Shown here: in pieces, positions 1 through 64,000 of the stretch
Position numbering within the stretch: position 1 is the first letter of the stretch
How the letters are laid out: every line of letters begins with the position of its first letter
Source of the DNA: a bacterium
Lineage (GTDB): Bacteria; Margulisbacteria; Marinamargulisbacteria; SXXA01; JAHFDB01
DNA: 64,000 nucleotides
NCBI GenBank assembly: GCA_023249195.1
Contig: JAHFDB010000003.1
Span: forward strand, 7,561-71,560
Direction: 5' to 3'
Notes under the pieces: model-generated
What the model was told of the DNA's origin: nothing
Seen by the model: the letters and a program-made list of their open reading frames with translations, nothing else
Database searches by the model: none
Program-made: the position numbers and the translations under genes

Positions 1-2388
1 GATGCTTAGATCTTTGCTGGATTTTCCTGTAAACAGAACCCCTAGCTCTTCTTGCGAAAGTCTTTTTAAAAACTCTCCTAGTTCTGTGACTTGAGGCGTT
101 GCGCAGAGTCTCCCCAGTACGCCCTTTCTATGCTCTTCTCCGAGTTGTAACAACCGCACACCTCGCGCTGGATTTTTATTTAGCTCCGCAATAATGACTT
201 TTGGATTTGAGCTAGCGAGTCGAACATATACACAAGGAGACCCTTCCGATTCTTGAGTATAAAAGTGCTCTCTTTCTTTGTCTGAGAAGAGTGCTTTGAG
301 TTTGCTAAACGCCAGATCGGCCTCAGGAGCGCCCGCTAATGCATGGATTACACATTCTCCGGTAAGTGTCGTTATTGCTAAAATATGCTTGGCTTCAGCA
401 GGATCTAGTGTGAGTAGATAGTCCACAAACCCATTGGGATCTCCTTTGGCAAGGTGACGGTAGCCGCACATTCCTTGAGCATCCTTTTCTTGAAGTATTT
501 CCCTAGTTTGCTCAGGAAACCGACTTTGTAGAAGTGCTAACATTGCAGCAGAGGCTTTATTGGCTAGAATTTGGGCCTCAGAGATATCCTCACCGCGATA
601 TTTAAATATTCTTAGACATTGCTCGTCATCATCTTGAGGCAACATTCTCATAAGTACTTCTGGGTGATATACACACACTATGAATGTTAAGGTTTGGTCA
701 CCGAAGATTTTATCGGCTTGTTTTGGGTTTGCTTTTACCCCAGCTTCTATAAACGTGGGGTTATATTGGTAGTAGGTCTGCAGCACAGGCACGTTTTGAT
801 TATTTTTAAGCGCCAATATGCTACTTCTCTCTTGCTCAGAGAATGACTTAGTTATCTTCGATAAGCACAAGATATGGCCCCTGGCTAATTCATGCGCGAG
901 GGTGTCCCCCGAGTCAGGTTTAATCACTACTTTTAATAGAGTCTTCAACTCTTCCTGAGAGAACCCCAACTCTGTTAGGAACTTGGAGTTATGCACTATC
1001 AGTTTTTTTATGAGGCCCGGGTTCTGGATTAATTCTGTCTTCAATTGATCTCTAGAAATCGTTGCGAGATAGTCTATGACATGTTTTGAATGGCAAGGAG
1101 CCCCTGCCAAGGCCGCCACGACTAGCGACACTTGATGGGGTGTATCTCTTTTCTTAGCGTAGATTAAGGGGTTATCTTCCTGTGGATTGACAGAGCTGCG
1201 TAGTTTTAAAAACTCAATTTCAATTGGATCTGAAGCATCTGGAAATGTTTTTTTCCAAAATTTTCCCGCGTCATCAGAATTCATATGGGCAACCATAAGC
1301 TCCTCTATGCTAAATCGGATTTGGCCAAACGGCTCTTGGGGGTCGCATGTAAACTTCAATCTATTAAACTGTTTCATGGTAATCGGGCTTGTGTTTACCC
1401 TTAATAATTGTTCGACTATGCCCCTTAAAGGACACCCTAAGGGTTTAAACCGCTTCATAGAGACTGTGGCCGGAACACTTGCGTCACCTTGCAAGTCTCT
1501 CATGAACTTTTCGATGAGTTTTTGGGCATCTGGTACAGACAACTGGAATTGTCCGGAATCGTTAGTATAGGGCGTATTGAAATAACCTTCCCTCACTTTG
1601 TTTAGAATTTCCTGGGCGTCTGCCGGGCCAATTAAATAAGTTAATAATGACCAAGTCTCACTTTGATTTTCCGCAACATATTTGGACAAACCGTTGGCGA
1701 AACTTTCCAGAGTTATATGGGGAATCGCAAACGTCGTGCAGGCTATTGTCATGAGTGGGGTATTGGTCGCATGGACATCTAGGGGTGTGCTGTTTCCCCA
1801 TCCAAATCGACGTTCTAGCGCATATCGGACCCCATTGACTAAATGTGTAGATTGAGGGTCGGAGTCCTGTCCGAATAGGGCATCTATTTGTAAGCCTACG
1901 CCTGTCATAGCCGCTTCAATATGTTGGTATATGGCACGTAAGAGTTCTCTTCTAGCGACGGTAATTTCGGGGGAGACTCCCTCGATATTTTCAACATTTG
2001 TCATGATTTTTATCTCGGCCAACAAACGAATCAGCTGTGTGTAGTGGTCTGGAAAGCAGCGTACATCACCGAGATGCTGGACCAGTTGAGCATCAATTTC
2101 ATCGGCTTTATCTTTAGGAAGACGGGTTCGCTCTGTCGTTATGGCCAATAGTACTTTGTGAAGAGAGGCTCTGTTTTCGTCCGTATAAGTCGGAACTCCG
2201 ATGTACGCTAGATAGGCATGTGCGAATTTTAAACCATTTTTTAAACCCTTTAATTTTGCAACAGACACTAGGGTGTGGTCTTTTGTGGCGTGTTCTGGCA
2301 ATTTGAAACTCACTAGCGGGGCTAAAAGTGCGAAGTTTAGAGTAACTCCTGGTGATTCTGGGAACGATGGGAATCCTGACAAAGACAT
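1..2388 (-). CDS. Large ankyrin-like repeat protein, partial (C-terminus lies beyond the window start); effector-like
   Basis: The minus-strand frame is open from an ATG at 2388 to position 1, over 790 codons translated by hand without a stop. It contains degenerate ANK-like units (GDTLAHELARGHIL, TGECVIHALAGAPEADL). It does not appear in the ORF track because it runs off the edge. The plus-strand ORF 1187..1570 is its antisense shadow. Confidence 0.55.
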   Translation of the reverse strand, partial: MSLSGFPSFPESPGVTLNFALLAPLVSFKLPEHATKDHTLVSVAKLKGLKNGLKFAHAYLAYIGVPTYTDENRASLHKVLLAITTERTRLPKDKADEIDAQLVQHLGDVRCFPDHYTQLIRLLAEIKIMTNVENIEGVSPEITVARRELLRAIYQHIEAAMTGVGLQIDALFGQDSDPQSTHLVNGVRYALERRFGWGNSTPLDVHATNTPLMTIACTTFAIPHITLESFANGLSKYVAENQSETWSLLTYLIGPADAQEILNKVREGYFNTPYTNDSGQFQLSVPDAQKLIEKFMRDLQGDASVPATVSMKRFKPLGCPLRGIVEQLLRVNTSPITMKQFNRLKFTCDPQEPFGQIRFSIEELMVAHMNSDDAGKFWKKTFPDASDPIEIEFLKLRSSVNPQEDNPLIYAKKRDTPHQVSLVVAALAGAPCHSKHVIDYLATISRDQLKTELIQNPGLIKKLIVHNSKFLTELGFSQEELKTLLKVVIKPDSGDTLAHELARGHILCLSKITKSFSEQERSSILALKNNQNVPVLQTYYQYNPTFIEAGVKANPKQADKIFGDQTLTFIVCVYHPEVLMRMLPQDDDEQCLRIFKYRGEDISEAQILANKASAAMLALLQSRFPEQTREILQEKDAQGMCGYRHLAKGDPNGFVDYLLTLDPAEAKHILAITTLTGECVIHALAGAPEADLAFSKLKALFSDKEREHFYTQESEGSPCVYVRLASSNPKVIIAELNKNPARGVRLLQLGEEHRKGVLGRLCATPQVTELGEFLKRLSQEELGVLFTGKSSKDLSI

Positions 2389-2616
2389 TATTTTTTTTGT
2401 ATGCACGGGCAGCCTCTTTCTTTGATTAGAAATTATTTACTACCCTTTTCTTAAGTTCTTTTACTATCAGCTCTAAAGCATTTGATTTTTAAATATATAC
2501 ATTTTTTTAAAAAATAAAAAATTTAATAAAAAAATTTATCTTAGTTGGTTGTCAAATGATTTACCCACATTAAAGTCCTTGCACCACACACTATTCGCCT
2601 TTATACTGCTGACCCT

Positions 2617-3798
2617 ATGAAAATACACGAATTTCAAGCTAAGCAACTTTTGAAAAAATATGGGGTCCCGATCCAGGATGGGTTCACTATTGACTCTATT
2701 GACGACGCACAAGCTGCGATCGACAAAGTATCTCAAGAGTTTTCAACCGATCAGTTTGTGATCAAAGCCCAAATACATGCTGGAGGCCGCGGTAAAGGAG
2801 GCGGTGTTAAGTTTTCATCTTCCAAAGAGAAGGCATTGGAAAATAGTCGTAATATTTTAGGGATGCAACTAATTACCCATCAAACAAGTCCAGAGGGACA
2901 GTTGGTGCGTAAAATCATGGTTGCGGAGGCTTTAGACATTGAGAAAGAGTTTTATGTGGCCATTACACTGGACCGTTCTGTCGGTCAAAATGTGGTCATG
3001 GTGTCTACTGAAGGCGGCGTTGAAATTGAAGAAGTTGCCGCGCATTCCCCTGAAAAAATCATTAAAGAGTGGATCAACCCTGCCTTTGGCTTACGTCCTT
3101 TCCAAGCTCGAAATTTAGCCTACGCGCTGGGTTTTGAAGGTGACTTATTTAAACAAGCGGTTTCTTTCTTTTTGAACCTGTATAAATGTTATGTCGATAC
3201 AGATGCGTCTATTGCAGAAGTCAACCCGTTGGTGATTACCAAGCAAGGCAAACTTGTGGCACTCGATGGCAAGTTTAATTTTGATGACAATGCCCTTTAC
3301 CGACACAAAGATATCGTAGCCATGCGCGATTTAGATGAAGAAGATCCCACCGAAGTTGAGGCTGGAAAGTCTCACTTAAACTATATCAAGCTCGACGGAA
3401 ATGTGGGCTGCATGGTGAATGGTGCCGGGTTAGCCATGGGAACCATGGATATCATTCAGCTTAAGGGTGGCCAACCTGCTAACTTTTTAGATGTCGGCGG
3501 TGGTGCTAATGTTGAAACCGTCAAAAATGGCTTCAAAATTATTTTGTCTGATAAAAATGTAAAAGCGGTATTGATTAACATCTTTGGAGGCATTGTTCGT
3601 TGCGACCGTGTAGCCAATGGCATTATTCAAGCTGTCAGTGAATTGCACTTGACTGTTCCTGTCGTGGTTCGTTTAGAAGGAACCAATGCCATTTTGGCTA
3701 AAGAACTCCTCGAAACCTCGGGTGTATCGATTATTGCAGCGGGCTCTTTAGCAGATGCCGCTGAAAAAGTCGTTGCTGCCGCTACGAAAGGAGCTTAA
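2617..3798 (+). CDS. sucC: Succinyl-CoA synthetase beta subunit
   Basis: The N-terminus [12 protein letters not shown], an ATP-grasp fold and the motifs [14 protein letters not shown] and [11 protein letters not shown] are typical of SucC. The sucD gene follows immediately. Confidence 0.9.
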
Positions 3799-3802
3799 TT
3801 GC

Positions 3803-4681
3803 ATGTCTATTTTAGTCGATAAAAATTCAAAAATTATTGTTCAAGGCATTACGGGTTCTGAAGGGTCTTTCCATGCAGAGCAGTGCTTGGCTTACGGCGG
3901 AAATGTCGTGGGCGGGGTAACCCCAGGAAAAGGCGGACAAATGGCCATCGATGGCAAAGTTCCCGTCTTTAACAGCTGTAAAGAGGCGCGAGAAAAAGTA
4001 GGCGCCAATGTATCGCTCATTTTTGTCCCTCCCGCATTTGCAGCGGATGCCATTATGGAATCGGCGGCTGCAGGTATTGAACTGATTGTGTGCATTACAG
4101 AAGGCATTCCTGTGAACGATATGGTAGAAGTCTATGCCTATCTTAAAACCACAAAATCTCGGCTGATTGGGCCGAATTGCCCAGGGCTTTTGACACCCGA
4201 TGAAGCCAAGGTAGGAATTATGCCTGGATTTATCGCAAAAAAAGGAACCGTTGGGGTCATTTCGAAGTCTGGAACCTTGACTTATGAAGCCGTTCATCAA
4301 TTGTGCCAAGAAGGCCTTGGTCAATCGACATGTGTAGGCATTGGCGGAGACCCGATTATTGGAACCAAGATGATTGATTTATTGGATTTATTTGAAGCCG
4401 ACCCTGAAACCAATGCCATTGTGATGATTGGTGAAATTGGCGGATCGATGGAAATTGAAGCCGCGCATCATATCAAAAAACACATTAAAAAGCCCGTTAT
4501 TGGGTTTATTGCAGGCCAAACAGCGCCTCCGGGACGTCGAATGGGTCACGCAGGTGCCATTGTGTCGGGTGCCGATGAATCGGCTAAAGCTAAAATGAAA
4601 ATTATGCGTGAATGTGGCCTTCATGTGGTCGATTCCCCAGCCGATATTGGTAAAACGGTGAAAGCGCAGTTATCCAAATAG
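3803..4681 (+). CDS. sucD: Succinyl-CoA synthetase alpha subunit
   Basis: [24 protein letters not shown] matches the SucD N-terminus. The start was moved from 3755 to the internal ATG at 3803, which is preceded by the Shine-Dalgarno sequence aaaggag at 3788..3794. The CoA-binding and CoA-ligase motifs are present. Confidence 0.88.
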
Positions 4682-4685
4682 GTCT

Positions 4686-5777
4686 ATGACCAAAAAAATT
4701 TTTATTGCAGCAACCCGACAGAATGATGGTAAAACCAGCGTCTCTTTAGGGTTGTTGCATGCCTTCCAAAAACGTTTCTCCAAAATAGCCTATATGAAGC
4801 CTGTTGGTCAGCAATTCAAATGGATTGAAGGCGAAAAAATTGACAAAGATGCTGTGCTATTTAAGCACGTTTATGGGTTAGAAGACCCCCTGTCTTTAAT
4901 GAGCCCGGTGGCCGTCCCCCCCGGATTTACCGAAAATTACATTGAAAACCCCAATCGAGAAGAGCTTTCAGAAAAAATTTCTTCGGCTTTTGAACAATTG
5001 TCTATAGGAAAAGATTTAGTGGTGGTAGAAGGTACCGGACATGGTGGGGTCGGTTCTGTTTTTGATCTTTCTAATGCCGATGTCGCCCATTTATTAGGGA
5101 CTAAAGTCATTTTAGTGACCTTGGGTGGCATTGGAAAAGCCATTGATGAAGTCATGCTCAATAAACCCCTATTTGAAAGCAAGGGCTGTGAGATTATGGG
5201 CGTTATTATCAATAAAATACAAAAAGAAAAATATGACAAAATCAATGCGGTTTTGCACAAGGGGTTTGAGAGACTTAACATTCCTATTTTAGGGATGATC
5301 CCCTTTAAAAAATCCCTCGCCAAGCCTACGATCGCTCAATTATTTGAAGATTTAGACGCCGAACTCTTGTCTGGGCAATCTGCCTTATCTAATAAAGTTT
5401 CGGCCTTTATTATTGGGGCCATGCTTCCCCACGATGCGATGGACTATTTAACCGAAGATACCCTGTTAATTTTGCCCGCCAATCGGGAAGATTTGATCAT
5501 GATGGCGCTTTGCGGGGCTATGTTGGGCGAGCAGGTGTCTTATCGTGTTTCGGCCATTATTTTTACAGGGGGTATTCGTCCTGACAAAAGAATGATGAAC
5601 CTTATTACGCACTCTAAAATGCCTACCATGTTGGTTCAAGAAGACTCTTTCTCGGTTGCCACTAAAATCAATAAAATGCTCTTTAAATTACGGGCTGAAG
5701 AAACTGACAAAATTGACATGTTGCAATCACTTATTGAAACCTATGTTGATGTCGATGCGATTTGCAATTTGTTATAA
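4686..5777 (+). CDS. Protein resembling only the N-terminal half of phosphotransacetylase (P-loop BioD/CobQ-like plus DRTGG domains, no PTA_PTB catalytic domain)
   Basis: The P-loop ATRQNDGKTSVSLGL is followed by a DRTGG-like region (PANREDLIMMA...IIFTGG). The protein is 363 aa with no catalytic C-terminal domain, and sits directly downstream of sucD. Confidence 0.55.
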   Translation: MTKKIFIAATRQNDGKTSVSLGLLHAFQKRFSKIAYMKPVGQQFKWIEGEKIDKDAVLFKHVYGLEDPLSLMSPVAVPPGFTENYIENPNREELSEKISSAFEQLSIGKDLVVVEGTGHGGVGSVFDLSNADVAHLLGTKVILVTLGGIGKAIDEVMLNKPLFESKGCEIMGVIINKIQKEKYDKINAVLHKGFERLNIPILGMIPFKKSLAKPTIAQLFEDLDAELLSGQSALSNKVSAFIIGAMLPHDAMDYLTEDTLLILPANREDLIMMALCGAMLGEQVSYRVSAIIFTGGIRPDKRMMNLITHSKMPTMLVQEDSFSVATKINKMLFKLRAEETDKIDMLQSLIETYVDVDAICNLL

Positions 5778-5808
5778 ATCTATTTACCGTTTAGAATAGA
5801 AAAACCTT

Positions 5809-6795
5809 ATGAAACTCCAGGAAATTTACGCCCCCATTTCAGACGAATTAAAGACCGTGCATGTGCTTATTCAAGATGCACTGGAAAAAACACCCTTAAA
5901 GCCTTTGCGCGAAATTAATCAATATATTATTGCGAATCCAGGAAAAAGACTGCGCCCTACCCTCGCTATTTTAGCATTTAAGGCCGTTGCCGCTTCTGGA
6001 CTTTCTGACAAAAAGATTCTAGAAACAGCCGCATCACTTGAGCTGATTCATATGGCCTCGCTTATTCATGATGACATTATTGACAAGGCCGATCTGCGCC
6101 ATAACAAGCCCTCGGTCAACGCTAAATGGGGGGCTGAAATTGCCATTCCGATGGGCGTTTATCTTTATTCTATTTCTCTTCAATTTATGGCTTCCGTAGG
6201 CAGTGTGACTGTTTTAAGGCACGTCAGCCATACAGTAAAACACCTCTGTGAAGGCGAAATGACACAGATTTTCGAACGTGATAATGTGCAGTTAAATATT
6301 TTGAAATATTTAGTCATTCTAAAAAAGAAAACAGCCGTATTATTTGGGGCGGCATGCTATTCAGGGGGGCTTTTGGCTGGAGCCGATAAAAAAACGTGTT
6401 TCAAGCTCAAAGCCTTTGGCTATAATTTGGGAATGGTGTTTCAAATTATTGATGATTATTTAGACATTATGGGTGAAACAAAAAAACTCGGCAAAGCCTC
6501 TGGGCAAGACTTTTTTTTAGGCGAGTTCACCTTGCCCATGCTGTATTTAATTGATGCCAGTTCCGACTCTGAAAAACAAGAAGTGCTTGAGATGGTAGCC
6601 TCAAAAGATTTAACTATTCTACCCACACTTCAAACCCGCCTAATCGAGTCTCATGCCCTTGAAAGAACCAAGAAACTTGCACTTACCTATCTTGATAAAG
6701 CAAGGGAAACCCTCTCAGAGATGTCTGAAAGCCCCTACAAACAGGCGTTGATGGATCTGACTTACTTTATTAGCACCAGAGGCTTTGAGGCTTAA
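5809..6795 (+). CDS. ispB: Polyprenyl diphosphate synthase (IspB-like)
   Basis: The first aspartate-rich motif LIHDDIIDKADLRHNKPS and the second motif FQIIDDYLD are present. Confidence 0.8.
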   Translation: MKLQEIYAPISDELKTVHVLIQDALEKTPLKPLREINQYIIANPGKRLRPTLAILAFKAVAASGLSDKKILETAASLELIHMASLIHDDIIDKADLRHNKPSVNAKWGAEIAIPMGVYLYSISLQFMASVGSVTVLRHVSHTVKHLCEGEMTQIFERDNVQLNILKYLVILKKKTAVLFGAACYSGGLLAGADKKTCFKLKAFGYNLGMVFQIIDDYLDIMGETKKLGKASGQDFFLGEFTLPMLYLIDASSDSEKQEVLEMVASKDLTILPTLQTRLIESHALERTKKLALTYLDKARETLSEMSESPYKQALMDLTYFISTRGFEA

Positions 6796-6797
6796 AA

Positions 6798-7259
6798 ATG
6801 GAGTTTAAGGCCTTCTGGGAGGAAATTGGATTAGACGTCCACATTGAAGTCACCCCAGGAAATAAAATTTCGAAAGTTGAGCTTTCTTTTCCCAACCCCA
6901 ACACACCTTCGTTAAGTGCAAAAGAAATGCCCTTATTGGACCACCTTCGACATCTTTATCTTTCTGGCATTGAGGCTAGTGATTTCGACTATTTTGATTT
7001 ATCCGGCATTTCCTCCTTCCAAAAAACGATTTATCTTGAGCTTATTCAAATTCCAAGAGGCACAACCATTTCTTATGGAAACCTGGCCAAAAAAGCAGGC
7101 AAACCCAAGGCCAGTCGAGCTGTGGGCACTGCAATGGCAAAAAACCCCATCCCTTTAATTATTCCATGTCACCGGGTGGTCCGACATAACGGGGATATTG
7201 GGCACTATGCCTTTGGTCAAGAAATTAAACAAAGGTTATTGGACTTAGAAGAGAGCTAA
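6798..7259 (+). CDS. ogt: Methylated-DNA--protein-cysteine methyltransferase
   Basis: The PCHRVV active-site motif is present in a 153-aa protein. Confidence 0.8.
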   Translation: MEFKAFWEEIGLDVHIEVTPGNKISKVELSFPNPNTPSLSAKEMPLLDHLRHLYLSGIEASDFDYFDLSGISSFQKTIYLELIQIPRGTTISYGNLAKKAGKPKASRAVGTAMAKNPIPLIIPCHRVVRHNGDIGHYAFGQEIKQRLLDLEES

Positions 7260-7639
7260 TCTTCCTCTTGAGTAAAAGAAAAATAAGGGCACTTTTATAT
7301 CTGAAAGGATAATGCGATGGTGTTCTTATTTAAAGTGGATTTCCAGAATTGATTAAAGACACCCGTGGCCTTGGGCTTATAGATGCCATTGATTTTCAGA
7401 TACTGAGAACTGAGACTTTACCTGCGCTAATTCCATACTATAATGGAAGCATTATACGTTATTTTATTGGTAAAAGGATTATATATGGAAGACACATCTC
7501 GAAAGGTGTGGCAAGTACCACAGCTGATTTTTATCTATTCAGCTAAAGTAGAAAATGGCACCCACCCAGGTTCTATTGAAAGTTTGGCACCCACGTTTAA
7601 ACAAGCTTATTTTGCCCCATCTTAAATGGGGACTGCTGA

Positions 7640-9145
7640 TTAGAGATATCGTCCCTCCAAATATCTCACAAAGGGCTCTTCTGAGATTCCCTGTCCTGTT
7701 ATCTCACGCATCAATTGGGAAGCTGTTTTACCCCGCCCCACACTGTGCACTTTGTTTCGAAGCCATTCTGTTATGACGGATAATTTTCCTTCTTGGACAG
7801 TTTGGTCGAAATGGGGCATTTCTTTTTGGGCTTGGTTAAGAAGCTGTACGCTGTATAAGTTGCCTAAAGTATAAGTTGGAAAATAGCCAAAATAGCCACA
7901 AGACCAATGAACATCCTGTAAAATACCTTCGGCGTCATTGGGAGGCGTAATGCCCAAATATTCCTGGTATTTCTGGTTCCATATTTGAGGTAAATCTTTT
8001 ACAGAAACACCGTCATTAAAGATCATTTTTTCAATCTCAAATCGAATAAGAATATGTAGATTATATGTCACTTCATCTGCACCGACCCGAATCAACGAGG
8101 GGCTTACTTTGAGCATAGACTGATAAAAATCTCGCAGGGGGATGGTTCTTAAACTTTCGTGAAAAAGTGTTTGTAAATATGGATAATACCCTTCCCAAAA
8201 AGCTTTGCTTTTTCCAATGCCGTTTTCCCACAATCGCGATTGGCTTTCGTGAATGCCAAAGGAAATGGGCTGGCATAAGGGGGTTCCAAACCACTTCGCA
8301 TCAAGGCCTTGTTCATAGAGGGCATGTCCCCCTTCATGAATCGTGCTTGATAGGGCGTCAAACAGATCGTCTGGATTTAATCGGGTGGTAATGCGCACAT
8401 CTGTAGGATGAAATTGCGTGGTGAAAGGGTGTGTCGATTTATCTTGGCGACCGTGTTCAAAATTGTAGCCCATGTCTTTCAAAATTTTGATGCCAAAATC
8501 CCATTGTTTTTGAGTGTCAAAAGGCCCTTGAATGGCCGGCAATTTTATTGAACTTTGCTTGGTTTGAATGTCTTTAACGAGCTGGACAGTTGCTTCTCTG
8601 AGACGGGTAAACACAGGGGAAATTTCGGCAGTGGTCATGCCCGGCTCATATTCGTCTAAAAGCGTGTCATAGACAGTAGATTGAACCCCTAAATAGTCGG
8701 CTTTCTTTCGGGTAAGATTTACGACTTCTTCTAGATAAGGCAAAAAGTGAGAAAAGTCTTTATTTTGCCTTGCATGTTGCCAAGCGTGTTGAGAGTGAGC
8801 TTTGACCTTAGAGAAGGCCTCGACAAAGTCTACCGGCAAACAATTCGCCATTTTCCAATCGCGATAGGTTTCTGTCACCAACCTTGACTCTCGGGGAGTC
8901 AATCCTGTGGCGATAAGTTCCCCTGAGTTGATATTAATAAGTTGCCCCAGAGTTGACTTTAAGGCTAAAGATGTCATTTTTTCATGGACAATTTTGGACA
9001 TCAAGGCCGACTGTTCCGATCGGGCATCGATGGCCCCAGCAGGCATGTAGGTTTCTTGGTCCCAACTTAACAGCGACCCAATCCCTGTGAGGTGGGCAAT
9101 TTCTTGTAACTGTGAAAAAAGGGCGTTGAGCTGAGGGTTCATCAT
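7640..9145 (-). CDS. Carboxypeptidase Taq family (M32) metallocarboxypeptidase
   Basis: HEGGHALYEQGL (HEXXH), downstream HPF, and the segment IRVGADEVTYNLHILIRFEIE are typical of M32. Length is 501 aa. Confidence 0.75.
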   Translation of the reverse strand: MMNPQLNALFSQLQEIAHLTGIGSLLSWDQETYMPAGAIDARSEQSALMSKIVHEKMTSLALKSTLGQLININSGELIATGLTPRESRLVTETYRDWKMANCLPVDFVEAFSKVKAHSQHAWQHARQNKDFSHFLPYLEEVVNLTRKKADYLGVQSTVYDTLLDEYEPGMTTAEISPVFTRLREATVQLVKDIQTKQSSIKLPAIQGPFDTQKQWDFGIKILKDMGYNFEHGRQDKSTHPFTTQFHPTDVRITTRLNPDDLFDALSSTIHEGGHALYEQGLDAKWFGTPLCQPISFGIHESQSRLWENGIGKSKAFWEGYYPYLQTLFHESLRTIPLRDFYQSMLKVSPSLIRVGADEVTYNLHILIRFEIEKMIFNDGVSVKDLPQIWNQKYQEYLGITPPNDAEGILQDVHWSCGYFGYFPTYTLGNLYSVQLLNQAQKEMPHFDQTVQEGKLSVITEWLRNKVHSVGRGKTASQLMREITGQGISEEPFVRYLEGRYL

Positions 9146-9156
9146 GTCTCCTTAAT

Positions 9157-17047: not shown

Positions 17048-19709
17048 GGAAAATCTCCCTGTATTTGACCTCCAGTATTTTCGTCTTGAGGTTTGGAAAA
17101 ATTTAAAATCTGAAAGTCTCTCCCCTACACCGGATAGTGTTCATATTCGGTGTTTGCTGGATGAGGTTCTCAAAGCCGAGTACTTCTGGGCCTATCCTGG
17201 CCCAGAAGTCATGACCAAGCTTCATTGCTATTTAGAGGCCTCGTCTCTTTCCCTCTTTAAACAACTTATCTGCAATGTGGTATCGATGCTAGAAGACAAT
17301 CACTATCGCACTCACTATTTTTTACCTTATACGTCCACTTTGGACCTTTTAGACAAACCCTTACTCTGTGAGGGGCTTCATGTCACACACACTTCTTTTT
17401 CTAAAAAAAAGCCTTATTTTGAAGTCTTGGTGGTGCATCCATTTGTGGCCGCTTACGAACTTCTCTATCGCAAAGGCTTATATGATTTAAAAACCGATCG
17501 CGACGAGTTTCTTTATGATTTGGTATTTGTCGAAAGCCCACAAGCCGCCATTGCTGCCATTTTAGCGAATCCCAGTATTCAATCTGTGGTCTGTGTGTCT
17601 GGGTTTGAATATAATCCCTCGGAACTTCTGCCACTGAGCACAGACTATTTGACCTTTCTAGAGGCTTCTGATCCTGCCTTACGATTCCCTTATTCAGACC
17701 CTTTTTTAGGCCTCAGTCGGTCTATTCGGCGCCTTCGTCCAGAAATTGATCAGTTTTTTATTTCAGAGATACTCCCTAATCACCTTGATTTAAACTATCA
17801 GACTCACTTTAACCGCATTTTATTTCATATTAACCCTTTCCCCGACCTGCACTTTTACATTCTCAATGGCATTCGAGACCGATTTTCAACCCCCTTTTTT
17901 CATGCGATTCAAGCCTACAGCAAACGTCCAAAGGGGGTTTTTCATGCTCTGCCTATTTCCAGAGGAAAGTCGATGCAAGATTCTCCTTGGATCCAAGATT
18001 TTACAGATTTTTATGGTCCCACCGTATTTTTAGCGGAAACCTCGTCTACACGGGGAGGGTTAGATTCCTTACTTGACCCTAAGGGAGCCATTAAACAATC
18101 GCATGACGAAGCCGCCAGAACCTTTGGAGCCGATCATACCTACTTTGTCACCAACGGTACCTCTACCGCCAATAAAATTGTTTTGCAAGCGACACTTTCT
18201 CCGAAAGATTGGGTCTTGGTGGCCTCTGATTGCCATAAATCGATTTCCTATGCGGTGATGCTCAGTGGGGCACTCCCTGTTTTTTTAGAAACCTATTCCT
18301 TAGACCATTTTGACCTCTACGGAGCCGTCCCCCTTCGCAGAATTAAGTCTATTTTACTAGAGCTCAAAGCCCACGGTCAGCTGCACAAGGTCAAGCAAGT
18401 GTCTCTCACCAATTCTACTTTTGATGGCATTCTGTACAACGTCGACATGTTTATGATGGAAATATTGGCGATAAAACCCGACATTATTTTTCATTGGGAT
18501 GAGGCGTGGTTTGCGTTTGGTTATTTCAACCCTCTTTACCACGGGCGCAGTGCCATGTCGGCAGTGCATACCCTCAGGGCTCGATTTCAGGATCCCCATT
18601 ACCACCAGTTTTATGCCACTTGGAAAGAGGCCTTTCTTGAAAAAGAGGCCTTAAACCCAGGGGCATGGCTTGAAGAAACCCTTTATCCCGATCCAAAAGA
18701 AGCTAAAATCAGGGTCTATGTTACCCAATCGACTCACAAAACATTGACGGCGTTTCGACAGGGCTCCATGATTCACATCTCCGACGATCTGTTTCATTCA
18801 GATAGTTTTTGGGATGCTTATCGTATTCACACCTCCACCTCGCCCAACTATCAAATTTTAGCTTCACTCGATGTTGGAAGGCGTCAAGTGGCCCTAGAAG
18901 GCTTTGAACGGGTTAAACATGCCCTTTATTTAGCGCATAAGCTTCGTTATCAGCTTCAAACCCTCGCCTCTTTGCAGCCTTATTTTAAACTTTTAAGCGA
19001 TACTGACATTGTCCCTCAGGCACACACATCGACCCCCTCTTTACTTACCAGTGCTTATGCCAAACATTTTTCTCAATGGAATAACCATGAGTTTGTTGTA
19101 GATCCTACCCGCATCACCCTGGATGTCAGGGGAACAGGAATGGATGGCACCAATTTTCGCGAGTTACTCATTAACCGCTACGATATTCAGGTCAATAAAA
19201 CATCACGCTATACCGTATTGTTTATTGTGAGCATTGGATCAACACAGCAAAGCATTGATTTTCTTATTCAAGTCTTATTGGATATTTCCCAGAGACTCGA
19301 TTCTGATCCTCCCCTTATGTCCACACTCTCAAAGGACGTTACGGTCTGTTTGCCTAAAACACGACACTTTCATCCCTTATTTAGAACCACTCAACTCAAA
19401 GAATGTGAAGTGGCTCAATTGCGAGAGCCCTTCTACGAGGCATTTGAAAGCGATTCTATCATGTATGCTCCCTTAGATAGCGATACACTTAAACGTGTCT
19501 TAAATGACGAAAAACTGGTCTCTGCGGCCTTTGTGACACCTTATCCGCCCGGGGTGCCCATTCTTGTCCCCGGACAAATTGTCTCGTATGAAGTTATTTT
19601 GTATTTACAAAGCCTCAAAAACAAGGAAATTCATGGCTATCGGCCCTCAGAAGGGCTTAAAATTTTTAGGGCCGACTATTTAATAAACAAGGCTTCTGCC
19701 TCATGTTAA
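17037..19709 (+). CDS. PLP-dependent Orn/Lys/Arg decarboxylase family (fold type I, OKR_DC_1), unusually long at 890 aa
   Basis: GADHTYFVTNGTSTANKIV, the PLP-lysine motif QSTHKTL, and the major plus C-terminal domains are present. About 150 aa of N-terminal extension is seen relative to LdcI/AdiA. Confidence 0.7.
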   Translation: MLTRENLPVFDLQYFRLEVWKNLKSESLSPTPDSVHIRCLLDEVLKAEYFWAYPGPEVMTKLHCYLEASSLSLFKQLICNVVSMLEDNHYRTHYFLPYTSTLDLLDKPLLCEGLHVTHTSFSKKKPYFEVLVVHPFVAAYELLYRKGLYDLKTDRDEFLYDLVFVESPQAAIAAILANPSIQSVVCVSGFEYNPSELLPLSTDYLTFLEASDPALRFPYSDPFLGLSRSIRRLRPEIDQFFISEILPNHLDLNYQTHFNRILFHINPFPDLHFYILNGIRDRFSTPFFHAIQAYSKRPKGVFHALPISRGKSMQDSPWIQDFTDFYGPTVFLAETSSTRGGLDSLLDPKGAIKQSHDEAARTFGADHTYFVTNGTSTANKIVLQATLSPKDWVLVASDCHKSISYAVMLSGALPVFLETYSLDHFDLYGAVPLRRIKSILLELKAHGQLHKVKQVSLTNSTFDGILYNVDMFMMEILAIKPDIIFHWDEAWFAFGYFNPLYHGRSAMSAVHTLRARFQDPHYHQFYATWKEAFLEKEALNPGAWLEETLYPDPKEAKIRVYVTQSTHKTLTAFRQGSMIHISDDLFHSDSFWDAYRIHTSTSPNYQILASLDVGRRQVALEGFERVKHALYLAHKLRYQLQTLASLQPYFKLLSDTDIVPQAHTSTPSLLTSAYAKHFSQWNNHEFVVDPTRITLDVRGTGMDGTNFRELLINRYDIQVNKTSRYTVLFIVSIGSTQQSIDFLIQVLLDISQRLDSDPPLMSTLSKDVTVCLPKTRHFHPLFRTTQLKECEVAQLREPFYEAFESDSIMYAPLDSDTLKRVLNDEKLVSAAFVTPYPPGVPILVPGQIVSYEVILYLQSLKNKEIHGYRPSEGLKIFRADYLINKASASC

Positions 19710-21181
19710 CGACAGTCACCCAAATCAAAAAATTCTGGAGAACCAACACCCTTCCGCTCTATTTTGTGAGCCCGTCTGCTTTCAATTTACTCGGACTCAA
19801 CACATGGGTCAAAAATGCCTTTTTTATCTGCTATATCAATTCTTTCGATGGTCGGCATCGGCATGTTCGCATTCCCACCCATCAAGACCACCCTGTTTTT
19901 GAGCATTTAGAAGACATTAACCACTATTTGCTTTCCCATAAAACAACGTCCGATTGGCTGATTCAAGACAGGCTTCACCTTGATAAAAAAGCGCCTAAAA
20001 GCAAGGTGTTTTTTCTGTTTTTTGACCGAAATATAGAAGCCCTCTGCAAAGCATTGCGACTCGACATTTGCTTGCCTTCGTTTAAACAGGTCAAACACTT
20101 TGACAGTAAAATTTATACCACACAACTGGGCAATGCGGCAGGCGTACACAGTGTGCCCAATGCACTCGCAAAAATTGACAGTTACGATACCCTGTGTCAG
20201 ATTGCAAAAAAACACAAACTAGGCAAAAAGTGGGTGCTTCAAACACCTTACGGAGATTCTGGAAAAACGACCTTTTTTATCTCAAATAAAAAAGACTATG
20301 ATATCTATGCGGATCAGATTGAATCTGAACCTTTGATAAAAGTCATGAAACGCATTCGTTGTGTAAGTGCCGCCATTGAAGGGTGCACTACCTCTTGTGG
20401 CACTTTTGTAGGCCCTCTCATGCGCGAACTTATTGGCATTCCTAGCCTTACCCCTTATCAAGGGGGATGGTGTGGCAATGACATCTCGCCGGATGGCTTT
20501 TCTTCCGATATTCACACACAAGCCAAGGAACTTACCGTCAAACTTGGGCATGCCCTTTACCAAGAAGGATATCGCGGCTATTTTGAAGTCGATTATTTGC
20601 TGGATTGTGACACAGATACCATGTACCTAGGTGAGCTTAATCCAAGGTTTAGCGGGATCAGCGCACTCACCAACTTTGCATTACGCTCGCTTTTGCCCTT
20701 GTTTTTATTTCACTTGTTAGAATTCTTTTGCGTGCCTTTTTCTATCAACCCAGAAATTTACAATCAAAAAGTGCTGTCTCGGCTTTCAGTAATGACCTCG
20801 GGACAACTCATTTTCAAATACACCCCTTATGACCTTAAAATGGTTATGAAAGCCCCTGTTTCTGGGGTTTATATTCTCAGTGACGAGGGTGAACTGATCC
20901 TAAAAAAACAAGGGGTCAATCGACTTCTTGCCTCAGAGCCTCATGAGATTTTTTTATTTCGGATCTTGGCCGAACATGACTATCTTTATCATGGCGCCGA
21001 TATGGCCATTGTCTTTTTCAATATTCCTTTACTCGATGACACCCAAACCCTCACCCCAACTGCTCAGCGTTGGATTCAGGCAGTTCAAAACACCTTTCAG
21101 CTTCGTCATTTAACCGCTGAGGAACAAAATTTAGTGGACCGCTATCGCAACCCTGGTGTTCTTCTGAAAGGAACCCCCTAA
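19703..21181 (+). CDS. ATP-grasp family carboxylate-amine ligase
   Basis: YFEVDYLLDCDTDTMYLGELNPRFSG is an ATP-grasp C-terminal motif. The gene overlaps the decarboxylase stop by 7 bp, which suggests translational coupling. Confidence 0.55.
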   Translation: MLTTVTQIKKFWRTNTLPLYFVSPSAFNLLGLNTWVKNAFFICYINSFDGRHRHVRIPTHQDHPVFEHLEDINHYLLSHKTTSDWLIQDRLHLDKKAPKSKVFFLFFDRNIEALCKALRLDICLPSFKQVKHFDSKIYTTQLGNAAGVHSVPNALAKIDSYDTLCQIAKKHKLGKKWVLQTPYGDSGKTTFFISNKKDYDIYADQIESEPLIKVMKRIRCVSAAIEGCTTSCGTFVGPLMRELIGIPSLTPYQGGWCGNDISPDGFSSDIHTQAKELTVKLGHALYQEGYRGYFEVDYLLDCDTDTMYLGELNPRFSGISALTNFALRSLLPLFLFHLLEFFCVPFSINPEIYNQKVLSRLSVMTSGQLIFKYTPYDLKMVMKAPVSGVYILSDEGELILKKQGVNRLLASEPHEIFLFRILAEHDYLYHGADMAIVFFNIPLLDDTQTLTPTAQRWIQAVQNTFQLRHLTAEEQNLVDRYRNPGVLLKGTP

Positions 21182-21182
21182 C

Positions 21183-22160
21183 ATGCCTCTCCTTCAAAAA
21201 CGCATTCAGTTTATTGACGAAGACATTCCGGGTGAAAAATGGGTTTCTTTTTTCAAGCAACACCACATGGAATATCGTACGTGGTTCTTAAAAGAAGGAG
21301 AGCTCAATCGCCCTTCTTTTCTGCAATGCAAAGAGGCTCTGGCACACTTTATGCCCCACTTGGTTCCCATGTGGGAACACTTGGTCGAATTAGCCGGGGG
21401 GGGTGATCTTGAAGCCCGGCTTTTGAGTTTATATTGCCCGACGCCCTATGCCTCTGGGTGTTCTCAAGCCGTTTGGACCCGATATAACCCTATTTTAGTT
21501 CGCAATTATGATTACGACCCTCATTTATGCGAAGGGCGCATTCTCAAAAGCAACTGGCATGGGACCCGCGTTATTGCCTCTACAGACTGTTTGTGGGGTG
21601 TTCTAGACGGCATGAATGAGCATGGACTTATTGTATCTCTCTCTTTTGGAGGCACCACGGATATGGGCGAAGGATTTGGAATTCCTCTTATTCTTCGGTA
21701 TATCTTAGAATTCTGTCAAACCACAGACCAAGCTACCCAGATTTTATGCCAAATTCCTACTCATATGGCCTATAATATCACTCTCCTCGATGCCCATTAT
21801 CAGGTTACCACCGTCGAAGTGTCTCCCTCAGGAAAACCCCAGGTCAGCCACCGTCCCTTAGCGGTCAATCATCAAGGCGATTTTGCCCTAACCAACTATG
21901 CCATGTTTTCTAAATCTTATGAGCGTAAGCAGGCCATTTTAGACACGTTATTTGACCCCTATATCACCTTAGAATCGTTCATCAATGCCTTCGGATATGC
22001 CCCCCTCTGGAGCTCGGACTATGAGTCGGCCTTTGGGACTATCTATACCGCTGTATACAACCCCACGCTTCGGGCTATGGAATATCGATGGCCCTACCAT
22101 GTCAGGGCCTATCAGTCTTTTGAAGCCTTTGAAGAAAAAGACCTTTGGGTTACATTGTAA
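21183..22160 (+). CDS. Ntn-hydrolase of the peptidase C45 / acyl-CoA:6-APA acyltransferase family
   Basis: ASGCSQAVW is a candidate autoprocessing Gly-Cys nucleophile site, and DGMNEHGL is C45-like. The gene starts 2 bp after the ATP-grasp gene ends. Confidence 0.45.
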   Translation: MPLLQKRIQFIDEDIPGEKWVSFFKQHHMEYRTWFLKEGELNRPSFLQCKEALAHFMPHLVPMWEHLVELAGGGDLEARLLSLYCPTPYASGCSQAVWTRYNPILVRNYDYDPHLCEGRILKSNWHGTRVIASTDCLWGVLDGMNEHGLIVSLSFGGTTDMGEGFGIPLILRYILEFCQTTDQATQILCQIPTHMAYNITLLDAHYQVTTVEVSPSGKPQVSHRPLAVNHQGDFALTNYAMFSKSYERKQAILDTLFDPYITLESFINAFGYAPLWSSDYESAFGTIYTAVYNPTLRAMEYRWPYHVRAYQSFEAFEEKDLWVTL

Positions 22161-22196
22161 GAGTGTGTAAAATAGAAACAAAAAAGGATTTTTCCG

Positions 22197-23324
22197 ATGC
22201 CCCTTATACAAACAACCGTTCCCTTACTCGACTTAACCGCCCAATACGAACCCATCAAAGACGATGTCCTCGCTGTTATAAAAGAGGTTTTTGACTCTAA
22301 AGTCTTTATTTTAGGGCCTAAAGTTACACAGTTTGAAGCCCAGGCCGCTGCCTATTGTCATGTCAACCATGCTATTGGAGTCTCTTCAGGAACCGATGCC
22401 ATTTTAATGGCCCTCATGGCTATGGGTATTGGACAAGGCGATGAAGTTATTACAGCACCCTTCACTTTTTTTGCAACTGCCGGATGTATTTCTCGCGTAG
22501 GCGCCACCCCTGTCTTTGTAGATATTGATCCTCACACCTTTAATATTGATCCTCACTTAATCGAAGCCTCTATTACGCCTCGCACCAAGGCCATTATGCC
22601 TGTCCATCTTTTTGGTCACATGGCCGATATGGACGCTGTGATGGCCATCGCAAAAAAACATGGGCTTTATGTCATTGAAGATGCCTCACAAGCGATTGGA
22701 TCGCACTATACCAACTCTAAAGGTGAGGTTAAATGGGCAGGTTCTGTCGGTGATGTCGGGTGTTTTTCGTTCTTCCCCTCTAAAAACCTCGGGGGTATTG
22801 GGGATGGCGGCATGATTACGACCCAGAATTCTCATTTGGCAGACACCCTTATAAAACTCAGGAATCACGGGGCACAAGAGCGTTATTTCCATGAAATGGT
22901 CGGCGGAAATTTTAGACTCGATGCCATTCAAGCTGCCGTGTTAAGTGTCAAGCTGCCCACGTTAGAGGAGCAACATCGGCTTCGACAAAAAAATGGGGCT
23001 TACTACAACGAGCATCTCCACTCACTTGTCACGATTCCCTTTGTTAAACCCGGATTTCGCATGATTTACAATCAATATACCCTTCGCACCCCAAAGAGGG
23101 ATGCCCTTCATGCATGGCTGGATCAACGTCAAATCGGTAACGCTATCTACTATCCCCTTCCACTGCATCTGCAAAAATGTTTTGCCCATTTAGGCTATGA
23201 GGCTGGCGACTTTCCTGAATCAGAAAAAGCCGCTTTGGAAGTGCTTTCTATTCCCATTTATTCAGAATTAAATACAGAACAAAAACAGGCGGTTGTTGAG
23301 GCCATAAAAGCGTTTTTTAACTAA
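22197..23324 (+). CDS. DegT/DnrJ/EryC1/StrS-family PLP aminotransferase (ArnB-like)
   Basis: Family-typical segments include the N-terminal region, LMALMAMGIGQGDEVI, PVHLFGHMADMD and the GG..G.G.GGMITT region. Confidence 0.75.
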   Translation: MPLIQTTVPLLDLTAQYEPIKDDVLAVIKEVFDSKVFILGPKVTQFEAQAAAYCHVNHAIGVSSGTDAILMALMAMGIGQGDEVITAPFTFFATAGCISRVGATPVFVDIDPHTFNIDPHLIEASITPRTKAIMPVHLFGHMADMDAVMAIAKKHGLYVIEDASQAIGSHYTNSKGEVKWAGSVGDVGCFSFFPSKNLGGIGDGGMITTQNSHLADTLIKLRNHGAQERYFHEMVGGNFRLDAIQAAVLSVKLPTLEEQHRLRQKNGAYYNEHLHSLVTIPFVKPGFRMIYNQYTLRTPKRDALHAWLDQRQIGNAIYYPLPLHLQKCFAHLGYEAGDFPESEKAALEVLSIPIYSELNTEQKQAVVEAIKAFFN

Positions 23325-23350
23325 GAAGGGTTGTCCTCTGGAAGCGTGGC

Positions 23351-23419
23351 AATGGGCCCGCGACGGTTTTAAAGCCACAAACGTTGGGTAGCCATTTTTA
23401 CCCACTTAAGCCATCCTTT
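23351..23419. repeat. Copy A of an approximately 70-bp imperfect direct repeat (about 85% identity to copy B); possible solo end or remnant of a mobile element
   Basis: aatgggcccgcgacggttttaaagccacaaacgttgggtagccatttttacccacttaagccatccttt aligns with 24598..24667. The 26-nt core gggtagccatttttacccacttaagc is identical in both copies. Confidence 0.8.
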
Positions 23420-23542
23420 ATTTCCCATCACTAGATTGCAGCTCTTCGCTTTTTTATGATCCTTTTGATCAATTAAGACAGCCACAATATCAACTACCGA
23501 AAAAAAACCAAGTTTGTTTTTCCCCATTGTAAAGTCAACGGA

Positions 23543-23743
23543 CTAGCCCCCTCCCACAAACTGTACAATCTCTAGCCTATCCCCATCCGAAAGACACAGG
23601 TCTTTAAATTGGGGATAGCGATAGAGCGTGTCATTAAGTTCGACTACGACACTTTGGGCCTCAATAGAAAGGCTTCTTAGAAGCAAAAGCAGAGGGATAT
23701 CTGCCTCAATGGTAAGGGGCTGACCGTTGCACAAAAGCTGCAT
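23543..23743 (-). CDS. thiS: ThiS/MoaD-like sulfur-carrier protein
   Basis: A 66-aa beta-grasp-sized protein ending in GG (IVQFVGGG). Confidence 0.5.
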   Translation of the reverse strand: MQLLCNGQPLTIEADIPLLLLLRSLSIEAQSVVVELNDTLYRYPQFKDLCLSDGDRLEIVQFVGGG

Positions 23744-23778
23744 GTACGTTATTTGACATGGCGCATAGTCAGCGCCAT

Positions 23779-24408
23779 TTAATGCAAAACCTGCATCCTA
23801 GGAATAGGCCAAATGGTAATGACGGCTTTTCCCAAAATATCTTTTCTGGAAACCACCCCCCAATACCGAGAATCATACGAATTTCCCCGATTATCGCCCA
23901 TCATAAAATAGCTGTCTGCAGGAATTTTTTTAGGGCCATAAAAAGTATCATCATTTTGAATATTGATTCCTGGAAATACTTCTAGTGTGCCATTAATATA
24001 AATCTCACCGTGTCTTACTTCAATCGTGTCATTGGGAAGGGCTACGCAACGTTTTACATATTGCACCCCGTCATTAAAAGGGGAATTAAATACGACAATA
24101 TCGCCCCGATGCGGAGGCCCAAACCGATATATAAATTTATTCACAAAGAGACGATCGCCTATTTGAAGGGTGGGAATCATGGACCCAGAAGGCACCTTTG
24201 AAGTTTGAAGTACAAAATGACGAAAAACCAAGGCCATGCACAAAGCCACCACAATGACTTCTACCGTATCCACTATGTGAAAGTGAAGGGTGTTCTTTAC
24301 TTTCAAGTCGGCTTTAAATTGCTCCCATTGATTTTGTTTATTTCGAATAAAAGTTAACATAAATATGGTTTTATCACAGCCATCAGGCTTTCGTAAAGGG
24401 CCTTGCAA
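23779..24408 (-). CDS. lepB: Signal peptidase I
   Basis: PSGSMIPTL (the catalytic Ser box), GDNRGNSYDSRYWG and KRCVALPND are present. Confidence 0.85.
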   Translation of the reverse strand: MQGPLRKPDGCDKTIFMLTFIRNKQNQWEQFKADLKVKNTLHFHIVDTVEVIVVALCMALVFRHFVLQTSKVPSGSMIPTLQIGDRLFVNKFIYRFGPPHRGDIVVFNSPFNDGVQYVKRCVALPNDTIEVRHGEIYINGTLEVFPGINIQNDDTFYGPKKIPADSYFMMGDNRGNSYDSRYWGVVSRKDILGKAVITIWPIPRMQVLH

Positions 24409-24443
24409 AACATGGACACCCTTGCTATACTTTTCTTTTTCAT

Positions 24444-24518
24444 CGCGGGGTGGAGCAGAGGTAGCTTGTCGGGCTCATAACCCGAAGGTCAGAGGTTCGA
24501 TTCCTCTCCCCGCTACCA
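24444..24518 (+). tRNA. tRNA-Met (CAT), initiator type, CCA encoded
   Basis: The acceptor begins CGCGGGG with a 1:72 mismatch, the anticodon stem has three consecutive G-C pairs (TCGGG/CCCGA), and the loop is CTCATAA. The T-arm is GGTTCGATTCC and the 3' end is GCTACCA. Confidence 0.85.
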
Positions 24519-24532
24519 AATTTATAGTTTAA

Positions 24533-24566
24533 AAAAAGCCTGCAGGAATGTGGGCTTTTTTGTTTT
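24533..24566. terminator. Putative Rho-independent terminator hairpin downstream of tRNA-fMet
   Basis: aaaaagcc / tgcaggaatgtg loop / ggcttttt is followed by tgttttt. The flanking A and T runs make it symmetric, so it may act in both directions. Confidence 0.45.
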
Positions 24567-24597
24567 TAGCTGTCTTTAAACTATAGTCTTAGACTGT

Positions 24598-24667
24598 AAT
24601 GGGCCAGTGACAGGTTTAAAACCACAGACGTCGGGTAGCCATTTTTACCCACTTAAGCTATCCTTTT
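24598..24667. repeat. Copy B of the approximately 70-bp direct repeat, ending 10 bp upstream of the transposase-like ORF
   Basis: taatgggccagtgacaggtttaaaaccacagacgtcgggtagccatttttacccacttaagctatccttt aligns with copy A. It contains an internal inverted repeat (gggta/taccc) and a cttaag palindrome. Confidence 0.8.
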
Positions 24668-24676
24668 TATACCTCT

Positions 24677-25597
24677 ATGAAAAAGAACGAACTCATCCGT
24701 TTTGACTGGGCCATTAAAAATATCCTTCGCAACAAGGCCAATTTTCCTGTCTTAGAAGGCTTTCTGTCTGAGCTTTTACACACCGATGTTAAAATCAACT
24801 CTTTGCTGGAAAGTGAATCCAACCAAAGGTTTGAAGAAGATAAAGGCAATCGGGTAGATATCTTGGCCGAACTCACCGGCAATAAAAAAGTCATCATCGA
24901 AGTCCAATGTTTTAGCGAATGGGAGTTTATAACCCGAATAGTTTCTGGGGTAGCCAAGGTCGTCATTGATCATCTGCACTCTGAAGACCCTTATGGAAAG
25001 ATTCAGCGGGTGATCTCGGTACATATTGTCTATTTTGATCTTGGGGAAGGTCAGGATTATATCTATCACGGAACCACCCAATTTAAAGGCATTCACAAGA
25101 ACGATATCTTGCAGCTTTCTCCCAAGGAAAAAGAAAAGTATCCCGATCATATTGATACCATTGCCTCGATTTTTCCAGAATATTTTATCCTAAAACTCGA
25201 TCAATTTGATTTGAAGATCAAAGACACTTTGGATGAATGGATGTATACCCTCAAGCAATTGGAAGTCAGACCTGAATTTACGGCAAAGGGCATACAAGAG
25301 GCCGGTCAAAAACTTGAACCTTTTAGGCTTTCAGAAGACGAGCGTCTAAGCTATGAGTGCCACATTAAAAACAACCGTATTTCAAACAGTGTCTTGGAAA
25401 CCTACTTTTCTGACGGGCGTTTTGAGGGTAAGGCAGAAGGGTTTGCAAAAGGGTTTGCAAAAGAGTTTAAAAAGTGGAAGTCGGAAGCCCAATCTCACTG
25501 GGTAAAAGCCAAGCATCAAGCCCGTACTCCGATTGAAGAACTCTCACGCATTACGGGTTTAACCATCGACCAGATTCAGGCTATTTTAGGTTCTTAA
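24677..25597 (+). mobile_element. PD-(D/E)XK nuclease-family putative transposase (Rpn/YhgA-like, TIGR01784-like)
   Basis: The D...EVQ nuclease core (VDILAELTGNKKVIIEVQ), the C-terminal EGKAEGFAKGFAKEF repeat and the terminal ITGLTIDQIQAIL helix are typical of this family. The gene lies next to a tRNA, with repeat copy B immediately upstream. Confidence 0.65.
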
Positions 25598-25668
25598 TCT
25601 ATCTCTTATCGAGCTAATAAAAAAATTTGAAACAAAGGTAGGCCCCTGTTTTAAATTACCTAAATAGG

Positions 25669-26346
25669 GTGTATCTTTATTCTTTGATGCCCCCTCAAGC
25701 CCTTGTATTATTTTCTGGCGGACAAGACAGTACCACCTGTTTAGCCCAGGCTTTGGCTGATTATCCCGGTCAGGTTGAAGCTGTTGGATTTAACTATGGC
25801 CAGCTGCATCATATTGAGCTTGATCAGGCTGCTTTTCTTGCTCAAAAAGCAGGGGTTCCTTTTCACGTGGTGGACTTGCGTTTTTTAAGTGCTATTACCT
25901 CGAATGCATTGATGGATGCCTCGATTAAAATAGAGTCTTTACCTGGGCAATTGCCTTCGACATTTGTCGAGGGTCGAAATGTGTTTTTTTTGAGTACAGC
26001 GGCCGTTATTGCCAAGCAAAAGGGTATTCGTTTTTTGTATACGGGTGTATGCGAGACCGATTATTCAGGATACCCGGATTGTCGGGAAAATTTTATTCGT
26101 TCAATCGAGCATACATTAAGCTTGGCGATGGATTATCCTTTTACAGTTGTGACCCCTTTAATGCGGCTGACAAAGGCTGAAACGGTGGTCTTCATGCAAA
26201 AACTAGGAAAATTGGACTGGTATGCACATACGCATACCTGTTACAAAGGAATGCGTCCGGCATGTGGCCAGTGTCCCGCATGTGTGTTGCGTCTAAAAGG
26301 GTTCCGTGAGGCCGGAATTGCTGACCCACTTGCCTATATGGGATGA
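25669..26346 (+). CDS. queC: 7-cyano-7-deazaguanine synthase
   Basis: ALVLFSGGQDSTTCL (PP-loop) and the zinc cysteines CGQCPACVLR are present. Confidence 0.85.
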   Translation: MYLYSLMPPQALVLFSGGQDSTTCLAQALADYPGQVEAVGFNYGQLHHIELDQAAFLAQKAGVPFHVVDLRFLSAITSNALMDASIKIESLPGQLPSTFVEGRNVFFLSTAAVIAKQKGIRFLYTGVCETDYSGYPDCRENFIRSIEHTLSLAMDYPFTVVTPLMRLTKAETVVFMQKLGKLDWYAHTHTCYKGMRPACGQCPACVLRLKGFREAGIADPLAYMG

Positions 26347-26412
26347 CAAATGATGAAGAGTGCGCTAGGATTAACGCTTGCCCAGAACCCTGTTTAAGGA
26401 GAATATAACCCA

Positions 26413-26889
26413 ATGGATTTAAAAGAAATTAAACGTGTCATTCAGATGGTAGAAGAAGCTCAAATTTCTCATTTAAGTTTGGAGATGGACGGCATTAAAA
26501 TTGAGGTTAAAAAAGAATTGGCCTCTGCAAACGGCGTCACACATCATGTTATGCTGCCACAACATCACGTCGCACCTCATATACCTCAACCCGAAACCCC
26601 TTTGCCTTCTCAGCCTGCGCTGCCAGCAATTCCTAAGGCCGATGAAAATTGCGTGGCCATTAAATCTCAAATGGTAGGCACCTTTTATGACACCCCTAAG
26701 CCTGGTTCCCCTCCGTTTGTGAAGGTGGGCGATTCTATTAAAACAGGGCAAGTCCTGTGTATTATTGAAGCTATGAAATTATTTAATGAAATTGAGTCTG
26801 AGCGTGCTGGGGTTATTGAAAAAGTGTGTGTCGAGAACGGTTCCCCCGTAGAGTTTGGACAGGATCTGTTTATTCTTCGCATTTCCTAA
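26413..26889 (+). CDS. accB: Biotin carboxyl carrier protein of acetyl-CoA carboxylase
   Basis: The biotinyl-lysine motif CIIEAMKLFNEIE is present, with a Pro/Ala-rich linker. No accC gene is adjacent. A Shine-Dalgarno aggag lies at 26397..26401. Confidence 0.8.
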   Translation: MDLKEIKRVIQMVEEAQISHLSLEMDGIKIEVKKELASANGVTHHVMLPQHHVAPHIPQPETPLPSQPALPAIPKADENCVAIKSQMVGTFYDTPKPGSPPFVKVGDSIKTGQVLCIIEAMKLFNEIESERAGVIEKVCVENGSPVEFGQDLFILRIS

Positions 26890-28560
26890 GTGAAACGCTG
26901 GGCCTTACATCCTCAAAACCCGCATATTAGTGAAAAGCTAGGGGCCATGTTAGGGGTGTCTGCCTTGATTGGGCAGCTGCTTCTGAATCGAAATATTCGG
27001 TCTTTAGAAGACGCCCAGGTATTTTTGGCCACACCCTCCCCTTCTCATCAATTTCAAGACGATATCTTAGTCAAAGCCTGTGCACTTCTTGAAAACTGCC
27101 TTATCGAAAAGAAAAAAATTCTTCTCTATGGCGATTATGATGTAGATGGTATGACCTCAACCTCGGTGATGCTTTTGGCTTTACGCCAGGTGGGCGCCCT
27201 GGTCGACTATTATATTCCCTATCGGTTCACAGAGGGCTATGGCTTAAACGCATCTGTGCTAAACACCCTCACGGATCGCCATATTTCGTTACTCATCACC
27301 CTCGATTGCGGCATTACCAACAAAGACGATATTGACCTCATTAAGGCTGCCGGCATTCAGGTAATGATCCTTGATCACCATACCCTTCCCGATGTGCTTC
27401 CTCAAGCCGATGTGATATTAAATCCTCAGTTTTTTGAGTCTGGGCATCCGCTAAACCCGCTATGCACAGTGGGCATTGCCTATAAGCTTATCGACTATTA
27501 TTTTCAGCACTATCACTCAAACTTCTCTGCCGCCCCCTTTTTGGATTTAGTCGCCTTAGGAACCATTGCTGACGTGGCTTCATTGACAGGTGAAAACCGA
27601 TCGATGACTTTTTGGGGAATGCGGGCATTGTCAAAAAGAATGAGGCCAGGCATTGACCAACTTTTGTCCGAGGCTAATTTCAAAAATACCTTTCTAACCC
27701 CCAGAGACATTGGGTTTACACTGGCACCCAGACTCAATGCAGCAGGACGCATGTCCCACGCAAAATGGGGAGTGGAATTACTGACAGCCCCCGATGCCCA
27801 AAGCGCCTCTCTGATTGCTCAAAAACTGCAACATCTCAACGAGCAACGCCAAGGGGTCGGCCAAGCCATTTTCTCTGAAGCCAAAGAAGCGGCAAAAGAG
27901 ATGCCCCATCGTGTCATTACTCTGGCAAAACAGGGCTGGCATGCAGGGATTATCGGCATTATATGTTCGCGATTGACCGAGGCTTTTTTACGCCCCGCAG
28001 TTCTCATTGCTATCGACGACGGCATAGGTCGCGGATCTGCACGCAGCTTTGGATCGGTCAATATCTATGCGATTTTGAAGGAATGCAGCCACTTTTTCGA
28101 GTCGTTTGGCGGACATAAACAGGCCGCAGGCTTTAGTATTTTGCCTGAAAATATTCCTGAGTTTCAATCGGCCTTAATCAAGGTGGCACAGCAGGCCATT
28201 GATCCACAAGATTTGATTCCTATTTTGACTATCGATGCCCCCTTGTCTCCCGATCAAATGACTTTAGAACTTTTTAAAGAAGTGGAAAAATGCGGACCTT
28301 TTGGGCAGGGAAATCCGGCCCCTATTTTTTACACATCTGAGCTTAAGCCCTTGGATTTTAGAACGGTAGGAGATGGATCCCATTTAAAGGTGCGATTTAC
28401 AGATGCCACGGGCAAACGTATCATAGATGCTATCGGTTTTGGACTGGGACACCAGCTCGAAGCCCTTTATAAAGACGACCTTGAATTGGCCTTTCATTTG
28501 GATTCCAATACTTGGGGCGGCAAAACAACCTTGCAACTTAGTTTGGTGGATATTAAATGA
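26890..28560 (+). CDS. recJ: Single-stranded-DNA-specific exonuclease RecJ
   Basis: DHH motifs (YGDYDVDGMTS, ITLDCGIT, LDHH) and DHHA1 are present. Confidence 0.85.
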   Translation: MKRWALHPQNPHISEKLGAMLGVSALIGQLLLNRNIRSLEDAQVFLATPSPSHQFQDDILVKACALLENCLIEKKKILLYGDYDVDGMTSTSVMLLALRQVGALVDYYIPYRFTEGYGLNASVLNTLTDRHISLLITLDCGITNKDDIDLIKAAGIQVMILDHHTLPDVLPQADVILNPQFFESGHPLNPLCTVGIAYKLIDYYFQHYHSNFSAAPFLDLVALGTIADVASLTGENRSMTFWGMRALSKRMRPGIDQLLSEANFKNTFLTPRDIGFTLAPRLNAAGRMSHAKWGVELLTAPDAQSASLIAQKLQHLNEQRQGVGQAIFSEAKEAAKEMPHRVITLAKQGWHAGIIGIICSRLTEAFLRPAVLIAIDDGIGRGSARSFGSVNIYAILKECSHFFESFGGHKQAAGFSILPENIPEFQSALIKVAQQAIDPQDLIPILTIDAPLSPDQMTLELFKEVEKCGPFGQGNPAPIFYTSELKPLDFRTVGDGSHLKVRFTDATGKRIIDAIGFGLGHQLEALYKDDLELAFHLDSNTWGGKTTLQLSLVDIK

Positions 28561-30719
28561 AAACAACCCAATCGATTGAAGACTTACTCAAAAAAGTCGG
28601 AACCTATCTTCCACAAACCGATCTTCCTTTGATTGAAGAAGCCTATTTATTTTCAAAAAAAGCCCACGAAGGTCAGGTCAGAAGTTCGGGTGAGGAATAC
28701 ATTATTCACCCTGTTGAGGTTGCCTATATTTTAGCTGAACTTGAGCAAGACACCTCAACCATCATTGCAGGGCTTTTACACGATATTGTTGAGGATACCG
28801 ACATTCCGGCCGAGACTCTAAGCTCAACATTTGGGGACAATGTGTATCGGTTGGTAGATGGTGTTACTAAGCTTGGGAAAATTTACTTCGATTCTCAGGA
28901 AGAAGAGCAAGCCGAAAATTTCAGAAAAATGTTTATTGCGATGGCCAAGGACATTCGGGTCGTTATTATTAAATTGGCCGACCGCTTACACAATATGCGC
29001 ACCCTGAAACATCAGCCTCAAGATAAACGTCTTTCAAAAGCCAAAGAAACCCGAGATATTTTTGCCCCTCTCGCCCACCGGTTGGGGATGTGGTGGGTCA
29101 AATGGGAATTGGAAGACTTGTGTTTTTATTATTTACAGTATGACGAATTTCAGGAAATCAAAAAATTAGTGGCCTCAAAACGTGAAGAACGAGAGACCTA
29201 TGTCGAGAAATTTATTGGCCATATCCAAACACTTCTAGATGAAAATCATCTTCAAGCCAAGGTCTTTGGCCGCCCCAAGCATTTTTATAGCATTTACAAA
29301 AAACTCGTTTCTCAAAATCTCAATTTCGATGAACTTTATGACACCTTGGGCATTCGGGTGATTTTAAGCACATTGAGAGAATGTTATGAGGTTTTAGGAA
29401 TTGTTCATGCCTCTTTTAAGCCTATTAATGGCCGATTTAAAGATTATATTGCCATGCCAAAATCAAATTTATATCAATCCTTGCATACCACTGTCATTGG
29501 GCCCGAAGGCAAACCTGTAGAGGTCCAAATTCGCACATCCGAAATGCATCAGGTAGCCGAATATGGCATTGCTGCCCATTGGCGCTATAAAGAAGGTTCT
29601 CAAAATCGAAAATTCGACGCCGATTTCTCTTGGTTAAGGCAGATTTTAGACACTGAACAAGAAAAATCAGCCGCCAAGGAATTTTTGCAAAATCTGAAAG
29701 TCGACTTATTTATTGAAGAAGTCTTTGCTTTTACACCCAAGGGTTCTGTTCACGTATTGCCCAAGGGTGCCACCCCCATTGACTTTGCCTATCGCATTCA
29801 TACTGAAATTGGCCATTGTTGTGTCGGAGCCAAAATCAACGGACACATAGTACCCCTGCATTATGTATTGCAAAGTGGGGATCGGGTTGAGATTTTAACC
29901 TCAAAAAAAGCAAATCCAAATATCGATTGGCTTAACTTTGCTCACACCGGTCAGGCTAAAAGCAAAATCAAACAATGGTATAAAAAGCAGCATGCTGAAG
30001 AAAATATCCGCAAAGGAAAATTAAAATTTGACAAACTTTTATTGGTCTCTGGCTATGTTCCCAAAGAAATATTAACCAAGGAAACCATTGAAAAATTGCT
30101 TCACTTTTTAAAACTACCCTCCCTTGACGAGCTTTACTTGCTGATTTCTCAAGGCGAATTGTCTGGACATGAGGCCGTGCATTTTTTCAATGAACTCACC
30201 CACAAAGAAACCGAGGCTCCAGACCCCAAAACAACGTCGAGAAAAAAATCGACTTCAACCTCTCAAGATGTCTTGGTTTTAGGGGAATCGAACGTGATGT
30301 CCAACCTTGCCAAATGCTGCAGCCCCCTTCCTGGAGACCCTATTTTAGGCTATATTACCCTTGGATTTGGGGTGTCTATTCATCGCAGTGATTGTGCTCA
30401 AATATTGCATTTGGATGAAAGCCACAAAGCGCGTTTGGTCAGTGCGGAATGGGCCCTCACAAATAAACAAAAATTATTTTCAGCCGCCCTTTGGGTGGAA
30501 GCCTTTGACCGCATTGGCATTTTGAAAGATATTCTCAATACCATTTCAGAAATTAAAACCAATATTATTGAGGTTAAAACCAAGTCCTCGGTTAAAAATG
30601 CCTCTATGCGAGCCACCATTGTGATTGAAACCAGTAACATTCGGCATCTTAATACCGTGCGTCAAGCCATTGCTCAAATTCCCGATGTTTTATCGGTTAG
30701 GCGTGGTAAAGACTTGTGA
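28557..30719 (+). CDS. Bifunctional (p)ppGpp synthetase/hydrolase (RelA/SpoT homologue, RSH)
   Basis: The HD hydrolase motif HDIVEDT, the synthetase domain, and TGS and ACT-like C-terminal domains are present. Length is 720 aa. Confidence 0.85.
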   Translation: MKTTQSIEDLLKKVGTYLPQTDLPLIEEAYLFSKKAHEGQVRSSGEEYIIHPVEVAYILAELEQDTSTIIAGLLHDIVEDTDIPAETLSSTFGDNVYRLVDGVTKLGKIYFDSQEEEQAENFRKMFIAMAKDIRVVIIKLADRLHNMRTLKHQPQDKRLSKAKETRDIFAPLAHRLGMWWVKWELEDLCFYYLQYDEFQEIKKLVASKREERETYVEKFIGHIQTLLDENHLQAKVFGRPKHFYSIYKKLVSQNLNFDELYDTLGIRVILSTLRECYEVLGIVHASFKPINGRFKDYIAMPKSNLYQSLHTTVIGPEGKPVEVQIRTSEMHQVAEYGIAAHWRYKEGSQNRKFDADFSWLRQILDTEQEKSAAKEFLQNLKVDLFIEEVFAFTPKGSVHVLPKGATPIDFAYRIHTEIGHCCVGAKINGHIVPLHYVLQSGDRVEILTSKKANPNIDWLNFAHTGQAKSKIKQWYKKQHAEENIRKGKLKFDKLLLVSGYVPKEILTKETIEKLLHFLKLPSLDELYLLISQGELSGHEAVHFFNELTHKETEAPDPKTTSRKKSTSTSQDVLVLGESNVMSNLAKCCSPLPGDPILGYITLGFGVSIHRSDCAQILHLDESHKARLVSAEWALTNKQKLFSAALWVEAFDRIGILKDILNTISEIKTNIIEVKTKSSVKNASMRATIVIETSNIRHLNTVRQAIAQIPDVLSVRRGKDL

Positions 30720-31339
30720 TGCAACTTGTTTTGGCCACCAACAACCCACACAAAATCGAAGAGCTCAAAACCCTTTTAAAAGGTTCCCCTTTTGAGGTTG
30801 TTGGGTATTCAGAGATTTTTTCCGATCCCATTCATCCTGTTGAAGACGGAACCACCTTTCAAGAAAATGCTCTGAAGAAGGCATCTGCCTTCCCTGTTCA
30901 CCCCAGACGTGTCTATTTGGCCGATGACTCAGGCTTAGAGGTTGCTGCCCTACATGGACAGCCCGGAATATTTTCTGCTCGCTATGGGGGCGAAAATGCC
31001 AGTGGGGAAGAAAGATGTCGATTGTTATTGGCCGAGATGCGCCATCAGCCCGACAGACGGGCCCGGTTTGTCTGTGTGGTTGCGATTTTATTCCCAGATG
31101 GACAGAAGGAAACGGTTGAGGGCATTGTCAACGGAACCCTCACATCGACTCTGTCTGGGACTAAAGGGTTTGGATATGACCCCATTTTTATTCCAGAAGG
31201 CTACTCACAGACGTTTGCTCAATTAGGCTCTGAGATTAAAAACAAGTTAAGTCATCGCGCCCGGGCTCTGCGCTTAGCAAAAACGATTATTGAAAACAAA
31301 AAAACATCTCCGATTGCCCAAGCGTATCAAAACATATAG
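30716..31339 (+). CDS. rdgB: Non-canonical purine NTP pyrophosphatase (Ham1/RdgB)
   Basis: LVLATNNPHKIEE, FVCVVA and GFGYDPIF are present. Confidence 0.8.
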   Translation: MMQLVLATNNPHKIEELKTLLKGSPFEVVGYSEIFSDPIHPVEDGTTFQENALKKASAFPVHPRRVYLADDSGLEVAALHGQPGIFSARYGGENASGEERCRLLLAEMRHQPDRRARFVCVVAILFPDGQKETVEGIVNGTLTSTLSGTKGFGYDPIFIPEGYSQTFAQLGSEIKNKLSHRARALRLAKTIIENKKTSPIAQAYQNI

Positions 31340-32631
31340 CCCATCCCAAGTGCCCATCGATTGGTATCAGGGTTATCATTAAATTTTTGATAGTCCGCCT
31401 TAAAAACAACATCATATCGGGGTTTGAATGACATCCCTACCGTAAGGACATGATCGGCATTTTCCAAGTCGGAGGTGAACCCATTGGGAAGCCTTGCTTG
31501 GGTGTTATAGGTTTCGAAGCGGGCAAAGGGAGTCAAAGACATGTCGCCTTCTTGCCACAGGGTGTAAGCGCCTTGTACAAGCCACCCATAAAATTCGCTA
31601 GGAACATAGGGCCGGCTGGAGGTGGGATTTGCAAGATTGTAAGTTTTAAGGACAGCATCAATGGCATCGGTATCGCTGATCGTTCCATTGGCATAGAGGG
31701 CCTGAAAATCCCATCCGTTTTTTTGCCATCGGGTATGAATATCCCAAAGGGTAATGTGTCCGGTAATGCCTGAGAAATCAGGGTTTGTAGAATCGGCTTT
31801 AAAATCCGCATTGCCATGAAAAGCATTGCCCATAAACAGGGCACTTCCAAGGGTAAACCCAGATTCTTTATAGGCGAGTGCCCCATAGTAAGACAGGTCG
31901 CGGGCTTTGGCGAATTGAAGCTCTTGATGGCTTGCTTTTAATGGGGCCGAGGCATCGTCAAATTTTGCCAAGTCAAACCCGGTAGTAATGCCCACATTCC
32001 AGATAAATCCGGTCTCTGTTGTACCGGAAAGCTCTAGGCCGCCCTCGCGCCATGTACTGGGGATAATTCTGGTTTCAATTTCATTGCGTTCTACCCCATA
32101 AAAAGTAGGGGGCTCATGGGAGGGATTAATAAACCCAAAAGGGATCAAAAACAATCCTGTTTTTAGAGCCAGTCCAGACGAGATCTGATACGTCAAAAAA
32201 GCCTGTTCAATTTCACTTTCACCCTGATCGGACTGGCTAACGATGGCATGCTCCCATTCAAGTTCGCTATTAAAGCTGATTTGTTCATTAAATCGATGGC
32301 CTAAAAAAAGAACAAACCGCTTCAAATCAGCTTGCGTTCGATCGTCCTTTGTTAGGTAACGCGTATAGCTCATTTCACCATATCCGCCTATCGACGTATC
32401 TGTCGAAGCGGGGGCGGCTGTTCGGGTCAATTTCTGCAGCAAATCAGCTTGGACATTTAGCTGGGTTTTGAGTTCTTGAATGTGGCGCGCCCATTCGGCC
32501 TCATCCGCAGAAAGAGACATCCCCAACAGGATAAATGCCGTTGTGGTCGCAACAAGACGGGTAAATAGGTTCATCAAAAAAATCCTTTGTAAACTTAATA
32601 AAACTATATTGATACTAATACTCAGTCTCAA
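31327..32631 (-). CDS. Outer-membrane porin with an N-terminal coiled coil (possibly phosphate-selective porin O/P-like)
   Basis: The signal peptide MNLFTRLVATTTAFILLGMSLSA (the true start is probably the internal Met near 32574), a coiled-coil segment, an amphipathic beta-rich body and a C-terminal GMGYMF are present. Confidence 0.45.
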   Translation of the reverse strand: MRLSISINIVLLSLQRIFLMNLFTRLVATTTAFILLGMSLSADEAEWARHIQELKTQLNVQADLLQKLTRTAAPASTDTSIGGYGEMSYTRYLTKDDRTQADLKRFVLFLGHRFNEQISFNSELEWEHAIVSQSDQGESEIEQAFLTYQISSGLALKTGLFLIPFGFINPSHEPPTFYGVERNEIETRIIPSTWREGGLELSGTTETGFIWNVGITTGFDLAKFDDASAPLKASHQELQFAKARDLSYYGALAYKESGFTLGSALFMGNAFHGNADFKADSTNPDFSGITGHITLWDIHTRWQKNGWDFQALYANGTISDTDAIDAVLKTYNLANPTSSRPYVPSEFYGWLVQGAYTLWQEGDMSLTPFARFETYNTQARLPNGFTSDLENADHVLTVGMSFKPRYDVVFKADYQKFNDNPDTNRWALGMGYMF

Positions 32632-32666
32632 TACGAATTTAATTTACAGTCTTAGATAGTCGGCTG

Positions 32667-33092
32667 TCAAACCTTTTTTCTTCCCATCCAAATATGCCAC
32701 GCAAGCAGGGCTGGAAAACAAATACCGATGATACAGTGAGCCCAAACAGTGAGGCTTCTGAGGGTTTCCCCGCCAAAGTAATAAAGACCATAGCCACTTA
32801 GGGCAAGCAGCAAATAGGCGGCAGTTATGAGGCTGCCTGGAAGGCGATTTTGACGCTTTTTCCACCCGATTTGCAGATGACTTGGAATCAGCCATCCAAA
32901 AACAATCAGGCTTCCCATGGCGGCGCCGCCGTGAGTTTTGAGCAGCCAAACAGCCATTTCTGAAGCACCTGAATAACGGGATAAATCGACACATTGAATC
33001 AAGAGCCAAAATAGCCCCGAAAGAAAAAGGCCTACAAAGATCACATAAAAAAGTGATTTCAGTGGGGTATTTAAGCGTGTTTTGTTTTTCAT
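32667..33092 (-). CDS. Four-TM membrane protein with conserved His/Trp, possibly heme-binding (DUF4405-like) and a partner of the flavinylation module
   Basis: Four predicted TM helices are present. Conserved His residues lie in SHLQIGW, WAHCIIG and AWHIW. It is on the same strand as, and directly downstream of, apbE. Confidence 0.35.
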   Translation of the reverse strand: MKNKTRLNTPLKSLFYVIFVGLFLSGLFWLLIQCVDLSRYSGASEMAVWLLKTHGGAAMGSLIVFGWLIPSHLQIGWKKRQNRLPGSLITAAYLLLALSGYGLYYFGGETLRSLTVWAHCIIGICFPALLAWHIWMGRKKV

Positions 33093-33102
33093 TCAGTTAC
33101 TT

Positions 33103-33945
33103 TTATAGGCGCGTCATAAAGGCAATCGCGTTGAACTGTTTTAATATAGAATGAGACCCGTCTTGAAGTACAGTCACAATTTTTGTGAGGGCATCTGCAA
33201 CCATGCAGGTTTCGGACAAAACACTCACACTTAGGGTGTCTGAAACAGGTTTTCGACTGAGGCCATCCAAGTGGAGACACCCCGCTAACCCTTCCCTTTT
33301 TTGTGAGAGATTAGAGGTGGCCAAAGCCTTTTTTTTAGGGTCGTAAGGAAGGGGCCCTTGATGATACTGATGAGGGGCAAGTCGCACCCAAATGTCGGGG
33401 TCTTTATATCCAAAGTAACGAAGATCCCCACCTGCATTGACCAGGCCACTGTTTAACCCAAAGCCTTCTAACACTTCTATAGCCTGATCTACAGCAAACC
33501 CCTTCGCAATGCCTCCTAAATCAACCACTAGGGGCACGTGATAATGAACTCTCCCCCCCTCTAGTAATGTGATGTCTTGTCCGGTTCCTGTCCCTCGATG
33601 AGGAAGATGCTGTGGCAATTCCCCATAGTCCACCAGTTCAGACCCAATAGACACATCAAACACGCCTCCGGAAACTTTAAACAAGTTCTGCGAAAATTTT
33701 AAAACTGAGTATAAATTATGGCTGACATGAATAGGGGCTAGATGGCCATAAGCGTTTAGTAAAGAAAGTTCACTATCGGGGGCATGAAAGCTCATCTCTC
33801 TTTCCACCCTAGAAACAGCGTCAAAAGCAGCCTGAACAGCCTCACATGCCCGTGTCTCATCGGCATGAGACCCTTTGATTTCAACAAAAGTGCCCAAAAG
33901 GGGGCGACACCGAGAAACGTTAATGAGGTTTGAGTATGAGCTCAT
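33103..33945 (-). CDS. apbE: FAD:protein FMN transferase (ApbE/Ftp)
   Basis: ApbE-family motifs are present (LLGTFVEI, DLGGIAKGFAVD). The start was placed at the internal ATG at 33945 because the upstream ORF (the FMN_bind gene) stops at 33920. The 26-bp overlap suggests an operon. Confidence 0.7.
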   Translation of the reverse strand: MSSYSNLINVSRCRPLLGTFVEIKGSHADETRACEAVQAAFDAVSRVEREMSFHAPDSELSLLNAYGHLAPIHVSHNLYSVLKFSQNLFKVSGGVFDVSIGSELVDYGELPQHLPHRGTGTGQDITLLEGGRVHYHVPLVVDLGGIAKGFAVDQAIEVLEGFGLNSGLVNAGGDLRYFGYKDPDIWVRLAPHQYHQGPLPYDPKKKALATSNLSQKREGLAGCLHLDGLSRKPVSDTLSVSVLSETCMVADALTKIVTVLQDGSHSILKQFNAIAFMTRL

Positions 33946-34507
33946 AAAAAGAAAGCAATCGTTTGACACCTTGTGTGACATGACGACTCGACAGTGTGGC
34001 GCCACTGATGTTTTGAATATCTTGATTGAGCTTGAGTTTGGCCCCGTGTTTTTTGCCAAAAAACTGACTTTGCCATTTTTTTTGTCGAATCTCAGAACCA
34101 AAAGTTTCCTTGTATTCTAAAATTTCTATCTGTCGAATGCTGCCCTCTTTTTCCAAAGCTAACACCCATTGAATAGCCTCATGTTTACCCAAGACAGAAT
34201 CTAAAATAACCCAGCCTAAAAATGCAGATCCATGATACGCTGCCCATACTTTTTGCTCGTGAAAGCGTACAGGTATCCCTGAATCTTTTTCAATCAAAGC
34301 CATTTGGTCACGGGTAAGTTCAACAGGGGTAGCTATCCATTGGGTCGCGGTGGGAAAGCATGCCCTTTGAGCCTGCTCAAGGGTAAGATATTGAACAGAA
34401 AAACAAGCCGTCGCACTTGCAATGACAACAATAGGGGTTAGCCAATAAAGCGATTTGTCAAACATGGTAATGAAGGTAGTATAATAGCAGCGATACAGCA
34501 GGTCCAT
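33920..34507 (-). CDS. FMN-binding domain protein (NqrC/RnfG-type FMN_bind), the predicted flavinylation substrate
   Basis: An N-terminal TM/signal anchor is present. DIQNISGATLSSRHV contains the S-G-A-T flavinylation motif. Confidence 0.6.
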   Translation of the reverse strand: MDLLYRCYYTTFITMFDKSLYWLTPIVVIASATACFSVQYLTLEQAQRACFPTATQWIATPVELTRDQMALIEKDSGIPVRFHEQKVWAAYHGSAFLGWVILDSVLGKHEAIQWVLALEKEGSIRQIEILEYKETFGSEIRQKKWQSQFFGKKHGAKLKLNQDIQNISGATLSSRHVTQGVKRLLSFYELILKPH

Positions 34508-34557
34508 CCATCTTTACCTTTGGCAGTTGTATAGGTGAGTATTATCAGAATAAACAC

Positions 34558-35178
34558 ATGACTTTAAATATCTCGAAACAATCTGGCTATTTAGCCCGAT
34601 ATTATGACGGGCTTTGCCGCCAATTTTCTCGTTCGTATAAGACAGTGGGCTGGTATTCTTATAAAACCCAAGAGGCCAGATTTAATATTGCCTCCCAAAT
34701 AGCGGACTGGAACGGCCAGTCTATTCTCGACATTGGCTGTGGGCTGGGAGATCTGTGGGGCTATTTAAAAGAAAACGGCATTGCCGCACACTATTCAGGG
34801 ATAGATATTAGTCAAAAAATGATAGCGCTATCCCAAGCACACTTTCCAGAGGTATCGTTTAGAGTCCAAGACCTTTTTGATCGGCACTTTCAAGAAAAAT
34901 ATGACTATTGCTTTGCCTCGGGACCCTTTAATCACAGACTTAATGTATCCCAAAACATTTATATTCAAGAAGCCATCTCCCGAATGGTCGAGATCAGCAC
35001 AAAAGGGGTTGTGTTTAACGTGTTGTCTGACAAAACCCCTTTCAAAAAACGCCAAGACCATGAGTTTTTCTATTATAATGCCCAAGAATTAGCTGTATTT
35101 AGCCAAACTTTGGTCTCAAGAGTAGTGGTCAAAGAAAATTATTTACCCAATGATGTGACGCTTTTTTTATACAAGTAA
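34558..35178 (+). CDS. Class I SAM-dependent methyltransferase
   Basis: ILDIGCGLGDLW is a glycine-rich SAM motif. Confidence 0.6.
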   Translation: MTLNISKQSGYLARYYDGLCRQFSRSYKTVGWYSYKTQEARFNIASQIADWNGQSILDIGCGLGDLWGYLKENGIAAHYSGIDISQKMIALSQAHFPEVSFRVQDLFDRHFQEKYDYCFASGPFNHRLNVSQNIYIQEAISRMVEISTKGVVFNVLSDKTPFKKRQDHEFFYYNAQELAVFSQTLVSRVVVKENYLPNDVTLFLYK

Positions 35179-35193
35179 GGTATACTTGAAAAA

Positions 35194-35607
35194 ATGGCTA
35201 TTCCTGAAGGTAAAATCTTTACATTTGAACCGGAGTCCAGCATTCGATCAGACTTTCTAGAAGTTTTTCCCTATGAGGGGGAACCCCAATTTATTGTCTA
35301 TAAAACCCGTGAATTTTCTTGTGTATGTCCGTTTTCAGGGCTTCCTGATTATGGCGAACTTAGCATCGAACACATTCCCCATCAACACTGCGTAGAGCTT
35401 AAATCATTCAAATATTATCTCACCTCTTTTCGAAATGTAGGCATCTATCAAGAACCCGTGACCCATCGTATTTTTAAAGATATTTACGCATTATTGAACC
35501 CCCAATATTTGAAAGTGACCACTCTTTACAACACCCGCGGGGGAATCGATGCGACATGTTCGATTGAGAAGGGTGTACGTTGTCGGTCAGGGTCCTCGTC
35601 GGCATGA
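35194..35607 (+). CDS. queF: NADPH-dependent 7-cyano-7-deazaguanine reductase (type I)
   Basis: The catalytic Cys (FSCVCPFSGLPDY) and the QueF motif ELKSFKYYL are present. Confidence 0.75.
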   Translation: MAIPEGKIFTFEPESSIRSDFLEVFPYEGEPQFIVYKTREFSCVCPFSGLPDYGELSIEHIPHQHCVELKSFKYYLTSFRNVGIYQEPVTHRIFKDIYALLNPQYLKVTTLYNTRGGIDATCSIEKGVRCRSGSSSA

Positions 35608-35694
35608 AGGGCAGCTTCATGCATCAATCCCCGAATGGCAAAATGGGCCATAAGTAACCCGTAAAATTCTTGCTTAACAAGATTTGGAGATTTA

Positions 35695-36426
35695 CTAAAG
35701 CACATTTTCCATCCCATAGATCAACCCTTGAATACTCTGCACTTTTTTAATACATAACACAACGCCAGGCATAAACGACTCGCGAGAAATGGTGTCGTGT
35801 CTGAGCGTGAAAGTTTGCCCTAGTCCACCAAAAATAACTTCTTGATGGGCGACATATCCGGGTAATCGTACCGAGTGAATGGGAATGCGATGCTTTGAAC
35901 CACCGCGTGCCCCTTTGATAAGTTCTTGTTCATCTAATGCATGTTCGTTGATATGAGGATTGGCATGATAGATCAGCTCTGCGGTTTTGAGGGCTGTGCC
36001 AGAGGGGGCGTCGGCCTTTCTGTCATGGTGAAATTCGATAATTTCAACTCTGGGCATGTATTTTGAAGCTTCCGCTGCATATTTCATCATTAAAATAGCC
36101 CCAATGGCAAAATTAGGACAGACCAAGACCCCTTGTTTTTTTTCTTTGGCAAGAAGATCGAGATCGTGAAGGTCCGAAGCCGTGAGACCGGTAGTACCAA
36201 TCACCGCAGAACATCCCTGGGTAAGAATGGCCACCGTATTTTCTTTGACGCAACTTGGATGTGTAAAATCGACCACCACTTGAGGATGGGTCTCTTTGAG
36301 CCTCTCGAGCAAAGGATCTTTTCGATTCCCCCAACCCACAAGATGAAGCTCGGGATCGTTTTGAACAGCTTTGAGGGTTTCTGAACCCATTTTTCCTGAA
36401 CCACCATTCACATAAACATGAACCAT
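35695..36426 (-). CDS. dapB: 4-hydroxy-tetrahydrodipicolinate reductase
   Basis: An N-terminal Rossmann fold (VYVNGGSGKMG) and DapB C-terminal motifs are present. Length is 243 aa. Confidence 0.75.
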   Translation of the reverse strand: MVHVYVNGGSGKMGSETLKAVQNDPELHLVGWGNRKDPLLERLKETHPQVVVDFTHPSCVKENTVAILTQGCSAVIGTTGLTASDLHDLDLLAKEKKQGVLVCPNFAIGAILMMKYAAEASKYMPRVEIIEFHHDRKADAPSGTALKTAELIYHANPHINEHALDEQELIKGARGGSKHRIPIHSVRLPGYVAHQEVIFGGLGQTFTLRHDTISRESFMPGVVLCIKKVQSIQGLIYGMENVL

Positions 36427-36541
36427 TGAGAGCCTCCTTATATAATGAAGGATAAAGATAAAAAAACATACAAATTCTATAGTACCAGGAACAAGATTAA
36501 ATCTCCTGAATTTTTTTCAATTTTATTTCGATAACAGAGAT

Positions 36542-37813
36542 GTGATAAGACTCGTTTATAAAACAATAAGTTTACATACGACGCCTCATTTATGGACCAG
36601 AGCACGCTCATTGGGAAGCCATGTTGTACTTTCTCCAGAATGTCTAGCCGGATTTAACCATCAGGGGTCATTAGACAATGTAGCACCTGAACAGGCGCAT
36701 GCAAAAGTGGCTGCACTCTTAGGTTCCGATGAGTTAAAAGCACGATTTAATCAACACGTTTTATCTTTAGTAGATTTAATAAGGATAGAGGACCCTTCGA
36801 AGAGATTTGAGAGGGGGGCTCACATCAGTCAAGGGGCACAGGGATGCGTGTGTCACTGCTGTTTTGACGCAAAGCCCTATGTGGTAAAAAGTGTCAATCA
36901 AGAAGGTGTTCACGCTTTAAAGAATGAAGCCGCATTTTTGATGCAGCTTTTAAAACAGTATCCGACTGAATACTGGTATCCCCACCCCCAAGCTTTTTTT
37001 GAAGACAGCGATGGCAACGGTTTTTTAGTGATGGATAATCTAGGGATGTGCTTATCGGCTGCAATAAAAACAAAAATACCCCTAGAATTGGGAGACATCT
37101 CAAGACAGCTTCTAGATATTTTGAAAAAAATACACGAATGTCACATTATTCACGGAGATATTAAGCCTGATAATTTATTTTTAGATACAGAAGGGGTGCT
37201 TAAAGTGGGAGATTTTGGACTGTCTCTGAATAAGAAATTTAGCCCAGGCTTTGCTTACTATGGCACTTTGCTGCAGAGAGATTCTGCAGATGACAAAGAG
37301 CCTGTTCCAGAATGGCTTGCTCAAGAGTTAGCCGATGCGGATATCCTGAGTCTTCCGGGTAGCGATAGTCCAAAGGGATCAGGTGGAAATAGGTTTCCCG
37401 TAGGCACTGCAAATTTTCTTTCTCCAACCTTTGTAGATGGAGCTGAAATGAAATTCACTAATCCTGGGGCGGATCGTTTTGGAGCAGGATGTGTTTTATA
37501 TGCGCTTCAGTATGGCAAAACAAAGCTCTTAGCTATCTATGGGATTAAAGCTCCAACAGAAGAAACCGCTTATCTTCTTGCAATGAAGAACGGGTTTGTC
37601 TCTGCCTATCAGAGCGTTTCCGAAGAAAAATACGGTTGTAAAGAATTTCCCAATTCGGTACAGGGACTGCTTCAAATTTGGGAAAAAGCCTCTTGTAAAG
37701 ACAAAACCCTTAGCCCTATGGACTTTTTTTCCCACGCGATGGTTCATCCAGACACACGTTTTTTGAGTGTTCCGGACTACACCACGCTTCTGACTGAACT
37801 TATTCTGGTTTAA
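36542..37813 (+). CDS. Eukaryotic-like (Hanks-type) serine/threonine protein kinase
   Basis: The catalytic loop [11 protein letters not shown], the DFG motif and kinase subdomains are present. Confidence 0.7.
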
Positions 37814-40199
37814 CCACAATATTGAGCAGCTTTTTAGGAACAAAGATTTTTTTAATGATAGTATGCTTCTCTAAAAATTTCTGAACTTTTTCGGACTCTA
37901 AAGCTGCCTTTTCAAGAGTCTCTTGGGTAATTTCTGCGGATACCTCTAGAGAGTCACGAATTTTTCCATTCACCTGGATCACCATCGTAATCACATCATC
38001 CACTGTTAAGGCGGGGTCAAAGATAGGCCAAGTGGCCTTATGGACGCTGGATTTATACCCAAAACAATTCCACAATTCTTCGCTAATAAACGGTGCAAAA
38101 GGGGCTAAGAGCAGCACAAGGGTTTCTACTCCCTGTTGGGTAGTGCCGTTCATATACATAAAATTAACCAGCTCCATCAATTTACTGATAGCGGTGTTAT
38201 AGCTAAATGACCCAATGTCTTGAGTGACTTTTTGAATGGTTTTATGAAGCTGTTTTTGAAGCTCACGTTCTTTATTGGGCTGCAGTGCATACTTGTCCCG
38301 ATGCTCGGTGCATAACCGAAACACACGTCCTAAAAACCTAAAAGATCCTTCCACGCCCGTATCTGACCATTCAAGGTCTCTTTCTACAGGTGCTCCAAAT
38401 AAAATAAACAAACGGGCAGTGTCCGCCCCATAGGCGTTAATAATGACACTGGGGTCTACTGTATTTCCCAAAGATTTGGACATTTTAGCCCCGTCCTTAA
38501 TGACCATACCCTGGGTAAGAAGGCGTTGAAAGGGTTCCTCGACGTCGTGAAGGCCCAAGTCTCGCAACGCCCGAGTAAAAAAGCGTGCATACAATAAGTG
38601 CAGAACCGCATGCTCAACCCCACCGATGTATTGATCGACAGGTAACCACGCATTGGCTTCGTTTTTTGAAAAGGGCTGAGTGGCATCGCTAGGCGAACAA
38701 TAACGCAAAAAATACCAGGACGAATCGACAAAGGTATCCATAGTGTCGGTTTCACGCCGGGCGCCTTTGCCACAGGTGGGGCAAAGGGTGTGGGTGAAAG
38801 CTGCAGAGTGGTCCAGAGGGTTCCCTTCCCACTTAAATTCAACATCTTTAGGTAGTTCGATAGGTAACTGCGACTCGGGCACAGGAACCGGACCACAGGC
38901 CTCACAGTATACAATGGGAATAGGCGTACCCCAATAGCGTTGTCGCGACAACAACCAGTCTCGCAATCTAAATTGCACATGTTTCTTTCCAAACCCTTTT
39001 TTTTCAATATCCAAAGCAATCAGGGCTTTAAACTCAAGGCTAGACATCCCTGTGTATGAATCGGAATTAATGATCACGCCCGGTTGGGTATAAGCTTCAT
39101 CGCCGCCCCCCCCTTCAATGACAATTTTCATGGGCAAATTGTACATTTTTGCGAACTCAAAATCGCGGGCATCATGGGCAGGCACCGCCATTACCGCCCC
39201 TTGTGCATAATCCATCAAAACATAGTCGGAAATCCAAATCGGAACAGCCTCATTTGTAAAAGGGCTCACGGCATATTGGCCAATAAACATGCCTTCTTTT
39301 TTTTGTTTGGCATCCGTACGGTCAATTTTGGTTTTTTGTTTGGCTTTTTTAATATAGGCCAGCGCATCAGATTCATAGGGAGTGTCTTTGACCCATTCTA
39401 AAACCTTAGGGTGTTCAGGGGCTAAAACCATATAGGTAATGCCATAAACGGTGTCCGGGCGGGTGGTAAAAATAGTGAGGGTTTCAGGTTTATTTTGAAC
39501 CTGAAAATAAATCTGAACCCCTTCAGACCGGCCAATCCAGTTTTCTTGCATTAAACGCACTTTTTCAGGCCATCCTGACAGCATGTCCAGGCCTTTTAAT
39601 AGATCGTCCGCATAGTGTGTAATTTTGAAAAACCACTGTTCTAATTCTTTGGAAGTCACCATGGTTTTGCAACGCCAACATTTTCCGTCTTCGACTTGTT
39701 CGTTGGCTAGCACCGTTTGGCAGGGGGTACACCAATTTACGGGGGCTTTTTTCTTATAAGCGAGGCCTTTTTTATAAAGCTGTAAAAACAGCCATTGATT
39801 CCATCGATAATAGGTCGGAAGGCAGGTGACCACTTCTTTTTCCCAATCATAGCTAAATCCGAGGCGAACTTGTTGCGCTTTCATTTCTTCAATCTTGGCT
39901 AAAGTCCAGGTTTCAGGATGAATATGATGAGCTTTAGCGGCGTTTTCTGCCGGCAAACCTAACGAGTCGTATCCCATCGGATGCAACACCTGGAACCCTT
40001 GCATACGCTTAAATCGGGCCAATGTATCGCCTAGGGTATAGTTTCTAACATGGCCCATGTGTAATTTCCCAGAAGGATAAGGGAACATTTCTAATACATA
40101 ATATTTAGGTTTATCTGAGTGTGCCTGGGTTTTGTTTAGGCCTTCTTTGGCCCATACATGAATCCATTTCTCTTCGTTTTCTAAGGGCCTATAGTCCAT
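37800..40199 (-). CDS. leuS: Leucyl-tRNA synthetase
   Basis: The HIGH motif (HMGHVRNY), KMSKS, the editing domain and the Zn cysteines are present. The start was moved to the ATG at 40199 (MDYRPLENE...), which overlaps the nadB stop by 11 bp. Confidence 0.9.
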
Positions 40200-41757
40200 C
40201 GGTAGATTCCTTTGTTTTACTAAGATGACGTTTCCAATAAAGGTCGTCTCGAATCGGAAAATCAGAGCGTAAGTGACTGCCACGACTTTCGGTTCTAGTG
40301 AGGGCAAATTCGGTCATCAAGGTGGCTACTTGCCACATATTTTTAACTTCTAACAGGGTTTCATTCTCACTGTGACTATGTGTGAGCCACTCGAGTTCTT
40401 TGAGCCCTTTTTGAGCACATAAAAGTCCCTCCTGATGTCTCAAAATGCCTACGTGTGCCCACATCAACTCACGAATAGACTGTTTAGAGGCCAGCACACG
40501 TGCACGTTCAGAATCCGCCAACCCCTGTTCAAAAGAAGCCAACAAAGGCCGAGGCGGCACGGCCAAGTGTGTTTGATGTTCACTCGCATGCCGCGCTGCC
40601 CGATGTCCAAATACAAGGCCATCCAACAACGAGTTTGAGGCCAATCGATTGGCTCCATGCAGTCCCAGGCAAGCCACTTCACCGATAGCATACAAAGCGG
40701 GAATGGTAGTTAATCCCCATGTGTCGGTCTGAATGCCACCCATAAAATAATGAGCGGCAGGTGCTACAGGGATAAAATCTCGGGTTATGTCGATATTCGC
40801 TTCTTTGCATCGTTTATAGATGGTGGGAAAACGTTCTGTGGGATTTTGTTTTACTTTTTCTAAATCTAAATAGACATGGGGAGTTTGTGTTTTGTTCATT
40901 TGGTCAAAAATGGCGCGGGCAACGACATCCCGGGGGGCCAACTCAGCCTCGGCATGATAATCGGTCATAAAGCGGTCCCCATGACAGTTGCGTAAAATAG
41001 CACCTTCTCCACGAACAGCCTCGCTGATTAAAAACAAAGAAGCTGGATGGGGGTCGCCTAAATACAGGGTAGTCGGATGAAATTGTGTAAATTCCATATC
41101 TTGAACAGCACAGCCCGCCTGGTAAGCGAGTGCGATGCCATCTCCAGTTGCGACAGGGGGATTGGTATTGTGTGAAAAAATCTGGCCACAACCGCCTGTA
41201 GACAGCACCACGGCCTTCCCTATAAATCGAACGGGTTTTCCCTTGTGCTGCGCGATGCATCCCACACAATGACCCTCGTTAATAAGAAGTTGAGTGAGTG
41301 AGGTTTGAGGAAAAAACTGGACTTTATCTTCGCGTAAAATGGTATTGCCCAAGGTTTTTTCAATTTCACGTCCGGTAGCGTCTCCCGCATGCAAAATACG
41401 TCGTTTATGATGGGCTGCTTCTTGGGTGAAGTGAAAATGATCGCCTACTTTATCGAACTGTGCGCCTAGCTCAATTAATTCCCGAACCCACTTTGGGCCT
41501 TCTTCCACCAAAATACGCACAGCATACTCGTTACACAGGCCATCCCCTGCTAAAAGGGTGTCGTTTAAATGAAATTGTGGAGAGTCATCCGGCTGCATAG
41601 CCACTGCAATACCCCCTTGGGCATAGTGCGTGGCACCTTCTTTGAGAATGCTTTTGGTTAAAACGCATGTGCGTCCATAGTCAGATAAAACACGGGCTGC
41701 CGTGAGCCCTGCAATGCCACTGCCTACAACAATATAATCATATATCAGCGTTTCCAT
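40189..41757 (-). CDS. nadB: L-aspartate oxidase
   Basis: The FAD-binding N-terminus [15 protein letters not shown] and the fumarate-reductase/SDH flavoprotein fold with an RSHLR active-site region are present. Confidence 0.85.
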
Positions 41758-41832
41758 CTTAGGAATGATAGCTTGAGGTGAAAATAGGTGTAAAGGGGTA
41801 TCCTATCAGAACCCTATGAGCGGCGAACGTAA

Positions 41833-43323
41833 TTAAGCTAATCGCCGACTCTTTCCGAGGGGTTTGGGCCCTTGAATGACGGCACATGCATCAGGGGCTT
41901 CTTCCTTCAAGCAATCGAGAACCGTATATCCAGAGGGATTTGCTTTGGCTAAAACTTCTTCCATATCTTCATCACTAAGCGGCGTCAACAACCTAAGAAT
42001 GATATCCTCTGAGCATACTCTAATAACACAATGCGCAAAAGAGTCACCTTCTGGGTTATTAGTAAGCAGTAGTTTTTTTAACTGGGGAAGGGTTAGCACT
42101 CTTAAGATCTCCGGCAATTGATCACTATGCCGATTTGCTAATACAGCGCAAAGAATATGTCCAGAAATATCTGAGGGTTGACATAAAATGGCCAGTCTTT
42201 TATCAGAATAAAGCTTGGCTAATAGTCCGAAAAATGCTTCGACATTATGGAGAATTAATAGGTGTGCAAACGTGTGCGTTGTTTCAGTATTTCCTACATG
42301 ATTCAAAAAGGGTATCCAGTCGTCTTGAGAAAAATCGGCACAGAGGCGTTGAATCATTCCAACTTGACCCAAAGTTAATAACAGTGTCGCTATACTTTCC
42401 GTTCTTGGAGCCTCTGCTAAACTTAAAACAGCCCTTTTATCCTCTTTAATCAGACGCTCTACCTGGCGTTCAAATTCTACCACAGAAGTTCTAACAAGCA
42501 TTTCATAGTAACCAGGATTTGTTTCTCTCGGAATGTTCTTCATGTGTGAAAGAACCGTTTTCCGATCCTCTTCTCGCAAGCTCTGTAAAATTTCGCTCAA
42601 TACAGCAGGGTGTTTTTTGGCTAACAGACAAGCAACCCTGCCGTTATTTACATCTGTCAGACTAAGAATATTGACAACGTGAGCGGAATCAAAGGTTGCA
42701 TGAATATATTTAAGAAATTTTACTAAGCTATCTAGGCTATTTTCTCTGCCTTTTGCCCACTGATTCACCACAGTTTCTCCATTAGACTTCGTCAGCTTGA
42801 GAATAGCTAAGGCCTGAGCATATGGGATTTTACACATTAGCCTTCCAAGCAACTCTGAGAAGTGTTTTATCAATCTATCCGCAAGAGACCCTTTGCCAAT
42901 CCTGGTTTCCATGCTGAGCACTTCTGCTATTTGATGGGGTTCAAGCCGAGTGAGCATATCTTCAATAAGGGGGTTGCCATAATATGCCAAGTAATAAGAG
43001 ACGGGAAATCCATTAGAGCCCGTTATATTGAGAATTTTTACAAGGACAGAGGGATCCCTATCCTTGATTATGGCTACAAAGAATTTTTGCCAAAATCCTG
43101 TCAGTTGATGAGCCAGGGCATAGCCATTATTATTATATGGGCGACTCAGATGTTCGATGAGTTTCTCTGGTGAAAAAGCACACCATTCCTGAAGGATAGG
43201 GCTGCCGGTTAGAGTTGTACCATTGAATTCAGAATAATGGGCGGAAACTGTTTTTTTTATAAAAAATCCTCCTATTAAAACACTTAGAAACAGTGATATT
43301 TTGGAACAGTCCCACTGTATCAA
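41833..43323 (-). CDS. Ankyrin-like repeat protein with an N-terminal hydrophobic segment; effector-like
   Basis: Seven or more degenerate units of about 35 aa of the form G-x-[ST]-hh..h...L..hL (NGRVACLLAKKHPAVLSEIL, SGHILCAVLANRHSDQLPEIL, EGDSFAHCVIRVCSEDIILRLL). Confidence 0.5.
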   Translation of the reverse strand: MIQWDCSKISLFLSVLIGGFFIKKTVSAHYSEFNGTTLTGSPILQEWCAFSPEKLIEHLSRPYNNNGYALAHQLTGFWQKFFVAIIKDRDPSVLVKILNITGSNGFPVSYYLAYYGNPLIEDMLTRLEPHQIAEVLSMETRIGKGSLADRLIKHFSELLGRLMCKIPYAQALAILKLTKSNGETVVNQWAKGRENSLDSLVKFLKYIHATFDSAHVVNILSLTDVNNGRVACLLAKKHPAVLSEILQSLREEDRKTVLSHMKNIPRETNPGYYEMLVRTSVVEFERQVERLIKEDKRAVLSLAEAPRTESIATLLLTLGQVGMIQRLCADFSQDDWIPFLNHVGNTETTHTFAHLLILHNVEAFFGLLAKLYSDKRLAILCQPSDISGHILCAVLANRHSDQLPEILRVLTLPQLKKLLLTNNPEGDSFAHCVIRVCSEDIILRLLTPLSDEDMEEVLAKANPSGYTVLDCLKEEAPDACAVIQGPKPLGKSRRLA

Positions 43324-43376
43324 AATATGTCCAAAGTAAATTTGACATTTTGTCCCCCACTCTTTACAGTGGCACT

Positions 43377-44186
43377 ATGCTCTATTCAAGCCATTTAGGC
43401 AATATGTTAAGCCGACTTACAGGGCGGATAGTGTGCCTTCCCCTCCCTATTTTTTTGCGAACATGGGTCCTTACCCGTTTTTCCACTCTTTTTGGAGTCT
43501 CTATTCAAGAAGCCGAAAAACCACTGACACAGTACGCCTCGATCAGTGCTTTTTTTGCCCGGGCTCTCAAGCCTGAATTTAGGCCTATTGCCCATGAAAG
43601 CGTGGTGTGTCCGGTTGATGGCAAAGTGCAAGAATACGGGTCTGTTTTAGGATCAAAGCTTATTCAAGCCAAGGGTGTTTTTTATACCCTAGAAGACCTC
43701 ATTCCCACCCTAGAAGCAGCCCATTTTAAAGAGGGTGCCTTTATTACTTATTATCTGGCCCCCAAAGACTGTCACCGGATTTTCTCTCCCGTAGAAGGTG
43801 TCATTGAAGGGGTGTGTCATGTGCCCGGAAAGCTTTATCCTGTACGAGAGCCCCACATTAGTGGAACCCCAGGAATTTATACAAAAAACGAGCGTATTAT
43901 TACTATTTTATCCACCCCTAAGGGCCGAGTAGCCGTGGTCAAGGTAGGCGCCTTTAACGTAGGCACCATTTCGGTGCCTTTTGATCCCGATATTCGAAGT
44001 AATACCGGGAAGCGTGTCCTTCAAGAAAAACGATACCCAATGCCTATCCCAATCAAAAAAGGCGAGTGGCTCGGGACATTTCATTTGGGCTCAACCGTGA
44101 TTTTGGTTTTTGAAAAAGACATGCTGCTTCCAAAGTGGGACTATGGGGCTGTTCAGTATGGTCAAGCCATTGGAGAGTTTAGATAA
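43377..44186 (+). CDS. psd: Phosphatidylserine decarboxylase proenzyme
   Basis: The autocleavage motif FHLGSTVIL (LGST) is present. The ORF-track start at 43293 is a GTG that overlaps the upstream gene, so the internal ATG at 43377 was preferred. Confidence 0.8.
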   Translation: MLYSSHLGNMLSRLTGRIVCLPLPIFLRTWVLTRFSTLFGVSIQEAEKPLTQYASISAFFARALKPEFRPIAHESVVCPVDGKVQEYGSVLGSKLIQAKGVFYTLEDLIPTLEAAHFKEGAFITYYLAPKDCHRIFSPVEGVIEGVCHVPGKLYPVREPHISGTPGIYTKNERIITILSTPKGRVAVVKVGAFNVGTISVPFDPDIRSNTGKRVLQEKRYPMPIPIKKGEWLGTFHLGSTVILVFEKDMLLPKWDYGAVQYGQAIGEFR

Positions 44187-44284
44187 AAGCCCCTCTTGTT
44201 GACTATGCGATTCACACCCTGGGATTTGAAGCCTGTCGCATCACGTCTCCTTTTTTAACCCACGAATTAGACGCCTATCGAGAA

Positions 44285-45196
44285 ATGGTCACAACACGTG
44301 GGTATGGGGATATGGGGTATCTTGCCCGACACCTTCCCTTCAAAGAAGACCCTTCTTTACTGCTTGAAGGGGTTCAGTCCGCCATTGTGGTGATCAAAAA
44401 CTATAAAAATACCTCTCAAAAAAATCTGGATGGACAAAAAAAAGTGGCCCGTTATGCAGCTGGGCTTGACTATCACACCGTCATTGGAGCAAAACTTCAA
44501 AAATTAGAAGCCTATATCCAAACCCAATTTCCAGAGGCTAAATCTTATTCTGGTGTCGACAGCCGTCCTCTTGCCGATCGATCGCTGGCTCTCAAAGCAG
44601 GCATCGGATTTCGAGGCAAAAACACCATGGTTATTCGCCCTAAAGTGGGCAGTTATTTTTTTATTGGAGTGATCCTGACCACCGTAAAATTCGAAGAAGA
44701 TCCACCCTTCATAGGCACTTGTGGTACGTGTCAACGCTGCATCGAGGCCTGTCCCACTCAAGCCCTTTCATTGGATGGAAAAATGGACATTCAAACATGT
44801 ATTAGCTATCAAACCATCGAAAAAAAAAGCCCTGCCTCAACCCATAGCGCATACGATAACCAAGAAACCATCAAAAGCCCTGCCTCAACCCATAGCACAT
44901 ACGATAACCAAGAAACCATCAAAAGCCCTGCCTCAACCCATAGCACGACAGGGCGAGAGGGGGAGGCTCCAGCTGGCTCTGCCAGTGGAGGGGGCGACGC
45001 AAGCCCCCAACTATATAGTTGGGCATTTGGTTGCGATATTTGCCAAGAGGTTTGCCCTTTTAATCATGTCAATACGCCCCTCACCAATTGGGCCGAATTT
45101 CTACCTGAATCAGGGGTGGGTTTTTCCCTACAAAATATCCAAGAAATTCCTCAAAATACAGCCTTGTATCGATCGAGGAAGCGGTTAATGTTATAA
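44285..45196 (+). CDS. queG: Epoxyqueuosine reductase; a canonical start codon is missing and the linker carries a tandem-repeat insertion
   Basis: CGTCQRCIEACP and the QueG hallmark GCDICQEVCPFN are present. Homology to the QueG N-terminus (HTLGFEACRIT; YGDMGYLARH versus E. coli HGEMDWMARH) runs upstream to 44183 in frame, with no ATG, GTG or TTG after the stop at 44180. Confidence 0.7.
   Translation: MVTTRGYGDMGYLARHLPFKEDPSLLLEGVQSAIVVIKNYKNTSQKNLDGQKKVARYAAGLDYHTVIGAKLQKLEAYIQTQFPEAKSYSGVDSRPLADRSLALKAGIGFRGKNTMVIRPKVGSYFFIGVILTTVKFEEDPPFIGTCGTCQRCIEACPTQALSLDGKMDIQTCISYQTIEKKSPASTHSAYDNQETIKSPASTHSTYDNQETIKSPASTHSTTGREGEAPAGSASGGGDASPQLYSWAFGCDICQEVCPFNHVNTPLTNWAEFLPESGVGFSLQNIQEIPQNTALYRSRKRLML
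44822..44946. repeat. Tandem 48-bp repeat, about 2.6 copies, in frame inside queG (encoding KSPASTHS(A/T)YDNQETI)
   Basis: aaaagccctgcctcaacccatagc(g/a)catacgataaccaagaaaccatc is repeated, with a single substitution between copies. Confidence 0.9.
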
Positions 45197-45206
45197 TCGA
45201 AAGACC

Positions 45207-46157
45207 ATGAGTATCATCTCTCTTTCTATTGTCGTTCCTGTCTATAACGAGGCGGGTTCAATTCCTGAATTTAGTGTGCGGATAACCCAAGTTTTAGAGG
45301 ATATGTCCACCCGGTTTAGCCTTCTTAAAGAGGCCCTCGAAGTGGTGTGTGTCAATGATGGATCGACCGATGAGAGTTTAAGTCTTTTACTTGCACAAAA
45401 CCAAGCAGACCCTCGTTTTAAAGTGGTTAATTTGTCCCGAAATTTTGGACACCAAGCAGCCCTGTCTGCAGGCATTGATGTGGCCAAGGGCGAGTTTGTT
45501 GTGGTCATTGATGCCGATTTGCAAGACCCTCCAGAAACGATTCCTACACTTTATGAAACCTCACTGAAAGGCTTCGATGTGGTGTATGCCGTGCGTGCTA
45601 AAAGGGAAGGGGAGTCTTGGTTTAAAAAAGTGACCGCACATCTCTTTTATCGCCTGCTCAGAAAACTGAGCCCTTTTCCTATTCCCACTAATACCGGAGA
45701 CTTTCGCTTGATGAGCCGGCGCGTTGTTAACGTCTTAAAACGCATGCCGGAGCGCCACAGATTTATTCGAGGAATGGTTAGCTTTATCGGATTCCCTCAG
45801 ATTGGGGTTCTCTACCATCGACAGCCACGATCTGCCGGAGAAACAAGCTATACCCTTGTTAAAATGTTGCGACTGGCTGCGGACGCGATTACATCCTTCT
45901 CAGCATTGCCCCTAAGAGTAACTTTATACCTAGGATTTGGGGTGGCAGGGTTAGGTTTTTTATATGCCTTTGATATTTTATATGAAAAATTATTTAAGCA
46001 CACTACCTTGCCTGGATGGTCGTCTTTGATGGTAGTCGTGCTTACTTTAGGGGGTGCACAACTGATTTTCTTGGGACTCATCGGAGAATATTTAGGTCGT
46101 GTTCATGACGAATCTAAGCAAAGACCACTCTATATCATCGAAAGCGAGACGCCTTGA
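45207..46157 (+). CDS. GT2 polyprenol-phosphate glycosyltransferase (ArnC/DPM1/GtrB-like)
   Basis: IVVPVYNE, DGSTD, DADLQD (DXD) and two C-terminal TM helices are present. Confidence 0.75.
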   Translation: MSIISLSIVVPVYNEAGSIPEFSVRITQVLEDMSTRFSLLKEALEVVCVNDGSTDESLSLLLAQNQADPRFKVVNLSRNFGHQAALSAGIDVAKGEFVVVIDADLQDPPETIPTLYETSLKGFDVVYAVRAKREGESWFKKVTAHLFYRLLRKLSPFPIPTNTGDFRLMSRRVVNVLKRMPERHRFIRGMVSFIGFPQIGVLYHRQPRSAGETSYTLVKMLRLAADAITSFSALPLRVTLYLGFGVAGLGFLYAFDILYEKLFKHTTLPGWSSLMVVVLTLGGAQLIFLGLIGEYLGRVHDESKQRPLYIIESETP

Positions 46158-47650
46158 AGAGACTTCCTTGGGCATGGATTATCCTAGGGGGGTGTTATCT
46201 TGGGGGATATCTTTGGGCACTTGATCGCATTCCACTCATTGCGATGGATGAAGCCTGGTATGCCAACACCGCCTACAATTGGTCTCGAGGGGCTGGGCTT
46301 ATCAACACCAATGCCATGTGGCGAGGTGGAGATGTCTTTTTTGTGTATACAGGCCTATTGGCTTTGATGTATAAATTGACCTCGGCCAGCCTCTATTTCT
46401 CAAGATTTCTTTCTGTACTATTAGGTTTTTTAGGTCTTGTCGGCATTGTGTTAGCGGCAACAGAAGCGAAATTATCTCGCAAGGGGAGGCTTTTAACGGG
46501 TTGGATGTGGGTAATTTCCCCTCTGTTTTACATTTTATTAAGGCGGGCCAGACCGGAAGTGCTGGTCATTGCATTAACTGCCTGGGCCCTCTATTTTTTT
46601 CTTAAATTTTTCAAAAAACAAGACCTTTCCTCTCTCATTTTGTTGTCGTTATGCACAGCCCTGGCAGGAATGACCCATCCTTATGCATGGGCAGGAATTG
46701 GGGCATTTGGCCTGGCGATGGCTGTACAGTCCTTTCCTATCAAATCGTGGAGACCTCTCGGTGTTTTTGCAGGGGTAAACGGTCTTTTAGCGCTTGCATT
46801 TTTAGGTGCCCTCTTTACTTTTAAAGGCATGACCCCGACAGATTTTTTTCTGTCTCTCACCTCTAGCCAACGAGGCCTTTCATCAGCCGGATTTTTTGCA
46901 GGTGTATGGGAAAATACCTCTCGTTTTGTTGAAGGGTACACCTTAAATGGAAAACGCTTATTTTTTCTTATGCTTGAGCTAGGGATCTTAGGTCTTGGGT
47001 TAAATTCAAAAAAACCCGCACTAAGAGGTGTTTCTGCCCTCGCCTTGGGTTATGCGGGATTATCGTTGGTGGGGTTTAATCCACTCTTTCGATGGGCACT
47101 TGGACCCACACTGGCCATGGCGTGTCTTATATTTGCAGACACAGCCCTATCCGACAAAAAAACTGTATGGAGCCACCTATTAAAAGGGTTGATTGTTTTG
47201 TATATGCTAGGACAGGTAGGGTCGATTGGATGGCTCTGTGTCCAAAATTGGCACAATACTCCCTATAGCGTCATTGAAAAACGGATCTCTCATGTGATTC
47301 CTCCTGGAAAAAAAGTAATGACACAGATGGAACTGTGGTTCCCGCTCAAAGAAACCCAGGTTTTTACACAAAGCACGCTTTGGAAAAACACGCCCTATTC
47401 GGGCATAAAAGCCCTTCAAAGTTCAGGTCAAATAGACTATATTGTGCTGTCATCTCATGCCTCTGGAGAAACCTCACCCACATTTGGAAAATTATCTATT
47501 ACAGGGATTTGCTATAGCGATTACTTTTCAATCGTTTCTCAATGGGGAAAAAGCTCGGGCCCTCCCCTTCTGTCTTTCGACACAAGAGGCTATGGCACCA
47601 TCCATGTTTGGGCCACCCAAACGAGGCACAACAAGCCACCCAGAAAATAA
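46154..47650 (+). CDS. GT-C fold membrane glycosyltransferase (ArnT/PMT-like)
   Basis: About 11 TM segments are predicted. The first periplasmic loop motif MDEAWYANTAYNW (DE) is present. The gene overlaps the GT2 gene by 4 bp. Confidence 0.55.
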   Translation: MKRLPWAWIILGGCYLGGYLWALDRIPLIAMDEAWYANTAYNWSRGAGLINTNAMWRGGDVFFVYTGLLALMYKLTSASLYFSRFLSVLLGFLGLVGIVLAATEAKLSRKGRLLTGWMWVISPLFYILLRRARPEVLVIALTAWALYFFLKFFKKQDLSSLILLSLCTALAGMTHPYAWAGIGAFGLAMAVQSFPIKSWRPLGVFAGVNGLLALAFLGALFTFKGMTPTDFFLSLTSSQRGLSSAGFFAGVWENTSRFVEGYTLNGKRLFFLMLELGILGLGLNSKKPALRGVSALALGYAGLSLVGFNPLFRWALGPTLAMACLIFADTALSDKKTVWSHLLKGLIVLYMLGQVGSIGWLCVQNWHNTPYSVIEKRISHVIPPGKKVMTQMELWFPLKETQVFTQSTLWKNTPYSGIKALQSSGQIDYIVLSSHASGETSPTFGKLSITGICYSDYFSIVSQWGKSSGPPLLSFDTRGYGTIHVWATQTRHNKPPRK

Positions 47651-47841
47651 AGGTGGGTAAAGAACAGGCTTGAACGCTAAAGAAACAAGTTTTTTATGGC
47701 CGTGAAGGCCGCAGGTATGTTGGAAAAAGCCAACATGAAACGAGGAAAAACGAAGATTCTTTACCCCCCAGCTACCATGGTTCCCTCTATTTCATATTTA
47801 TAAACACCATGTTTTTTCGGAAGATCCGTTTTAAATAAGCG

Positions 47842-49545
47842 TTAGCATTCAGAAGACAGTTCTTGGGCTGCTTCTGGAGGATATTTTTTACACAAATCCA
47901 TGACAGATCCAAGCAACTTATACATCCCCTCATCTTCACCCATTCTGATTCTTGTCGAGCTTACACCTCGCAAAGGCTCTTCTTCGAAAATGAGTATTTG
48001 ATCTTGAGCTGACCAAGAAAATTGTTGTATGGAGTCAGAAACCCCTGAAGCCGTATCGGTACCCCGAACAAACACATGATGCGCTATAGTGGACACCAAA
48101 CCTGCTTGTGCTCTGCTTTCATAACAAGACTTTATTTTATCGGAACCTATGACGTGGACGACTTTAGTATCTGAATTCCCATGCTTTACAAGCTTGTCCA
48201 TATTGGGATAAAGCTCACGCCAATTGCCTCGATTGGTAACCACCACACTCATATACGGATATTTTTTTTGAATAGTTTGAAGCATGATTAATCTATCTTC
48301 AAGTGAATAGCGCGGTGTTTTTGTGGGATGATCGAGAGAAACGCACAAAACCCCATATTTCGCACCGGTATTTGCTATTGTCTTTGCCAGTGCTTCAATA
48401 TGTCCTAAATGAGGGGGGTCAAAAGTTCCACATAAAACAGCGACACTCTTTCCTTGTGGATTAAAAAATTGTTGAGGGGGGATGAGTTCTTTCGCTTGAA
48501 AAGACGATCCTCTTTGAATCCTGGAAAGCCCACCAGAAAACAACGTCCTTCTTTTATCCAACTCGGCTCCGAGTTCGGTCTCGTCTCTACACCCAAAATA
48601 GCCATAGGCTTTGTGAACCCATCTCACACCCACTATATCTGGATCAGGCCATTTATTAAGATGCGCCTCTATGTTTGGAATTGAGCCTTTATCAGCAACA
48701 AAAACCCTATCCAGTTTAGCCACCGCCATCCGTTTCTCTCTTGCTTCATCTAACAATCTTTGGGGGGCTGGCTTTAGGGCTAATAGACCCGGCGGTAATT
48801 CTGGCCACTGTGCATTCCACGTCTGAAGAGAAGGATAACCCGTTGGAATGGGTGTATTGGGAGGCAAAAAATAATCCAGCTGTGGAACAGGAACAAACTG
48901 TGTCAGCCGTGGCCCTTTTGGAATAGGGGCGAGCATATAAACCCCTCTAAGTCCCATTTGACGAGCACATTCTTTAGATAAAGCCTGTAATACTCCCCCC
49001 AATTTTTGTCCTCTGTGCTTAGGATCCAAAGACAGCTGCTGAACACGGTGTAATTCAAGTTCCCTAAGCATCTTTTTGTGCCCATAATCTATCGGTGCAT
49101 GCCCAGGTTTAGTATCAACACCAAAAACACCCATCACATTTCCAGCTGGGTCTCGATCGGCGTGATCATCCTGAACAACATAATAGGCCGTTTCTTTTTG
49201 GCGCGCTACCAAATGCGGAACCTTCGCTTTTGCTACCAATTTATCCACAACCCCAGGAGGGATATACCCCATCTGGCCAGCCCCTTCTTGCATCAATTTG
49301 TAGCTTGTTTCCAAAACTCTAGACATATCCTGCATTAAAGGACCCTCACCAGGAGGTATGAGGATGGCTTTAAACCGTCCATCTTTTATGACCGGTGGCG
49401 GAGACACTGGCGTGGCCACCCACTTCATTGGCGCACGATTGGGGTTCAAAACCACCTGCGAAGCGTTACGCAGTGACCCCGCAGTTCGACAAAAAGCAGG
49501 GCTAGAAGCAGAGAATGGCATGGTTAGCATAAAAATAAGACTCAA
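47842..49545 (-). CDS. Fusion protein: GNAT acetyltransferase-like N-terminal domain joined to a NadD-like nicotinate/nicotinamide-nucleotide adenylyltransferase
   Basis: The C-terminal half has LCGTFDPPHLGHIEAL [(H/T)xGH] and GVSSTRIRMG (ISSTxIR). The N-terminal half has a GNAT motif A (QQLSLDPKHRGQKLGGVLQ). Length is 567 aa. Confidence 0.5.
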   Translation of the reverse strand: MSLIFMLTMPFSASSPAFCRTAGSLRNASQVVLNPNRAPMKWVATPVSPPPVIKDGRFKAILIPPGEGPLMQDMSRVLETSYKLMQEGAGQMGYIPPGVVDKLVAKAKVPHLVARQKETAYYVVQDDHADRDPAGNVMGVFGVDTKPGHAPIDYGHKKMLRELELHRVQQLSLDPKHRGQKLGGVLQALSKECARQMGLRGVYMLAPIPKGPRLTQFVPVPQLDYFLPPNTPIPTGYPSLQTWNAQWPELPPGLLALKPAPQRLLDEAREKRMAVAKLDRVFVADKGSIPNIEAHLNKWPDPDIVGVRWVHKAYGYFGCRDETELGAELDKRRTLFSGGLSRIQRGSSFQAKELIPPQQFFNPQGKSVAVLCGTFDPPHLGHIEALAKTIANTGAKYGVLCVSLDHPTKTPRYSLEDRLIMLQTIQKKYPYMSVVVTNRGNWRELYPNMDKLVKHGNSDTKVVHVIGSDKIKSCYESRAQAGLVSTIAHHVFVRGTDTASGVSDSIQQFSWSAQDQILIFEEEPLRGVSSTRIRMGEDEGMYKLLGSVMDLCKKYPPEAAQELSSEC

Positions 49546-49660
49546 ACTTTCTTGTCTGGGTTTTTAGTTCTTAAAATCTAGAACAAAGCCCTTATTTTGC
49601 AGGAAATCTTTCTACCATATATGTAAAAAAAACGTCAATATCTATTTAATTGCCTGATGA

Positions 49661-50962
49661 TCAGCCAAAATTGATCGAGTCCAGAAACTCTAGAACCCGT
49701 TTATCTATCACAATATCGCGTTTTTTGAGGGGGACCGTTAGGCCAATGCCATCAATACTGCGGCAGCGACTTAAAGCAACATAGGTTTGACCGTGGGCGA
49801 AGGCCCCGCTTTCGAGATCAATAATGACTTTATCGAAGGTTTTTCCTTGGCTTTTATGAATGGTCATGGCCCAGGCAAGCTTGAGCGGATACTGGGTGTA
49901 ATCGCCTACTTTTTCTTGAGACAGCGCTTTAGAGTCCGTATCAAAGCGATATTTAAACAGTTCCCATGTGTGTGGAAAAACAGTGACTTGGGTTCCCTCT
50001 GGTAAATCAACGAGTATAGCAGGGGTCTCGAATTGATCGTCGATTCTGTTTACACACCCAATGGTTCCATTTACCCATCGATTTCCCATGTCATTATTGA
50101 GAAACATCACTTGAGCCCCTGCCTTGAGCTGAAGTTCTGTTTCAGCGGGTGCATATTTAGAGTCAAATTCTTCTGAAATTTTTGCACTAAAAACCCTTTC
50201 GACAGAAGCCAATGTAAGCAGTTTTTTCTGGTTAAACAGATCTGCTTTTTTGTTGGTGGTGGTCAGTACGACACAGCCTTCGTCGATATCTTGTTTTTTT
50301 TTGTAACACTGTCGGTTAAACGACTGCAAATGGGACTCTGACAGTGTGTTATCTCGGACTGCATTTAAAAATTCGATAAACAGCGGATCTTGCTGCCGGA
50401 AAACTTTTTCAAGCTCCACCCTTTGCCACTCAAAATGCGGATTGGCCATGACCTCTGCCGAAAAAAAATAGGGGCTTGCATAAAGCTCGTGAAAATAAAC
50501 GCTGTCTTCTCGGGTAAGCACCGGGGGCAGCTGCATCAGATCCCCAATCAAAATCATTTTTTTCCCCCCAAAAGGTTTGGTTGTTTTACACACCGTTCTG
50601 AGAAAAATATCGACACACTCAAACACATCGGCCCTAACCATCGAAATTTCATCAATCACAATGGTTTGAATAGCCTCATAAAAGTCGGTTTTTTTAATTT
50701 TTGCGGCTGTCTTTCTGGCAGATTCCGGCGTCACTGTGGTCCCAAACCGAAAGAAAGAGTGGATCGTTTCTCCTTTTACATTTAAGGCCGCCACCCCAGT
50801 CGAGGCTAACACCACCACAGACTTTCGCGTATGTTCTCTAAAATAAGACAAGAGCGTCGATTTCCCTGTACCTGCCTTTCCCGTCAGAAAAAGCGACTGA
50901 GGACTTTTTTCCATGAGGTCTAAAATACGGATAAAATCAGAATTCAGCTCAATCGATGTCAT
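49661..50962 (-). CDS. Pif1/RecD-like superfamily 1 DNA helicase
   Basis: The Walker A motif LTGKAGTGKST, an AAA_30-like core and a C-terminal UvrD_C_2-like segment (TIHKSQGKTFDKV) are present. Length is 433 aa. Confidence 0.65.
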   Translation of the reverse strand: MTSIELNSDFIRILDLMEKSPQSLFLTGKAGTGKSTLLSYFREHTRKSVVVLASTGVAALNVKGETIHSFFRFGTTVTPESARKTAAKIKKTDFYEAIQTIVIDEISMVRADVFECVDIFLRTVCKTTKPFGGKKMILIGDLMQLPPVLTREDSVYFHELYASPYFFSAEVMANPHFEWQRVELEKVFRQQDPLFIEFLNAVRDNTLSESHLQSFNRQCYKKKQDIDEGCVVLTTTNKKADLFNQKKLLTLASVERVFSAKISEEFDSKYAPAETELQLKAGAQVMFLNNDMGNRWVNGTIGCVNRIDDQFETPAILVDLPEGTQVTVFPHTWELFKYRFDTDSKALSQEKVGDYTQYPLKLAWAMTIHKSQGKTFDKVIIDLESGAFAHGQTYVALSRCRSIDGIGLTVPLKKRDIVIDKRVLEFLDSINFG

Positions 50963-51013
50963 GGCGTTTAGGATATACCGGAAACATAAAAAATACGATA
51001 TGATACGGTTTAT

Positions 51014-52069
51014 ATGTCTTTTTTAATCACTCTACTTGCGCTTGGCATTGTTATTTTTATCCACGAATTAGGTCACTTGTTGGCGGCTAAAAGGGCGGGG
51101 GTTGGCGCCTTAGAGTTTAGCATTGGGATGGGACCTAAGCTTTTCTCCAAAACAGTGAATGAAACCGAGTATAGCCTGCGTCTGTTTCCCGTGGGCGGTT
51201 TTGTCAAACTAGCCGGGCTCGATGACGGAGAGACCGAATGCCCCCCTGAGCTTAACTATTTCAATAAATCCTATTTGCAACGCCTTTTGACTTTGGCCGC
51301 TGGGGCCTTTATGAATTTAATTTTGGGGCTATGCATTTATATTGTCTTATTTGTTTCTGTTGGCAAACAAATTATCTCGCCTCTTATTTCAGAGGTTTCA
51401 TTCAATACCCCGGCCGCTGTCGCTGGCCTTGAAAAAGGCGATCGATTGGTTTCTTTGAATGGCATTCCTATTCAAGATGCAAAGGATGACTTTATTCAAG
51501 TTGTGAACCACTCGGTTGGAAAACCCTTGACCTTGGTTTATACCCACCATGCCTTGCCTAAAACGGTCATTATTGTTCCTGTTGCCAACAAACATGGGCT
51601 TGGAATCATTGGGGTTTCACTTATGCCCTCTATGGTCAAACTGCCTTTTTTTCAGGCTATTCCAGATGCCCTCGCGTTTTCTTTTGCTCAAATTAAAAAT
51701 GTTTTTATCAGCCTTAAGCTGCTATTTACGGGAAAAGTAAGTCTGTCAGAAATTTCTGGACCCGTTGGAATTATTCAATTGGCCTCTTTCGGCTTTAAAC
51801 AAGGTTTTTATCAATTTATGAGTGTTATTGCAATGATTAATATGAGCTTAGGAGTCGCTAACTTGCTCCCCTTTCCTGTATTGGATGGTGGTCATATTAT
51901 GCTTTTGGGACTCGAAGCACTTCGAAAAAAGAGGCTCAGCGAAAAAACCGAAGGGTGGATCACCACCATTGGAGCAAGCATTTTAATTGCCTTGATGGTC
52001 ATTGTCATTGGAAATGATCTTCTAAACTGGGAAGCCAGAAACCATCTTTTTAAAGGATTTCATCCATGA
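51014..52069 (+). CDS. rseP: Site-2 protease RseP (zinc metalloprotease)
   Basis: HELGHLLAAK (HExxH), a PDZ segment (LEKGDRLVSLNG) and the LDGG motif are present. At 351 aa it is shorter than E. coli RseP. Confidence 0.75.
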   Translation: MSFLITLLALGIVIFIHELGHLLAAKRAGVGALEFSIGMGPKLFSKTVNETEYSLRLFPVGGFVKLAGLDDGETECPPELNYFNKSYLQRLLTLAAGAFMNLILGLCIYIVLFVSVGKQIISPLISEVSFNTPAAVAGLEKGDRLVSLNGIPIQDAKDDFIQVVNHSVGKPLTLVYTHHALPKTVIIVPVANKHGLGIIGVSLMPSMVKLPFFQAIPDALAFSFAQIKNVFISLKLLFTGKVSLSEISGPVGIIQLASFGFKQGFYQFMSVIAMINMSLGVANLLPFPVLDGGHIMLLGLEALRKKRLSEKTEGWITTIGASILIALMVIVIGNDLLNWEARNHLFKGFHP

Positions 52070-54045
52070 CCCCTTCTTCAACGCTTCAGTTAATTGCCAA
52101 TACGATTCGAGGACTTTCTATCGATGCTATTGAGGCCGCTGGATGTGGGCATCCAGGACTTCCTTTGGGCTGTGCCGAAATTGGGGCCTTTCTTTTTGCA
52201 AAAGGGCTTCGCTATCATCCACATCATCCTGAATGGATCAACCGCGACCGCTTTATTCTTTCTGCAGGACATGGATCAATGTTGCTTTATGCAGCCCTCC
52301 ATTTGTCTGGGTATGACCTGAGCTTGGAAGATATCCGCCACTTTAGGCGTTATCACTCTCCCACAGCAGGGCACCCCGAATATCGTGAAATTCCGGGAAT
52401 TGAAACCACAACAGGTCCCTTGGGACAGGGATTTGCGACAGGTGCGGGTATCGCTTTAGGTCAAAAAATGATGGAAGCTCAATTCGAGCTTGATTCAGCC
52501 AAACTTTTAGATGCCAAAGTGGTCATATTGGTCGGAGACGGCTGCATGATGGAAGGCATTACCTCTGAAACCAGCTCGCTATCGGGGCATCTTCAGCTTG
52601 AAAATATGATTGTGATTTATGATTCGAATGAAATTTGTCTAGATGGGCCCACACACGAGTGTTTTTCTGAAAATGTTCAGGCCCGATACGAGGCCTACGG
52701 ATGGGACGTCCAGATTATTGATGGCCACCATTTTGAAGAGATCGAACAGGCTTACACGCAGGCTCACACCGCCAAAGGAAAGCCCCAACTTATTATTGCT
52801 AAAACTGTCATTGGAAAAGGGTCTCCTCATTATGCAGGCACCAGCGATGTTCACGGAAAAGCCCTTGGGAAAGAAGAGACGCTTCTAACCAAACATGCGC
52901 TTGGCATTCCGGCGGAACCTCTTTTTCATGTCCCAGAGGAAGTCACTCATTTTTTTACTCAGCATCTTGAAACATTGACTCAAGCTTACACCCAGTGGCA
53001 AACCGATTTTTCTGCTTGGGAAGCGGCCAATCCAGAAAAGGCACAGCGGTTTCACACCTATTTAGATAAAACCCTTCCTGATGATTTTGACGGCATTCTC
53101 AAAGCCATTGAGATCAAACCAGGGTTAGCCACCCGTGCATCCTCTGGGACCATTTTACAAACACTTCATTCCCATTTGGGCTATCTTGTAGGCGGCTCGG
53201 CAGACTTGTCTGGATCGGACAATACATGGATGAAAGCGGGGGGGATGGTGTCTTCAGGGTCTTACGAAGGACGCAATATTAAATTTGGGGTCCGTGAATT
53301 TGCCATGGCTGCGATGTGTTCTGGCTTAGCTCTTCAAGGAATGATTTTGCCCTATTGCGGTACATTCTTTACCTTTTCAGACTATATGAGAAACGCCATT
53401 CGACTGGCCGCCTTAATGAAGTTAAGGGTTATCTATCAGTTTACCCATGATAGTATTTTCTTAGGAGAAGACGGCCCTACCCATCAACCGGTCGAGCACT
53501 TGGCTTCGCTTCGGGCCATGCCTCATTTGGTGGTTATCCGACCTGCAGACGCTACGGAGGTAAAAGGGGCTTGGTCTGTGGCTTTGTCTTTAAATCAACC
53601 GTGTGCCTTGGTGTTATCTCGACAATCAGCCCCAGATCTTGATCACACCAAATTTGAAGCTGTTGCCAGAGGTGCCTATGTGGTTCACCGTGAAAAGGGC
53701 CCCCACATTGATTTTTGTCTCTTAGCTACCGGCACAGAAGTGCATTTGGCCATTGAATGCGCCAAGGCCCTTGAAGAAAAAGGCCGCGTTGTAAGAGTCG
53801 TCTCTTTTCCCTCTTTTGAACTTTTCAATCGCCAGGACAAGGCCTACAAGGAGGCTATTTTGGGTGGCAACATTCGCCAATTTGTCTCTATAGAAGCACT
53901 TGTTTCTTTCGGATGGCATCAGTACATTGGACGTGACGGTATCGCTATTTCAGTCGATACATTTGGGCTCAGTGCACCCGCCAAGGATCTGGCCACCCAC
54001 TTCGGATTTACCGTCGAACGCATTTTGGCCAAGCTTCTTCTATGA
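52066..54045 (+). CDS. tkt: Transketolase
   Basis: The TPP-binding N-terminus (GHPGLPLGCAEI, SAGHGSMLLYA) and the GEDGPTHQP motif are present. Confidence 0.9.
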   Translation: MTPSSTLQLIANTIRGLSIDAIEAAGCGHPGLPLGCAEIGAFLFAKGLRYHPHHPEWINRDRFILSAGHGSMLLYAALHLSGYDLSLEDIRHFRRYHSPTAGHPEYREIPGIETTTGPLGQGFATGAGIALGQKMMEAQFELDSAKLLDAKVVILVGDGCMMEGITSETSSLSGHLQLENMIVIYDSNEICLDGPTHECFSENVQARYEAYGWDVQIIDGHHFEEIEQAYTQAHTAKGKPQLIIAKTVIGKGSPHYAGTSDVHGKALGKEETLLTKHALGIPAEPLFHVPEEVTHFFTQHLETLTQAYTQWQTDFSAWEAANPEKAQRFHTYLDKTLPDDFDGILKAIEIKPGLATRASSGTILQTLHSHLGYLVGGSADLSGSDNTWMKAGGMVSSGSYEGRNIKFGVREFAMAAMCSGLALQGMILPYCGTFFTFSDYMRNAIRLAALMKLRVIYQFTHDSIFLGEDGPTHQPVEHLASLRAMPHLVVIRPADATEVKGAWSVALSLNQPCALVLSRQSAPDLDHTKFEAVARGAYVVHREKGPHIDFCLLATGTEVHLAIECAKALEEKGRVVRVVSFPSFELFNRQDKAYKEAILGGNIRQFVSIEALVSFGWHQYIGRDGIAISVDTFGLSAPAKDLATHFGFTVERILAKLLL

Positions 54046-54725
54046 TTCGCATCAAAAACCTTCGTAAAGTTCATAACAACGGATTCGTTGCCCTCGATGG
54101 GATTAATTTAAGCATCGAAAAAGATGAATTTGTCTATTTAGTAGGCCCTTCCGGCGCCGGCAAATCGACCCTTTTAAACATGATTTTTAGGGCTGACATT
54201 CCTACCTCTGGCGAAATTTATATCAATAATTTTTCAATTAATTCAATGGCACCAAAGCAAATTCCCCTGCTAAGACGAAGCATTGGATTTATTTTTCAAG
54301 ATTATAAGCTTCTGCCCAGACGAACGGTCTATGAAAATGTCGCATTTGCACTTCGGGTCATGCATTTTGACCGCTCGCGCATTCGTCGACAGGTCACCCA
54401 GGTATTAGAACTTGTAGGGCTTCAGCAAAAAATGAAGCACCTTCCTTCCGAACTTTCAGGGGGGGAACAACAACGCATTTGTCTGGCCCGAGCCATTGTG
54501 AACAACCCCCCTATTTTATTAGCAGATGAGCCTACAGGCAGTTTAGATCCTGATACTTCTTGGGAAATTATGCAGTTATTGAGTAAAATTAATGCACGGC
54601 AAACCACCGTCATTGTTGCCACTCACAATAAAAGTATTGTAGATGACATTCGCAAACGGGTAGTCGCTCTGGAAAAAGGCCGTGTAGTACGAGATAAACG
54701 CCTTGGTCTTTATGATGAAAATTAA
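54042..54725 (+). CDS. ftsE: Cell-division ABC transporter ATP-binding protein FtsE
   Basis: Walker A (GPSGAGKST), the signature LSGGEQQR and Walker B (LLADEP) are present. FtsE-like length, and ftsX follows. Confidence 0.8.
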   Translation: MIRIKNLRKVHNNGFVALDGINLSIEKDEFVYLVGPSGAGKSTLLNMIFRADIPTSGEIYINNFSINSMAPKQIPLLRRSIGFIFQDYKLLPRRTVYENVAFALRVMHFDRSRIRRQVTQVLELVGLQQKMKHLPSELSGGEQQRICLARAIVNNPPILLADEPTGSLDPDTSWEIMQLLSKINARQTTVIVATHNKSIVDDIRKRVVALEKGRVVRDKRLGLYDEN

Positions 54726-54728
54726 GTC

Positions 54729-55628
54729 ATGAATATCGATTCCATTATTCGAGATACCATGTTTTTTGTATCCGAGGCCTTTATTGGCATGCGCCGTTCG
54801 GGCATTATGATTTTCATTTCTATTGCGACGATTAGCGTTTCTTTGATTGTTTTTGGGCTTTTTCTTTTGATTTCTTTGAACATGAACAACTTGGCTAATT
54901 TTATTTCTTCTAAGCTTGAAATTCGGGTGTATTTAAAAAATGGACTTTCTCCTGCTGAAATTGGGGATTTCAAAAATCGTATCAGTCGCATGACGCATGT
55001 CAAAGATGTTGTCTATGTCGATAAAGAAACCGCATGGGTTCAATTTCGCGATAATTTTAAGACGATGGATTTATCTGATCTCATGGGCGAAAACCCTTTA
55101 CCCGATTCTTTTCATGTCTATTTAACCAATACCCAAGAAATTTCCACTTTAGCAACCTATTTAAAAGGGTTTACTCAGGTTGAAGATGTTGGTTACATGG
55201 GTGCTATCGCTGAACGTATTGCTTTGTTTTCTAAATTTACCAAAATTGCCGGTCTGATTTTAGTAGGTCTTTTAACCGTCGCCACCTTATTAATTACAGT
55301 TAACACCATTCGTTTAACGGTTATTGCTCGGCAAAATGAAATTATTATTATGAATTTGGTGGGGGCTACCCATCAGTTTATTCAGTGGCCCTTTATTATT
55401 GAGGGGCTGATCATGGGGTTATTAGGCTCCGTGATCTCGATTGTTTTTCTGAAATCATCCTACTTTTTCTTTGCCTTTCGATTTCAGAAAACCCTCCCCT
55501 ATTTTCCCTTGGTATTTGACTCTTTTAGTCTGAATATGGTGTTTTTTTCCGTAGCCGTTGTGGGTACCATTCTAGGCATTTTAGGGGCGTATATTTCCGT
55601 ATCCAAATCCCTTAAAACGACCCTATAA
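54729..55628 (+). CDS. ftsX: Cell-division permease-like protein FtsX
   Basis: The 1TM-periplasmic domain-3TM topology typical of FtsX is predicted, and the gene is directly downstream of ftsE. Confidence 0.7.
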   Translation: MNIDSIIRDTMFFVSEAFIGMRRSGIMIFISIATISVSLIVFGLFLLISLNMNNLANFISSKLEIRVYLKNGLSPAEIGDFKNRISRMTHVKDVVYVDKETAWVQFRDNFKTMDLSDLMGENPLPDSFHVYLTNTQEISTLATYLKGFTQVEDVGYMGAIAERIALFSKFTKIAGLILVGLLTVATLLITVNTIRLTVIARQNEIIIMNLVGATHQFIQWPFIIEGLIMGLLGSVISIVFLKSSYFFFAFRFQKTLPYFPLVFDSFSLNMVFFSVAVVGTILGILGAYISVSKSLKTTL

Positions 55629-55642
55629 CAAAAGGAGCTTTT

Positions 55643-57058
55643 ATGTTGAAATTTATGCGAGAAAAAGCCCACATTTTTGGATGGGGCATTGTCATTTTTT
55701 TTGTTGGAACGATGTTTAGTGGGGCTTTTTCTCTCAAAAATATGTTTCATAGAGGACCACAAAAAACTATGGCCTCAAGCCAATTGGCCATGGTTGGAGA
55801 TACCCCTGTGAGTACAGAGAAGTACAGCGAACTTTTGAATCAAACTATGATGCAATTCCAAAAACAACATGTCCAAAGACTTGAACCTGAAATGGCTGAA
55901 ATGGTGGCCTATTCGGCCCTGAATCAGGCAGCTCAATTTACACTCTTAAAAGAAGGGGCCAAAAAAAGTAATATTAAAATTAAAGGGTCTGACGTAGATA
56001 TCGCACTGGAAGCTGTTTATCGCCAATATGACCTTAAAGGCAAGTCTCAGCTCAAGGATCTCTTAAAGAAAAACAAATATCCCTATAAAGACTTTATTGC
56101 GTCTTTAAAACAGGATATTCAAATTCAAAAATTTACCGAGAATCTTCGAAAACAGGTTCACGTTTCTGAAAAAGATGTCCAAAATAAATATACCCAAGTA
56201 TCGGTAGAACACCTTTTACTGTTGTCAGACAACAAAAAAGACGAAGACGTACTCAAACGTATTCAACCCATTGAAAAAATGATTCGAGGGGGTATGCCTT
56301 TTGAAAAAGCAGTTTCCCAATACTCTGAAGATACGAAAACACGAGATAAAAATGGCTCTCTCGGATGGGTTCGTACAGGTCAAACTCTTCAAGAATTTGA
56401 AGAGGTCGCCTTTGGTTTAGATAAAGGGGGCATCTCTGGCCCTGTCAAAACAGCTGTGGGATATCACCTTATTAAGGTTTTAGATAAAAAAATCAATGTA
56501 CCGACTACCCTCAATATGGCGGCCGAAAAAGCGGCCGTTCTACAAGACAAACAAAACCGAGCCATTCAAAACTTTGTTCAAGGGATCTTGGCACATTCTA
56601 AACTTACGGTCATTGATCCTTCTTTAAAGGCCTATCATGCAAAAATTTTTGGAGACATTCCCGGGGCTATTGCGGCTTACCAAAGTCAAATTTCTGCCAA
56701 TCCGTCCAACCCTATTCCACACTATTTACTCGCGAAACTCTATGCCTTAACAAAGGAACCTGAACATATCAAAGAAGAATTGGACAAGGCCAATTTGAAG
56801 GCTGATTTAAACCCAGGACTCGATTTTCCAGGCCTTCATATTCTTACTGGAAAATATGCGGGCGAGGCCCATCTTCCCCAAGAAAAGGCCAAGCAGTTTA
56901 CGAAGGCCATTGCATTAGCAACCGATCGCTTTAGCCTCAAGGGGCTTGAATCGACATTTAAAAACATGAAAGAACCTGAATTTGAGCGTGAAGTCCAACA
57001 GGCTTTAGCCAAAATTCCCCAAGAACCCTCTCCTCTAGCTCCGCCCCGTGTCCAATAA
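55643..57058 (+). CDS. Membrane-anchored parvulin-type peptidyl-prolyl isomerase (PpiD/SurA-like chaperone)
   Basis: An N-terminal TM anchor and one PpiC domain (GSLGWVRTGQTLQEFEEVAFGL...GYHLIKV) are present. A Shine-Dalgarno aaggag lies upstream. Confidence 0.6.
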   Translation: MLKFMREKAHIFGWGIVIFFVGTMFSGAFSLKNMFHRGPQKTMASSQLAMVGDTPVSTEKYSELLNQTMMQFQKQHVQRLEPEMAEMVAYSALNQAAQFTLLKEGAKKSNIKIKGSDVDIALEAVYRQYDLKGKSQLKDLLKKNKYPYKDFIASLKQDIQIQKFTENLRKQVHVSEKDVQNKYTQVSVEHLLLLSDNKKDEDVLKRIQPIEKMIRGGMPFEKAVSQYSEDTKTRDKNGSLGWVRTGQTLQEFEEVAFGLDKGGISGPVKTAVGYHLIKVLDKKINVPTTLNMAAEKAAVLQDKQNRAIQNFVQGILAHSKLTVIDPSLKAYHAKIFGDIPGAIAAYQSQISANPSNPIPHYLLAKLYALTKEPEHIKEELDKANLKADLNPGLDFPGLHILTGKYAGEAHLPQEKAKQFTKAIALATDRFSLKGLESTFKNMKEPEFEREVQQALAKIPQEPSPLAPPRVQ

Positions 57059-57920
57059 GATTCGACTATCTAGTCTTTTTCTCACCCTCCTCTTGGTGGG
57101 TGGGTTGACCTGGGTGTCTGCAAAAGTGGGGTCGCAATCTCCATTTTCTGGAAATTTAAAAAAAGTTACCTATGCCCTGCCTTTAGAGCAACTCGATCCC
57201 AACACCTCTTTACATACCTTAACCGATTTTATTTCTGGTGAAATCACCGTTTTTCCGCTTAAATCCGAGGCCAATGGACTTGAGTTTAACGCCCTGTATA
57301 AAGTGCGAGAGGTCAGGCCCCTTGTACAGGCTGCGGGCAATTTCTTTTCAGTGCGATTAAAACCTTCAGGAAAATGGGGTTTCTCGAGTCGCAGTTATTG
57401 GAATATTGGGCTGAATCCTTCGCTTAGGCACAGCCTCGACATTCGTTCGCAGACATCGAGACAAACCCTTGATTTATCTGGCATTCCGTTAGAGGCGTTA
57501 ACCTGTACGGCTGAAGCCGGAAAGGTTGCTATTCGCTTTGATCGTCCGAACCCAATTGAAATGACCTGTTTAAATATTACCACCAAGGCCTCTGAGTGTC
57601 ATTTGGTGGGCCTGAATAATGCCCGGATCAAAACCTGCACATTAGAAGGGAAAACGGGGTACTATATACTCGATTTTTCCGGCCAACAAACGACTTCATG
57701 CAACATGACCTTGACAGGAAGCCTGGGGAAAACAACCCTGATTTTTCCTTCTCATTTGAATGCCAAAATTCTTTTAAAAGATTCGCATATCCATCTAAGC
57801 CATAAACACCTGGTAAAACACTCTAAAGAGGAATATGTCACAGCTGAATTTAACCCCAACGCCCCCCTTCTCACCCTTGTGGTGCACCTTGGGGTGGGCC
57901 GTTTTATCATTTCAGATTAA
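57048..57920 (+). CDS. Secreted hypothetical protein (possible Toastrack/DUF4097-like beta-rich domain)
   Basis: A signal peptide and repetitive beta-strand segments are present. Confidence 0.35.
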   Translation: MSNKIRLSSLFLTLLLVGGLTWVSAKVGSQSPFSGNLKKVTYALPLEQLDPNTSLHTLTDFISGEITVFPLKSEANGLEFNALYKVREVRPLVQAAGNFFSVRLKPSGKWGFSSRSYWNIGLNPSLRHSLDIRSQTSRQTLDLSGIPLEALTCTAEAGKVAIRFDRPNPIEMTCLNITTKASECHLVGLNNARIKTCTLEGKTGYYILDFSGQQTTSCNMTLTGSLGKTTLIFPSHLNAKILLKDSHIHLSHKHLVKHSKEEYVTAEFNPNAPLLTLVVHLGVGRFIISD

Positions 57921-57930
57921 GGAGATTTTG

Positions 57931-64000: not shown

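Follow-up and report, generated by a model that had tools for sequence, protein, structure and literature searches.

We propose that a pair of imperfect direct repeats in the DNA stretch analysed here (the window, 64 kb) probably represents the 5′ non-coding module, of ~76 bp, of a lineage-specific Rpn-family gene cassette. A repeat search of the window identified a two-copy direct repeat family of 76 nt (copy A, 23351-23426; copy B, 24598-24673; 86% identical) with 1247 nt from start to start, in good agreement with the original prediction of two ~85% identical copies that lie 1.25 kb apart and share an identical 26-nt core. The two copies matched at 88.4% over 69 nt in a blastn comparison (E = 4e-16), and their similarity includes 2 more nt on the left side (G(C/T)AATGGG, starting at 23349 and 24596), so that the modules span 23349..23426 (A) and 24596..24673 (B), both on the plus strand. 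The 26-nt core common to A and B, GGGTAGCCATTTTTACCCACTTAAGC, occurs exactly twice in the 64-kb window even with 3 mismatches, and 100 shuffles produced 0 matches. Copy B is the in-place module upstream of rpn and ends 4 nt short of the ATG; it had been described as ending 10 bp before the gene, and the similarity between copies stops 4-10 nt before the start codon. Copy A is an orphan module without an rpn remnant, located in the convergent intergenic region between the DegT aminotransferase gene (22197-23324, plus strand) and thiS.

Rpn (YhgA-like) nucleases include RpnA-E of E. coli and are covered by PF04754/PF12784, TIGR01784 and COG5464. Genes of this family are widespread, clearly move between genomes and are routinely annotated as putative transposases. 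To our knowledge, no ends, target sites or mechanism are known for this movement, and the 'transposase' annotation has never been substantiated. The window rpn gene (24677-25597, plus strand) encodes a 306-aa Rpn/PDDEXK_2 protein, an Rpn family recombination-promoting nuclease, that scores 64.4 bits against TIGR01784 (cutoff 52.1; residues 9-302 of 306) and 63.4 bits against PF12784 (cutoff 27.4). It contains the motif NRVD61IL...IIE75VQ77, which is conserved in its homologues from loci L001 and L042, and D61, E75 and Q77 occur in the same order and at similar positions as D63, E82 and Q84, the residues mutated in RpnA (PMC5350276), a correspondence made by eye and not by alignment to RpnA. 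The C-terminus carries four-residue repeats of the (K/L/M)AEG or GFAK type, the number of which varies between the window, L001 and L042 proteins; RpnS, the intragenic antitoxin made from an internal start, has been described as a variable C-terminal region with four-residue repeats (PMC10400941). Judged by its sequence, the window rpn is a predicted PD-(D/E)XK nuclease gene of the RpnL/RpnS toxin-antitoxin, defence type, and Rpn proteins are regarded as toxin/antitoxin-type nucleases and not as conventional transposases (PMC10400941).

The same module is found immediately upstream of rpn in L001 (299-376), where the encoded protein is 81% identical to the window Rpn at the amino acid level and the neighbouring genes (hisG, hisZ, a HAD phosphatase and a small basic protein) are unrelated to those in the window. 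A more diverged version lies directly before rpn in L042 (~97-154; 78% amino acid identity); L001 and L042 are the two closest rpn homologues found. This agrees with the initial view of the repeat as the upstream sequence of a PD-(D/E)XK 'transposase-like' gene, and the repeat is not unique to the two window sites, since other family members carry it. Using an nhmmer profile, we detected no module upstream of more distant rpn genes in 37 metagenome loci and none in the lepB loci of relatives. The core and outer block had 0 matches among viral contigs, the rpn cassette had no blastn match in plasmid and phage sequences, and the 20-mer TAGCCATTTTTACCCACTTA gave one chance match, to a Levilactobacillus contig, in a genome-contig collection from which the source genome is absent. 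Because the module is upstream of the closest homologues elsewhere and missing from distant rpn loci, it appears to belong to the rpn lineage of the window, L001 and L042, and it does not stem from local duplication. Its specificity for rpn rests on three of four copies, as only four (A, B, L001 and L042) are known and the search of the source genome covered the window; these three precede rpn at the same distance from the ATG.

Within the module, a 28-nt core, GTAGCCATTTTTACCCACTTAAGCTAT (24635..24662, plus strand), is under selective constraint, its conservation clearly exceeding the neutral level. In comparisons of A, B and L001 it is identical at 27-28 of 28 positions. Against L042, for which identity at 4-fold sites drops to 53%, the core still matches at 24/28 positions (p = 3e-4), and its invariant run of 24 nt gave p = 0.009 in a permutation test. 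A predicted sigma-70-type promoter coincides with this core (24636..24664, plus strand) and consists of a -35 element TAGCCA (24636-24641), a 17-nt spacer and a -10 element TATCCT (24659-24664) located 12 nt before the ATG. The -10 element reads TATCCT in L001 and TATTAT in L042, with the spacing and T1/A2/T6 kept, and the promoter geometry is preserved in every gene-linked copy and degraded only in orphan A, where the equivalent hexamer is CATCCT (23412-23417) and the first T is lost. As the predicted promoter has 8/12 consensus positions, below the 9/12 scan threshold, it was not called by the scan. We infer a promoter and operator function for the module, which is probably mostly promoter rather than transcribed leader. 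Copy B would then be the working copy, with its inner half serving as the promoter, and a promoter so near the ATG would leave the rpn transcript with a very short leader. A repressor site that overlaps the promoter is suggested by the invariant spacer and would make sense for a toxic gene. Other genes in the window lack a Shine-Dalgarno sequence and show, 10-17 nt upstream of the ATG, hexamers that resemble a -10 element. A minus-strand -10 element (TAAAAT) within the core was dropped, as it is not kept in L042.

Pairwise identities of the module are 86% (A-B), 87.5% (A-L001) and 85% (B-L001), and the 4-fold sites of the rpn genes are 76-82% identical. Outside the core, the similarity of A, B and L001 is near the neutral level and reflects recent common ancestry only. 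Changes unique to one copy occur in each of the three; they are no more numerous in copy A than in the gene-linked copies, which would be compatible with a separate function for the orphan. Since the three copies are equidistant and each has its own changes, their ages are similar, and A did not arise recently from B. Copy A thus appears to be an orphan from the same copying period as B and L001. It had been predicted to be a gene-less solo copy, and indeed nothing rpn-like follows it at the protein or DNA level (shuffle-level scores); nor does its downstream sequence continue behind rpn, as a homing or empty-site scenario would have it (shuffle level). We propose that module and gene were placed at three or more sites (window B, window A and L001) in a short evolutionary time, with the outer 19-20 nt (GTAATGGGCCAGYGACGGT) as the edge of the copied unit, and that copy A is the remnant of one such placement, reduced to the module with a weakened -10. 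The cassette may have been copied by transposition, by nuclease-stimulated recombination, or by duplication followed by deletion. Copy A probably has no function of its own, and as an orphan it provides modest evidence for copying or moving of the rpn cassette. The loss of a whole gene that leaves a cleanly bounded 76-nt module is not accounted for by the cassette reading.

The outer 19-nt block, GTAATGGGCCAGTGACAGG (24596..24614, plus strand), has a sharp left homology boundary common to A, B and L001: homology between the window and L001 begins exactly at 24595/24596 (L001:298), and copy A starts at the same base. This outer end could be a terminal repeat belonging to a genuine IS-like or homing element that has Rpn as its nuclease, in which case L001 would be intact (~1058 bp, with inverted ends), window B would have lost its right end and A would be a solo left end. 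The identical left boundary in three contexts and the differing neighbourhoods of the cassette are consistent with such an element, as are the inverted ends of L001, where GTAATGGGCCAGCGACGGT at 299-317, at the left homology boundary, has its inverse at 1337-1355 (18/19 complementary; 0/500 shuffles reach the match extended with one gap, 24/26), which places the module's outer 25 nt, inverted, 37 nt past the stop codon. However, L001 is the only locus in which the outer block recurs inverted after the rpn stop, and a second module that was broken up would explain this fragment equally well. No inverted copy follows the window rpn or copy A, the best matches being at shuffle level (82/500 and 92/500), the block is not conserved in L042 (6/18), and among 22 more distant rpn loci only L010 scores above shuffles for inverted ends, which is explained by a ~100-nt direct intergenic repeat with at least 6 occurrences, before several genes and around rpn. 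A check for target-site duplications had been recommended, and comparison of the flank sequences revealed none around copy B/rpn or the L001 unit. In line with this, Zhong et al. reported no inverted repeats, target-site duplications or evidence of transposition for rpn genes (PMC10400941). We consider an element of this kind unlikely, and the initial description of a transposase element with a terminal sequence is not supported by the window cassette, which has neither an inverted terminal repeat nor a target-site duplication. A further inverted match in L001 (429-453 vs 1359-1383; 25 nt, 80%) was set aside, being of chance-level strength and not collinear with the 19-mer pair.

It is improbable that the module lies before rpn by chance, as a generic repeat dispersed among the intergenic regions of this genome, whether REP- or MITE-like or a reusable promoter unit. 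Copy A is not beside rpn, and the unrelated L010 locus illustrates that such repeats occur, but the 76-nt repeat has just two copies in the 64-kb window, the constant distance from the rpn ATG in three of the four known copies argues against a chance position, and the divergence of the module tracks that of the gene, with L042 the most diverged in both. A structured RNA is very improbable, whether as a 5′-UTR element, as a small RNA or as a thiS-lepB antisense transcript made from copy A, and this reading is largely refuted, despite a core conservation that exceeds neutral expectation, a small hairpin that can sequester the AUG in B and L001, and the orientation of copy A, which faces the 3′ end of thiS-lepB, a convergent operon. 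On either strand, folding energies are indistinguishable from those of shuffled sequences (z -0.40 to +0.95), the alignment fold reaches -4.95 kcal/mol with a covariation term of 0, and there is no Rfam match even at E ≤ 1. Moreover, the GGGTA/TACCC inverted repeat and the CTTAAG palindrome noted in the original prediction are both present in A and B, but the former is not kept as a hairpin in L001, where the equivalent is CAGTA...TACCC, or in L042, which has a different dyad (AGCC-ATTTT-GGCT).

Hardly conceivable, and already refuted, is a purely local duplication or an att-site pair left by an element integrated beside a tRNA gene, an idea invited by the tRNA gene that lies within the 1.25 kb separating the two direct repeats. 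Copies A and B bracket thiS (23543-23743, minus strand), the signal peptidase I gene lepB (23779-24360/24408, minus strand, the start probably being 24360) and tRNA-Met(CAT) (24444-24518, plus strand), which has its own promoter-like site and a terminator (24532-24561); rpn is followed by queC. Both protein-coding genes between the repeats are core genes, and the tRNA-Met/lepB/thiS...DegT order is also found in L043, a relative without the repeat; lepB-thiS(-tRNA-Met) is conserved across L043, L044, L045 and L047. The bracketed block is therefore ancestral core gene order and not an insertion. The copies do not qualify as tRNA-linked att repeats, given that neither overlaps the tRNA, the bracketed genes are core and syntenic in relatives, and the block contains no integrase. 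In addition, A is no closer to B than to L001, and the module accompanies rpn homologues on unrelated contigs. The repeats thus do not delimit an island at the tRNA gene, and we found no support for the idea that the tRNA served as an integration hotspot. When LepB homologues were used to look for an empty site, no comparable site turned up, the nearest relatives having 61-68% LepB identity and different neighbours.

A bolder reading is that, in this apparently Margulisiibacteriota-related lineage, rpn is part of a bounded mobile unit in which Rpn recognises GTAATGGGCCAGYGACGGT. The sequence would act as an inverted terminal repeat (the L001 arrangement) or as a site of nuclease-stimulated recombination, and the orphan and truncated modules (copy A and the L001 inverted fragment) would be footprints of this activity. 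We regard this as doubtful; if true, DNA ends or a target would for the first time be defined for a member of the Rpn family. The module offers a concrete sequence with which to address Rpn binding or cleavage and autoregulation. Otherwise, it would be a lineage-specific promoter region with a relic copy, mainly of use for correct annotation.

Compared with known systems, the proposed cassette resembles RpnL/RpnS in that the window gene passes the family models, has a putative D...E-x-Q core and carries C-terminal four-residue repeats that vary in number between close homologues, and in being a single-gene unit gained and lost in varying neighbourhoods, as published for rpn genes (PMC5350276; PMC10400941). 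Unlike these systems, for which no identifiable flanking repeats have been published, it has a bounded upstream module of ~76 bp, with one orphan and one inverted stretch of 25 nt (L001). With insertion sequences that carry terminal inverted repeats, and with their solo ends or MITE-like relics, the cassette shares a common left boundary at three sites, a single-gene unit, an orphan end-like copy and inverted termini of ~19-25 bp at one locus; however, the window copy lacks a right-end repeat and target-site duplications, the orphan is a whole promoter module and not just an end, and the PD-(D/E)XK fold is not known from any autonomous transposase (PMC10400941). Free-standing homing endonuclease genes, an analogy for Rpn raised by Kingston et al. 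(PMC5350276), are similar in pairing a nuclease gene with its own (here predicted) promoter at sporadic intergenic sites, whereas our comparisons found no cognate target or empty/occupied pair, and the sequence after copy A does not resume behind rpn. Orphan promoter modules that persist after gene loss, analogous to solo LTRs or remnant cassette promoters, differ in that the deletion boundaries of copy A are unusually clean and no mechanism akin to LTR-LTR recombination is evident; they are matched by copy A in that its module is complete, its -10 is degraded and no remnant of a coding region follows.

The two direct repeats in the window form a two-copy family of 76 nt (copy A, 23351-23426; copy B, 24598-24673) and were recovered by a repeat search at 86% identity, 1247 nt apart; blastn aligns them at 88% identity across 69 nt (E = 4e-16). 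The pair described in the original prediction is therefore real and lies where it was placed. The similarity extends 2 nt leftward, as G(C/T)AATGGG from 23349 and 24596, and the 64-kb window contains the 26-nt core at these two places and nowhere else, even when up to 3 mismatches are allowed (none in 100 shuffles). The gene map around the repeats agrees with the earlier description. Copy A lies between a DegT-type aminotransferase gene (22197-23324, forward strand) and thiS (23543-23743, reverse), which is followed by lepB (23779-24360/24408, reverse) and a tRNA-Met(CAT) gene (24444-24518, forward) that has a promoter-like site of its own as well as a terminator (24532-24561). Copy B separates this tRNA gene from rpn (24677-25597, forward), which encodes an Rpn-family PD-(D/E)XK protein of 306 aa (TIGR01784, 64.4 bits, cutoff 52.1; PF12784, 63.4 bits), with queC next. 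The DegT gene itself contains an exact 14-nt direct repeat, ATATTGATCCTCAC, twice within 22522-22556 and 21 nt apart, which is probably trivial.

The repeat is best read as the predicted promoter/operator region of a nuclease cassette of the Rpn toxin type, which would have been copied to several places. Only three protein-database clusters exceed 66% identity with the Rpn of the window. The contig L001 (ENA ERZ27279977) carries an rpn homologue 81% identical to it among different neighbours (hisG, hisZ, a HAD phosphatase and a small basic protein), and has the repeat module at L001:299-376, stopping 4 nt short of the rpn ATG; DNA homology with the window starts exactly at 24595/24596 and continues to near the gene end. 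L042, from the third cluster (Rpn 78% identical to that of the window), retains ~55 nt on the promoter-proximal side of the module and lacks its outer 20 nt. The sequence is thus not unique to the two window sites but also precedes further members of this rpn lineage, so that the original prediction passes its own refutation test by way of related sequences, and the proposal that it is the upstream sequence of the PD-(D/E)XK gene holds. In 37 metagenome loci with more distant rpn genes (≤66%), the upstream regions are unrelated. The module goes with this rpn gene rather than with a genomic site. Two further contigs, L040 and L041, represent the window locus itself (99.8-99.9% identity); L001 shares its ENA sample with L041, has a G+C content similar to that of the window (42.5% versus 43.7%), and may come from the same genome as the window. 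Copy A is a solo copy, as proposed, since neither a second rpn gene nor an rpn remnant was found in the whole window, including the region after copy A.

The three complete modules are equidistant (A-B 86%, A-L001 87.5%, B-L001 85%) and each carries unique substitutions; copy A accordingly represents a third lineage, as old as the other two, and did not arise by recent local duplication of copy B. Between the rpn genes of the window and L001, four-fold degenerate sites are 76-82% identical, so most of the module similarity is as predicted by recent common ancestry. The L042 gene is saturated at these sites (53% versus the window, 49% versus L001). The 28-nt core GTAGCCATTTTTACCCACTTAAGCTAT matches L042 at 24/28 positions (p = 3e-4) and the segment between TAAA and the ATG at 43-45 of 60 (p = 2e-3 and 4e-5), compared with just 6-7 of the outer 18 nt, and a 24-nt invariant run among A, B and L001 is longer than the count of variable columns would predict (permutation p = 0.009). 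The core match to a saturated homologue, together with the long invariant run, shows that the inner half of the module evolves under purifying selection; its outer block is confined to the A/B/L001 clade.

Within the core, an invariant TAGCCA (24636-24641) is followed after a 17-nt spacer by TATCCT (24659-24664), from which we infer a moderate sigma-70-type promoter. The predicted promoter matches at 8/12 positions (9/12 in L042), just under the reporting threshold of the promoter scan, and its -10 hexamer reads TATCCT in copy B and L001, TATTAT in L042 and CATCCT in the orphan copy A. It ends 12 nt before the rpn ATG, with no Shine-Dalgarno sequence. This geometry so near the ATG suggests a module made up chiefly of a promoter and the sequence upstream of it, with little that would be transcribed as a leader. 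An operator probably lies in the invariant spacer, and an operator over the promoter would make sense if the nuclease is toxic. Many window genes likewise have a -10-like hexamer at 10-17 nt from the ATG and no Shine-Dalgarno sequence, which suggests that this organism often uses very short leaders. Among the gene starts listed (for example 2617, 5809, 45207, 50962(-) and 63616(-)), most lack a Shine-Dalgarno sequence, and the hexamers occurring across the set are TATACT, TAGAAT, TATAAT, TACAAT and TATCCT. A structured RNA was considered for the core and largely ruled out: folded singly, each copy is no more stable than its shuffles on either strand (z -0.40 to +0.95), the alignment fold (-4.95 kcal/mol) has no covariation term, Rfam gives no match even at E ≤ 1, and the GGGTA/TACCC hairpin noted originally is lost in L001, with another dyad in L042.

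The original prediction placed the repeat in a transposase element, as its leader or terminal sequence. A module forming the end of an IS-like mobile element, with Rpn as its nuclease, is an unlikely, minority reading, for which L001 speaks. Here the outer block GTAATGGGCCAGCGACGGT (L001:299-317) recurs inverted at 1337-1355, 37 nt past the stop codon (18/19 complementary, 24/26 with one gap; 0/500 shuffles reach this), such that L001 alone resembles an IS of ~1058 bp with terminal inverted repeats. However, this fragment might just as well derive from another module that broke up, the window cassette lacks a right end and copy A an inverted partner (best alignments at shuffle level), no target-site duplications are visible around the window or L001 copies, and the outer block is absent from L042. 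No convincing inverted repeats flank the gene in any of 22 more diverged rpn loci that had sequence on both sides; the single high score among these, in L010, is due to a ~100-nt direct intergenic repeat present in at least six copies on that contig. Published work leans in this direction too. Kingston et al. (PMC5350276) viewed Rpn proteins as nucleases of a mobile or homing-like kind, possibly eroded, with no known site. Zhong et al. (PMC10400941) described rpn gain and loss one gene at a time, saw neither inverted repeats nor target-site duplications at the flanks, and concluded that Rpn proteins are unlikely transposases and instead toxin/intragenic-antitoxin defence nucleases.

Read as promoter/operator DNA, the finding is ordinary, and its testable lead is the sharply bounded outer 19-mer with its inverted L001 copy. 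Just past that copy, L001:1434-1520 encodes a very basic peptide of 28 residues (MGSLIKKRRKKMRKHKYKKYGRKMRARK), with AGGAGG as a strong Shine-Dalgarno sequence; the peptide presumably resembles small bS22/THX-like ribosomal proteins. The L010 repeat (core TAGTCACGAATGACACGAATTnACACGAA; L010:700-3163, an AT-rich unrelated contig with an rpn 47% identical) precedes several small ORFs and lies on both sides of rpn.

The suggested role of the tRNA gene as an integration hotspot was not borne out. The repeats do not overlap it, and the relative L043, whose LepB is 64% identical, keeps the tRNA-Met, lepB, thiS ... DegT order with the repeat absent; lepB-thiS adjacency also occurs in L044, L045 and L047. 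This conserved order in relatives indicates that the bracketed genes are ancestral core and not an att-delimited island. The thiS/DegT spacer, copy A's place in the window, holds two unrelated genes in L043 (895-2313; 251 and 165 aa, no Pfam match) and is therefore variable; a cassette could once have sat there. No empty-site allele was found among relatives compared via LepB, the nearest being too distant. The names borne by LepB homologues point to an organism related to Margulisiibacteriota. The 61-kb L043 contig has an assembly break within its tRNA-Met gene beside lepB (L043:1-60). Judged by eye, the window tRNA (24444-24518) has initiator-type features in agreement with its fMet label: a C1 x U72 mismatch atop the acceptor stem, and an anticodon stem with three G-C pairs in a row.

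The Rpn proteins of L001 (gene at 380-1300) and L042 (156-1160) are 89% identical although their four-fold sites match at only 49%, whereas those of the window and L001 are only 81% identical despite far closer four-fold sites. These contrasts imply that the window rpn gained amino-acid changes unusually fast, which may reflect relaxed or diversifying selection, or recombination. The C-terminal part contains four-residue repeats of (K/L/M)AEG or GFAK type (window residues ~242-268; window 25400-25480, L001:1100-1200, L042:~880-1080), whose number varies strongly among the three close homologues, from few in the window to more than 10 in L042. In this they match the hypervariable repeats described for the toxin-antitoxin pairs RpnL/RpnS (PMC10400941), and an in-frame TTG ~10 codons ahead of the repeats could be a candidate RpnS-like internal start.

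Follow-up and report, generated by a model that had tools for sequence, protein, structure and literature searches.

A widespread cassette of FMN_bind, ApbE-family and four-helix membrane proteins with an outer-membrane barrel: a candidate envelope redox system

Alongside cytochromes c and thioredoxins, ApbE-dependent flavoproteins are coming to be seen as a third class of electron carrier in the periplasm, and in many ApbE-flavoprotein clusters the membrane component has still to be identified. The locus described here lies in a 64-kb stretch of DNA that was analysed as a whole (the window), with its main open reading frames scanned against Pfam. It raises the questions of which membrane protein might exchange electrons with such a flavoprotein, on which side of the inner membrane the flavin is attached, and what purpose the system may serve. 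Four genes, all on the minus strand, encode an FMN_bind protein, an ApbE-family protein, a 141-aa four-helix protein and a porin. They were found where the first-pass annotation had placed them or next to it, and its observation as a whole was confirmed. Its general reading of the locus as an ApbE-associated module for trans-membrane electron transfer also stood: the trio of FMN_bind, ApbE and four-helix genes is present in 73 of the 75 loci with enough flanking sequence to be scored, out of 118 related loci, and ApbE-linked cytochromes have been described (PMC8238504, PMC11334425).

The cassette is a variant of the known ApbE-linked electron-transfer systems, widespread and previously undescribed. 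The reading that we favour, with confidence and doubt about evenly balanced, is that it is self-contained and passes electrons across the inner membrane to a periplasmic FMN via a di-haem cytochrome b, with access through the barrel and a role in iron assimilation. The cassette would in this way wire the inner membrane to the periplasm.

The FMN_bind protein and the gene order

The FMN_bind gene (33920..34507, minus strand; 195 aa as listed) matches PF04205 with 44.1 bits against a cut-off of 22. Comparison with two related loci, L006 and L011, makes M15, at 34465, the probable true start. Judged by inspection and hydropathy, the N-terminus is a hydrophobic leader of Sec or lipoprotein-like type (…IVVIASATA/C…), and cleavage sites of the AxA type are seen in the orthologues. 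The flavinylation motif S168-G-A-T171 corresponds to bases 34006..33995, and the motif ISGATLS[CS]xH occurs together with a signal peptide in every orthologue examined. Family membership and the S-G-A-T motif had thus been assigned correctly.

The nearest solved relative of the FMN_bind protein is RnfG (7zc6_G, E 1e-5). RnfG and NqrC share with the cassette protein the FMN_bind fold, an N-terminal membrane or signal segment and the SGAT motif, on the Thr of which they carry FMN. However, the window protein scores far below the equivalog cut-offs of both families (39.9 versus 102 for the RnfG model TIGR01947 and 22 versus 144 for the NqrC model TIGR01938), and no other Rnf or Nqr subunit lies nearby, either in the window or in the related loci. 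The Pfam scan likewise found no Nqr or Rnf subunit among the main open reading frames of the 64-kb window, which upholds the earlier view that the module is independent of these complexes.

The ApbE gene was listed as an open reading frame at 34101..33103. Its conserved N-terminus points to the ATG at 33945, which gives a protein of 280 aa (33103..33945, minus strand) whose gene overlaps the end of the FMN_bind gene by 26 nt. The gene for the 141-aa protein starts 10 nt past the ApbE stop. The earlier description of overlapping genes on a single strand therefore holds for the strand, for the tight spacing and for the FMN_bind and ApbE genes, but not for the ApbE and 141-aa genes, which are 10 nt apart. 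Among 97 non-redundant loci, the ApbE stop and the start of the putative cytochrome b gene overlap by 4 nt in 59. Cultured bacteria that carry the cassette include Pandoraea terrae, Paraburkholderia piptadeniae, Nevskia soli and Andreprevotia chitinilytica.

The 141-aa four-helix protein

The AlphaFold2 model of the putative inner-membrane protein (32667..33092, minus strand; 141 aa) consists of four long helices, with a pLDDT of 93.9. Four histidines, H54, H72, H119 and H133, are invariant in the alignment of 68 relatives (codons at 32933, 32879, 32738 and 32696, minus strand), in agreement with the earlier description of a four-TM protein with conserved histidines. They lie on helices 2 and 4 (residues 41-78 and 109-140 of the model), paired at matching depths, with spacings of 18 and 14 residues in the family. 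The motif on the periplasmic side is SGYGLYYFGGETLR, and the helices contain no conserved acidic residues. The family is large, with 1,494 representatives at E<=1e-3, or about 1,500 at 50% identity.

The first-pass annotation had suggested DUF4405 or PepSY_TM profiles for this protein. The protein has no Pfam match of its own, and DUF4405 (PF14358) and PF01292 were both absent at E<=1. Its relatives came closer to two of the profiles: at E<=0.1, 38 of 68 weakly match PF14358 and 35 of 68 weakly match PF01292 (cytochrome b561), near threshold. One of 10 family members exceeds the PF01292 cut-off (31.9 versus 30.1), and the matches are always colinear on TM3-TM4. Because the four histidines are invariant and paired, and because the relatives weakly match cytochrome b561 and DUF4405, the 141-aa protein is likely to be a minimal two-haem cytochrome b, as judged from its sequence and model. 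The bundle would hold two b-type haems, one bound by His54 and His119 on the periplasmic side and the other by His72 and His133 on the cytoplasmic side. Electrons would pass through it across the membrane, between the covalent FMN of the Sec-exported FMN_bind protein and either the quinone pool or a cytoplasmic donor.

The prokaryotic cytochromes b561 (PF01292: CybB and the b subunits of hydrogenase and formate dehydrogenase) resemble this proposal in their four-helix, bis-His, di-haem architecture, besides the near-threshold colinear matches. However, their histidine spacing and conserved motifs differ from those of the 141-aa family, and an hhalign comparison of the family with E. coli-type CybB, made with a template alignment of low diversity, returned a probability of 0.8%. 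A Foldseek search of the model against the PDB retrieved generic helix bundles only, and no relative was found in the PDB by sequence. These negative searches, the protein's want of a significant family match of its own, and the iron context described below, in which conserved histidines could bind metals, would also suit a metal channel lined by histidines, or a factor for assembly or anchoring, in which case the cassette would carry out no trans-membrane electron transfer. We consider this improbable. The histidines form pairs at two depths of the membrane, carried by two helices, which is the arrangement of bis-His di-haem bundles, and conserved acidic residues are missing from the helices. 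Moreover, the weak matches fall repeatedly and colinearly on two di-haem families and not on transporters, and the linkage of the protein to a redox flavoprotein is obligate. The lack of a significant match between the window protein and any haem family, together with the outcomes of the hhalign and Foldseek comparisons, also counts against the reading given at the outset.

One of the known systems closest to the putative cytochrome and its partners is that of the DUF4405 proteins (Huang et al. 2024, mSystems, PMC11334425), which have six TM helices, were found with Pfam and for the most part accompany Flavodoxin_4 substrates and a flavin transporter. Both the DUF4405 and the 141-aa proteins are small, His-rich membrane proteins encoded next to apbE, with four histidines for haem b (shown for DUF4405, proposed here) and a proposed transfer of electrons across the membrane to a flavinylated protein. 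The cassette protein, in contrast, has four helices and falls below the Pfam threshold, its presumed substrate is an FMN_bind protein, a barrel is its fixed partner, and its ApbE lacks both a leader and the general-base histidine. The four-TM family is also not among the five classes described in PMC8238504. The four-helix, four-His family is a candidate for the membrane component of ApbE-flavoprotein clusters, and one that current Pfam-based surveys would miss.

A leaderless ApbE paired with an exported substrate

Most characterized extracytosolic ApbEs carry an N-terminal signal peptide or a lipobox. The window protein matches PF02424 with 124.1 bits against a cut-off of 25.6, over profile positions 1-256 of 266, and its nearest solved structure is V. 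cholerae ApbE (6nxi, E 1.3e-15). It begins 13 residues ahead of the conserved RPLLGT, and by hydropathy and inspection none of the 85 orthologues has a hydrophobic leader (maximum KD12 of 1.63, versus a median of 2.23 for the FMN_bind leaders). The protein contains the motifs DLGGIAKG (33522..33499), NAGGD (33438..33424), ALATS (33327..33313) and ADALTK (33198..33181), all on the minus strand.

In ApbE, Ser241 and Asp285 are conserved and His257 is the general base (V. cholerae numbering; PMC12052999), and a Thr four residues after the Asp, T288 in T. pallidum Ftp, is an Mg2+ ligand (PMC4436053). The FAD-site motifs are present in the window protein, and within its clade Ser241 is kept in 82 of 83 members and Asp285 in 81 of 83. 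His257 is kept in 6 of 83; the aligned column instead holds Pro in 34, Ala in 19 and Ser in 12. The window protein has Leu at this column, with a His one residue later, and the segment is absent from the ApbEs of L006 and L011. At the position of the Mg2+-ligand Thr, 80 of 83 clade members have Lys, and the window protein reads A-D-A-L-T-K. Thus, the label "ApbE (the FMN transferase)" was right as to the family but is too simple as a plain transferase label for a protein that has no signal peptide, no general-base histidine and a Lys at the metal-ligand position.

The pairing of a leaderless, His257-less, Lys-bearing ApbE with what appears to be a Sec-exported substrate is an unexpected mismatch. 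Because the clade has neither signal peptide nor general-base His and carries Lys at the Mg2+-ligand position, it is doubtful that the cassette's own ApbE flavinylates the FMN_bind protein outside the cytosol. The same features sit badly with a simple periplasmic flavinylation scheme, and to that extent with the reading given at the outset.

A different arrangement, to which we give a smaller though real chance, is that the ApbE-like protein is a cytoplasmic partner of the cytochrome b. It might flavinylate the unfolded FMN_bind precursor before Sec export, or it might bind FAD and act as the subunit through which electrons enter, much as Fre feeds MsrQ. If FMN is attached before export, periplasmic FAD is not needed. 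This arrangement would account for a leader that is absent from all orthologues and always present in the substrate, and for the replacement of His257 and of the Thr, whose roles are known from the work cited above. It would also suit the translational coupling of the ApbE gene to the cytochrome b gene (in the 59 of 97 loci given above) and the coexistence in locus L032 of a canonical lipoprotein ApbE, with its His and Thr intact, 5.5 kb away. On the other hand, the FAD-binding motifs, Ser241 and Asp285 are kept, as expected of a working transferase, and a redox role of ApbE-bound FAD is without precedent. Sec is likewise not known to pass a flavinylated chain, and the missing signal peptide was judged from hydropathy and inspection. 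A leaderless ApbE with a Sec-exported substrate bears on where and how flavinylation and FAD supply take place in Gram-negative bacteria.

Recoding that fuses FMN_bind to ApbE, by frameshift or readthrough, and so leads to export of the latter was considered and rejected. The two frames are related by +1 in 64, +2 in 9 and 0 in 3 of 76 loci, the gaps vary, and there is no consistent signal. In L028, L067 and L075 the two genes are in frame with one stop between them.

The outer-membrane barrel, promoter motifs and a possible role in iron assimilation

The fourth gene (31327..32574, minus strand) encodes a predicted outer-membrane porin of 415 aa and lies 92 nt downstream of the 141-aa gene. 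It matches PF07396 (22.2 bits, cut-off 20.9). The protein begins with a signal peptide, has a coiled-coil helix at its N-terminus and a barrel of the 16-strand type, and ends in Phe. Its AlphaFold2 model (pLDDT 84.2) retrieved OmpF, OmpC, Omp-Pst and OprP in Foldseek at E of about 1e-12 and probability 1.0, and its sequence is 42% identical (E 1e-93) to the module-linked porin of L001. The Pfam match and the fold bear out its identification as a porin. It had been described as merely beside the module, and this needs correction: an outer-membrane barrel, which lies directly upstream of FMN_bind in 61 of 65 related loci, is a regular fourth component of the cassette. In 25 of these loci the barrel is porin-type and in 36 it is a DUF6662 protein; BLASTP detected no homology between the two. 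We found no mention of DUF6662 or of the cassette in the literature. The porin, or the DUF6662 barrel in other phyla, would admit a small solute from outside to the periplasmic flavoprotein. The porin was also considered as a flavinylation substrate, like DUF3570, and this was rejected, as its SGTT is not conserved in locus L001.

Promoter motifs link the porin to the rest of the cassette. A Fur-box-like operator, GATACTAATACTCAGTCTC (32611..32629, no strand assigned), matches 14 of 19 positions of the Fur consensus. It overlaps the -35 element and spacer of a promoter-like site (32631..32603) upstream of the porin, and it is the only exact match in the window to the pattern of this lineage, GATACTnAnAnTCAGTMTC. 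The 14-mer ATACTCAGTCTCAA recurs exactly upstream of FMN_bind in L006 and L011, and it has no further occurrence in the 50 loci compared. The 9-mer half-site TAATACTCA has two occurrences in the 64-kb window, one inside the porin-promoter box and the other upstream of FMN_bind (34536..34544, minus strand), where it overlaps the -10-like GATAAT of a promoter-like site at 34568..34541. A Fur-like palindromic box is thus common to cassette promoters in the window, L006 and L011. Elsewhere the boxes are of the GAAAATGAGAATGATTCGC type. Of 15 proteobacterial loci, 6 have a match of >=14/19 ahead of the first gene of the cassette, versus 3 of 62 other intergenic regions, a comparison of phylogenetically non-independent loci with approximate start codons. 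No FMN or other riboswitch was found in the window, where the Rfam matches were two tRNAs only.

These motifs bear on whether the porin is a chance neighbour in the window, outside the system. Its gene stands downstream of the trio instead of upstream, separated by 92 nt, and has promoter-like sites of its own; its nearest relatives (60-65% identity, in Dyella) are stand-alone genes, and at least 4,397 matches make its family a very large one. Nevertheless, a chance association seems unlikely to us. Immediately before FMN_bind there is a porin of this family in 25 loci and an analogous barrel in 36 more, and the operator motif is shared with the FMN_bind promoters of L006 and L011, its 9-mer core recurring before the window's own FMN_bind gene.

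The genes next to other cassettes are suggestive as well. In two Paraburkholderia loci the cassette is directly followed by genes for a cupredoxin, an FTR1 permease and a TonB-dependent receptor, and in one Verrucomicrobiia locus by FTR1. The function was earlier given as unknown; because the operator motifs and neighbouring genes point to iron, this is no longer wholly so. On this indirect evidence from sequence, assimilation of iron when it is limiting is the physiological role best supported. The cassette would reduce periplasmic Fe(III) chelates, or relay electrons to an uptake step of the FTR1/cupredoxin type. FTR1 lies next to the cassette in only about three lineages out of many, and the window cassette has no iron transporter; both weigh against an iron role. 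If the link to iron is true, the cassette would give soil Verrucomicrobiota and Proteobacteria a new and compact means of redox chemistry related to iron.

Membrane electron-transfer partners are part of the FtrABCD and EfeUOB systems (FtrD and EfeB), and EfeB has been proposed to be a peroxidase that acts as an electron sink in iron uptake. The Paraburkholderia cassettes, followed by an FtrB-like cupredoxin and an FtrC-like FTR1, resemble this type of FTR1 uptake. However, P19 and the polyferredoxin are absent here, and most cassettes, including that of the window, have no FTR1 nearby. In Bifidobacterium breve, apbE and the FTR1-family bfeUO genes, located next to the sif cluster with its gene for the FMN-binding protein SifE, are needed under iron chelation (PMC5449479). 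Cytochromes linked to ApbE, and systems of the iron reductase or uptake type, are on record (PMC8238504, PMC11334425), and the MsrQ-like and PepSY-like flavinylated systems have been proposed to be assimilatory iron reductases (Méheust et al. 2021, eLife, PMC8238504). Like the cassette, these comprise a membrane cytochrome, an ApbE and an exported flavinylated protein, have iron transporters or TonB receptors as neighbours, and would pass electrons from the membrane to a periplasmic flavin. They differ in having their own membrane families (PF01794; PF03929/PF16357) and substrates that are partly DUF2271, and in an NAD-binding domain and DUF4198 that are absent from the cassette.

Taken with the barrel and the operators, the ApbE-like protein might tentatively be placed in a cytoplasmic, metal-ligand-altered, His257-less ApbE branch at the inner membrane face, serving pre-Sec FMN attachment or FAD electron input to the di-haem cytochrome b. 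The whole would then be a previously unrecognized, widespread and iron-responsive envelope redox system, a proposal that we regard as less probable than not.

The housekeeping genes of one lineage in metagenome loci (RpsB, Tsf, RpoC, LigD and a PduO-type adenosyltransferase) were considered as partners and rejected. In 8-10 Burkholderiales and Nevskia loci, a gene for CCP_MauG, the di-haem cytochrome c peroxidase, comes immediately before the porin gene, close to it and in the same orientation, and this points to peroxide. The cytochrome b and FMN_bind protein might feed quinol-derived electrons to such a periplasmic peroxidase in a module for oxidative stress or H2O2 respiration, with the window's peroxidase encoded elsewhere. 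We give this peroxide-reducing chain a low probability: CCP is absent from the window, from every Verrucomicrobia-type locus and from most metagenome loci. Moreover, several of the CCP-containing operons stand behind Fur-like boxes, which would also fit a peroxidase that serves iron uptake as its electron sink.

The cassette in the window and at related loci

The cassette comprises four genes on the minus strand, spanning 31327 to 34507. The first (34507..33920) encodes a protein of the flavinylation-substrate family FMN_bind (PF04205, 44.1 bits, cut-off 22) with an S-G-A-T motif at residues 168-171, and the second, listed as an open reading frame from 34101, encodes a member of the ApbE family of FAD:protein FMN transferases (PF02424, 124.1 bits). 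Both assignments had been made in the first-pass annotation and were recovered here. Because every ApbE orthologue starts a few residues ahead of a conserved motif, RR[AC][RK]PLLGT, we placed the start of the window ApbE at the ATG at 33945, so that the protein is 280 aa long and its gene overlaps FMN_bind by 26 nt. The gene of a 141-aa protein (33092..32667) starts ten bases beyond ApbE, so that the annotation of overlapping genes on one strand holds for the strand and for the FMN_bind/ApbE junction but not for the ApbE/141-aa junction. The porin predicted immediately downstream was also found (32574..31327, 415 aa), separated from the 141-aa gene by 92 nt. Pfam scans of the main ORFs over the whole 64-kb window returned no Nqr or Rnf subunit, and the FMN_bind protein scored far beneath the cut-offs of the NCBIfam rnfG and nqrC models, in agreement with the earlier placement of the module outside these complexes.

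The N-terminus of the window FMN_bind protein is hydrophobic and terminates in ASATA/C. Comparison with the two closest cassettes, L006 and L011, suggests that translation actually begins at M15 (34465). A Sec-type leader and the motif ISGATLS[CS]xH were present in all FMN_bind orthologues examined.

A genome scan returned 39 related loci and a metagenome scan 80, from Verrucomicrobiota, Burkholderiales (Pandoraea, Paraburkholderia, Janthinobacterium), Andreprevotia, Nevskia and many soil metagenomes. In 73 of the 75 loci with enough flank, the gene of the 141-aa protein (a putative minimal di-haem cytochrome b) comes after FMN_bind and ApbE, and the ApbE stop and cytochrome b start codons overlap by 4 nt in 59 of 97 non-redundant loci. 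Other recurrent neighbours at the metagenome loci proved to be housekeeping genes of one lineage and were set aside. The window cassette is itself flanked by housekeeping genes (RecJ, RelA/SpoT, RdgB, a methyltransferase, QueF, DapB, a protein kinase and LeuRS). QueF, a type II preQ1 synthase adjoining the divergent neighbour of the cassette, belongs to a dispersed set of queuosine genes (QueC, QueF and QueG at 25669-26346, 35194-35607 and 44285-45196). The kinase gene (36542-37813, plus strand) encodes a 423-aa protein with a eukaryotic-type Ser/Thr kinase domain (PF00069, 64 bits).

The window porin matches PF07396 at 22.2 bits (cut-off 20.9). Its AlphaFold2 model (pLDDT 84.2) shows a barrel with a coiled coil at the N-terminus, and a Foldseek search using the model revealed similarity with OmpF, OmpC, Omp-Pst and OprP at E about 1e-12. 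At 61 of 65 loci, the gene directly ahead of FMN_bind encodes an outer-membrane barrel; the window is unusual in that its porin lies downstream. Of these 61 barrels, 25 belong to the window porin's family and 36 to DUF6662 (PF20367); the latter are roughly 285 aa long, score up to 118.9 bits, carry a signal peptide and end in Phe. BLASTP found no relation between the two types. The fact that unrelated barrels of two kinds fill one slot points to a generic function, for example in giving solutes access. The window porin's family has at least 4,397 matches, and its nearest relatives, in Dyella, are stand-alone genes; therefore, the porin is not exclusive to the cassette. A literature search found no paper on the cassette or on DUF6662.

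The 141-aa four-helix protein

The 141-aa protein had no meaningful Pfam or NCBIfam match, and a word-indexed search found only three relatives. An exhaustive profile search at E<=1e-3 revealed 1,494 cluster representatives, of which 856 reached E<=1e-10. The AlphaFold2 model (pLDDT 93.9) contains four long helices (9-35, 41-78, 83-105 and 109-140), and His54, His72, His119 and His133 are among the residues that stay invariant across 68 aligned relatives (31-50% identity), which bears out the description of a histidine-rich protein with four transmembrane segments. Basic segments occur at the N-terminus, in the 78-86 loop (KKRQNR) and at the C-terminus (RKKV). By the positive-inside rule, these put His54 and His119 on the periplasmic side and His72 and His133 on the cytoplasmic side of helices 2 and 4. 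The spacings of 18 and 14 residues in these helices amount to roughly five and four turns; the histidines of each pair should therefore point the same way. This predicted arrangement matches that of bis-His di-haem four-helix cytochromes b.

When the 68 members were scanned singly at E<=0.1, DUF4405 (38 members) and prokaryotic cytochrome b561 (PF01292, 35 members) were by far the commonest families matched. In a sample of ten, the matches always placed helices 3-4 on PF01292 positions 85-162 and DUF4405 positions 3-63, and one member passed the PF01292 gathering score (31.9 versus 30.1). Other comparisons speak against such a relation: hhalign of the family to E. coli-type CybB sequences reached 0.8% probability, Foldseek against the PDB returned generic bundles only, and the family profile matched no PDB sequence. 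The family is distinct and very compact. It lies outside DUF4405 at the Pfam level and is probably related, at a distance, to the di-haem cytochrome b superfamily. Haem b has been shown in a six-TM DUF4405 protein, and DUF4405 has been proposed as the membrane component of ApbE clusters (Huang et al., PMC11334425). Compared with DUF4405, the 141-aa family would be a four-helix analogue missed by a Pfam-based search.

A leaderless ApbE and its presumed exported substrate

The nearest solved protein to the window ApbE is V. cholerae ApbE (6nxi, E 1.3e-15). A hydrophobic leader is absent from all 85 cassette ApbEs whose N-termini are complete. We aligned 83 non-identical cassette ApbEs to the V. 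cholerae enzyme, whose numbering is used here. Ser241 is kept in 82 and Asp285 in 81, whereas His257 is present in just six, the column mostly holding Pro (34), Ala (19) or Ser (12). The Thr four residues past Asp285 is replaced by Lys in 80. The window protein fits this clade, with ADALTK, Leu at the His257 column and His one residue later. His257 has been described as the general base and as among the few conserved active-site residues (PMC12052999). The Asp+4 Thr (T288 in T. pallidum Ftp) belongs to the first coordination sphere of Mg2+, and the T288A exchange eliminates FAD pyrophosphatase activity (PMC4436053). The uncultured gammaproteobacterial contig L032 carries, 5.5 kb away from its cassette, a canonical ApbE (240-1445, minus strand) with an LAAC lipobox, the catalytic His (YSHILDP) and the metal-ligand Thr (D-A-W-A-T). 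This coexistence shows that the cassette ApbE is a distinct paralogue.

Cytoplasmic ApbEs are known, serving cytoplasmic fumarate reductase (PMC12052999); one paired with an exported substrate is not among the known cases. This compartment mismatch is the most promising lead. Three readings are conceivable: the precursor may be flavinylated before it is exported, the ApbE may have a role other than that of a transferase where the cytochrome b faces the cytoplasm, or its export may be unconventional. A recoding event joining ApbE to the exported FMN_bind protein was considered and is not supported by the junction frames: ApbE is in the +1 frame relative to FMN_bind at most loci. At three loci (L028, L067 and L075), the two share one reading frame with the FMN_bind stop codon alone between them, and readthrough there would yield an exported fusion.

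Iron-related neighbours, candidate operators and other window features

A di-haem cytochrome c peroxidase gene (CCP_MauG) opens eight to ten proteobacterial loci. In Paraburkholderia piptadeniae (L036), same-strand cupredoxin (104 bits) and FTR1 iron permease (120 bits) genes follow the cassette and a TonB-dependent receptor gene lies near it; P. ultramafica (L033) has homologues of all three. FTR1 directly follows the cytochrome b at a Verrucomicrobiia locus (L007/L055; 43.9 bits versus 25.3), cupredoxin and FTR1 lie about 6 kb off in Nevskia (L024), and a cupredoxin-like ORF lies just upstream in Pandoraea. Another possible periplasmic redox partner, or else a chance neighbour, is the quinohaemoprotein amine dehydrogenase alpha subunit encoded about 0.7 kb downstream of the cassette in a Janthinobacterium MAG (L022:5202-6842, plus strand).

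At 6 of 15 proteobacterial loci, the region ahead of the first cassette gene holds a Fur-box-like sequence matching GATAATGATAATCATTATC at 14 or more of 19 positions (e.g., GAAAATGAGAATGATTCGC and GATAATAAAAATAATTCTC), compared with 3 of 62 other intergenic regions there. The window site, GATACTAATACTCAGTCTC (32611-32629, 14/19), overlaps the -35 element and spacer of the porin promoter-like site. Its 14-mer ATACTCAGTCTCAA has exact copies ahead of FMN_bind in L006 and L011 and in no other of the 50 loci compared; these cassettes are the nearest to that of the window, yet their cytochrome b is just 42% identical. The 9-mer core TAATACTCA has only two copies in the 64 kb, the second overlapping a -10-like element upstream of FMN_bind. 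These repeats suggest a Fur-like operator common to the porin and the other three genes.

Published work ties ApbE and FMN-binding proteins to the reduction and uptake of iron (PMC8238504). In Bifidobacterium breve, apbE and bfeUO (FTR1-family) are required under iron chelation and adjoin the sif cluster, which encodes the FMN-binding protein SifE (PMC5449479). Together with the neighbours and Fur-like boxes, these reports make iron assimilation the best-supported role, although indirectly. Electrons may serve to reduce Fe(III), or the cassette may act as an electron relay or sink in a step that involves FTR1/cupredoxin or a peroxidase. The cassette would work in the same way as known ApbE-associated extracytosolic electron-transfer systems (Méheust et al.; Huang et al.), and its FMN_bind and ApbE proteins are family members by Pfam. 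It differs in its four-helix membrane component under Pfam thresholds, its fixed outer-membrane barrel partner, its leaderless and catalytically atypical ApbE, and a probable iron-responsive operator.

Elsewhere in the window, CATACTCAGTTTCAGTCTA (10519-10537, plus strand), with three mismatches to the Fur-like operator pattern, lies inside a 943-aa ORF (9157-11988, minus) that is one of five large ORFs without a Pfam match at E<=1e-5; the others are at 12001-13185 (minus, 394 aa), 41833-43323 (minus, 496 aa), 46154-47650 (plus, 498 aa) and 19703-21181 (plus, 492 aa). The last belongs to a same-strand run (17037-23324, plus) with an 890-aa Orn/Lys/Arg decarboxylase-like protein, an acyl-CoA:6-APA acyltransferase-like protein (PF03417) and a DegT/DnrJ aminotransferase, which may be a small biosynthetic cluster. 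A 689-aa ORF (13297-15366, plus) unusually joins a urea transporter domain (PF03253, 189 bits) to a Peptidase_M23 domain at its C-terminus. The region 24444-25597, with a tRNA gene (24444-24515) followed by a PD-(D/E)XK family transposase-like ORF (24677-25597), may be a mobile-element insertion site. A PIF1-like helicase (PF05970), uncommon among bacteria, is encoded at 49661-50962 (minus).
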